Shown here piece by piece: positions 1-64,000 of a stretch of 64,000 nucleotides of DNA. The DNA comes from Antedon mediterranea (lineage: Eukaryota; Animalia; Echinodermata), in assembly GCF_964355755.1 (NCBI RefSeq), contig NC_092678.1, positions 22,895,365 through 22,959,364 of the forward strand, given 5' to 3'. The position numbers and the translations under genes were made by a program. How positions within the stretch are numbered: the stretch's first letter is position 1; each line of letters opens with the position of its first letter. Under the pieces are notes generated by a model. The model saw nothing but the letters and a program-made list of their open reading frames with translations, did no database searches and was not told the DNA's origin.

Positions 1-490
1 AAATAAAATTTGGTACTCATAAATTTCAGGGCATAAATCATCATATGGCAATACAATTACGTGCGTAGCGCATGTAACGCATGCGTACGCGCGCTTAAAA
101 TTTTCAAAATTTATTTTCGATGAAATAAGAGTACGTTTCAGGCAATTTTAAGCGTTTACAAAATTGCCATGAGTGCGCAGATTTTTGCGCGCGCACTGCG
201 CGTTAAATGTTATTGCGCACTCTTTTTACCCGATTTCTGTTTTCTTGACTTACTTTTCAACTCGAAATTACGTTATACGAGCACGTCAAAAGTGACAGGC
301 TACGCACGTGTAAATTAAAAAAATATAAATGTTTTTAAACATTTCAACATTTTTAAACATGTTCAGTAATTTCGGTCAGTATAGTTCACTATGTCGGTCG
401 GTCCGTCTGTCTGTCTGTCGGTCTGTTTGTCTGTCGGTCCGGTATCACTATGCATTGTAGCACGCGACTTAATGGCTGTTGGCCTTGTTA
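1..490 (+). mobile_element. 3' part of a non-autonomous Helentron/DINE-1-like (HINE) element
   Basis: Matches 31195-31670 and the reverse complement of 7196-7375. It carries a (GTCY)n microsatellite at ~393-440, a subterminal GCACGCGACT motif and a short 3' hairpin (ggctgttggcc) before a T-rich flank. Confidence 0.7.
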
Positions 491-3400
491 TTTTTTTGTT
501 TTCCGTATGCAATTGAAAATTCTTTTATTTTTGTTTTTACAAGCTCCCATAACAAACTTGCACTTACAGGTTCTCTATTATTTTTTAGTATTGAAACATC
601 AATTATTACATATAATGTATAGATATAAAGACCATTGACAAATAAACAAAATTGTACAATAAATCGAGTCAAATGTAATTTAATCAAGTTCTATTATACC
701 CCCAAAAAAAAAAGAAAATACACACTCATAAAAGTAATTTATAATTTAAAACGATTAATAAAAACCAATAAAATGTATCCTCGGTTTATATAATCGATAT
801 TATAAATTAAAATATAAAATATTGAGGCCCGATAATGATCGACGATAAATAGATAAATATAGATTTTTCTTACATAAAACAAAATAGATTCAAAAGTTAT
901 CCTATACTTCTAGGATAAATAATAGGCCAAAAATGTTTATACATAGCCTGTATTTAAAATAGATACAACACCACAAACATTAGTAATTAGTAATTAGAGC
1001 AACAGTAAGATTGTCCTGATACTTTACTTTTAAAAAATACTACAAATAATAGATAAGATCATTGAATTATCATCGATATTCAGAAGGTAGTATTTAAACT
1101 GGGTAGGCGACATTTTGATTCAATATGCGAAACGCAAATACCGTAATATGTTATTTAAATAAATTTAGCTTAATTAATTATGACTGAAGGTAAATAACAA
1201 TAACAAGACCTACCCATAAGAAAATATAAATAGTTAAAATTAATAATAGAAAAAGTGAAATGTATCCTCGTAAGAATAGAAGAAAATTAGAAGATGTAGC
1301 TATAATTATTAAACATATTAAAACTTTATATAAAATATTTAAAAGACGAAATAAATGCGCTTTAAATATAGGTATACTAGTTTCTATATACCAACTGTTC
1401 AAATCTTCAGTTGCTAAAGTTTTGTCATTCCTTGGTATTACTAAAATTGGGCGATTCTCTTTAATTTCTAAAGTTGTGTAATTCCCTTCAATTGCTAAAA
1501 CAAATGTTCGGATTAATGATGTTCTGTAAATCTTCGTAAGGTCATTTCCATTGATAGATATCAGGTCACTTTTGATTATTATATTATTTTTATACCATTC
1601 ACTCAGCATGTCATTAACAATAATACCTGTTAATTTACAATTATTCATAGAAAGACGTCTTAATTTTGGAAATATAATCAATATATTAGCTAGTGTACTT
1701 CCTTTGATTGATGATAGGTCAATGCCATAAAAAAAAGACTATTCCATCTAAATCTATAACGACTAGGTGATATTAAAAAATCGTGTAATTGTTCAGCTGA
1801 CATACTATAACTACCCCAAGTGTGGCTTTGAGGGCCCAGCTGTGTTTCTAATAAATCAATAATGTTTCCAAGTAATTCGGTATCAATATCTGAGAGATCA
1901 TTTCCATGTAACTTGATAACATTTTCTTTTGACTTTAGATAGTTTATATCTACTTCATTCAACATGTCAACTATTTGTTTGCTTGATAATCGAGAATACG
2001 CCACATCGAAATCTTCTAAATCTTTAGAAGTGTTTAATATACGACCTAATAAAGATCCATTTATAGACGCTGGTGAGTAGATCCTGAGCTTAAAAGTCTT
2101 CAATTTAACCAAAGCTTTACTATGTTCACATTCTTCTAATATTGTGTTAATATGTGAACCACCTATATTATGACGTTCTTCATTAACAGATTTTGTAGAT
2201 TAGAGAAGTTTTGAAGTAGTTTGCAAATCTGTGAGTCAATAGTAGTGTTATATTTGAATTCATCAATGGACCACTGAAAGGAAGCTACTTCCTCATCAAA
2301 ACGGTATTTTTTCCATTCGTCTGAGAGGATTTTAAGAACTTTATCACCCCATTTATGAAGTAATGATATCATATACCTACTGTTTCGTACTTGACGCTTT
2401 GACAGATATCGTAATAAGATTTCAACGTGTGCTACTAACCTACATACATTACCAGATGACTCAATGTTTGATTCTTCTATGATTGATATTATAGTTTTAG
2501 ATATTACTATTTCCCCCTTGTTTGTAAAATCATCTGCAAACATTTTCATTTGTTGGAATAAATGCAAATCTTTTTAATATAGCATCTTTAAAGAATTTTC
2601 TAAATTGTCAACATGTATTTTCATTTCAGATGACATGTGTTTATCCAATGATTTCACTACATTGTGTTCGTGCTCTTGATTTACATATTTAAAATATTCT
2701 AAAAAAGAGTAATAATTTGAGAGCCTATTCACCAACCAGTGTTTCATTAATTTGTCTGCATTAGGACCTAGAAAACTAATAGTGAAAACTCTTGTCATAT
2801 GTAAATACTCGCTCGTCCTTAAGTTCTCGTATTCCTGAGATGTTAAAGTGTCAATTTTTTCCGACAAGTAAAACCCGGCTAGCGCTTCTGACAATAACTT
2901 ATGTGGACATCTGTAAGTCTCGACAAAATCATCCTGAACAGTAGGGTCATCTTTGTAAACAAATCCTAATTTCAACGATAAGTCAACTAAAGTTTCATTT
3001 TTTACTTGGTCATTTAACTTCTTTTTAGTAAAATGAAGTAAATTATTCTGTAAACCAATGTAACTAATTTTCCCTAATTTTACAATTGCATTTTTATAGT
3101 CAGTTGAAATGTTGTCAATGTTTGATATCCGTTTTTGCTCATTACTTCTGTTAATGTACTGATTTAAAATGGAACGGAAGATTTCTTTAAAAAAATGTTG
3201 AAAATCTTTAGGAATTATTTGTTCGTGTTGCCATATAACACACATTTTAAGTAATAGAAACGGAGATATAAAGAGTTCAAATACTTTTTTGTGATCACCA
3301 CCCCAATTATTTTTCACTGAATCAAGTTTAAATTCGTTAATCAATAACTGGCCCAGATTATGGTTGTTTACGAAATTGAAATATCTATTTATATATGGTT

Positions 3401-4216
3401 TTATGTTTTCTGTACAGAATCCGTCTACTTTCACATATACATCAAAATGTTTATATAAGCTTTCAGTAAAACCCGGCCGTGAAGTCAGAATAACTGTGAT
3501 GTCTTCCAATTCTTCTTTTTTAAATATCAGTGGAATGTCTACCCCAGATGCTAACTCATCTAATCCATCTATTAGAAGAACTAAATCTTTGTCGTATGTC
3601 TCTATAAAAGTTCTTATAATAGTTGCATTTACATAGATACCTGTTTTTTCTGAAAGTTCTTTAACTTAACTGAATCAACGATAATATCTATGATTGTTCG
3701 ACCTTTCTTGATGTCTCTTACGTTTACAATAAATAATATTTTACCAATAAACGTATCATCAGAATCGGTCGCCCAGTTATAAGATATATATTGAAGTAAA
3801 GTTGTCTTACCAATTCCCCCATTTCCTGTCATTAATACCTTACACGATTCTCTGGACTTTATAATACCTAATAAGTGTTGTAAATACGTGGGCTTTGTTA
3901 GTCCCGCTCGTGTAATAATATATAGTTTTGGATCGGTAAACATCTTTGAAATATCATACCATGTATTTTCTCTCCATGTAGGTGGTCTTATATATGGGCT
4001 TTTGAATGTTTTACTCTGTTCTGCTGTTATAAAGTTTCGAATACGCTCATCTGAAATGAAGGCATTTAGTAATTCAATTCAACTTATGAAAAGTTTAAAT
4101 AAAATAGACAAACAGAAGACGATTTTTCCGAAATTTGAAACTGGCAAACAGTAAATCTTCAATAAACCTAGTAAATACAATTTCAAAAAAATGTCTGTAT
4201 TAATAAATTGTATTAC

Positions 4217-4288
4217 CTTTTGTTAATGTGGGGTGTGAAAGTTTGTATGCGACTACAGCTACGACAATGAAGGCAATGACCATCAGTA
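4217..4288 (-). CDS. 72-nt phase 1-1 exon encoding a hydrophobic helix (xLMVIAFIVVAVVAYKLSHPTLTK), gene 1
   Basis: ttacAG acceptor and GTaata donor. It splices in frame to the NACHT exon at 4050 (D-ERIRNF) and has positional equivalents in genes 2 and 3. Confidence 0.75.
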
Positions 4289-4793
4289 CTGTAACAAAAA
4301 AATGTTGACGGTCTTATATTTATTTACTTTATTTATAGGCCTAAAGTTACAAGTACAGAGGTACACATGAATTGTAAACTAAAAATACACCTTCGAATAT
4401 TTCTTATCTTACCTGTTGACATTTTCCATTCATTATGAAAAAAAATTTGGGAGGTTGTAAATTTTCTGTTACCCAGATTTGGCACTGTATGGTGAAATAA
4501 AATTAGTGTAAGTGTAATCAATTTTAAAAAGCACTAATAACGGAACTTTAAGTTACCCAAAACCAATCATTATTGTACTATTTAAATTACTGTATTTGTT
4601 ATAATATAATAAATAGGGAACTTTTGCATTATATTACATCCATCGGGACGGTAATTAACAAAGCGTGACGGTTATTTCGAGAAAAACCGACGGCAACCAT
4701 CCCCCTCCCCTTTCTCCTCATCGCGGGCTTGGTGGGTGTGTTTGAAAAGATTCTTGAAATTTTAGTTAAAATAATACTGTGTACTTTGGCTAA

Positions 4794-5048
4794 AGATGTA
4801 TTGTCCTCCAAAATCATGAAAAATATAGATTTACAAAATCAGACTTTGAATAGGTAATTTTGCAGTTTTAATTAAGGCAAAATAAACAGTCAATTTTAAC
4901 CAAAAAAACCCATTGTTTGACATACTATCTTTTGCTGTAATTTACATTTTCCAGGGAAATAATTTTTAGTCAAAGTGAATAACTATTATGTAACATTAAA
5001 ATGGCATATTCAATTTAAAAAAATATTTTTTCAGGGGTCAATATATAT
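4794..5048. mobile_element. Kolobok-like MITE, degraded copy
   Basis: Starts agatgtattgtcc and ends ggggtcaatatatat-TTAA. Same family as 61061-61372. Confidence 0.6.
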
Positions 5049-5605
5049 TTAATAATACCTACATAATATATAAATCCTCAATTTGTTTATGTTTTAATGA
5101 TTTATACTACAAAAAACGCATTTTAAGGGTATAGTATTGCAACCATGCCCATTGCAACCTAACCCTCTCTGCATTTGTCACTGGCTAGTCTGATACATAC
5201 CTGTGGGAACTTCCATTGTTGTAGCTGATAAATGTAGGCTTATAGGGTTTTGCTGTAAGTTAGATTCATATGCACAAATGAAATGAAGATATAAGTTTAA
5301 ATTTCACCAAAATGTTACTAAAACTGAAATATACAGTATTTCCAGAAACTACAAAGTCCCCATGAAAATCCTAAATAATTTAGTTTGAATTAATATCTTT
5401 GTAATTTTTAATTTATTATTTTTAAATAAATGGCATGGCCTTTGATATAGTTTAGTTGTTTAGAGGAAGTACTCTCAAGCCATCATTTTTCATGATGTAA
5501 TACACGGTAAATCCGTGATTAATAATCAATGTTGTATTATTTTCTCAAACAATTTTAATGAGCAAATACAAAAAAAAGCTCTCTATCGAGATGTGGTAGA
5601 CATAC

Positions 5606-6113
5606 CTAGTAAAATATGTTGTGCCACATTGTTCAGAAGTTTTGCAAACACTTCAATCTTCTGTTGTGAATCCAGTCCTCCGGCTTTCTCAATGTGATAT
5701 ACAACATCCCATATGTTGTCATAGTTGAAGGCACGCAGTTTGTAAAAACCAGTCACTATTTTCAAGTCACCTTTTCCAACGTTTTTAAGCGCTCTAAACA
5801 GTGCTCTACGATATTCTGTTAGTAGGCTTACTGTCTCTGTGCATTGAATACTGTTCTTGTATTCTGTTATATAATCTCTTGCTGAGGCCAGATCAGTTAC
5901 TTCAGCTATGTCGGACAACAGTTCCACATTATTTTTAGAAATAATTCCATGACTAGTAAGTTTGTTAAACAGGTCTAAGGCTAAGTGTGATTGATCTAGA
6001 TCTCCAATAGATAGAATACCATATAGAAGCATTCTTAACTCTCGGACTGTCTTACCAGCATAGTGTTGGCTAAGGTTTTCCAAAAAGATTTGGAATTTTA
6101 AATTTTCATCCAT
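5606..6113 (-). CDS. Tandem death-effector-domain exon of NLR gene 1
   Basis: Two DED-like helical units (LFNKLTSHGIISKNNVELLSDI; LTEYRRALFRAL...WDVVYHIEK). Acceptor at 6121-6122 and phase-1 GT donor at 5604-5605. Close paralog at 40075-40576. Confidence 0.75.
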
Positions 6114-6423
6114 TTTTAATCTGTAAATAACAAAATTGAGAACTAATTTTTATCAAGGACATAACTAAATGCCAACTTTATATTAGTTAATCTAATATTG
6201 AATTAAATTAATAATATGATAACGAACATTCTAAGCCTGCATTTTCATAAAAGTACAAAAGAGGCCTACATTTCTAACTATAGGCCTACATATGATTATT
6301 AAACTACATTTCATATTGAATTTTGCACAAATTATTATTATATGTTAGGCCTAATCAGTCTAATATAAAGTTAATTAATTACATATAATTACATTATAAA
6401 AGCTTATACAAATTAATGCTCAC

Positions 6424-6535
6424 GATATGTTTTTTCTCGTCTGTTTCCTAAAAGGAGATTCGTTAAAGGCAATCCGCCTCGTAATTATGATGGCGTACTA
6501 TCTACTCAGCAGCATTGTCGAGAGTCGAAAATATA
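6424..6535 (-). other. Putative non-coding first exon of gene 1
   Basis: Similar to 41192-41330 and 52481-52610. Each copy ends in a GT donor and lies upstream of a DED exon. Confidence 0.5.
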
Positions 6536-6654
6536 ACAAAACTAGAGGGTACTCCGAGAGTCAAACCTCCGCCTACTGTAAAATTCCCCTACATAAAATG
6601 CCCCCTGAATATTTTTGTAAATATGTTAACTGCACACTACAAAGTTGTGGATGA

Positions 6655-6725
6655 CAGTGTGGTGTAATGGTTATGTATCCAGCCTCTCACAGTTGAGATC
6701 GCTGGTTCGAGTCCCACTGAGGTGT
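6655..6725 (+). mobile_element. tRNA-derived (tRNA-Glu-like) SINE head or tRNA pseudogene inside a repeat fragment
   Basis: A box TGGTGTAATGG, B box GGTTCGAGTCC and anticodon-like CTCTCAC. The stems are poorly paired, so it is not a functional tRNA. Confidence 0.5.
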
Positions 6726-7195
6726 TTTTTTTTATTTATTTTTTTTTTTAGTTTTTTGTGGACCTTGATCTTTGACCCTGACCCTTCAAAATTTAACCAC
6801 AATTATATGATTATGATGATCATTGTGGCTAAGTTTGGTGAGAATCGGATAAAAACTGTGGTCTCTAGGCAGTAAAATAGTTTTTTGTTAGTTGTGACCT
6901 TGACCTATCACACATCAAAATGAAAGTCACATTGTAAAACGGCTGGTGGATTTCAGCAATATCAATAGCAAATTTCACATTTTATATAGGCTTAACACGT
7001 TGTTATTGTCCTATGGCTTGAACTGTACTTGTTGATTTCCCGGTTTTTAATGAACCATGACTTATTCATTGTGCTTTGTGTTTAGTAACAAACAGACGCG
7101 TTTCACGAATATTTCCTTTACAACTGAGTCATGATATCGTAGAGTTAATAACGTTAGGTGAACTAAGTAAATTGAATGGATTGTTATCAAAAATA

Positions 7196-7667
7196 TGCGC
7201 ACTCATGGCAATTTTGTAAACGCTTAAAATTGCCTGAAATGTACTCTTATTTCATCGAAAATAAATTTTGAAAATTTTAAGCGCGCGTACGCATGCGTTA
7301 CATGCGCTACGCACGTAATTGTATTGCCATATGATGATTTATGCCCTGAAATTTATGAGTACCAAATTTTATTTAATTGTGATTCATGGTTGTGAAGATA
7401 TGATTACAAACGTGATTTCGTTAAATCGTGCGTAGACCGCGTAATTTTTTATTGCGCACCGTGAAAACATAACCACATTGATTCCTGGCCATAAGGAATA
7501 TACTGTGAAAAATTGACCTAGCTAGATTAAACTGATATCAAGATAAGGTCAGAAAGCGATAAAACGCATAGTGATACCGGACCGACAGACAGACAGACAG
7601 ACCGACAGACAGACCGACCAACCGACCGACATAGTGAACTATAGAGTCGCTTCCACGCGACTAAAAA
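7196..7667 (-). mobile_element. 5' part of a Helentron/DINE-1-like (HINE) element
   Basis: The reverse complement begins TTTTTAGTCGCGTGGAAGCGACTCTATAG, followed by a (GTCY)n microsatellite. It matches 30912-31380 and directly abuts the satellite. Confidence 0.75.
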
Positions 7668-10600
7668 TCGTAATTGAGTTACACTCAAATTTAAAAGATG
7701 AGGGCTGAGTAAACGGGACCAGTGGTCCCACTCTAACTTATACTGGACAACTAAGGAGGTACCCTAGTATAATCCCACCAAGTGACTCCCAGGAACAATC
7801 CGCCATTTTCTCACAAATACAGTATCAAATTTCACTATACTTTTCAAATCGTAAATGAGTTACACTCAAATTTTAAAGATGAGGGCTGAGTAAACGGTAC
7901 CAGTGGTCCCACTCTAATTTATTCTGCACGACTAAGGAGGTGCCTTAGTATAATCCCACCAAGTGACTCCCAGGAACAATCCGCCATTTTCTCACAAATA
8001 CAGTTTCAAATTTAACTATATTTTAAAAATTGTAATTGAGTTACACTCAAATTTTAAAGATGAGGGCTGAGTAAACGGGACCAGTGGTCCCACTCTAACT
8101 TATACTGGATGACTAAAGAGGTACCCTAGTATAATCCCACTAAATGACTCCCAGGAACAATCCGCCATTTTCTCACAAATACAGTATCAAATTTCACTAT
8201 ATTTTAAAATATTGTTCGTAATTGAGTTACACTCAAATTTTAAAGATAAGGGCTGAGTAAACGGGACCAGTGGTCCTACTCTAACTTAAACTGGACAACT
8301 AAGGAGGTACCCTAGTATAATCCTACCAAGTGAATCCCAGGAACAATCCGCCATTTTCTCACAAATACAGTATCAAATTTCACTATATTTTAAAAATCGT
8401 AAATGAGTTACACTCAAATTTAAAAGATGAGGGCTGAGTAAACGGGACCAGTGGTCCCACTCTAACTTATACTGGACGACTAAGGGGGTACCCTAGTATA
8501 ATCCCACCAAGTGACTCTCAGGAACAATCCGCCGTTTTCTCACAAATACAGTATCAAATTTCACTATATTTTAAAAATCGTAAATGAGTTAAACTCAAAT
8601 TTTAAAGATGAGGGCTGAGTAAACGGGACTAGTGGTCCCACTCTAACTTATACTGGACAACTAAGGAGGTACCCTAGTATAATCCCAACAAGTGACTCCC
8701 AGGAACAATCCGCCATTTTCTCACAAATACAGTATCAAATTTCACTATACTTTTTAAATCGTAAATGAGTTACACTCAAGTTTTAAAGATGAGGGCTGAG
8801 TAAACAGTACCAGTGGTCCCACTCTAATTTATTCTGGACGACTAAGGAGGTGCCTTAGTATAATCCCACCAAGTGACTCACAGGAACAATCCGCCATTTT
8901 CTCACAAATACAGTTTCAAATTTAACTATATTTTAAAAATTGTAATTGAGTTACACTCAAATTTTAAAGATGAGGGCTGAATAAACGGGACCAGTGGTCC
9001 CACTCTAACTTATACAGGATGACTAAAGAGGTACCCTAGTATAATCCCACCAAGTGACTCTCAGGAACAATCCGCCGTTTTTTCACAAATACAGTATCAA
9101 ATTTCACTATATTTTAAAAATCGTAAATGAGTTACACTCAAATTTAAAAGATGAGGGCTGAGTAAACGGGACCAGTGGTCGCACTCTAACTTATACTGGA
9201 CGACTAAGGAGGTACCCTAGTACAATCCCACCAAGTGACTCTCAGGAACAATCCGCCGTTTTCTCACAAATACAGTTTCAAATTTTACTATATTTTAAAA
9301 ATCGTAAATGAGTTACACTCAAATTTTAAAAATGAGGGCTGAGTAAACGGGACCAGTGGTCCCACTCTAACTTATATTGGACGACTAAGTGGGTACCCAA
9401 GTATAATCCCACCAAGTGACTCCCAGGAACAATCCGCCATTTTCTCACAAATACAGTATCAAATTTCACTATATTTTTAAAATCGTAAATGAGTTACACT
9501 CAAATTTTAAAGAGGATGGCTGAGTAAACCGGACCAGTGGTCCCACTCTAACTTATACTGGACGACTAAGGGGGTACCCTAGTATAATCCCACCAAGTGA
9601 CTCACAGGAACAATCCGCCATTTTCTCACAAATACAGTATCAAATTTCACTATATTTTAAAAATCGTAAATGAGTTACACTCAAATTTTAAAGATGAGGG
9701 CTGAGTAAACCGGACGAGTGGTCCCACTCTAACTTATACTGGACGACTAAGGGGGTACCCTAGTATAATCCCACCAAGTGACTCCCAGGAATAATCCGCC
9801 ATTTTCTCACAAATACAGTATCAAATTTCACTATATTTTAAAATATTAATCGTAATTGAGTTACACTCAAACGTTAAAGATGAGGGCTGAGTAAACGGGA
9901 CCAGTGGTCACACTCTAACTTATACTGGACAACTAAGGAGGTACCCTAGTATAATTCCACCAAGTGAATCCCAGGAACAATCCGCCATTTTCTCACAAAT
10001 ACAGTATCAATTTTCACTATATTTTAAAAATTGTATCGTGTTTGAGTTACACTCAAATTTAAAAGATGAGGGCTGAGTAAACGGGACCAGTGGTCGCACT
10101 CTAAATTATACTGGACGACTAAGGAGGTACCCTAGTATAATCCCACCAAGTGACTCCCAGGAACAATCCGCCATTTTCTCACAAATACAGTATCAAATTT
10201 CACTATATTTTTTAAATCGTAAATGAGTTACACTCAAATTTTAAAGATGAGGGCTGAGTAAACGGTACCAGTGGTCCCACTCTAATTTATTTTGGACGAC
10301 TAAGGAGGTACCTTAGTATAATCCCACCAAGTGACTCCCAGGAACAATCCGCCATTTTCTCACAAATACAGTTTCAAATTTAACTATATTTTAAAAATCG
10401 TAATTGAGTTACACTCAAATTTTAAAGATGAGGGCTGAGTAAACGAGACCAGTGGTCCCACTCTAACTTATACAGGATGACTAAAGAGGTACCCTAGTAT
10501 AATCCCACCAAGTGACTCTCAGGAACAATCCGCCGTTTTCTCACAAATACAGTATCAAATTTCACTATATTTTAAAAATCGTAAATGAGTTAAACTCAAG

Positions 10601-13600
10601 TTTTAAAGATGAGGGCTGAGTAAACAGTACCAGTGGTCCCACTCTAATTTATTCTGGACGACTAAGGAGGTGCCTTAGTATAATCCCACCAAGTGACTCA
10701 CAGGAACAATCCGCCATTTTCTCACAAATACAGTATCAAATTTCACTATATTTTTTAAATCGTAAATGAGTTACACTCAAATTTTAAAGATGAGGGCTGA
10801 GTAAACGGTACCAGTGGTCCCACTCTAATTTATTTTGGACGACTAAGGAGGTACCTTAGTATAATCCCACCAAGTGACTCCCAGGAACAATCCGCCATTT
10901 TCTCACAAATACAGTTTCAAATTTAACTATATTTTAAAAATCGTAATTGAGTTACACTCAAATTTTAAAGATGAGGGCTGAGTCAACGAGACCAGTGGTC
11001 CCACTCTAACTTATACAGGATGACTAAAGAGGTACCCTAGTATAATCCCACCAAGTGACTCTAAGGAACAATCCGCCGTTTTCTCACAAATACAGTATCA
11101 AATTTCACTATATTTTAAAAATCGTAAATGAGTTAAACTCAAATTTTAAAGATGAGGGCTGAGTAAACGGGACCAGTGGTCCCACTCTAACTTATACTGG
11201 ACAACTAAGGAGGTACCCTAGTATAATCCCAACAAGTGACTCCCAGGAACAATCCGCCATTTTCTCACAAATACAGTATCAAATTTCACTATACTTTTTA
11301 AATCGTAAATGAGTTACACTCAAGTTTTAAAGATGAGGGCTGAGTAAACAGTACCAGTGGTCCCACTCTAATTTATTCTGGACGACTAAGGAGGTGCCTT
11401 AGTATAATCCCACCAAGTGACTCACAGGAACAATCCACCATTTTCTCACAAATACAGTTTCAAATTTAACTATATTTTAAAAATTGTAATTGAGTTACAC
11501 TCAAATTTTAAAGATGAGGGCTGAATAAACGGGACCAGTGGTCCCACTCTAACTTATACAGGATGACTAAAGAGGTACCCTAGTATAATCCCACCAAGTG
11601 ACTCTCAGGAACAATCCGCCGTTTTTTCACAAATACAGTATCAAATTTCACTATATTTTAAAAATCGTAAATGAGTTACACTCAAATTTAAAAGATGAGG
11701 GCTGAGTAAACGGGACCAGTGGTCGCACTCTAACTTATACTGGACGACTAAGGAGGTACCCTAGTACAATCCCACCAAGTGACTCTCAGGAACAATCCGC
11801 CGTTTTCTCACAAATACAGTTTCAAATTTCACTATATTTTAAAAATCGTAAATGAGTTACACTCAAATTTTAAAAATGAGGGCTGAGTAAACGGGACCAG
11901 TGGTCCCACTCTAACTTATATTGGACGACTAAGTGGGTACCCAAATATAATCCCACCAAGTGACTCCCAGGAACAATCCGCCATTTTCTCACAAATACAG
12001 TATCAAATTTCACTATATTTTTAAAATCGTAAATGAGTTACACTCAAATTTTAAAGATGATGGCTGAGTAAACCGGACCAGTGGTCCCACTCTAACTTAT
12101 ACTGGACGACTAAGGGGGTACCCTAGTATAATCCCACCAAGTGACTCACAGGAACAATCCGCCATTTTCTCACAAATACAGTATCAAATTTCACTATATT
12201 TTAAAAATCGTAAATGAGTTACACTCAAATTTTAAAGATGAGGGCTGAGTAAACCGGACGAGTGGTCCCACTCTAACTTATACTGGACGACTAAGGGGGT
12301 ACCCTAGTATAATCCCACCAAGTGACTCCCAGGAATAATCCGCCATTTTCTCACAAATACAGTATCAAATTTCACTATATTTTAAAATATTAATCGTAAT
12401 TGAGTTACACTCAAACGTTAAAGATGAGGGCTGAGTAAACGGGACCAGTGGTCACACTCTAACTTATACTGGACAACTAAGGAGGTACCCTAGTATAATT
12501 CCACCAAGTGAATCCCAGGAACAATCCGCCATTTACTCACAAATACAGTATCAATTTTCACTATATTTTAAAAATGTTATCGTGTTTGAGTTACACTCAA
12601 ATTTAAAAGATGAGGGCTGAGTAAACGGGACCAGTGTTCGCACTCTAAATTATACTGGACGACTAAGGAGGTACCCTAGTATAATCCCACCAAGTGACTC
12701 CCAGGAACAATCCGCCATTTTCTCACAAATACAGTATCAAATTTCACTATATTTTTTAAATCGTAAATGAGTTACACTCAAATTTTAAAGATGAGGGCTG
12801 AGTAAACGGTACCAGTGGTCCCACTCTAATTTATTTTGGACGACTAAGGAGGTACCTTAGTATAATCCCACCAAGTGACTCCCAGGAACAATCCGCCATT
12901 TTCTCACAAATACAGTTTCAAATTTAACTATATTTTAAAAATCGTAATTGAGTTACACTCAAATTTTAAAGATGAGGGCTGAGTAAACGAGACCAGTGGT
13001 CCCACTCTAACTTATACAGGATGACTAAAGAGGTACCCTAGTATAATCCCACCAAGTGACTCTCAGGAACAATCCGCCGTTTTCTCACAAATACAGTATC
13101 AAATTTCACTATATTTTAAAAATCGTAAATGAGTTACACTCAAATTTTAAAGATGAGGGCTGAGTAAACGGGACCAGTGGTGTCACTCTAACTTATACTG
13201 GACGACTAAGGGTGTACCCTAGTATAATCCCACCAAGTGACTCTCAGAAACAATCCGCCGTTTTCTCACAAATACAGTTTCAAATTTCACTATATTTTAA
13301 AAATCGTAAATGAGTTACACTCAAATTTTAAAGATGAGGGCTGAGTAAACGGGACCATTGGTCCCACTCTAACTTATACTGGACGACTAAGGGGGTACCC
13401 TAGTATAATCCCACCAAGTGACTCCCAGGAACAATCCGCCATTTTCTCACAAATACAGTATCAAATTTCACTATATTTTAAAATATTATTCGTAATTGAG
13501 TTACACTCAAATTTTAAAGATAAGGGCTGAGTAAACGGGACTAGTGGTCCCACTCTAACTTAAACTGGACAACTAAAGAGGTACCCTAGTATAATCCCAC

Positions 13601-16600
13601 CAAGTGAATCCCAGGAACAATCCGCCATTTTCTCACAAAAATACAGTATCAAATTTCACTATATTTTAAAAATCGTAAATGAGTTACACTCAAATTTTAA
13701 AGATGATGAGGGCTGAGTAAACGGGACCAGTGGTCCCACTCTAACTTATACTGGACAACTAAGGAGGTACCCTAGTATAATCCCACCAAGTGACTCCCAG
13801 GAACAATCCGCCATTTTCTCACAAATACAGTCTCAAACTTCACTATATTTTTTTAATCGTAAATGAGTTACACTCAAATTTAAAAGATGAGGGCTGAGTA
13901 AACGGTACCAGTGGTCCCACTCTAATTTATATTGGACGACTACGGAGGTACCTTAGTATAATTCCACCAAGTGACTCCCAGGAACAATCCGCCATTTTCT
14001 CACAAATACAGTTTCAAATTTAACTATATTTTAAAAATTGTAATTGAGGTACACTCAAATTTTAAAGATGAGGGCTGAGTAAACGGGACGAGTGGTCCCA
14101 CTCTAACTTATACTGGACGACTAAGGGGGTACCCTAGTATAATCCCACCAAGTGGCTCCTAGGAACAATCAGCCATTTTCTTACAAATACAGTATCAAAA
14201 TTTCACTATATTTTAAAAATCGTAAATGAGAGCCCCTTTCTCACAGAGTTGTGTGCCAGGAATATTGCGGGAATATACCATTACCATGCCGGTATCGTTT
14301 TCTGTGAGAACGGGTCGTCTTGGCATCATGCCGGCACCATGCCGGCATCGACATGACCTGCTTTAGACCTATAGTAATATTCTAGGGATATTCCCCGCAA
14401 TGCCAGACGGGCATTCTGTGAGAACGTATCGCCGTTATATTCCGGGGTTCCCCGTCGAGGCTTTGACACCTTGCGCGGTCAAGTGTATCACTTTGGCGCC
14501 TATTCAATTCAATTAACAATAATAATGTCGAACTGGAGGGATAATGAGATAAGAGAGCTGCTTAAAATAAGGGGACAAGAAGAAATTTGTAGCATAATCT
14601 ATAGGCCGCTAGGCTAGGCCATTAGCTCTTTGTTTGTTGGTGCCTGACCTTTCGTCACCTTGTAAATTGTAGGCCTACAGCCTTCTAAGGTGTTTTACAG
14701 ATTGCCGATGACGGCAAATTAATTGCTATACCTGTATAATATATGCACAATATACTGTACATAGCATGTATTGCATAAATATGCTATAAAGGAAGATAAT
14801 AATCTGTAACTTAACATTCGCCGCCATATCATCGCTAGACAAAAATAATAACAATAAAGGACGCCCTCAATAATTATTTTGTCAGAGACTTTTTATTGGC
14901 CGAATATGCCCGACTCCTTTCTCACAGAAAGCCGGTATATACCGGTTATATTTCCGGCACGATAGTCCGATGAGAATGGGTATATGCCGGTAACGATACC
15001 GGCACGACGCCAGCACTGTACCGGTATATTGCAGGTACATCTGTGAGAAAGGGGCTCAAGTGAATCCCAGGAACAATCCGCCATTTTCTCACAAAAATAC
15101 AGTATCAAATTTCACTATATTTTAAAAATCGTAAATGAGTTACATTCAAATTTAAAAGATGAGGGCTGAGTAAACGGGACCAGTGGTCGTACTCTAACTT
15201 ATACTGGACGACTAAGGGGGTACCCTAGTATAATCCCACCAAGTGACTCTAAGGAACAATCCGCCGTTTTCTCACAAATACAGTATCAAATTTCACTATA
15301 TTTTAAAAATCGTAAATGAGTTACACTCAAATTTTAAAGATGATGAGGGCTGAGTAAACGGGACCAGTGGTCCCACTCTAACTTATACTGGACAACTAAG
15401 GAGGTACCCTAGTATAATCCCACCAAGTGACTCCCAGGAACAATCCGCCATTTTCTCACAAATACAGTCTCAAACTTCACTATATTTTTTTAATCGTAAA
15501 TGAGTTACACTCAAATTTAAAAGATGAGGGCTGAGTAAACGGTACCAGTGGTCCCACTCTAATTTATATTGGACGACTACGGAGGTACCTTAGTATAATT
15601 CCACCAAGTGATCGACTCCCAGGAACAATCCGCCATTTTCTCACAAATACAGTTTCAAATTTAACTATATTTTAAAAATTGTAATTGAGGTACACTCAAA
15701 TTTTAAAGATGAGGGCTGAGTAAACGGGACCAGTGGTCCCACTTTAACTTATACAGGATGACTAAAGAGGTACCCTAGTAAAATCCCACCAAGTGACTCT
15801 CAGGAAAAATCCGCCGTTTTTTCACAAATACAGTATCAAATTTCACTATATTTTAAAAATCGTAAATGAGTTACACTCAAATTTTAAAGATGAGGGCTGA
15901 GTAAACGGGACGAGTGGTCCCACTCTAACTTATACTGGACGACTAAGGGGGTACCCTAGTATAATCCCACCAAGTGGCTCCTAGGAACAATCAGCCATTT
16001 TCTCACAAATACAGTACCAAATTTCACTATATTTTAAAATATTAATCGTAATTGAGTTACACTCAAATTTTAAAGATAAGGGCTGAGTAAACGGGACCAG
16101 TGGTCCCACTCTAACTTAAACTGGACAACTAAGGAGGTACCCTAGTATAATCCCACCAAGTGACTCTCGGGAACAATCCGCCATTTTCTCACAAATACAG
16201 TATCAAATTTCACTATATTTTAAAATATTAATCGTAATTGAGTTACACTCAAATTTTAAAGATAAGAGCTGAGTAAACGGGACCAGTGGTCCCACTCTAA
16301 CTTAAACTGGACAACTAAGGGGGTACCCTAGTATAATCCCACCAAGTGACTCTCGGGGAACAATCCGCCATTTTCTCACAAATACAGTATCAAATTTCAC
16401 TATATTTTAAAATATTAATCGTAATTGAGTTACACTCAAACGTTAAAGATGAGGGCTGAGTAAACGGGACCAGTGGTCCCACTCTAACTTAAACTGGACA
16501 ACTAAGGAGGTACCCTAGTATAATCCCACCAAGTGACTCTCGGGAACAGTCTGCCATTTTCTCACAAATACAGTATCAAATTTCACTATATTTTAAAATA

Positions 16601-19600
16601 TTAATCGTAATTGAGTTACACTCAAATTTTAAAGATAAGGGCTGAGTAAACGGGACCAGTGGTCCCACTCTAGCTTAAACTGGACAACTTATAAGGAGGT
16701 ACCCTAGTATAATCCCACCAAGTGACTCTCGGGAACAATCCGCCATTTTCTCACAAATACAGTATCAAATTTCACTATATTTTAAAATATTAATCGTAAT
16801 TGAGTTACACTCAAACGTTAAAGATGAGGGCTGAGTAAACGGGACCAGTGGTCCCACTCTAACTTCTACTGGACAACTAAGGAGGTACCCTAGTATAATC
16901 CCACCAAGTGACTCCCAGGAACAATCCGCCATTTTCTCACAAATACAGTATCAATTTTCACTATATTTTAACATTTTTTACCGTAATTGAGTTACACTCA
17001 AATTTAAAAGATGACGGCTGAGTAAACGGAACCAGTGGTCGCACTCTAACTTATACTGGACGACTAAGGATGTACCTTAGTATAATCTCACCATGTGACT
17101 CCCAGGAACAATCCGCCGTTTTCTCACAAATACAGTATCTAATTTCACTATATTTTTAAAATCGTAAATGAGTTACACTCAAATTTAAAAGATGAGGGCT
17201 GAGTAAACGGGACCAGTGGTCCCACTCTAACTTATACTGGACAACTAAGGAGGTACCCTAGTATAATCCCACCAAGTGACTCTCAGGAACAATCCGCCGT
17301 TTTCTCACAAATACAGTATCAAATTTCACTATATTTTAAAAATCGTAAATGAGTTACACTCAAATTTAAAAGATGAGGGCTGAGTAAACGGTACCAGTGG
17401 TCCCACTCTAATTTATATTGGACGACTACGGAGGTACCTTAGTATAATTCCACCAAGTGACTCCCAGGAACAATCCGCCATTATTTTTCTCACAAATACA
17501 GTATCAAATTTAACTATATTTTAAAAATTGTAATTGAGGTACACTCAAATTTTAAAGATGAGGGCTGAGTAAACGGGACCAGTGGTCCCACTTTAACTTA
17601 TACAGGATGACTAAAGAGGTACCCTAGTAAAATCCCACCAAGTGACTCTCAGGAAAAATCCGCCGTTTTTTCACAAATACAGTATCAAATTTCACTATAT
17701 TTTAAAAATCGTAAATGAGTTACACTCAAGTTTTAAAGATGAGGGCTGAGTAAACGGGACGAGTGGTCCCACTCTAACTTATACTGGACGACTAAGGGGG
17801 TACCCTAGTATAATCCCACCAAGTGGCTCCTAGGAACAATCAGCCATTTTCTCACAAATACAGTACCAAATTTCACTATATTTTAAAATATTAATCGTAA
17901 TTGAGTTACACTCAAATTTTAAAGATAAGGGCTGAGTAAACGGGACCAGTGGTCCCACTCTAACTTAAACTGGACAACTAAGGAGGTACCCTAGTATAAT
18001 CCCACCAAGTGACTCTCGGGAACAATCCGCCATTTTCTCACAAATACAGTATCAAATTTCACTATACTTTAAAATATTAATCGTAATTGAGTTACACTCA
18101 AATTTTAAAGATAAGAGCTGAGTAAACGGGACCAGTGGTCCCACTCTAACTTAAACTGGACAACTAAGGGGGTACCCTAGTATAATCCCACCAAGTGACT
18201 CTCGGGAACAATCCGCCATTTTCTCACAAATACAGTATCAAATTTCACTATATTTTAAAATATTAATCGTAATTGAGTTACACTCAAACGTTAAAGATGA
18301 GGGCTGAGTAAACGGGACCAGTGGTCCCACTCTAACTTAAACTGGACAACTAAGGAGGTACCCTAGTATAATCCCACCAAGTGACTCTCGGGAACAGTCT
18401 GCCATTTTCTCACAAATACAGTATCAAATTTCACTATATTTTAAAATATTAATCGTAATTGAGTTACACTCAAATTTTAAAGATAAGGGCTGAGTAAACG
18501 GGACCAGTGGTCCCACTCTAGCTTAAACTGGACAACTTATAAGGAGGTACCCTAGTATAATCCCACCAAGTGACTCTCGGGAACAATCCGCCATTTTCTC
18601 ACAAATACAGTATCAAATTTCACTATATTTTAAAATATTAATCGTAATTGAGTTACACTCAAACGTTAAAGATGAGGGCTGAGTAAACGGGACCAGTGGT
18701 CCCACTCTAACTTCTACTGGACAACTAAGGAGGTACCCTAGTATAATCCCACCAAGTGACTCCCAGGAACAATCCGCCATTTTCTCACAAATACAGTATC
18801 AATTTTCACTATATTTTAACATTTTTTACCGTAATTGAGTTACACTCAAATTTAAAAGATGACGGCTGAGTAAACGGAACCAGTGGTCGCACTCTAACTT
18901 ATACTGGACGACTAAGGATGTACCTTAGTATAATCTCACCATGTGACTCCCAGGAACAATCCGCCGTTTTCTCACAAATACAGTATCTAATTTCACTATA
19001 TTTTTAAAATCGTAAATGAGTTACACTCAAATTTAAAAGATGAGGGCTGAGTAAACGGGACCAGTGGTCCCACTCTAACTTATACTGGACAACTAAGGAG
19101 GTACCCTAGTATAATCCCACCAAGTGACTCTCAGGAACAATTCGCCGTTTTCTCACAAATACAGTATCAAATTTCACTATATTTTAAAAATCGTAAATGA
19201 GTTACACTCAAATTTAAAAGATGAGGGCTGAGTAAACGGTACCAGTGGTCCCACTCTAATTTATATTGGACGACTACGGAGGTACCTTAGTATAATTCCA
19301 CCAAGTGACTCCCAGGAACAATCCGCCATTTTCTCACAAATACAGTATCAAATTTAACTATATTTTAAAAATTGTAATTGAGGTACACTCAAATTTTAAA
19401 GATGAGGGCTGAGTAAACGGGACCAGTGGTCCCACTTTAACTTATACAGGATGACTAAAGAGGTACCCTAGTAAAATCCCACCAAGTGACTCTCAGGAAA
19501 AATCCGCCGTTTTTTCACAAATACAGTATCAAATTTCACTATATTTTAAAAATCGTAAATGAGTTACACTCAAATTTTAAAGATGAGGGCTGAGTAAACG

Positions 19601-21378
19601 GGACGAGTGGTCCCACTCTAACTTATACTGGACGACTAAGGGGGTACCCTAGTATAATCCCACCAAGTGGCTCCTAGGAACAATCAGCCATTTTCTCACA
19701 AATACAGTACCAAATTTCACTATATTTTAAAATATTAATCGTAATTGAGTTACACTCAAATTTTAAAGATAAGGGCTGAGTAAACGGGACCAGTGGTCCC
19801 ACTCTAACTTAAACTGGACAACTAAGGAGGTACCCTAGTATAATCCCACCAAGTGACTCTCGGGAACAATCCGCCATTTTCTCACAAATACAGTATCAAA
19901 TTTCACTATATTTTAAAATATTAATCGTAATTGAGTTACACTCAAATTTTAAAGATAAGAGCTGAGTAAACGGGACCAGTGGTCCCACTCTAACTTAAAC
20001 TGGACAACTAAGGGGGTACCCTAGTATAATCCCACCAAGTGACTCTCGGGAACAATCCGCCATTTTCTCACAAATACAGTATCAAATTTCACTATATTTT
20101 AAAATATTAATCGTAATTGAGTTACACTCAAACGTTAAAGATGAGGGCTGAGTAAACGGGACCAGTGGTCCCACTCTAACTTAAACTGGACAACTAAGGA
20201 GGTACCCTAGTATAATCCCACCAAGTGACTCTCGGGAACAGTCTGCCATTTTCTCACAAATACAGTATCAAATTTCACTATATTTTAAAATATTAATCGT
20301 AATTGAGTTACACTCAAATTTTAAAGATAAGGGCTGAGTAAACGGGACCAGTGGTCCCACTCTAGCTTAAACTGGACAACTTATAAGGAGGTACCCTAGT
20401 ATAATCCCACCAAGTGACTCTCGGGAAAAATCCGCCATTTTCTCACAAATACAGTATCAAATTTCACTATATTTTAAAATATTAATCGTAATTGAGTTAC
20501 ACTCAAACGTTAAAGATGAGGGCTGAGTAAACGGGACCAGTGGTCCCACTCTAACTTCTACTGGACAACTAAGGAGGTACCCTAGTATAATCCCACCAAG
20601 TGACTCCCAGGAACAATCCGCCATTTTCTCACAAATACAGTATCAATTTTCACTATATTTTAACATTTTTTACCGTAATTGAGTTACACTCAAATTTAAA
20701 AGATGACGGCTGAGTAAACGGAACCAGTGGTCGCACTCTAACTTATACTGGACGACTAAGGATGTACCTTAGTATAATCTCACCATGTGACTCCCAGGAA
20801 CAATCCGCCGTTTTCTCACAAATACAGTATCTAATTTCACTATATTTTAAAAATCGTAAATGAGTTACACTCAAATTTAAAAGATGAGGGCTGAGTAAAC
20901 GGTACCAGTGGTCCCACTCTAACTTATACTGTACGACTATCTAAGGAGGTACCCTAGTATAATCCCACCAAGTGACTCCCAGGAACAATCCGCCATTTTC
21001 TCACCAATACAGTTTCAAATTTAACTATATTTTAAAAATTGTAATTGAGTTACACTCAAATTTTAAAGATGAGGGCTAAAGTAAACGGGACCAGTGGTCG
21101 CACTCTAACTTATACTGGACGACTAAGGAGGTACCCTAGTATAATCCCACCAAGTGACTCCCAGGAACAATCCGCCATTTTCTCACAAATACAGTTTCAA
21201 ATTTAACTAGGCCTATATTTTAAAAATCGTAATTGAGTTACACTCAAATTTTAAAGATGAGGGCTGAGTAAACGGGACCAGTGGTCCCACTCTAACTTAT
21301 ACTGGACGACTAATGGGGTACCCTAGTATAATCCCACCAAGTGAATCCAAGGAACAATCCGCCGTTTTTCTCACAAAT
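7665..21378. repeat. Satellite DNA, ~70 head-to-tail monomers of 181 bp (variants ~185 bp)
   Basis: The 181-bp period is read directly (taattgag/taaatgag at 7671, 7852, 8033). The monomer contains the palindrome GGGACCA-G-TGGTCCC and a KpnI site. There are no unique spacers. Confidence 0.98.
14230..15057. mobile_element. MITE with 18-bp perfect TIRs (PIF/Harbinger-like) inserted in the satellite
   Basis: GAGCCCCTTTCTCACAGA ... TCTGTGAGAAAGGGGCTC, with internal subterminal repeats of ctgtgagaa/ttctcacag. There is no transposase ORF and no matching TSD. Confidence 0.85.
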
Positions 21379-21540
21379 ATTTAATTCCTAATACCATAAA
21401 AGCCATAAGTAAAAATGAAAATGTAAAGAATGCACAAACGGCGTTTCATAGTTATTGTTGGCTGGAAAAAATAAAAGTGGGCTGGCTTATTGTTGGCTGG
21501 CTTATTGTTGGCTAGCTTGACACTAAGCGAGAGCTGAGCT

Positions 21541-22055
21541 AGCCATAACTGTATAAAAAGAGGGGTGAATTTGTGTGTATTTTGTATTGGTTCATGCTTT
21601 GATGTATCCTAACTTGCATGTTATTTTTCATTATTATAAAAACTATATAAATCCAAAGGCAAATTACTGAAAAATGACAATTCTGTGGGTATCAGTGGCT
21701 GGATCTCAATGGAGATACAAAAATTAAAAAAAGCGAAAAGCTAAATTAAAACGATAAAGTAAAACAGCCAAAAAAGTTAGCAGAGCTTTCGGGCAACACT
21801 AGCCCTTCATCAGTGCAAGTGAAAATATATATATATATATTTGTTACCAAATCAATACCATTAATAAATTAATTACTAAAATAAAAACGAATCTTAGCGT
21901 TATTTTATAGACAACAAAATCTAAAAATAATGCATGAACTACAGGAAAACGCTATCAAAAATAAACGCGCGCGCCCTCAGCGTGCGAATTCTTTGACACA
22001 AAAATGGCTTCTAATCTTCAAAGTCGTAACTCTTTATATGGCCGGCTCTGGTTGG
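21541..22055 (+). repeat. Dispersed repeat, direct copy at 28361-28707
   Basis: Shared agccata..ctgtataaaaagaggggtgaatttgtgtg ... cgcgcgcgccctcagcgtgcgaattctttgacacaaaaatggcttc. This copy has an extra ~180-bp insert at ~21650-21825. Confidence 0.85.
21777..21818 (-). ncRNA. Minimal type I hammerhead ribozyme motif, Penelope-like element type
   Basis: Minus strand reads ttgca-CTGATGA-a-gggc(tagtgtt)gccc-GAAA-gc-TC-tgctaa: catalytic boxes, stem II, a palindromic AGCT stem III and a short stem I. Confidence 0.7.
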
Positions 22056-22680
22056 CGCCAGAGCCATATAAAGAGTTATGACTTTGAATGGATTAGAAGC
22101 CCTGTTTGTGTCCAACTATTCCTATGTAGAGTATGGAGTCTTTTGTTTTGAAAATGTATAACGTTCAAAAGGCTTTAACTATCGAATTTAACATCAAAAC
22201 AATCAATTTGTTTAAAGGTTTTTGTTAAAATAATAAAAAAATTATAAAGTTACTGCGAACATGATTTTAAACAAAAAAAATAGCAATTACGGAACGGCTA
22301 TGGCTGTGCGCTCCATGCACGCTCTACGCGTGCGCGTTTAGTTTGTACAGCGATTCTCTATTAGTAATGCATTGTTTTTACATTTTGTTGTATAAAATCA
22401 TGTTCGCAGTAACTTTATAGTTCCGTTATTATCTTTATCAAAAACCTTTAAACAAATTGATTGTTTTGATCTTAAATTCGATATTTAAAGCCTTGTGAAA
22501 GTTATACATTTTAAAAGCAAAGGACTCGACTCCATACTCTACATATGCATAGTTGGACACAAACATGGCCGGCGTGCACATCACGTGACTTTCTAAAATC
22601 CGTGATCGCAAATGCCGTAACTCTTTATATACATGGCTCTGCTGGTTGGCGCCAGAGCCATATATATAAAGAGTTACGAC
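22023..22680. repeat. Foldback structure: ~180-bp inverted arms flanked by two related ~60-bp palindromes
   Basis: 22103-22280 is inverted to 22383-22565. The palindromes gtcgtaactctttatatggc..gccatataaagagttatgac lie at 22023-22082 and ~22614-22680. Confidence 0.8.
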
Positions 22681-24797
22681 ATTGGATTATAGTCACGTGA
22701 TATGCAGATCAATTTGTGTCAAACTTGTCTCCGTTAATGCATGTAAAGTATAGGAGCAAGAAAATACTTTAAACTTTTTCTTATATTTAAAAAAAATGTA
22801 ATTGCACATTTTACGGTGAAATATCGATGTGTACAGCGCAAAGATACTATAGTGCCACGAAGTGGCGCAAGATAGGGAAGTCCTATCTCTTATACACTGC
22901 GCATGAGTGAAATTCCATGGGCAGCCATTCCGGCAAGCAAGTTACGCGATCACATACCCCGGAAGTGTATAATAAACCATTGAACCACATCCACGTGTGA
23001 CGTGTTATTGTTTGTTCGGGAAGTTTTCTCGTGTTGTATTGGGTAAATTGTAGTGGTAAGTTTTTAGAATATATATTTTTTTGTTAGTAAACATTAACAA
23101 AATTATTAAATTGTTGTTTAAATTTAGTTCAGGCAGGCGTTTCTGCGCAATCCGATCTAGGGCCTAGATAGTAGTAGGCCTAGGCATATTTAATGCCGAA
23201 TACTAGGCCTAGTTTAGTTAGTATGATTAATAAAAAAAAGTCTGGGAGGATGAATGATATTGATTGGCGTCTTGATAGATGGATCAAACAAAGCTTGGAT
23301 GGATGGAAGATTAAGAAAAAAACTGAAGCTGTTCGGGAATTAGGAGTTTTTAATAAAAATGTACAAGACAATATAGCGTTTTATTAATAATAACATTAAC
23401 AGAAATAATTAAATGTAATGAAATAAAAAATCGTGAGGATGTTATTGTTTGTTTTTTTTTTTTTAATAAATTTAAATTATAAATTTGATCCTCATATTTA
23501 TTTTGTTCTTCATCTTTATTTGAAAAATATTTAGTTAATTAATGTAAACATTTTTGAATACTTACAATATTAATAAATAGTAGGCTATTGACTTTTGTTT
23601 TGAATTTAAAAATGTATAGTATTTTAAAATACTATAATAAGTAATCAAATGATTATGTAACAGTTCGAAAAGTGACCAAATAATTTAATGATATATTTTT
23701 CCCTATTTCAGAAAGATGTCTGTCGTCATACTGTAAAATTGAGAAGATAGATGATTGAGTGCAAAGTGGTATTTTACACAAGAATTAAATACAAAGGCCA
23801 ATAGTAATAATAGTTTATATTTTTGATTCTTGAAAAGGAGCAGTATCCTATGGGATTACAAATAAAATCACTATTTTCACACACCTCATACTTTAAAGTG
23901 AAAGGAAATAACCAGAATTCAGTTATTATCAGTACTGTTGTTTAGGCCTATTGGCTTCTTTTGTAATACAAGAAATCAAAATAATAGAATTTTCCTTGTA
24001 TTTAAGAAGGCTAAAACCATACATTCGTAATTTATTTATTGAGTGTATTTAATAATATTCCATCTTTATTTATTAATATTGTATAAAGTGAGATTTTTCA
24101 GTATTTTTATTGCATTTTAATCCTGTCTGTAATATTGAAAGTTGAGCTAATAAAAGTGGGTTGAAAAGAACAAATTATGATTATGAATTTTAAAAATTAA
24201 TATTTAATACTTTTACTTTTTTGAAATTAAAAAAATGTAACAATTGTTTTTGTATCTAGTAATGTATGTACAGTATACTAGAGTTGTGGCAGATCGTAGT
24301 AAAATTCCCCTTGCAATGAAATAACTTCGTAGGCCTGAAGCACACAAAATAGAAAGAGAGGGTCCGAACAGGGGAAAGAACATCCCCCTGCCCATCAATT
24401 TAAAAAAAAAATAATTATAAAGACAGTTTTGGACAATATATTTGGCAATTATTACAATTCATCTCCAAAAAATGCTTCTCTCGCACATAAACTAAGCCAT
24501 CATCCCAGCCTAGGCCAACGCGGCCGACCTTGGGCGTGAAGTGCGTATCATCGCGCTGCGCCCCGCGACACTATTTATAACTATGCCTCAACCGACTGCA
24601 TACAAAATTCGTCCTCCATACAGTCAGTGTTTATTCTGTAGCCGTTTGAGGTTGGACAGTGATATACGCATATGTACTGTAAGTGTAATATCAAATGGAG
24701 TAAATTTATATAATCGAATTTTATATAGATGTTCTTTCATTTTGACGCGAAAGATAAAATAAAGTCGTACTGTTTATCGCGTAGATGTAAATCCTAT

Positions 24798-27453
24798 TAG
24801 TCCAGTCAAAAATCACCCTCACCATGGTATAAGAACGTACCCTAATAAAATTTCATCCGTAGGTTCTACGTATATAGGTAATAACATTTCTTGATGTTGC
24901 GTCTTGCAAAACTTGGGATTTTACGAGAAAATATTAGACTTTTATACCCAATTTATAACCGCCTCATGTCGTATTATTGTGTACAGCGAATGCGACGAAG
25001 CGTGACTGAAATTACGAGACGCCGTTAGCGCCCGTTGAAAAATGCATTAACAAAGCTAAAAACCTACAAAACTAATAGTTTATACAATGATTTAAATATA
25101 GTTTACAATAAATTGTATAATAAAATACATAAAATATAGAGAAAACTCAAATATAAACTAAAATATTTACAGATATGTGTTTAAAAATGTACAAATCAAA
25201 ATGGCCTTCCATAAAATAAAGTGCGCCCTCACGAGTCATACTTTTATCGGACTTGTATGGAATGGTTATACAAGGCATTAATATACGAAACCCGATGCGA
25301 TTTGTTAGTTATTGCCTCTGCAAGAGGCAGAATATTATATTTTCACAAATATATTTCTATTTTTTATCATGGAAAAAAGGATTGTATATATTTAAACACA
25401 TTACAACCTCCAGTCTACCATCATGATGGATTAAGTAAATTGCGCCGTATTGTATATCTGCTAAAGCGTAATGATCTCCTAGTTAGGGCCTATCTACCTA
25501 GTTTTATTCTGGACATTCTTTTTTTTCACAGCATTACTTGCGTGGATATCACAATGCATTGTATATTCGCGATTATAGTCAATGTTAATTTGAGTGAGAA
25601 TCATTTTTATATGACAGTCCATTTCGCGTATACGATTTAAATGAATAAAGTCGTCTGAAATATTTTCTTATTGGTTAATCCTTGTGATTGTTAGTTTTGT
25701 TTAAGTTTCTTTGAATTGATTCATCCATATCGTATGATGTGTGAGACAATTTCGTCTTTTAGAAAATGTAATCCTGCCACCGAATATTCTTTATGTTTGA
25801 GACGTCTGACGGATAACTTTGTTATTCTTTTATGTTTAATAACTAATCTTCATCTTCACTTTTTGGGACAATAGCCTACATCTTTTAAGTTTAAAACGTC
25901 ATTTATAAGCAATTGAATAAGCCAACAAATTAAACTACAGTGTTCTTCCAAGCTTTATAAATATTATTCAAATTCATTAAAATGCGTCGGACTCGGCGGA
26001 AAACAATATTTGAAATAAATGTATATAAAAAGTTTTTTGTGGACTTTACTTTCTCGTCCCAAGTTAGAACTTTCAGGTCAGGCCGTGGAGGTGAACCAAT
26101 CGTTTATGACATGCTTTTGTGTATAAAATGTCCAATAATAATTATCATTGTAGGACTACTCTCCACCAAAAAAACTTTATAATGTATTTATTACGTCACG
26201 TCTTAAAAAAAGGAGAATTGGGTAATACAGTATGTTGTCGTTTCTCGCGAATCTTACATCACACTCCCACATCTCACTCTCTTTTATTTAGTGAAATGTG
26301 AATGGTGGAAAAACGGGAAAATACGTTAACTTTAGAATACTTTGAATTCTGGAAGACGACTTCGAACTTAAAGAATCGTCATGAATGACGTTTATTGGCT
26401 CAAACTTCACACATCGGTACGATGTGGAGGCCAGACGGATTCAGAGAGGATCAAACCGGCAACTCCTCCTCATTGGCAGTGGGGGAAGTGGTTGGTGGTG
26501 GCGGGTGAAAAGAGAAAATGAAAAATGTTGATTTAGACGAATCCCGACCAGCCCCTTTGATACGCTCTAAATAATTGTAGGAAAGTGAAAGGCCTACTTG
26601 AGGTAGTATCTTCGTATAGGCCTACGCGTAATTGATTATCCTTAAATGATTGGTTCTTACTCTAATTAAGATTATAATCGCGAATGGCAGTTCAAAATAT
26701 GCAATGCATTGTGATATCCACGCAAGGAATGCTGTGGAAACAAAAATGTCCAAAATAAAACCAGCAGAACTAGTAAATCATTACGCTCCAGCAGATATAC
26801 AAATATACACTTTATCCATCATGATGGTATACTGGAGGTTGTAATGTGTTTAAATATATACAATCCTTTTTTCCATGATAAAAAATATAAATAAATTTGT
26901 GAAAATAAAATATTCTGCCTCTTGCGTAAAAAAAAGGCAATTACTAATAAACCGCATCGGGTTTCGTACATTTATGCCTTGTATAACCATTCATATACAA
27001 GTCCGATAAAAGTATGACTCATGAGGGCGCACTTTATTTTATGGAAGGCCATTTTGATTTGTACATTTTTAAACACATATCTGTAAATATTTTAGTTTAT
27101 ATTTGAGTTTTCTCTATATGTTATGTATTTTATTATACAATTTATTGTAAACTATATTTAAATCATTGTATAAACTATTAGTTTTGTAGGTTTTTAGCTT
27201 TGTTAATGCATTTTTCAACGGGCGCTAACGGCGTCTCGTAATTTCAGTCACGCTTCGTCGCATTCGCTGTACACAATAATACGACATGAGGTGGTTATAA
27301 ATTAGGTATAAAAGTCTAATTTTCTCGTAAAATCCCAAGTTTTGCAAGACGCAACATCAAGAAATGTTATTACCTATATACATAGAACCTACGGGTGAAA
27401 TTTTATTAGGGTACGTTCTTATACCATGGTGAGGGTGATTTTTGCCTGGACTA
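24798..27453. mobile_element. Foldback element with ~785-bp TIRs and 3-bp TSD (Academ-like termini TAG..CTA)
   Basis: 24798-~25583 is the reverse complement of ~26670-27453, nearly identical over the outer portion. TAT lies on both flanks (24795-24797 and 27454-27456). Confidence 0.85.
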
Positions 27454-27531
27454 TATTTGTTTACATTGATTTGGTGGCGTGCCGCATTGCCTACTGGGTA
27501 ATCCGCTTGCCGGAATGGCTGCCGCGCCCAT

Positions 27532-27987
27532 CAAAGATTATATAGCGCCGCTACGCGGCGCAAGATAGGTAACTGTTGCCAAGCTCCTATCTTATAACAC
27601 TACGCGCCCAGTAAATCCATGGACGCCATTCGGGCGGACAGGTTATTATTGTGATTTAAATGTAAATGGTTTAAATGTTGCGGTCCGCCTCGAAGTATCT
27701 GTGGTTAACCATCTTTATGTTTGATTCATGGAAAAGGGAAGAAATTATGTAAACAAAGTAAAATAAAAGTTTCTTTGGGATCTGGACACTTTCCGATTAA
27801 TTCTGTGTGTTTACATTGATGTGTTTGGTTAGACAACTTCGTTCTTTAACCGAAACATCGTGGATATATTGCCTTGACAACGACTTTATTCCGGTTCAAA
27901 CTTGTCCGCCGGAATGGCGTCCATGGATTACAAAGGTCTCACCCAGTTACCTATCTTGCGCCGCGTAGCGGCGCTATACAATCTTTG
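27532..27987. mobile_element. MITE related to the host 22839-28055 element, ~43-bp TIRs
   Basis: caaagattatatagcgccgctacgcggcgcaagataggtaactg / cagttacctatcttgcgccgcgtagcggcgctatacaatctttg. The flanks gcgcccat / ctgcccat are a degenerate 8-bp TSD. Confidence 0.85.
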
Positions 27988-28360
27988 CTGCCCATGCAAT
28001 TATCATTTTTCGAGCGTCAGTTCCATATCTTGCGAGTGGCGCTATACGGTCTTTGGTACAGCGTACAGAAGTACTTGCAGCAAAGAATATTGCGCGCGCG
28101 TGCGCTAGTACATTATAAAGTTCGATTGATTGATTTTGGAACGAAACATCCCATAACTACGTCCTATTAATTAATAACAATTATGTAATATTGTCAATTC
28201 ATAATGCATGCTTTGATGACTAAATAAAATAATAAAGTGTCGTGGATATATTTGTTAATATATTGAATAGGGTATGAACAATATTAAATTAATAAAGGAA
28301 AATTATTACAAATGAATTGATGAACGAGTCTCTGAAAGTTTGTGTCAAAAACACACAGAG

Positions 28361-28707
28361 AGCCATATACTGTATAAAAAGAGGGGTGAATTTGTGTGTT
28401 TTTTGTATTGGTTCATGCTTTGATGTATTCTGACTTGCATGTAGGCCCTAGCATTTATTCTTTTGTTATTATAGACACAATATATATATGCTACCAAATT
28501 AATACCATTAATAAAATTAATTACTAAAATAAAAACGGAATATAAGCGTTATTTCATAGACAAAAAAATCTAAAAATAATGCATGAACTATAGGAAAACG
28601 CTATACAAAAGAGACGCGCGCGCCCTCAGCGTGCGAATTCTTTGACACAAAAATGGCTTCTAATTTTCAATGTCGTAACTCTCTCTATATATGGCTCTGG
28701 TTGGCGC
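28361..28707 (+). repeat. Direct copy of 21541-22055
   Basis: Colinear similarity; it lacks the hammerhead-bearing insert. Confidence 0.85.
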
Positions 28708-30911
28708 GTGTGAATACTGCCCTCAAAATGAAATGAAAATGACGTCCTTTGAAAACGTCCTTGATTGTTTTTACAAATTATCCGTTGTTTTTTACTTATT
28801 TATTATTGTTTAACTTGACTTTTATGAAAATATGGTTTAGTTGTTTTTTTCTATACTATTTGTTCGTTGTAGTTTTTTTTGTTTGTTCGTTGTTTTTTGA
28901 CATTGTTTTTAATTTTTACTATTAAGGCCCTAATTATTTCAATTTCAATTAAAATAATTTTTTTTTTTATTGTCTGGTCTAGTAATCCTAATAAATTATT
29001 GCTCTACTAATGTGAAAACTAACGTTTTAAACTGACTGTCAAATTCATGGCTGTATGGTTATGAAATTGTTAATTCATTGTTAAGTTACATCACCTGCGG
29101 CTTCTTCAATTTTTCTAATGAACCCGGTAGGCTTATTCAGTATTATTTGTGTTATCGGCTACAGTATAGAAACTGGACCGACGTATTTGTCCTTTACACA
29201 AAGTTTAAAGTCTTCTTTTATGGTTAAATTATTTTGAGAATTGGCCAACAAAAACAAGACTGAACAGTTTAATAATGTTTAAGTGAACCTGAAGAAATTA
29301 TGTAAATAGTCGGTACCTTGACAACGGGCACATTTTGAAAATGTTTAATCGTCTATTGATATGCTTAATTGAAGCTCAACAATAACGCATTCTTTGTGAC
29401 AGTGTGGTACTTCGCAGAGTAGGGAAATCATAATATTATCAGTAAGTTTAGCGATTTGCTTAGAGAATTGGCCATTTGAAACGAAAACAAGACTATGAAC
29501 TAAACCAATGTAAGTAAATAATGTTCAAATGAACCTGAACAAATTGTATAAATAGTCGGTCGGTTAACAACGGGCACTTTTTGAAAAACACAAACCAACC
29601 AACTAAACCATTTGTTAGAACGTCATCGATCGATTAATATATTGACTATCATTATATTGAAGCGCACACACAAGACACCCCATCACAATATGGGACAGAT
29701 GTAACTGTCACCATATCAAATCATATCTGCTGTTTTCGGAGAATTATTGTCAATAAATCAATTGCATGATTTATAAAATTAACACGTCTGTTGGCGTGTT
29801 TGTCCACCGTACTATGGGAATAAACAAAATTATTACCAATTCATCCATTGTTTTTGTGTTGGCCTACTCTTTCTCACACCTAAAAGCAGATACTTCTTTC
29901 AAATGAATTTAATATGACGTCATGCTTATGTGTTTTAGTCAACATAACTTTTGATAGATTGTTGTTGAAAGTAATATACATTATAACATGACATTGTCAG
30001 AGGTTATTGTCAGAAATATTTGTATTCTGTAACTATAGCAAATCGATCAAATTTTGAGATAATTTTTATTGATAAAAATCAATTATTAAGCAATTATCCT
30101 GCAAACTGTGTATGCCATTTCCATTAACTATGAAGCAATGTTGATCCGTAAAATATACAAAAAGTCATTTGTACAAGCAACCATATTTTGTGCAAACATT
30201 TCGCCCTTAAAATGTGCAAAAAAACAACCATGGGTGATGAATTCCTACAAATTTTTTTCCACTCTGCTTCAATGAAATATATTATTATAATACAAAATTA
30301 CATCCAAAAAAACTTTTTTAATCAAAGGCATTGTTATAGTTGTCAATGTTAATAGGCCTATGACGTAATTAAGACGTTATTCCAAGATGAATTATGTCGT
30401 TCATTATAATTATTGTTTTCGTTAGCATTACATTTTGCAACAGTACCGCTAAACTGTAGAATTTGCAATGTTTAGGCCTATTGGTAGCCTTAAAAAATGC
30501 CAAATTTAATTTCCAGGTTTACCTATTGAATTTAAAACCAATACAAAACGTAACGAAGCATAAATGCAATGCATATGTTATTTAATCAATGCCATTGCGA
30601 TGCAAAACGAATTGTATACGGTAGGTTGTTTATTTAATATTAGTACACCTTTTATATTATTATTATACTCTTATTCAATACCTTTATGGTTTTCTGCCGT
30701 GGTGCAGATGCATGCCAGGTCCGACATTATATCGAAGGCTTTACTTCAACAAAGGCGAATTTATTTCTCATGGCGCTAAAAACACCGTATATTTATGAAT
30801 TGGTGTTTATGCCCTTCGACGAAATAGTATAATATCAGACGCTCAAATAGTTTTGAAAAGAAAATGACACAAGGAATATGAAACACTTCATTAAAATGTT
30901 GAACAATTCCA

Positions 30912-31674
30912 TTTTTAGTCGGATGCAACGCGACTCTACAGCTTACTATGTCGGTCAGTTGGTCGGTCGGTTGGTCGGTCGGTCGGTCGGTTGGTCGGTC
31001 GTTAAACACTAACTTGTATATGGCCTTGTCTTGATATCAGTTTCATGTAGCTAAGTCCATTTTTCACAGTATATTCCTTATGGCCAGGAATCGATGTGGT
31101 TATGTTTTCACGGTGCGCAATCAAAAATTACGCGGTCTACGCACGATTTAACGAAATCACGTTTGTAATCATATCTTCAGAAGCATGAATCACAATTAAA
31201 TCAAATTTGGTACTCATAAATTTCAGGGCATCAATCATCATGGCAATACAATTATGTGCGTAGCGCATGTAACGCATGCGTACGCGCGCTTAACATTTTC
31301 AAAATGTTCAACATTTTTTTCGATGAAATAAGAGTCGTTTTAGAAATTTTAAGCGGTTAAAAAATTGCCATGAGTGCGCAGATTTTTGCACGCGCACTGC
31401 GCGTTAAATGTTAATATGCACTTTTTTTGCCCGATTTCTGTTTTACAGCCTTTCTTTAATAATATCATCATATTTGATTTACTTTTCAACTCGAAATTAC
31501 GTTATACGAGCACGTCAAAAGTGACAGGCTACGCACGTGCAAATTTAAAAATATAAATGTTTTTAAACATTTTCAACATTTTTTTATGTTCAGCAATTTC
31601 GATTGGTCGGTCGGTTGGTCGGTCGGTAAACACTAACTTGAGCACGCGACTGCAGCCATCTATATGGCATTGTT
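30912..31674 (+). mobile_element. Full-length Helentron/DINE-1-like (HINE) element
   Basis: 5' TTTTTAGTCG..CGCGACTCTA, (GGTC)n tracts near both ends, 3' GCACGCGACT subTIR and terminal hairpin gccat-ctat-atggc. Confidence 0.75.
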
Positions 31675-32627
31675 GTAAAGATATTTGTAATACACAAATT
31701 AACCTTTTGGTGATCCATGCAAATTTCTGAATATTTTAATTAACTTTAGAATGACACCAATGATCAAAACAGACAGACACCAGCAGAAAATATAGAAATT
31801 ACAAATTTACAACAACAATATAACTAGTAAATACAACTGTTTAATGGTAATCCTACATTATTGTACACCTTGTATATTTTAATAGCAACTTAAATAAATG
31901 AAAGCAAGTAAAATGAATTGATAAATGACTATATATATTATATTAAAAAATACAAAGAACACAGCAAGTGTAGTCTTATAAAATGTTAAACCGATTCCAT
32001 GGTTTGTTATCATATAACCTCACGTATATTTCTAATAGATAAAAACCAAACCAAATCAATAATAAAACAGATTTGCGATTAATAATATAAATTTTAAAGC
32101 AATCGCAGACATTAAATATTGAAAACATAGCTAAAAAAAAAACTAATATTAAAAGCTAAAGTAAATTTTTTAAAACACTTGATTGTTTTATTTGTCTAAA
32201 TGCAATAGGATTATTGAGCTATCCTTATTGTTCATAGATTATTATGTTCATAGATATTACATTGCCTTATAATAATAATGTCTGATAATGTACTGTACCA
32301 TTTTTATAACCTTCACCTAGCATTTTATTTATAACGGTACCGTATCTTTTTATAAAAAGACGTATCAAGTTTGAAAATAAGATGATATATTAGATAGTAT
32401 TCTTCCGATGACAGATTAACATTCTATTTAAATCTGTAATTCTTACGTGGTGATATCAAAATATCGTGCAATTATTTGACTAAAAATATAATGTTTCTAA
32501 GATACTTTAATTGAAATTTATAACACATGTATGTCACTATCGATATTCGAAACATCATTCAGTTCTAAAAAGATACAATTTTAGATTTACTTTGAATATT
32601 TCTTCTCTACATTATCCCGCATATCAA

Positions 32628-35600
32628 CTACAGTATTTGTGTGATTGTAACAAAAACCCAACCAAAACATTCCAAACGTTTAGCAAGTTCTAATATGTGA
32701 CCTAAAGAAGTCGAGTCCCATTCATATGAATAATTTTGAGAAGAGAGGCGAAATTTCTTCAATTTAACAAAAGTACTACTACATTCCCATATCACTGACT
32801 TAATACGTTGATTATTTAGTGTTTCCGAATCACTAGACAAACGTATATAGAGAAATTCCAAGTCAGGAAAGGTTTGAAATAATTTGCACATTTGTGATCC
32901 AGTCAACTGTTCGTCATCTTCAATATAATAAAACGAACGTATTTCCTCAACTAAATGATATGTCTTCCATTCATTTGAGAGAATTGTAAGAGCTTTATCG
33001 CCCCATTTGTCAAATAGTTTTATTAAATATCTGTCGTACATTGATGGCATAATTTCATATTCTGCTTTGTATAGTTGTAGTATGATTGATATGTGAGCTA
33101 CAATCTTGCTCACCTTTTCAGGTGAATATTCATTTGATTTTATAATTGACACTACATTATTTAATACTGCATTCTGATCCTTTTTAAGTTTGTATAAAAA
33201 CAATGTTAGACATTTTATTAGGTGGAAATTGTCCCTTTTTCTAAGAAAAGTTTTAAAGGAATTGCTTAGATATTCAAAATGTATTTTCACTTCTGGAGAT
33301 ATTTGGTTGTCCAATGAATTCAGTACCTTTTCTTGGTATGTTTTATTTACATATATGAAATATTTTGAAAATGAATAATAATTAGAAGCCCTATTTACCC
33401 ACCAGTGTTTCATTAGTTTGTCGGCATTCGGACCTAGAAAACTAATAGTGAAAAATCTTGTCATGTGTAAATAAGTGTTCGTCCTTATTTTCTCACATTC
33501 CTCAGAATCTAAAGTCTCTATTTCTTTAGACAAGTAAAATGCGGCCAGTGCCTCAGACAATGACTTATGTGGAAATCGGTAAGTCTCCACAAAAGTATCC
33601 TGAAAAGTAGGAGGATCTTTGTAAACAAATCCTAATTTCAGCGATAAGTCAACTAAACTTTCATTTTCTACGGTTTCAAGCAATTGTATTTTAGTAAAAT
33701 GAAGTGCATTATTCTGTAAAGCAATGTAACTAACGTTTCCTAATAATAAAATTGCATATTTATAATTAGGTGGAATGCTCTCAAACTTTCCTATAGGTTT
33801 TGTAGTAGGTCTATCGCCTCTGTTAATATACTGATTTAAAGTTAAACGGAAATATTCTGTATAAAAATGTTGAAAATCTTCATAAAATAATGTATCGTTA
33901 TATTGCCACGCAGTACACAATTTAAGTAATATAAATGGTGATGATAAGAGTGATCTAGTGGTGTTAGCAGCAATCCAATTTTCTGTTGAATCAAACTTAT
34001 GTGTAGTAATCAATGAATGACCCAGATATGGTTCTCCAATAAATCTGAAATATCTGTTAATATAATGCTTTATATTTTCTGTATCGAATCCTTCTACTTT
34101 TACATGCATGTCATAACATTTATATACACTTTCAGCAAAACCTGGTCGTGAAGTAAGAATAACTGTGCTGTATGGTAGTTCTTCACATTTTAATATTGGA
34201 ATATCCACCCCAGATTTTAACTCATCAAATCCATCTATTAGAACAATAAATTTGTTGTGGTATTTCTGAATAAAAGATTTTATTTTAATTGGGGAAATAT
34301 CTGTGTTTTTAGATAAAACCCATTTAACATTATCGGCAATTATATCTGTGATGGTTTGGCCTGCCTCGATATCCCTCACGTTTACAAGAAATAATATTTT
34401 ACCAGCAAACGTATCATCAGAATCGGTTGCCCAATTGTAAGATATATATCGAAGTAAAGCTGTTTTACCCATTCCCCCATTTCCTGTCATCAACACCTTT
34501 CTTGAGTCTCTAGACTTTATGATATCCAGTAATTCTTGCAATGTGTGCTTTTCGTTTTTCTTTCTTGATGTAGTAGTATATATAATTGGATCGGTAAACA
34601 TCTGCGAAATATTGTAATTTTCAAACTGTGAGTTCCACGTTGGTGGTCTTATATTCGGGTCTTTTAATTTGTTTTTCTGTTCTGCCCTTAAAAGGTTTCG
34701 AATAAGCTCATCTGAAATTAAGACAATTATCAAAGTTTACATGTGTTGACGATGTAGATTGGTGTGGTGAACTTGACTGCTTAGTCCTGGGTTGGGTTCA
34801 AGGGTGGCGCCAGGATCTTCCCGACGCGGGGGCTACATTCCCCGACGAGGGGGCTATGCGAGCGAAGCGAGCATCACAAGGCTGGGGGCCAGGGGGCCGC
34901 CAAGGGCCCTCGCTGGGGGTCCAGGGGGCGAAGCCCCCGGAAGCAACGCGTTCTAGCGTCATTTGAGGTCATTTTAATCAGATTTAGGGTAGCCATTTTT
35001 TCCATTTTTTATAATGCATAAATAAAATACTGCGTGCAAAAAAACGATGCGCGATGACTGTTTCAATCCATATTTTTCAATTTAAAAAATAAAAGTTTAA
35101 AGAAAATTTAGAAAAATAGAGTTGGAGGTCCTAGAAATTGGACTTATTATACTTCAAAACATGAAACAAAATATATAAGTCCCTATCATGGTTTTGACTG
35201 AGCTAAGAAATGTTTTAAAAATAGAGATGTTAGGTCCCGGAAAATGCACTTCTTGTACTTCGAAATATGACCAGCTTTATTGTTGGGGGGCTGAGCTAAG
35301 AAAATGTTTAAAACTAGAGCTGCAGGTCTTCAAAAAATTGCATTTCATACTTTGGAAACATCAGGCCCAGAGGCTTAAAAAACGCAAGCGTAGACCTTTT
35401 TCAGTCGGGGAAATAAGTTTATTCCTCCCAAGTGTATGCCTGCGTACCATCTGGCCTTCCGGGTGGTGAGAAATTCATGACATACAGGACATTGAAAATT
35501 TAATAACTTAGCTATAATAAGATGTTGGCTAAGCGAAAATGGCATGTTTTTTTGTTTAGTAATGGATGAAATATTTATTTTAGGTGCCCCACGGTACAGA

Positions 35601-38600
35601 AGGTTACTTGTAAATTAAAAAATTGGTGAACATACGAACAATTAACATAATTCGTTTTTGCTGTAGTGTAGCGTACGTCGACACAGTACACGACGTAACC
35701 GTCGGTAAACTTCGCCTGGAAAATAACTACAGTACACATTTTGGTCCCTGGATGGAACATGATATCACGACCCAACGTTGAACGATTCGTACAAAGGGAT
35801 ACCGCCAGACAAGTGCGTACCTATAGCTATTGTTTAGTAGTAAGTTAGATCGCTGGCAATAATGAATGCATATAAAGTGCATAATATCACTCTGCCGTAC
35901 TCTCACGGTCAATGAAACGTCGAGGTTTTCTAGGCGCTGAAGCTACGAAGTGAACGCGAACGAATTATATTCCCCGACAAAAAGTACCCGAACCGTCGGT
36001 AAACTTCGCCTGGAAAATAACTACATTACACATTTTGGTCCCTGGATGGAACTTGATATCACGCGTCTCGACCCAACGTTGAACGATTCGTACAAAGGGA
36101 TACCGCCAGACAAGTGCGTACCTAGCTAATGTTTAGTAGTAAGTTAGATCGCTGGCAATAATGAATGCATATAAATTGCATAATAGCACTCTGACGTACT
36201 CTCAATGTCAATGAAACGTCGCGGTTTTCTAGGCGCTGAAGCTACCAAATGAACGCGAACGTTTTTTACTGTACTGTATATTATATTCCCCGACAAAAGT
36301 ACCCGTGTTCCCTTCGGTAACCGTCGGTAAACTTCGCCTGGAAAATAACTACATTACACATTTTGGTCCCTGGATGGAACATGATATCACGCGTCTCGAC
36401 CCAACGGTGAACGATTCGTACAAAGGGATACCGCCAAACAAGTGCGTACTAGCTATTGTTTAGTAGTTAGATCTCTGGCAATAATGAATGCATAAAAGTG
36501 CATAATAGCCCTCTGACGTACTCTCACGGTCAATGGAACGTCGTGGTTTTCTAGGCGCTGAAGCTATATGAAGTGAACGCGAACGTTTTTTACTGTATAT
36601 TATATTCCCCGACAAAAAGTACCCGTGTTCCCCGACGGGGGGGGCTAGGGCTCCCCGACGAGGGGGCTAGAGCCCCCGTAGCCCCCCCCCCCCCCCCCCC
36701 CCGCTGGCGCCACCACTGGTTGGGTTGGATGTAGGGTAAAATAAGAATTGATTTACAATTAAGGTTACTAAAAATTATAAAACACTAAATCTAAAAAAGA
36801 GTTAAAGAAGTGCCATACAACTTAAGCGAACTACATTCATAATAATAAAATATTAATCCTAATTACCGTCTTTTAATAATATGGTATCTGGAATCACACT
36901 GTAAAGTACACCTACCATGACGACAATCAATGCAATGGCCGTTAGGCGTAAAGCTGCAGGAAACGAAAAAAAATGTGTATGCTTTATTATTATATTAAAT
37001 TAAGTTGTAAATAAAGAAGGAAAACATGTTAAATTTTGTAATATTTTGCAACTTATCGTAACACAGGTAAACAGCTGTAAAGATGCCGTTTCAATTAAAT
37101 TAAAGATTCCTTCTTTTGCCGTGTTATGCTTGATATTGTAAATTTAATATATTCACTAATTATATTATAGTCAATAATTATATTCACTAATGTGTACCCG
37201 ACAATTTTCAAAATATAGTTTGGTGAGATTTGGAATAGTAAAAATAATATTTAGGTTATAAAATAACTCAATAAATAATAAATAGACGCAACGTTCCCGG
37301 AAATTGTTTCAGGCGATGCATGCGCATACCAGGACAGTAAATTAAATTCTTTATGTCAAAAAATCAAGGAATTCATGAAAATTCCCTGTATCTGTTGACC
37401 GACACGTCATCCGGAGCTATCAAATTGGACAGAGATGTCATATCACTGGTCATTCACTATTAAATTAACGCTGAGTTTATGTTTTATGTGTTTTTAGCCT
37501 CATTTAAAAATGTTAATTTTCTGTACAGATTTATAAGACCTTCATGAAAAAAAAACTTTACAGAAAATTGGTAATATCACAATGTTTCAGTTTAAGGTAG
37601 ACCTACTGTAATATAAATTGGTCATTTTAACTTTATCAGCTGTTAATTATGTGATGTTTTTTGACCTGCCTCGATGTTTCTGACGTGTAGGCATGGCTAT
37701 TTTTACCAGCAATCGTAGCGTCTGAATCCGTCAGTTATAAAATATACAGATACATTAACGTGGTAATTGTTTTCCCAACTCCATGTAATCGACATAGTCG
37801 ATCCTAGAAGTGTAGCAGCCGCCTCCTCATCCCCAAAATTTACTCTACGCCTCTGGTCAATACCTTTCATAAGTCCCTGTACGAGTTATAATACACATGA
37901 GTTCTTAGAATGATGGAAGCGTGTTCTACTATTTAGTGGTATGTAGAACTACAACAATCTGTAAAATAATAATAATCAATACCTAATCTCCATGTCGATT
38001 GTTTTATTTTTAAGGGTTTGATTCCGTCTTTCTGTTCAGTTCTGTAATAGTCGCGAATAATTTTATCTGAAATAAAAATACAGATTACAGATTGTCTACA
38101 TAGTACTCAAAATTAAAGACACAGAAGAAGTATTGAGGTGGGTGTTTTTAGAATCTGAAACTGACCAAATTCACAAACATTTAACTAGATTATACATGTT
38201 TCGGACTATGCCGACTTATGGGTTGAGATTTAAACATTTTAAGTTTTTTTTCTGCTGTCTGTGTCCATAAATATGTATTTTCTTATTTATATACTGTATA
38301 GGCCTAAATGCCTATTATAATAGCCTACATGCATTGCCATGATTAAATAACTGAATGCTGATTATATATTGTCATGATTAAATACTTACGGGTATCAACA
38401 AAATTAACAGCTTCTATTACATGGTTCAGTCTACGATGTCTTAACTTCCCGATGAATTTCATCATGTTTTCTTCCGAGAGAATCATAGTACGTTCAAGAT
38501 CCATGATCAAACTCCAGCTATCTTCATATGGTTTAAACAATGTTTCTTCATACATCTGACTTATTTTGGTTGTATCACTAGGTGACATACTATTGCCTAG

Positions 38601-40576
38601 TCGTATTACCATCTGTCTGTATTCACTAAATGCCGCAACTCTTTCTTCTGTTCTTGGGCGTAACATTTCTAAATCTTTCATTTTATATATTCGCTTCCAA
38701 ACTTCATGTTGTCCCGTTATAGTTATGGTATCATATATAAGAGTGGGATTGTTGTGATCCAGTCTCTGAGTATACAACAAGTCTAATAATTCCATCATTG
38801 ACGAAGCGTTCTCTAGTCTAGCTTTGTCTGGAACCAAGTCTTCGTACAACACTTTAATCATCTTGATTAAACGAAAGTGGTCAAACCAATGTGCCACAAT
38901 ACTTTTCAACTGTTCGAATTGATGCGTTGTTAAGGCTAGGTAATAAAATAAAATACATCATCATATTTACATCTCTGAGAAAATAATGTCCACGTCTATA
39001 TAGGCCTGGTAAGAAATTTCTAAAATAATCTGTATCTTTTGATAGGCACATTTATGTGTCTAGCAGGATTAACAAGGCTATACACCTGGCTGCATTCGCG
39101 TGCGCAAATTTGAGTTAGTATTTACCGACCGACCGACTGACCAACCGACCGACATAGTGAGCTGTAGAGTCACTTTTGCACGCGACTTAAAATGGGGGAA
39201 CAAATGTCATATTTGTTTTTGTCTATAGACAGGTAGGGTAGGTATCATGGAGTTTAGTCCAATTCGGAAATGGTATTGTATCTGTTATTTTAGATACAAT
39301 TTATTTTAATCTAATTCTATACTCTTTTCTGTCTAAACTCTCTTTTCTTTTCGTCGCAATAAACATAGTTGTTCTACCTGTTGTTCCCAAACGCCTAGGA
39401 TTTATTATCATTTTAGTATCATAATATAGATTTTTATAAAAGACTTAAGGATTTGAGTTTAATTTCATTGAGATTAATGTCTTCTTTGTTCAATTTAAAC
39501 ATAGGCATACTTTATCGTCACGAGGTCCATTTAAACTGCGATGAGATAAACAAACTAATATATAAAATGATTTAATTGTACTACCCAGACCTAATAACTT
39601 GTACTTCGAAATCTGTAAAATCATTGATAAATTGTATTAAATATATTTATTAATGTGTTAATTATAACGCTCTTTCACTGACTAATTGCTAATTCACGTT
39701 AGGCTTCATACCTGTTCTCTGTTTTTGTTCTGGTTCTGCAGTCAGTATTGTTGCTGTTGCTGGTTCTGGTGTTTGAATAACCGCAGGCTGGTAAGGTGTT
39801 GCTATAATTCACATGCAGTTACACAAAGAAAAACAGAAAAAAAAAATATAATAAGCTTAAATTTACCAAAATTGACTACGAATTGCAACTGAACTATAAA
39901 AACACCGGAGAATGTTATAAAATAAATATTGAGATATTTTAGGAATTACTTAACCAATTTAATGTTTGATTGTAATTGTTTTGTATTTAAATAATCAATG
40001 TTATGTTAATTAATGTGCAAATTACCACTAAAATACTTTGTAATTTAGACTAATAATGTATGAGGTAGGCATACCTAGTAGAACACGTTTTGCCGTTTCG
40101 TTAATACAATTCGCAAACTTGTCAATGTTGTTTTGGGAATCCAAGCGTCCAGATTTCTCAATGTGATATACAGCATCCCATATATTGTCAAAGTTGAAGA
40201 CACTCAGGTTGTAGAAAGCTATCAGTTTTCCCAAGTCATGTCCTCCAACCTGTTTTAGTGCTATAAACAGTGCTCTGCGGTGTACTGTTAGTAGGCTTAC
40301 TGTCTCTGTGCATTGCGCAGTGTTCTTGTATTCTGTTATACAATCTCTTGCTGAGCTCAGCATAGTTACTTCAGCAATGTCTGACAACAATTCCACATTA
40401 TTTTTAGAAATAATCCCATGGTCAGTAAGCTTGTTAAACAGGTTTAAGGCCAAGTGTGATTGATCCAGATCTTCAATAGGCAAAATACCATATAGAAGCA
40501 TTCTCAACTCTTTTACTGTCACACCAGCATAGTGTTTGCTAAGTTTGCCCAGAAAGATTAAGAAATTTTCATCCAT
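32628..40576 (-). CDS. NLR gene 2: two tandem-DED exons - TM - NACHT - truncated LRR (~1100-1130 aa)
   Basis: All-phase-1 GT-AG model: 40576-40075, 39801-39712, 38935-38390, (38066-37983 optional), 36953-36867 and 34711-32628, open throughout. Motifs: Walker A GNGGMGKT, Walker B VLIDGFDE, ILTSRP and YRFPHKSLSEALAAFYL. The linker exon set is uncertain. Confidence 0.75.
34799..36718. mobile_element. Non-autonomous hAT-like DNA transposon in the last intron of gene 2
   Basis: TIRs caagggtggcgccag / ctggcgccaccactg (13/15 match) and a perfect 8-bp TSD GTTGGGTT (34791-34798 and 36719-36726). The subterminal ccccgacg..ggggcta repeats are GC-rich. Confidence 0.9.
35697..36632. repeat. Three tandem ~295-330 bp units inside the hAT element
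   Basis: aaccgtcggtaaacttcgcctggaaaataactac recurs at ~35697, ~35991 and ~36319. Confidence 0.9.
36867..36953 (-). CDS. 87-nt phase 1-1 TM-like exon (xLRLTAIALIVVMVGVLYSVIPDTILLKD), gene 2
   Basis: tttcctgcAG acceptor and GTaatt donor; in frame with the NACHT exon at 34711. Confidence 0.75.
38390..38935 (-). CDS. Second, divergent tandem-DED-like exon of gene 2
   Basis: 546 nt, phase 1-1. SMMELLDLLYTQRLDHNNPTLI and FSEYRQMVIRLG...WSLIMDLER resemble the other DED exons. Confidence 0.65.
39071..39192 (-). mobile_element. Minimal (~120 bp) HINE derivative
   Basis: Both ends of the 30912-31674 family plus the (GGTC)n tract, with the core deleted. Confidence 0.6.
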
Positions 40577-41640
40577 TTTTAATCTGTAAAAATATTCGTA
40601 CAAATAATATTATTATTAACAACTTAACTTAAAAACGGATGCAACACTTGAACCACCAGATTGGTGTTTTTCACAAGGCCGTTACTTACTATAAAACTAT
40701 TTACACAAGTTATCATTTACAGTACATATGATTAAAAAACTATACAAAAAATGATTTCATGAAAAACATAGATAAAATAATACTTTCCAGCTAACTTTAA
40801 AAGGCCACTATTTATAATTCTCTAAAGCTAGGATAAACATCAGCTGCTAAACGTGCTTCTAAATTAAACCAACATCAAACATTTGAAACCCTTTTCCTAG
40901 ATTAAAAGGGGCAAGATAAATTTAATAATAATAATTTAAATTCATAACCAATATTACATAATGGCAGTATATTAAAACAAAAAAGGTTTATATTATTGAA
41001 ATATATTATGCAATTAATGATAGGCCTAAAATCTAGGACTAAAGCAGGCCTACATCATTACTTAATTCCAAACCAGCACCATTTCATTAAAAAACTTTAG
41101 ATTACTACGTTTTATATTGAGTTTTGCATGAATAGTTAACTATTAATAAGTCGAATATAAATTAATAAATTAAAATATAGAAAATGCTTACCGTATGTGT
41201 TATCTGTCTGTTTGCTAGAAAAACTGATTCGTGTATGAGCCAGTCTGATGTATTCGTTGTTTTTTTTTTTGTAATTAATATGGCGAATCTATTTAGCAAC
41301 GTCATGGATCGAGGATATAACAATGCAGTCAATGATGCATACAATTTGAGCAAGCGTCATCAGCTAGTTATCATAATTCTTTTTTTGACATTTTTAATAA
41401 CAATTTACGAACATCGGTCTTTACATTTTCTCTTTTCTCTTTCTTCTTTTCTCTCTTAAATTTTTTTATTATTATTTCATACTCATCCAACAGCGAGTAA
41501 CCCGCCAATTACAGGATGGATAAACTATTTAAAATTTCACAAGACAAACATATACACAAGATGCTCTACATAAACAAAGACTTATTATTAAGTCTTTGGG
41601 AGTGGAGTTGTAAATTGTCATGAGAAAAAAACCCTGACAT

Positions 41641-41708
41641 ATGACAGGACTTGAACCCAGGACCCTTAGATTGGTAGCCAAGCATCATAACCACCAAGCC
41701 ACAGCTCC
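41641..41708 (-). mobile_element. tRNA-derived SINE head
   Basis: Minus-strand A box TGGCTTGGTGG and B box GGTTCAAGTCC; no intact cloverleaf. Confidence 0.55.
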
Positions 41709-42129
41709 ATCGTAATGCAAGCTCAAAATTAACCAAGTTTAGATAATTATGTTTGTAAATCTAAACCTCCAATAATGCACTCTAGTAAATACTGTATATA
41801 TAATGATAAAACTTTATTGTTTTTCTGAGAATGTGGAAACATTTGAAATTCGATTTAGCAAGACTTGTTTGTTTATAATTGTCTCATTTTGTAATGCCAA
41901 TATATTTTGGGCATAGTAGAGAAAATGACTGAAGAATAGTCAAATTTGTTGAAGGCAACCTATAGATTCAAATTCAATCAAATTCCTTCTTCTATACAAC
42001 TATTATGATTATATAATATGATATGCAACGTATGTGTATATTATGGAATACTGTTGATATTATATAGGCCTACTGATTCGTTTGTACTGTACCTATTCCT
42101 TCTTCCAATTCCCAAACGAACCATTTATT

Positions 42130-42820
42130 TTGCTTTGCTTTAGTATAAAGAGATGAGTTTCACAATTATTTGCTGCACTGAATAAATTAGTATAAGCCTA
42201 CGGGAAGATGCAAAATAAATTATATAGGACCATTGAAGACTGTTGATGTTGTGCTACCTTTATTCAATTGTAATTTTCCACTGTGGTGCAGATGCATTCC
42301 AGTCTATTATAACTAACTGTAATCGGAGCAAAAGCGAATCTACTTCTCACGCTAAAAACACACTTTATATTTCCACTGCATACTTTGTGGCTTGTGTTTA
42401 TGCCCTTCGACAATATAATATCAGACACTAAAACATTTTTACCAAGGTGATTGTTTTGTAAAGAAAATTACGTAGAAAACTAAACGAACCATGATGGTAT
42501 TCATTCTGCTTTGTGTTTATTATAAAGAGATGAGTTTCACATTTATTTGCTGAACTGAATAAATTAGTATAAGCCTACAGGAAGATGCAAAATAAATTTA
42601 GGACTATTGAAGACTGTTGATGTTGTGCTAACTTTATTCAATTGTAATTTTCCACTGTGGTGCAGATGCATTCCAGTCTATTATAACTAACTGTAATCGG
42701 AGCAAAAGCGAATCTACTTCTCACGCTAAAAATACAGTTTATTTTTCCGCTGCATACTTTGTGACTTGTGTTTATGCCCTTCGACGATATATGGTATAAT
42801 ATCAGACGCAAAAACATATT
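42130..42820. repeat. Tandem duplication (~375-bp offset) of a dispersed repeat also seen at ~30690-30850
   Basis: tataaagagatgagtttcac...gtggtgcagatgcattcc...tgtttatgcccttcgac..aatatcagac occurs twice. Confidence 0.85.
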
Positions 42821-42821
42821 T

Positions 42822-45800
42822 AATTCAATTCAATTTCTTTTTATTTCGGAAATATCTTCCATATTAATAAACGTATAAACAGAAAAAAAAATCGTAAACT
42901 CTAAACTTAAGTATATAGAATGCTTCTCCATCTACAATACATTTTGGAGTTATGGAGCATATTTTTTTTGCAAACACAAGCAACAAGGATGTTACCACTA
43001 TTCAACATACGTTGTATGAAACCATAGGTAGATTTTCGCATGTACTCATTAAAGGAAGCGACACCATGTTCAATAAACATTGGACTGGCACTACTACTTC
43101 TAGAGACATTAAGTATACGGCGCAGAGCATTATTGTAACATACATTAAGAGATCTAATATTCTTCATACGATAGTTACACCAAAGGGCTGCACAATACAG
43201 TAAGATCTAAAGAGACAACATTTAACATTGGTAGAGTATTTCATAAATTTGCGATTGAGTGAGTTGCTTCTAATACATAAAGATCTGTACTGACTTTGAA
43301 TGTCAGCCTCATCACTGCAATCACACATAAGACACAAAGATCTGTACTGACTTTGAATGTCAGCCTCATCACTGCAATCACACATAAGACACAAAGTTCT
43401 GTACTGACTTTGAATGTCAGCCTCATCACTGCAATCACACATAAGAATATGACCAAAGTAGGTACCTTTCTCAACATAAGCAAGTTTTTTACCAAAAAGT
43501 TTAGTAATAGAATTACATTCAAGTTTGCAAGTGCGAGGAGAGAAACGCATACAAACAGATTTCTTATCATTAAATAAAACATCATTCTCTTGCGAAAATT
43601 CTTCACAAACATGTACCAATTGCTGGAGACCAGCAACTGAAGGGCCAAGTAGAACAAGATCATCCGCATAACTAAGATGATTCAAGATAATGTTTCTACA
43701 TTGGCAACCCTGGCACAAACCACTTAGTCTACAATTAAGAGTACTAATATATATGTTATAAAGGAGAGGGGACATAACCCCACCCTGTCTAACTCCATTG
43801 GATACTGTAAATGCATTTGAAACAGAGTTTCCCCAACGTATCACAAAACTTTGTTTCTCATACCAACATTTGAGCAATTTAACAATACAAAGATTAATAC
43901 CATTGCTAATGAGCTTATTATAAAGAGTCCAGTGATTGACTCGATCAAAAGCCTTACTGGCATCTAGAAAGCAGGCAAAATCTGGACTACCATTTCATCA
44001 TGTTTTAATAAAAAGATACACGTATCAGTCGAGTCCTTCGATTTAAATGCAAATTGATAGTTATTGGATTTCAGTGAGTTACCACAATGACTGATCAAAA
44101 TAGATTCAAACACCTTAGATTTTCAATTTCAATTTCAAAGCAACATTTATTTTCTCCTTTCATATACAAAATAGATTTCAGTGATCAATAAATATGTAAA
44201 CAAAATTTCGAAAGAAGAAGGTACACGCCCAGAAAGATGAAAAACACATCTTGTGGAGGACGTACCTATTACAGACACAGACAATGAAAATTTATAAAAT
44301 AAAAAAAAATTTAAAATAAAAAAATAAATAAAAAAAAAAAAAATAAATAAAAAAAAAAAAAAAAAATAAAAAATAAAAATAAAAAAAAAAAATTAAAAAA
44401 ATTGACCGAGGAAAAGTTAATATTTGGCAATAAGGTGACTTTTAAGTTTAGATAAAAATGATTTACTAGAAACAGAGTTTAAGATGGGGAGTGGCAGATC
44501 GTTCCAAAAAGTGGGTCCGGAATACCTAATGTTGTGTTGAAAGTGGTTGGTTTTATGGGTTGGAATATGTAATTTTGAACAAATACGGGTATTATGATAA
44601 TGAATTGAAGAATTTGGAGTGAACATGGAGCAGAGATGTTTGGGAAGGTTGGAATTAATAGAAGAAAAGATGAACGAGCCTTGTTGGGTTAGATTGATAT
44701 CGGAGACTTTGAGAAGATTAAGCTTTGAAAAAAAGATGAGATGAATGAGACAGGGGTGGGGCGCCAGATATAACCCTGATGGCCTTTTTTTGAAGAGTTT
44801 GAAGTTTTTTAATACTGGAAGGATAAGAGTTGCACCAGACAATATTGCAATAGTTAAGATAAGGCAGGATGAGGGAGCAGTACAGGATACGAAGAATGTT
44901 AGGGGGTGAAAAAGAAGAAAGTCTAGTGATGATGCCAAGACTTTTTGAAATTTTATTCTCAACAAAATTGATGTGATTTTTCCATGAAAGTCGACTGTCA
45001 AGATGAACTCCTAAAAATGTAGCAGATTGGACTGAGGGAATATCATGATTGTTAATAGAAATGTTATAGTTTGCAGTATCAATGTTTTTAATTTTCTGAG
45101 GGGTCCCAAACAGGATGAAGTTACATTTTTTGTGGTTAAGAGAAAGTTTGTTAGCTGAAAAGTATTGAGACATGAGTGTCAGATTGGTATTAACAGTATT
45201 AAATAAGGTTTGAATATCAGGGTCAGAGTAATAAACAGTGGTGTCGTCAGCATATAGAAAAAAATTAAGAATTGCAGAAGAAAGATATATATCATTAATA
45301 TATAGAATAAATAGGAGGGGGCCAAGAAGAGAGCCCTGGGGAACACCACAAGTAACAGGGTTGAAGTTGGAGACAGAATTAGAATACTTGGTACATTGGA
45401 AACGATTGGTAAGGTAACTTTTGAAAAGATCATATGCGGGCCCTCTAATTCCATAGTGGGATAGTTTAAATAAAAGTATGTTGTGGTCTATTGTGTCGAA
45501 TGCCTTTGACAAATCTATAAAAACGCCGATGGCTAGATGGCCACTTTCAAATGCGTCAACAATTTTGTTTGTTAAGTCAATGAGAGCCATGGGTGTGTTG
45601 TGACCTTTTCTAAAGCCATATTGATTTTTGTGAAGAATGTCATGTTTTGAGATAAATGAAAATGTACGATCGTAGATTACCCTTTCTAAAGCTTTAGAGA
45701 AAATAGAGAGGACAGAGATGGGGCGATAGTTAGAGAAATCAGATTTGTTTCCAGATTTGTAGATAGGGGTAACGCGCGCAAACTTCATCCTGTCTGGGAA

Positions 45801-47230
45801 AACACCCTTTAATAAAGCAAGATTAAAAATATGGGTAAGTGGAAAAGAAATGAGATCGGCAATATGTTTGATGGGCTTGGTTTGGAAATCATCAATACCG
45901 GTTGATTTGTTGTTTTTAAAGGTAGAAATGATTTTAAAAACTTCGGCCTCATTGACTGGAGTAAAGAATATTGAGTTAGGGGTAGGGTTGGGTAAAAAGT
46001 CTTTAAATGATCTGTTACTATTGGGAATTTGATTAGCAAGTGAAGGGCCGATTTCAGAAAAATATTTGTTAAAGGCATTTGAAATTATATTGGAATCATT
46101 AGTCAACTCACCTTGAAAATTGAAAGAAGTATTTGTATGTGTATTATTTGATTTATTGAGCAGGGAATTAATTGATTTCCAAGTTGCCTTAATATCATTT
46201 TTGTGTTTGAGAAACGTTTTGTGAAAATGATTTTTTTTTTGCAGCTTTAATTGTAGTATTTAATTTATTACGGAATTGTTTAAAGGCTGTTTCATTTTTT
46301 TGGGTGGGACAATGGATAAATTTAGAGTACAGTTTATGTTTGTGTTTAATTGAATTAAGTAGGCCATTAGACATCCATGACTTTAATTTATTATTTTTTT
46401 TTTCGCAATTTTTTTTTAAAGCAATAGGTCTATAATTATTCTTATTAGTAATATCACCTGATTTACTCTTAACAATCGGCACTAGAATAACTTTAACAAG
46501 ATCTTTAGTTACATGACCATGGCACAGCATAGCATTAAAGCATAAACTCAATAGGATATGAAGTCGTTTACTACTATATTTAAGATGTTCACCACCCAAA
46601 TCAACAAGTCCGGGTGATTTTTCTACAGAAAGTTTATCAATGCAATTAGATATAAGATCAGGAGTGACATTAATACCAATTAACAGTATTCTAGAGTCTC
46701 CTCTACAAATGCTTTATGAGTCGTGTTATCCACACAGTTAAACAGATTCTCATAATGTTTGGTCCAATGGTTACATATGTTGTATTCACCACTAACATTA
46801 TCAATAACTTCAGAGGTATTAGCTCTAGTATCATTCATATGCTTAACACCTTCCCAAAAACCTTTGTAGTCCCTATTACTGTAAGACTGAGCTAATTTAT
46901 CAGCTCTCAATTGTTGATCATTCTGTTTACACGTGCGTAATGCCAACTTAAAACGAGAACAAGATATTTTCATAGAATGAAACAAGGGCCCATTCCTGGG
47001 TTTGCCGTTAGTTCTCCATAATAAGAAGGCTTCACGAGCAACAGAATGCAGATCAGAAACATAATCATTCCAGCCTGGCACAACATTATATGACTTAGAC
47101 CTAGTATAGTGGGCTTCAAACATTCACTAGATGCACGTTTTAGGCAAGCAAAAATATTGTTATACAGGTCATCAATAGCAAGACGGTGACACTCATTGCT
47201 CATTAATAAGGTGCTTGTTTTGTAATGAAA
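42822..47230 (-). mobile_element. Degraded non-LTR retrotransposon (LINE, CR1/L2-group-like), split by a second LINE
   Basis: RT motifs NYRPIAL (46418-46440), FLDASKAFDRV, GVRQGGVMSP and HLSYADD. It has a (TTGAA)n tail at ~42822-42835 and multiple frameshifts and stops. Confidence 0.9.
44120..46417 (-). mobile_element. 5'-truncated LINE (CR1/L2-group-like RT) nested in the previous LINE
   Basis: ORF 44718-46106 contains NYRPIS, DLSKAFDTIDH, GVPQGSLLGP and LYADD. It has an A-rich 3' UTR and a (TTGAAA)n tail at ~44120-44138, with frameshifts at both ends of the RT ORF. Confidence 0.92.
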
Positions 47231-48221
47231 ATTACATAGAAAACGAAACATTTTCCTTCAATGAAGTGTAGTTCAAAAAACATAAACGATCACGTAACAG
47301 ACTGACACCAACAGAAAATAAAGAAATTACAACTTCATCTTCATGTAGCCTCACATTTATTTTTAAACCAACACAAAACATAATTATACACATCATTTTT
47401 ATTAGGTTAAATAAATGAAAAAAAAACCACTTAAAACACATAAAACACCCTATACACACAAGATCTTTATAGTTTACAGTATTTTAATTAAAGATAAAAT
47501 CAAATCAATCGATCAACCGATATCTTAGTTTGTTATAAACTGTAATAAACTCTCACGTATATTTATAATAGATAAAAACCAAACCAACGAATTTAAATCA
47601 ATAAAAAAGATCTACGGTTAATAATTTAGATGTATGTGGGATCAATCGCAGAAGAAGTCACATTAGACTGAAAATATAAAAATGTATAGAAAATATAAGT
47701 TTGAATAAACAAAGCTGCAAACTTTTTATAAACTTCACTTAAAGCATGTCATTTATAATAGTGACGATATAATTAAATGTGTATTCTATAGGCCTAATAT
47801 ATTTTAAACAAAGCAGTAACTTATAAAACAGAAACAAAATCTGCAATAAACAAAATAATACTACAGTGTACATCTGCTGTGTTCTAATTGAACAGTATTA
47901 ATTGACTTATTTATATTTTTTGGTTACGTGTTTGAAAAGTTTACAATTTATATTAATACAAGTGTTCAATATCGGATTCTAATTGATCTAAACTTAAACA
48001 TACCTTAAATACACACAAATACGTATCATGTGTGCATATTGTATGCAATTATATTATAAGTATTCCATAAATCTGCAATTCTTACGTGATATCCAAATAT
48101 CATAAAATGGTTTGACTGAATATGATTTTTTCAAGATAATTGGAATGTATAAAACGTCTTCATGCTACAACTGTCGATCTCTAACAAGATAACAAAAACA
48201 CCTACTTGACCTAAAAAATCT

Positions 48222-51200
48222 TTAGAAACATCTAATATGTGACCTAATGAAGTCCCATTCATATGAATGATTTTGAGAGCAGAGACGAAATGTCTTCAAT
48301 TTATCAAAAGTACCACTATTTTTACATTCCCGTACCACTGACCTAATACGTTGACTAATCGAATCCGGATCACCAGGCAAACGTATATAGAGAACTTCCA
48401 AGTCAGGAAGGGTTTGAAATAATTTGCAAATTTGTGATCCAGTCAAATGATCGTGATCTTCAATATAGTAGAAAGAACGTATTTCCTCAACTAATTGATA
48501 TGTCTTCCATTCATTTGAAAGAATTTCAAGAGCTTTATCGCCCCATTTTTCAAGTAGTTTAATCAAATATCTGTCATCCATTGATGGCATAATTCCATAT
48601 TCTGCTTTATATAGTTGTAGTATGATTGATATGTGAGCTACAATCTTGCTCACAGTTTCAGGTGAAGAGTCATTTGATTTTATAATTGACACTACATTAT
48701 TTAATACTGCATTCTGGTCTTTTGTAAGTTTATCTGAAAACAATTTTAGAAGTTTTATTAGGTGCAAATTGTCCCTTTTTCTAAGAAAGGTTTTAAAGGA
48801 ATTGCTTAGATATCCAAAATGTATTTTCAATTCTGGAGATATTGGTTTGTTTTCCAATGAATTCAATACTTTTTCTTCGTCGTCTTGGTTGACATACTTG
48901 AAATATTTTGAAAATGAGTAATAATTAGAAGCCCTATTTACCAACCAGTGTTTCATGAATTTGTCTGCATTCGGACCTAAAAAACTAATAGTAACAGCTC
49001 TTGTCATGTGTAAATACGCATTCGTCCTTAGTTTCTCGCATTCCGCAGAATCTAAAGTCTCAATTTTGTTAGACAAGTAAAACCCGGCTAATGCCTCTGA
49101 CAAAAGCTTATGTGGAAATTGGTAAGTCGGCACAAAATCATCTGGAATAATAGGATTTTCTTTGTAAATAAATCCTATTTTCAACGATAAGTCAACTACA
49201 GTTTCATCTCTTCCTAGTTCTTGAAATAGTGTGTCATCAAAATTAAGTACATTTTTCTGTAAGTTAATGTAACTAATGTTTCCTAGTATTAAAATTGCAT
49301 TTCGATAGTCAGTTGGGATTCGGTCATGTTTTGATATCGGTTTTGTACTAGACTTATCACTTCTGTTAATATACTGATTTATTATGGAACGAAAAATTTC
49401 TTTAATATATATTTTAAAATCTTTGGGAATTACTGGGTCTTTTTGCCATAACGTGCACATTTTAAGTAACAAAAATGGGGACGAAAACAGTTCAAATATA
49501 TTTTTGTGATCACCACCCCAAACTCGTTTATCATCAGAGTCAAGTTCAAATGCTTTGATAAATGACTGGCCCAGATCAGGTTTTCCAATAAATTTAAAAT
49601 ACTTGGTAATATAATGATTTATATTTTCTGCAGTGAATCCTTCCACTTTTACATGTACGTCACAATAAGTATATAAATGTGCAGTAAAACCTGGTCGCGA
49701 AGTAAGAATAACTATGCTGTTTTGAAGTTCTTTACTTTTTAATATTGTAATATCTACCCAAGATTTTAACTCATCTAATCCATCTATCAGAAAAACTAAT
49801 TCTTTGGCGTATTTTTTTAGAAAACTTCTTATCATAGTTTCACTTATCTCAAAGTTAACAGAATTATTAATAATTATATCTGGAATAGTTTTATTTGCCT
49901 CGATATCCCGGGCGTTTATAAGAAATAATATTTTACCAGCAAACGTAGCATCGGAATTGGTTGCCCAATTGTAAGATACAAATTGAAGCAACGCTGTCTT
50001 ACCAATTCCTCCATTTCCAGTCATCAACACCTTACTTGAGTCTCTGGACTTTATAATACCCAGTAAGTCTTTTAATGTTTTCGTTTCTCTTTTTTTGTCT
50101 ATAGTGGTATTGAGTATTGGATCTGTAAACAGCTGAGAAATATCGTAGCTAAACTCCGTATAGTTTGGGTCCCACGTTGGTGGTCTTATTGTCGGGGTGT
50201 TTAATTTGTTCGTTTGTTCTGCTGTTAAATAGTTCCGAATAGTTTTATCTGAAATCAAGAATGAACATATAATTAATTGTGCCTATCATCCAGTAAAATA
50301 TTTTAAATGACAAACAATGACACTTTAATTACGATACAAATAATAAACAGCGGGTCTACCTTGGTATAAAGCGTGTAAATATGATATAGTGGCAATTGTG
50401 GCTAGGAAAAAGACCATGAACAAAACCAATAGAGCTATAAAGAAATAAACAAACGTTTACAGTTTTCACTTCTTGTTACAATTTTATTAAAACGGTACTT
50501 TCCAAAAAGAGCAGTTTCAGCCAACCAAACAGTAATTTAGATTTTGTTTGATTTAGAGATAGCTGTAATCACTTTCCATTTTTTCTGTAGTTGTTATAAG
50601 CGGAAACTATTTTATTAACGACAAGCCATAACGGCTATGTTCGCTATCTTGATTCTAGAAGCTTTTTTTCAAATTGTTATTTTCTGTAAAATTCAAAAAC
50701 ACTTACCACAGGTACATATAACTGATTTATATTTAGATCTCCAGTTATCTTGAATTAACACTGTAGGTTACAAAATTGAAATGAAATTTAATGAAAGATA
50801 TCATTTATTTATTGTGAGATACATTAGAAACAAAATATTTATTTATCATACATACCACCACAATCAAATATTTCCATTTTTGCAATTGTGCCAAGACAAT
50901 CGGCAAATGCTTTCACTTTTTCTGGCTTATCTTCTAGCTTTAAATCAATTTCCAGACGAAGTACAACGTCCCAAACATTATCATCCTTGAATCGTGTTAG
51001 GTCGTACTTAGCAATAATGTTTAATAGGGCTCCTTCGTGAGTACGTGTTAGGGCTTTAAACAGTCTCGTACGGTACAACGACAATTTCTCTTCATCGTTA
51101 ATTTGAACGTCATTGTCATTGATATAATCTCTTAAAAGTTTGTCTGCAATCTTCAGTTCTGAAAGTTTTGTAATCTCTAACAGAAAGTTAACATCAGTAG

Positions 51201-51396
51201 GGTTTATTAAATCTTTCTCTTCAAGTGCATTGAATAATGTATTTGCATTGGAATCTGACTTTGTGATAACACTCAAATTTAAGTGGTTAAAAAATAAGAA
51301 TTTTAACCAAAGGTATCTGTCACCGTCATAGCATCTACTGAGATCAGCTTTTAAGTTGTCAAAGTTACTCTTTCTAATATCATCATCACCAGCCAT
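48222..51396 (-). CDS. NLR gene 3: tandem DED - TM - NACHT - truncated LRR, 898 aa
   Basis: Exons 51396-50856, 50760-50707, 50434-50360 and 50248-48222 are all GT-AG and phase 1, giving a 2697-nt open frame. Motifs: Walker A GNGGIGKT, Walker B VFLIDGLDE, ILTSRP and YQFPHKLLSEALAGFYL. Confidence 0.85.
50360..50434 (-). CDS. 75-nt phase 1-1 TM-like exon (ALLVLFMVFFLATIATISYLHALYQ), gene 3
   Basis: ttctttatAG acceptor and GTagac donor, in frame on both sides. Confidence 0.8.
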
Positions 51397-54300
51397 TCCT
51401 TCTCACTGTGTTGTCTAAATTATTGAATAGATAAATAAAAAACATTTAAATACTAATAAATAATGCAAATGAATATAAATAAACGCACCATGTAATATAG
51501 CTTCACACTGGTAATGGGAAGTGTTTCACAAAACATGTATGCATGTATTTGTTCATAACTGCCGTTAAAATAAAAGATGAGATTAAAACTACTCAGTGAC
51601 GAGTGGTTCTGAATATTAAGTGTATTTTTATATTTCTCACTCTTAGAAGATATTTTTATTGCTTCTAAATTCCGCGACCAAATGATTCGATATAGGCCTA
51701 ATCCAGTTTGATTTTGTATAAACTATAATGTAAATAAATAAAAGCGTTAAACTTGTAATTAATATTTGTTGTTTCAGAATGAATTTTTGAATAGGATTTC
51801 TAGAAGATTTTACAAAATCATAAATTAATCACGTTTGTCGCACAACTTCAGATATATATTTATCTGCTGGCCAAGTTAACAAGATTATATCTTACCATTT
51901 GACATATTGACGGCAACATGCGACGACAAATTAGGTAGTAAGATAGCCAACAAACTTTTCCGTTGGTGTTCTAAAACGTACTACCTTTTTGATGTCTTAA
52001 ACCATTCGGATAACAAATAGGCAAATCCGGCCATACACCACCATACAGTAGTGTTTGCTAAATTTGTTTCATTTGTTTATGTCTGGTTTTTTTTCTTTGC
52101 TACTGAATAGAAAATAGCTTCTAACTAATTTTAGACATAATTAATCCATCCAAAAAAACATCCTTATAGCTCTTAAAACTATACATCGGCTAAAACCTGC
52201 TATTAAATCAAACCAACTTTCATAAAGTACAAAGGACAAGATAAATTGTTTTCAATGATTAGATAATGTAAACAAGTCCTATTATTAATTATCATTATTA
52301 GAGTAAGTAAATGATAATGCAATTCATTTGTCCCAATAGGACTAAATTACACTATGCATAGTTTCGAACTAGTAATTCATCTTGAAAAAGCTTTGACATA
52401 TTATTTTTACTAAAAGAATTACCTGTACTATTAATCAGTCGAATATAAAATTAATAAATTATAATATAGAAAATGCTTACCGTATGTTTTATCCGTCTTT
52501 TTGCTAGAAACAAAACTGATTCGTGTATGAGGCAGTCTCCCTTACTAGTTTCTAGTAATTATGATGGCGAATCTATTCAGTAGTGTCATGGATCGAAATA
52601 TAACAATATGATAAATGATGCGCAACATTGTCATAATCTAAACGTACAGTATTTGTAATTCTGTTTGTTTGTTGAAATTTCCAATAAACCAATTCAGTCT
52701 TTGGTCTTGGTCAATTAAAACGGTCTAATCTCTGCAAATACTTTGAACAGAATTTGATCTATAATGTAAATCTAATAAACATGTAATAACTGTTATTTTT
52801 ATAATTTATTTTTTTATTTAATAGGCCTATGATTTTATGTAATGACATGAGATAATATGAATGTGAATAAAAGTGGTGTTTGCGCCACAAAAGAGAAAAA
52901 AAAACTTTTATTTTTTTGTGGGATTACATCGTTATTTCTATAGTATGCCAATGGAAATTAAATTTGAAATCAACACAATTATTGAAATTCTATTTACACT
53001 ACACAGCATGGCTGTAGGCCTATTGTAAGATTCACGATTTAACAATATTTCGATAGGCCTATCACATAGATAGTTTGTTCCAATTGTTGGTAACACCTCT
53101 AAACGAAAGCACAGGCTTGTCAAATTAATGGTTGATGTATTTTCTGCGATACAATTAAAAGAATTTTCTGAAATTCAGTTTTTGTGATATTCTAAAATGA
53201 TTCTATACGGTAGGCTATTACCGTATATGGGTTGTACTTTACTTGTTGCGTCTTCCAAATGTTAATGAACCATGACGATAGGCTCATTCACTCTGTGTTT
53301 TGTAACAAATAAACGCGTTGCTAAGTCGTAATCGTAATCTATATATAAATTATGGTTAATTCTGACATAGGCGAGCACAATGCAAAAACTTCGGTACAAA
53401 TCTCCGCCTTGGATACCTACCTTATCTATCCGAGATGTACCGCGAAACGTAGATTTGATAACATTAGTAATCACGCCGACGCTATTGTTCCATATTTATA
53501 TCTTAGGAAGATATTATAAAGAGTTTTTTAACAACATTTTATGATTTCAACATTAGATTTTCCTCTCAATTTCAATTCTTCCCGGTGAAAGTAATTTCCG
53601 GGTTTAAGATAAGTTCACCTTGCAACAACCTGGTTTCAAATATTTTCTCTCTTTTAAACACAAGGGAGCAGTTAAAATAATAGATTTGACCCTAAAGGTG
53701 ACTGGAAACAGGCACTTTCCATCAATCAATACAGTGTCCCTTTGGAAGACGAAATAAAAATCAGATAGTAGGAGTGGATTTCAGTTTTTTGTTTATTTTA
53801 AAACATACCACGCTTGTGTGAAGGTACAGTAGTTAAATTATACTGCAAATTAATAAAGATCAAATTAAATATACGTCATAAAGAATCACAATATATTGTG
53901 GGAAATAGTATTATAAAATTACATAGGGAGATTTGATGATAAGACATTTTTCGAGTGAAATCCCGATAGCTGAGTTTTATTGAGTAAGCTTGCAGGAATA
54001 ACTGTAGCTATCTTCCTGTGTCCCGTTAGGACCGAGATGTCTGCCCATGTTGCAAGCCGTAATGTCTTCTTTCTTGGGCCCACTCTGTTACGGCAGTTTC
54101 AAAAGATGATTAAATTAAATAATGTATTAATATAATAATTATTAGGATGGTATTCATTTGAATAAACGCCTCTCCAATAAAACATCACTTTGAATAATAA
54201 ACCCCCCCCCCCCCCTCAACCCAACTATCTAATAAACGTCCATCCACATATTTATAATAACACAATTATACTATTTGTAGTAGAATTCACCGCACTGTTA

Positions 54301-55946
54301 TCTACAAAATTTACCAAGCATTTGTTATTCTTTTTTACCACTTTTCATATCTACTGTATTAGAGGATTTCATTTGATTATAAATGTTACCATATTATTAA
54401 AACTAAAAATTTAACATATATCCCTCGAATAAGCACCTCCCACAAATGACCTCCGCCTCCCCAAAGGGCCCTACCAAACAATAAAAACTATACTTTAAAA
54501 TGTTATTAATCATCTAAAACACTGTGAAAGTTTTATGAATGTCAAGCATTTTCAATAATGGTAACCGACAGAAAATGTATAAGGAGAACATTATCATTCC
54601 GAGAACCATCGTCTACACTTCCTAGAGGGGGAGCGAGCGAGCGAAGCGAGCTCACCCTTTAGTAAATTAAAAGGACTGTTATGTTATGGTACAGTACGTT
54701 CATTCGCCGTTTATCAGCCAGTTACCTCTAACAGGCCTATGCATACTTTACGGAAAAAACATCAACGATTTTTTACTTCTCTGCATTACTGTCCATTGTA
54801 CACTGTCAATAACAGGAGCGAATTTAGTTTACGCTAAAATTACAGAAATGTATTTTCGTCATATGCAACATTGTGTTGTTTGTGCGCTTCAATGAATATT
54901 AATATTAATGATGCGAATTGATTTTATAATAAATGATACAGGTAGTCTGTGTGAAAAAACTCACCGTTATCGCCCGTAAAACCTCAAAAGAAGCTATGAC
55001 ATCTTTTTTAGGACTCTTGTGGGCTTATTTTCGAGATGGGCTTCTTTTTTTGGGCTTGTGTGAATGTTGTGAATTGTATGAATTTCTACTACAATAATAT
55101 GATTTTTTAGACATTCCTTGCAAATTGTGTATATTTTGCCAACATAGCAGAAGAAGATCAAAACAGATGGGTTCTTTTCGAAATGAAGCAAATGGGGTTC
55201 CTTTACGATATATCTTTATTGTAAAATTAATTTGTGTATTTTGTATCTAATTTGCATGCTTAGAAAAAACATTTCTTATTGTCAACATGAATTTTCATTT
55301 CTGGAGAGAGATGTTGGTATATAGGAGAATTTTTTTATTTTATTTCATCATCACCCTACAGTGACCAAACGTCACAATTAACAGGGTTGAAAGTCATAAA
55401 ATATAATATATTATATACAAGCAAAAATCAACAGATAACAAGAAAACATTTAGATATTAATGACATTAGACAAAGCCTTGTGACGGAAACAAGCAAGTGA
55501 ATAAAAAAAAATCAACAGATCCATCAACTTTACATAGTTACCTGGTTAAGTCTATTTACTATCTTTTAGATATATTATTATCTAATACACAATGAAACAC
55601 GGAATAAACGTATAACTGAATAAATGTTGATATAATCAGAGAAGAGTAATCGTTCAGTAATTGTGAGTATTGATGAAGATTAAATAAAATAACCATAAAT
55701 TATGTATAAAACATCATCCCCGTGATAACAACAACTATTGAGGATGTGGATATAAAGAGGAATCTCGCGGTATGCTTTGAATTCTTTTGGCGTTCCATAG
55801 ACACACTTTGCTGATAACTGCTGATAGATATCTGAATCATTAGTTTAATGACTAATACGCATAACAACTGATTATTAGCCGTTCGGAGCCATTTGTCCAA
55901 ACAATTCAACACTTTCGAGGCACAATATACAACGAAACCTATCAAA

Positions 55947-58900
55947 ATGGGTCCCTTGTGGTGCCAACGTTTTTTGTATTTTGTCTTAATTATTACTTTG
56001 ACGGATACAGCCCGAGTTTTTAATTTTCAACCGGGACTTGACTACCAATATGATGTTGATACAGTTACGCATTTAACCAATGTGGGACGAATGGATGCGA
56101 AGGCAAAGGTAGTAGGCCTATATTTAACCATTTGTAAGAAAAAATACAATTTTAATGTTGAATCATAATAGAATCTTTTGTTGTTAAACCGGATTGTTAT
56201 GAGTGTAGTTCAGGTTTTAGTCATCATGATCGAATGTGATAATATTATAGTTACTGTATATCATATATTTTTGTTTGTTAGCAAATTTAATTTGTTTTGT
56301 TGCTTGTCAGATTTGTTTTCAGTGGATTGGAGATACAGAAGATGGGTGTCATGAAATACACCTTCAAGTCAAATCGTATTCCGTGTCATACAAGAGCAAC
56401 ACAGGTAGGCCTACAGTACACAGTTTTTTTTACACTTTTCGTCAAGAAGAATGTTGGCAAACGAACATAGAGCCAATTAGTTTGACAAGCTGCGTCTTGT
56501 GTGTGTGCGTGCTCTTACGTTTCATGTACGTGCTCGCTTTTCGTATCACGCACTTGATAATAAAGCATCTTCTGTATTCTTTAGTGGAAACCAATTAAAA
56601 GTGTGTCCACACCAGGGAAGAGTGAAATTACACTCTTCCCTGGTGTGTCTAATTATTAGTATTACTTTTTATTATGTTTTTTTTCTTGTTACTTTTTAAA
56701 GTTTCTGACGATGAGATGGAAATTGATTTTGAAAAATGGTGAGTCAAAAGAACCTACATTTTTTATTTCATATTTTTAGTTTTACTAAATCATAATGCTA
56801 CCGTTTGAAATGATGTGCTAATAAAATAGTGCTTTGCCTACTACGTAAAATGCGGCGCACAGGCCTAGACTTTTAAAGAACAATTAGAGAACACTTTATT
56901 ATTATTTATTGTTATTACATTGACTAGGTTTTCTTTTATCATGGATCACAATGGTGATGTTTTGCGGGTAATTCATGAAGAGGATGATGATATGAAATCA
57001 GTAAACATCAAGAAAGGTTTGGCTGGAGTTATTGCTACCAGACTTCACCATGAACATTTTGTAAGTACAGCTACTACAAATAACACACTTAGTGGTGCAG
57101 TAGAGACTGTAATAAGTAGACTATTAGTATTAATTTTCTAATAAATTGACCTCACTTTGAGAAAACAAATGATGAAATGTGGGCATCTAAAAAGGCAATT
57201 GAAAAAAAAAAACTTATACAGTAATAATCTAGAAAAAAGAATCTAAAAAAGTTTGGATTCTGTCCAATCAACGAGGTGATTGATGTGACGTCACCAACTT
57301 TATTAAAAAGTGTAAATTTATCAGACGACACGCGCGGCGCGAGGAGGCCTTCATATTATTTTAGAAGTTGAAGTTGCAGTAAAAAATTGTACGAAATTAC
57401 AGGAAAAAAAAGAAAAAAGCACATTAAAATGAATAAGAGACGTACTCATGAGGCCTTACTTAAGCTAGACATTATTAGGCTAGGGCCTAGGCAACAATAC
57501 TAATAGGACAAACTGCTGTCCATTGGCTTATTGGCTTAAAGGCATAGCTAGCCTAGGCCTACTGTGTAGGCTAGTAGTGCATAGGCAGAGAAGGGCTATA
57601 GCGTAGTAGTAGCTCTAGGCCTAGGAAGTTTGGAAGAGTGTATAAATAGGCCTAGTAGTAGTAGGCCAAATAGGCTAGGTAGACATTTGGTTTTCACCAG
57701 GCTAGATTAAGTACACTACACACTGTACTCATGCGTTCTAAATCTAATAAATGTAAAATTCTATCCTAAGGCTAGGCCTAGTAGGCTATTAGTATTAGGG
57801 CCTAGCCTAGGCCTAGGCTAGTAGTATTATTGTTTTGTTGGTAGGCCTACGGTCAATTAACTTAACTGTTGCTCTACAGTGCTGATCAACTTGCTCAGTG
57901 CCAATCAACAACTAGAAAACAACTGTGAATACAGTAATGTAGAAAACAAAATACAAATGTTTTTTTGTTCGTTTTATTTAAAAACAGAATGTTCCGGCTG
58001 GTTTATCTACCTGGTCATTTACCTCAACAGAGCGTGACCATACAGGTGATCATCATGCAAATTATACGGTGTATCAAAATAGTGGAGGTGATTTGCATAT
58101 TCGAAAGAAAAGAACAGCTCATGTACATCCAAAGAAAATCAACTTTTATCACAATAAGGTAATGTTATTATGAATGATGTCTCATCATTTTGGCCATTTA
58201 TGATTATTGTTTCTTACCTTGGGGAATTCAATTATAATACCGTACTGGGCCTATAAAGGGAATTGGTATCTTTAGAATGTACTGCAAATTGTTTGCTCTT
58301 TTTAAGAAGTTATTGAAAATGGTACATTCCAATAATTATCAATCTATAATTCAATGATAATTTTGTTCAATTTTCTGTAATTGACCATAATCAATAGAAA
58401 GTTACATTGACTATGATTTGACCATTTTACTAGAAATTCATGTTTTTTTTTGTGATTTCTGTTACATATATTTATTTATGTTTGTACATTTAAACAATAT
58501 CTGAAATTCATGCATTTAGCTCATCTTTTAAATCGACTTTTTCAAACTTGTGTTGTCTAGGAAGTGAATATAAAATCAGGCATGACTGTTCCTCATTTGA
58601 TACAAATAAGTGAAGAGATACCACTTGGTGGACGAGACCATAGGTTAGTAATCTTATGTTCCCAACATCTGTCTGTATTCTCACGGTTTAAAGGGCAAAT
58701 CCGGGAATATATAGTATATAAAAAATGCTTATCTCTGAACACATCCTGTAGTTAATCATCTAATATTCAGTTTAACAAACTAATTTGGTCATCGAAAAAA
58801 AATTAGGAAAAATAATAGGCCTATAACAACATATTAACTTTATACATATGTTATCAACATTATATCAACTTTAAACGAAAATCCCTACAGACATTTTGAT

Positions 58901-61900
58901 GTGCAAGTGTCTATTACATTTCTAATTTTAATTTATATTCTATTAAAGTGAAGGGGCTGGAACCAAACATTTTGAGCCATTGGAAAAACCAAAGCATATT
59001 AAAGATGAACAAGAGCCGTGTAAGTTGACCAGTACAATTCTGGTCACTTTTCCTACAGATACTTTTTAAAAAGCTTAAGCCTAGACTAACAAACTAGTTG
59101 AAGTTTGATGTACCCACATAAGGTAGTGACATTACATCATCATCAAATCTACAGTACCTACCCCTACTAAGGACACACTTTAGGACCCAACAAAGTATCC
59201 CTTTCATGAGAGTGTCCCATGAATAGAGATTGGTCGTAGTGTTAAAACATATCCATGACCTCTCATTCGTTTTACAGGAATGTCCCCTTAATAGAGGTAT
59301 CTCCTAAATATGGATGTCCTAAAGGAGGGGTTTTATTGTGCTCTAATTTGACATAAATATAAAAGTTGTATACAGTATTCGATATTAAAATATAAATTGT
59401 TTTCCTCTAGTACCGGACATGAGTGTTTACGCAGACAGTACAATGAAGTTCTTGACAGCAATTCCTGCAAGGGCGCCATCAAGACCAGAGCATCTGATTG
59501 AAGATACAATAGAAGTTGGAAAGGTAAGAAAATAATTTAGAAACATATATTGATATTTATCTAATTATAATGTAGGTAGGCAGATGACAAGGAAGGTATA
59601 TAGTAGTGACCCTTATGTACATTATTTTGTTAAATTGTTTGTATGTTATGTTTTAAAATGTTTCTTGAGAGCTTGAGATAAAAAGAATTACCATAGCTTT
59701 GAATGATGTTTTCAGGGTTTTGACTTTCATGATGAGGATGTGGCAGAAGAAGAGACCATGCAACACATCAGAGGAAATCTAACCTGTCTACGAGAAAACG
59801 ACAATGCAAAACGTGAGTCATGTATTTATTTATAAAATAACAATTCTATAGGTATCAATGACTGGATCTTAATGGAAATGTAAATAAATTAAACAAAGGG
59901 CTAAATCAAAACGATTTCAAACAGCCAGAAATAAATTGAAAAGCATTTTAGGTATTCACACTAACCCTTCCAAAGTGCAATATACTATTTATATTTATAT
60001 ATAGAAAGCATGCCAACACTTTATTATTATTGGATTATGGGCTACACGCATACAAGCAATAGGCCTACATTTTATTTATTAACAGTCTGTCCGGATTTAC
60101 ACAGTAAATACAACATCTTATATCCCCTAGGTCTAAGCATCACCCAGAAAATATTTTTATTTTTCAGTTTCAAACAAGATTGGTTTGTGCTACGGTGGAC
60201 TTTGCATGGCATTAGAGAAGTTATCATACAAGCAGATAAAACAACTTGCTCATCCTTACTTCACCAAACCACCAAGGTATTTGTAACCTCAATAATGAGG
60301 TCAAAAAACAATGATTTTAGTGGTTGGACCTAATTAGTCAAAGCATAAGATAAGATAAGATAACACAGGCTACCAGTACACATACCTGTGAGACTCAAGA
60401 CTCAACCTAAGTATCAGAAATATATTAGGCCTACCATGCAGCTATCTAATTTCATACCTCCAAGGGCCTACTATATGCTGCAAAACGGTACGCTTTTTAG
60501 GAACAGATTTTCCCACACCAAAGCTCCATTGTTTCAGATCTTTGTGTTATATTACAGATCCAATTTGTTTGGTTTTTGTAAACATCTCGGTCAAATAAAA
60601 CAGCATATTTATAAGTTTGTATACAAATGTATAGCATGATGCCTTATAGGCTCAAATGAGGTACATTAATATTACCTGGAACTAGTTTTAATTTGAATAT
60701 ATAATTTGCCCAAATACTAATATAGACAAATATGAAAATGCAACCTCAGAAAAAGTCAATAAGCAGTTTATTGTTTATTTTCTATATTACCACTCCATCA
60801 ATCATAATAATATTTTTTTGTAGCACCTCTCAGGATGAAATGGATAGAAACTTTCTATTGGATGGCATTGCTGGGATTCGAACCAACTACAACCATGACC
60901 TTTTAACTGACCTCGTTTTCAACGCCCCCAATCGGAATCCAGAGTTGATGATTCGTTTACTTGAGCATGTGCCGTTCTTTCAAACCATAAAATCTCAGGT
61001 ATTCAAAAAATCAGAAAAATTTAAATCCATAATAAATGTTCAAAGGCACTTGGCAGTTAAAGATGTATTGTCCCCCAAAAACATGAAAAATGAAGATTAA
61101 TTAAATCATATTTTGAAAAGGTTATTTTGTAGTTAATTACAAAATATGTTTTCACTTATAAAATAACATAATAAATAGTTAAATTCAACCAAAAATCCAT
61201 TGGCTGGCAGCCAATTTGACCATTTGTTGCTTTAAATTGCAGTTTTTTTCAGGTAAATACATTTTTTTTAGATCCAATTTTTGGTGAAAGTGGATAACTA
61301 TTATGTGACATTGATATGGCATATTCAACAGAAAAACTGTTACAAATTATTTTTCAGGGGGATAATACATCTTTAAATAGAAAGTGTTTTATATAGTACA
61401 GGTAATAACTGTACTATACAATTGTTGTTATGTATCTCTTGTGTATAGTGGTCATATTGCTTTATTTGTTTACTACTGTATATAGTTTTAATGTATTGTA
61501 TTGATATTTTTAATGTTTTATATATTGTATGTGTTTTTAATCATCAAGGAAAACAAATTTCATGTTTTTGTTGTGTTCATGACAATAAAGATTTATCTTA
61601 TCTTATTGGTTTAGTTTTGTTATAATCACTGTTTATGCCTAAATGTTTACAATAAAATTATTTTACCAGCCAAATTTACATGAAATTACAAATTTAAACT
61701 TGAGTTTGTTATATGTTTTGCCATTTTTAGAAACTGATTGAAGCTGTTGAACAACTAGCAATTACACAAGCCAGATACAAAGGTATGTTGACTTACCAAT
61801 TATGACAATCTTGTTATCTTAAAAAATTGTTTTATTGACATCATCAACTGGTACCAAAGAATCTTATCTAATCTAAATACATGCATTTACTTGGTCACTA

Positions 61901-63805
61901 CTGACTTGTTGACACAAAACAAATATTAAGTTTATCTTAATGATAGTTAATGATGGTTTGGGAACAACCCCTAAACACTAATGACCTACAGGCTATGTAA
62001 ACAATTAACATTTATTATTTAAATGTTACCCTTTCACACATACAAAATGAAGTGGTGATGATTGAAAAATAAATAGGTATTGCTGGTTTGTTGGGTATCT
62101 GAGGGGAAATAATTGTTTTATCATATAAATAATATTAATACTTTATATTAAATAATAATATGGAATGAAATAAAATTATATCATTGTAGGCTCTGAGGAG
62201 GAAGTGAGACTACGAGAGTTGGCTACTTTTATAATTGGTGCAATTGCGAAGATTCTACGAGAAGAAGGCCGATACAGTGAGGCTGAACAAATAGTTGAGA
62301 AAATACATCAGAAAGTTGGAATATTTGGTAATACTGTATATACAATATATATCTTTAAAACAAACATATCTCTTTACTGAAGGAATAAAAATGCGTGTCT
62401 AGGGTTACCTCTTGGATTACATTTTTTTTACTGTAACTGTGTTTTTGCATTTGTCAAAGCTGTAGCAAGAAGTTAAAAACAGACTAGGCAAAGATGCTTT
62501 TATGACAATTTGTGCTGGGGAATTGGGGTGGGTGGTGAAAATTGAGAATTTCCGACAAGGCGAGCGTTTCCTCATGCTGGCTACGGCCCTGTTTGTTATT
62601 TTAATGGTACAGGTAGATAGGCGACTATAAAGTTTGTAGTATAATATATAACAGATGTCAGACAACCAAATTCAACTTTACAAAAATGTTGTTTTTTTTC
62701 TGAATAAAGAACATAATAATGGTTTGAAATATCACATACTGATTCCTATGTTAAATATGTTTTTTTAAAAAGATCCATGGCACCATCGACGAAGAAGATC
62801 AACAATGTCACATGTCAAGTTGCAACGTTACGAAAGAGATATTGTAGTCTTGCTCGGAGCTTTAGGAAACGCAGCTCATCCGAAATCAGCCGATTACATC
62901 TTAAGTTTTACGAATTCAACGGACATTCCAAAATACTTCCAAGAATCTGGGCTGCATGCGCTTGAGAATTTTCATACACCAGAGGTGAGATGTGCTCTTC
63001 AATACATATTATATAATACCTAAATAGATTTGATTGGATGATTATGGGTCACACGACATTTCACTTGGCCTGTAGCGTCGTGAAAATATAAATATAAGAT
63101 ATTCATCTTTCACCTCTTGAAATTATTTATACCATTGCACTCATAAACATTTATTATTTGTATAATATTAAATGGTACCAACATCTACTTTGTATGTGTC
63201 AGAAAGAGATTACAGTCTTATTTTTCTTGTCGTAGAAAGGAGTTTTTAAAAAACAATATAATATATGTACAATATTTTAATGCTAATTATAAATTACCCT
63301 TACAAACTTTTATATACAGGAACTTTACTATACTTCAGTGGTTTATTTTAGTTATCAGTACTTATCATGGCTTTTATTTTCTAGGCTGCTGATGCACTTG
63401 TTAGGGCGTGGAAAGCGGAGACAAATCCAAACTTTAAACGAAGCTATAAGAAACTATGTAAAGAGAATCCTGTTGCACACAGCCTAGCATTAAGGTACGT
63501 AAAGCAGAATCAGCAACCGATTAAAAAGGACATTTCAGATGTTGATTAATAGTGTCGAATATAATCTTATTTTGATTTTAATTTTAGAACGGAGCCTGAT
63601 TTTAATGATAGTTTTGTTAAGATAGAGCCAGGTCAATCACTTAATCAGACGGGACATATTCATAGCAGAGGAAAGCGGTCTGCGCGAAAGGCATTGCAGT
63701 TGTTAATACCTTTGATAGAACATTTAACAGACAAAGAAGAAGGAGATAGGTTTATTGGAGGGAATTATGGCGGCACATCAAGTTCTACAATGGATATACT
63801 CTCAG
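55947..63805 (+). CDS. Secreted large lipid transfer protein (vitellogenin N-terminal/MTP-like domain), 3'-partial, 16 exons visible
   Basis: Signal peptide MGPLWCQRFLYFVLIITLTDTA, then FQPGLDYQY, VNIKKGLAG and LLGALGNA motifs. Phase-compatible exons: 55947-56108, 56311-56404, 56702-56738, 56928-57060, 57988-58158, 58561-58643, 58949-59019, 59411-59523, 59716-59812, 60168-60276, 60824-60998, 61731-61782, 62190-62327, 62773-62983, 63385-63494 and 63588-63805. Confidence 0.8.
59150..59340. mobile_element. Degraded Tc1/mariner-pogo-like MITE in an intron
   Basis: TA-CAGT start with cccctactaaggaca and an inverted tgtcctaaaggagggg; internal gtgtccc repeats. Confidence 0.45.
59850..59980 (-). mobile_element. 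Degenerate copy of the hammerhead-bearing Penelope-like fragment
   Basis: Colinear with 21688-21818 (ggtatca.tg.ctggatct.aatgga...aaacagcca...cacta.cccttc..agtgcaa); the catalytic boxes are mutated. Confidence 0.55.
61061..61372. mobile_element. Kolobok-like MITE with TTAA TSD
   Basis: TTAA-agatgtattgtcccc ... ggggataatacatct-TTAA. Confidence 0.85.
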
Positions 63806-64000
63806 GTAGTAAAGTTATCATAACTTATTGAAAGTAAAAGAGGTATTTACCCTCAAAAAGGCGTATGAGTTCAATAAAAGTTATCAACCAACATTCGCTG
63901 TTTTGAGGTTCTATCCTTCCCAGATGTTTTACAGTCTCTTGCATAGTGCTCAAAGCCCCTAAACGCTTTACATTACTACCCCAATCATTGGATCAATACA

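Follow-up and report, generated by a model that had tools for sequence, protein, structure and literature searches.

A predicted transmembrane helix between the DED and NACHT domains in a clade of feather-star NLR-like proteins

The placement of a strongly hydrophobic helix between the DEDs and the NACHT domain in a group of feather-star proteins bears on their possible topology. The helix-bearing layout is real: it is conserved in two feather-star genera, Antedon and Anneissia, and is present but unnoticed among RefSeq models. On the sequences, we judge it somewhat better than an even chance that these are type II membrane proteins, in which the DEDs are cytosolic and the NACHT domain, with or without LRRs, is lumenal or extracellular. 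The window analysed here, a stretch of 64,000 nucleotides of the Antedon mediterranea genome (NC_092678.1, positions 22,895,365 to 22,959,364), carries three paralogs with this layout, referred to below as genes 1, 2 and 3 (Table 1).

Table 1. Exons of the three paralogs in the window and layouts of the RefSeq models that carry the helix
Gene or model	Feature or layout	Positions in window	Strand	Remarks
Gene 3	exon 1	50856..51396	(-)	tandem DED, about residues 1-180
Gene 3	exon 2	50707..50760	(-)	54-nt linker; basic residues; hydrophobic helix starts here
Gene 3	exon 3	50360..50434	(-)	75 nt; phase 1-1; most of the predicted TM helix
Gene 3	exon 4	48222..50248	(-)	NACHT module, helical domain, ~2 LRR-like repeats, stop
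Gene 2	first tandem-DED exon	40075..40576	(-)
Gene 2	linker exon	39712..39801	(-)	90 nt
Gene 2	second tandem-DED-like exon	38390..38935	(-)
Gene 2	hydrophobic (TM) exon	36867..36953	(-)	87 nt; phase 1-1
Gene 2	NACHT exon	32628..34711	(-)	open
Gene 1	tandem-DED exon	5606..6113	(-)
Gene 1	hydrophobic (TM) exon	4217..4288	(-)	72 nt; phase 1-1
Gene 1	NACHT-LRR exon	1178..4050	(-)	broken
XP_071959995.1	4 DED-TM-NACHT			Antedon mediterranea
XP_071959994.1	2 DED-TM-NACHT-LRR-TM			Antedon mediterranea
XP_071961470.1	helix before NACHT			Antedon mediterranea
XP_071961087.1	helix before NACHT			Antedon mediterranea
XP_071959453.1	2 DED-TM-FN3-NACHT			Antedon mediterranea
XP_071959549.1	2 DED-TM-FN3-NACHT			Antedon mediterranea
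XP_033105221.1	TM-EGF-EGF-NACHT			Anneissia japonica
XP_033124481.1	partial DED-TM-NACHT-LRR-TM			Anneissia japonica

An earlier reading of the window, made from the sequence only, had proposed that gene 3 is spliced into an 898-aa protein with the order DED-DED-helix-NACHT, and this is confirmed: the exons are bounded by canonical AG/GT sites, phase 1 is kept at each of the three internal junctions, and the product has no internal stops. We infer the splicing of gene 3 in this species from the DNA together with the RefSeq models of relatives. A sequencing run guessed to be RNA contained no joints at the splice sites, had reads covering an intron and a high-copy repeat in a DNA-like manner, and has no bearing on splicing. 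An upstream coding exon is excluded because an in-frame TGA lies three codons 5' of the ATG. The predicted helix occupies residues 193-218, encoded by exons 2 and 3, and consists of 26 uncharged residues without Pro or Gly. Its top 19-residue Kyte-Doolittle window (residues 194-212) scores 2.86, the runner-up anywhere in the protein scores 1.19, and exon 2 also encodes two juxtamembrane cysteines (196 and 198).

The tandem DED attributed to gene 3 by the sequence-only reading stands as a fold but not as a Pfam call. More specifically, the DED scores 20.5 bits in Pfam, under the cut-off of 35.9, but the structure model of exon 1 (pLDDT 91) matches the caspase-8/cFLIP tandem DED (TM 0.74, E 1.3e-4). 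A PDB sequence search with the DED exon returned nothing meaningful, and a search with this exon among longer proteins gave one match, a COR-DED protein. The NACHT domain is recognised by Pfam at 60.9 bits (cut-off 26.7), with Walker A at residue 301, Walker B at 377, sensor-1 at 406 and the winged-helix His at about 603; its best PDB match is NLRC4 (E 1e-8). Pfam found no LRR in gene 3, the repeats listed in Table 1 having been recognised by alignment. The end point of gene 3 is that of XP_071959995.1, and the DNA 3' of the gene 3 stop still resembles the next LRR-like repeat, in another frame; the truncation is therefore old and shared.

A short hydrophobic exon precedes the NACHT exon in all three genes, each time with AG..GT ends, phase 1 and an open frame. 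This earlier observation was borne out when all candidate phase-1 exons of the window, on either strand, were enumerated without bias (n=28): hydrophobicity ranks 1-4 went to the three exons and an alternative-donor form of 50434-50360. After dinucleotide shuffling of the DED-to-NACHT intervals, an exon of this kind appeared in 2 of 1000 cases for gene 3, 0 of 400 for gene 2 and 4 of 1000 for gene 1, and the GC content of the hydrophobic exons (36-42%) lies above that of their flanks (22-30%). Because shuffles rarely produce them and their GC content is raised, these exons are not the noise of AT-rich introns. As to the selection that had been read from the three exons, their shared position, phase and hydrophobicity hold up, but the open TM exon of gene 1 is weak evidence of current selection because that gene is broken. 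Gene 1 is a probable pseudogene: frame changes occur near 3640, 2176 and 1730 in its NACHT-LRR exon, a 52-nt linker exon also breaks the frame, and the linker exons 5' of the TM exon are out of frame or degraded. One of the breaks is spanned by a contig of sequencing run X1, which may be the source sample, that matches the window. Its end encodes hydrophobic C-terminal segments like those of XP_071961470.1. The in-frame spliced product of gene 2 is 1102 aa long and has four DED-like domains, which corrects the tandem DED given for the family by the sequence-only reading. A short extra exon upstream may lengthen gene 2 by a few residues, as it does XP_071959995.1, whereas a micro-exon of 22 nt considered for gene 2 at 37074 was rejected, since it breaks the frame.

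The symmetric phase of the hydrophobic exon raises the alternative that it is a minor or unused cassette and that what is mainly made is a soluble DED-NACHT protein resembling the relatives. The length of gene 3 exon 3 is a multiple of three and its in-frame skipping would leave an open product of 873 aa, and the broken state of gene 1 also agrees with this alternative. We nonetheless hold it to be quite unlikely: the helix is included in all eight RefSeq models of the clade, from two genera, the shuffle test makes a chance exon rare, and a compositional shift in the NACHT core (described below) tracks the helix.

To gather relatives, 1.84 billion representatives were searched with a profile and one further search was added; these gave a large DED-NACHT-LRR family whose listed members belong to Antedon mediterranea or Anneissia japonica. 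The 11 best matches of the NACHT exon likewise come from these two feather stars, with up to 67% identity in Antedon mediterranea. The sequence-only reading had suggested looking for relatives with a helix ahead of NACHT, and such proteins exist: eight RefSeq models from the two genera have a strong hydrophobic helix N-terminal of NACHT. Together with genes 2 and 3 they make up the set of ten helix members considered here. DEDs are incomplete in some of the RefSeq models, and LRR arrays longer than that of gene 3 occur in XP_033124481.1 (Pfam LRR_4), XP_071961470.1 and gene 1. The helix separates cleanly by score, with 19-residue Kyte-Doolittle values of 2.44-3.62 in all ten members versus at most 1.58 in 30 soluble relatives having at least 150 residues before Walker A; a segment scoring 2.0 before Walker A was absent from all 12 relatives added later. 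Among 75 more distant NACHT proteins a hydrophobic segment precedes Walker A in two, at residue 13 in one and about 500 residues upstream in the other. An Atlas comparison of DED-TM-NACHT gave nothing beyond generic NACHT clusters, with scores under 0.9.

On trees of the NACHT core the ten helix proteins form one group (SH-aLRT 89 in a quick IQ-TREE run, 94 in FastTree) among 53 relatives in which no helix was seen, some of the models being N-terminally incomplete. A partial match, P0044, was left out of the trees and the cysteine counts, and an isoform, P0023, was left out of all counts. This topology fits, with moderate support, a single gain of the helix before Antedon and Anneissia split.

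Helices and signal peptides were called by hydropathy scripts only. A signal peptide-like N-terminus was found in none of nine proteins, namely gene 3 and all eight RefSeq members of the clade (9-residue Kyte-Doolittle score at most 1.34), and the 19-residue scan found no second TM helix in gene 3. With no signal peptide and, in gene 3, no upstream coding exon, the helix would therefore be a signal anchor. Two features of a type II anchor protein are present in gene 3, which lacks a cleavable signal peptide and has a first hydrophobic segment of at least about 20 residues after the N-terminal domain. The reverse orientation (N-out/C-in, as in AjNLRC4), with the NACHT domain cytosolic and the DEDs lumenal or outside, is very improbable, and DEDs are not known to have an extracellular role. 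According to PMC6269167, a folded N-terminal domain blocks its own translocation and forces an N-cytosolic orientation, the N-out anchors of GPCRs nearly all translocate fewer than about 40 residues, and an anchor that is long and very hydrophobic promotes N-out if the N-terminus ahead of it is short or unfolded. The long and hydrophobic anchor, the near-neutral charge of gene 3, the intact ATP motifs and the precedent of AjNLRC4 (PMC8699970) speak for the reverse orientation. Against it, folded DEDs of 190-415 residues would have to be translocated with no signal peptide to direct them, which that first source (PMC6269167) indicates is prevented, and EGF domains (see below) would be left in the cytosol.

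The sequence-only reading had drawn its orientation from basic residues ahead of the helix. For gene 3 taken alone this argument is weak (net charge C-minus-N +0.5, neutral; K/R 3 versus 2). Counted within 15 residues of the helix, K/R are more numerous N-terminally in eight of the ten helix members; one member has equal numbers on both sides and one has fewer N-terminally. The flanks of gene 2 have K/R of 1 versus 2, the charge difference of XP_071959994.1 is 0, and the net charge difference is decisive in three helix members.

The interval between helix and NACHT holds an extra domain in 3 of 10 helix members, with no second TM there. In XP_033105221.1 this insert consists of two six-cysteine EGF domains (Pfam E 1.3e-12). 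EGF domains need an oxidising compartment and the NACHT domain would thus be carried along into the same compartment, an argument that concerns one gene model, with no second example of the EGF form in the best 120 of 290 matches. The FN3 domain at the same position in XP_071959453.1 and XP_071959549.1 is below the Pfam cut-off and is recognised by Atlas (0.92, with 10 of 10 best matches being FN3). It is not folded in the AlphaFold model of XP_071959453.1 (pLDDT under 50; 2 of 38 alignment rows carry FN3), and FN3 is found in cytosolic proteins too. In the same model the TM segment is one helix with low-confidence stretches on either side, and a buried helix of a soluble domain is disfavoured by the modelling.

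Cysteine content differs on the NACHT side. The NACHT core contains 1.11% cysteine (0.54-1.42) in the ten TM members versus 2.46% (1.39-3.56) in the 53 others, only one of which falls inside the range of the helix clade; on the N side the values are similar, 1.18% in TM members versus 1.04% in the others. Several cysteines that are conserved in soluble members are replaced in the helix clade. This loss of free thiols suits a NACHT side exposed to an oxidising lumen, as one phylogenetic contrast only, all TM members belonging to one clade. Hydrophobic segments are also found at the C-terminus of XP_033124481.1, XP_071961470.1, XP_071959994.1 and gene 1, in one case followed by two arginines, fitting an ectodomain anchored at both ends. 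In 5 of 10 helix members a cysteine is found at the N-terminal edge of the helix or immediately ahead of it, a possible palmitoylation site. The single pass put forward by the sequence-only reading, with the DEDs cytosolic and the NACHT domain lumenal or outside, is thus the best-supported topology in view of the EGF/FN3 inserts, the cysteine loss on the NACHT side and the C-terminal anchors, but is still a prediction.

Sequons are less telling. Gene 3 has eight of them C-terminal to the helix, and their density per 100 aa is 0.94 in the helix clade versus 0.54 in soluble members, but the excess over composition is not significant (observed/expected 52/43.5 in the clade versus 118/127 in soluble members, p 0.15). 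Soluble relatives also share sequon columns, and some shared sequons may be helix N-caps.

The nucleotide-binding motifs point the other way. The supply of ATP is limited outside the cytosol, and all ten helix members have intact Walker A, Walker B and sensor-1 motifs and nine have the winged-helix His, as expected of a cytosolic STAND switch; this counts against a NACHT domain outside the cytosol. Such motifs would agree with a monotopic or re-entrant helix, or one that inserts only after oligomerisation, whereby DED and NACHT would both be cytosolic and the protein would be an ordinary NLR tethered to the membrane. The start of the gene 3 NACHT module about five residues past the helix is also compatible with tethering, which would keep normal NLR logic. 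It is an unlikely reading all the same, given the uncharged gene 3 helix without Pro or Gly, the disulfide-type EGF domains after the helix in XP_033105221.1 and the restriction of cysteine loss to the NACHT side.

The evidence for type II insertion is shared by a reading in which insertion is followed by a cut at the helix, by signal peptidase or an intramembrane protease, so that NACHT-LRR would be secreted and/or the tandem DED freed as a signal or a cFLIP-like decoy. The loss of most LRRs from gene 3 and of complete DEDs from some clade models would suit such split functions. Cleavage is nevertheless rather improbable, as several members have C-terminal anchors and the helices of most are 24-27 residues long, whereas typical cleaved signals are shorter.

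Under the uncut type II reading, the single helix between tandem DED and NACHT would act as a signal anchor that keeps the DEDs in the cytosol, while NACHT and LRR would end up in the lumen of the ER or endosomes or on the outside of the cell. A ligand (speculatively a microbial pattern or extracellular ATP) or nucleotide exchange would lead to NACHT oligomerisation, by analogy with the assemblies of NLRC4 and caspase-8. The oligomers would cluster the helices and with them the cytosolic DEDs, nucleating DED filaments, and the clustered DEDs would recruit FADD/caspase-8-type partners. Oligomerisation and caspase recruitment are speculative, and the full chain, from type II insertion through to FADD/caspase-8 DED filaments, is offered tentatively as an analogy that may well not hold. 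Equally doubtful, though conceivable, is a wider scenario of an inside-out NLR, in which the insertion of one exon would have given rise to a death receptor. An ATP-binding ring of NACHT-LRR would serve as its ectodomain, sensing extracellular ATP or microbes and nucleating caspase-8-type DED filaments on the other side of the membrane, and EGF/FN3 spacers and C-terminal anchors would have come later.

Death receptors such as Fas and TNFR1 are type I membrane receptors with a Cys-rich ectodomain and a cytosolic death-fold domain, and are activated by clustering. The predicted likeness of the feather-star clade to them is that of a clustering-activated membrane receptor with a cytosolic death-fold domain. 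Gene 3 has no signal peptide, no TNFR repeats and a DED instead of a DD; it is thus not a TNFR death receptor but may work like one. With respect to NLRs, gene 3 has a NACHT domain with intact motifs and, according to the structure model, an N-terminal death-fold effector, but effector and NACHT would share the cytosolic side only if the helix were re-entrant or the exon skipped. The closest solved NACHT-HD1-WHD-HD2 folds are those of NLRC4 and NOD2 (PDB 4kxf, 3jbl, 5irm), and the helix of the clade sits at the position of the CARD-NBD linker of NLRC4; unlike the clade, these proteins are cytosolic and have a CARD effector and a full LRR. The soluble crinoid DED-NACHT-LRR proteins (for example XP_071945180.1 and XP_071949634.1) are direct paralogs with the same tandem-DED and NACHT modules, but they have no TM, twice the NACHT cysteine, long LRR arrays and often basic NLS-like linkers.

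The claim of the sequence-only reading that the architecture is undescribed holds in that no paper on DED-TM-NACHT was found, but the layout is present in RefSeq models and echinoderm TM-NACHT proteins have been published (PMC8699970 and PMC13133943). AjNLR-new of Apostichopus japonicus (PMC13133943, 2026) resembles the feather-star clade in being a membrane protein of an echinoderm whose NACHT follows a TM; this NACHT is reported as extracellular and PAMP-binding, a self-described first report. Its topology was deduced from TMHMM, from Dil co-localisation and from the binding shown by recombinant fragments, and not from protease protection or glycosylation. Compared by layout, it differs from the clade in having Ig domains between two TMs, no death fold and cytoskeleton signalling. 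AjNLRC4 of the same species (PMC8699970) shares a TM directly N-terminal of NACHT, with a second TM after it, but is an Ig-TM-NACHT-TM protein with an Ig ectodomain, a NACHT reported to be intracellular, and neither DED nor LRR.

Anthozoan and sponge proteins are, like the clade, animal NLRs with predicted TM segments (PMC3879445, PMC5094078, PMC12909245). The anthozoan forms, which the sequence-only reading had described as having C-terminal TM segments, actually have three to five N-terminal TMs and no death fold, in contrast to the single helix after the DEDs in gene 3 (PMC3879445, PMC5094078). In the part covered of the NLR table for the sponge Dysidea, the TM precedes CARD, follows LRR or separates NACHT from LRR, and none lies between a death fold and NACHT (PMC12909245). 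Chiridota has Death/DED-NACHT proteins, and the word "transmembrane" is absent from the main text as available (PMC8913654). Oyster Cys-rich-TM-DED-TRADD-N-STAND proteins are also membrane receptors with a cytosolic death fold, but carry DED and STAND both on the cytosolic side (PMC8195603). A literature search that covered a minority of subscription journals turned up nothing on the architecture of crinoid NLRs or on proteins with a TM between a death fold and NACHT, and within it an extracellular NACHT was claimed for AjNLR-new only.

NLRs bound to membranes are already known, as is one claim of a NACHT outside the cell; the new element is the TM between a death-fold effector and NACHT, for which no printed description was found. 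By definition NLRs are sensors of the cytosol, in which nucleotide switch and effector share one compartment. If the type II reading is true, a STAND ATPase would be able to fold and function inside the secretory pathway, and a death receptor would have arisen independently out of NLR parts. The clade would also offer a cleaner test of the lone claim in the literature that a NACHT can be extracellular, since its close soluble paralogs and its exon that can be skipped in frame are built-in controls.

Basic NLS-like motifs are frequent in the DED-NACHT linkers of the soluble paralogs (family members lacking the predicted helix before NACHT), for example in P0041, P0044, P0046 and P0031. A strict NLS-like pattern is present in 7 of 33 soluble paralogs and in none of 8 members that carry the helix (TM members). 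Because of these linker motifs, there is a hint that the soluble paralogs include nuclear NLRs.

P0063 (XP_033099151.1), from the feather star Anneissia japonica, consists of a short basic tail followed by a TM segment and then only LRRs of the family type. It contains 17 sequons where 9.8 are expected, and is likely a type II TM-LRR protein without NACHT. Possibly it serves as a partner of LRR-poor members such as gene 3. Other fusions in the family are found in P0032, P0188, P0034, P0193, P0009, P0043 and P0021. They comprise OTU protease and QLQ domains ahead of NACHT, a TIR-like N-terminus recognized by eye, and a COR-DED protein, with 51% identity between its DED pair and that of gene 3.

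In the intron of gene 2 upstream of its TM exon, the beginning of a NACHT exon is present a second time in decayed form and with an acceptor of its own, which suggests that gene 2 is the product of two fused tandem paralogs. In the TM-to-NACHT intron of gene 2, a unit of about 290 bases is repeated head to tail in several diverged copies, bounded by G/C-rich, inverted-looking ends; this array with its ends is likely a non-autonomous DNA element. A long tandem repeat with a period of 1848 bases lies between genes 1 and 2.

Repeats, probable mobile-element sequences and the decayed exon start in the window
Feature	Positions	Context	Remark
Decayed NACHT-exon start	37950-38066 (-)	gene-2 intron	
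Array of ~290-base units	35700-36620	gene-2 intron	
Inverted-looking ends	36680-36720, 34780-34950		
Identical candidate segment	16809-16868, 18657-18716, 20501-20560 (-)		spacing 1848 bases
Reverse-transcriptase-like (LINE) ORF fragments	43164-47123 (-)	between genes 2 and 3	named by eye from motifs
High-copy genomic repeat	4790-5015	gene-1 intron	summed contig depth in thousands
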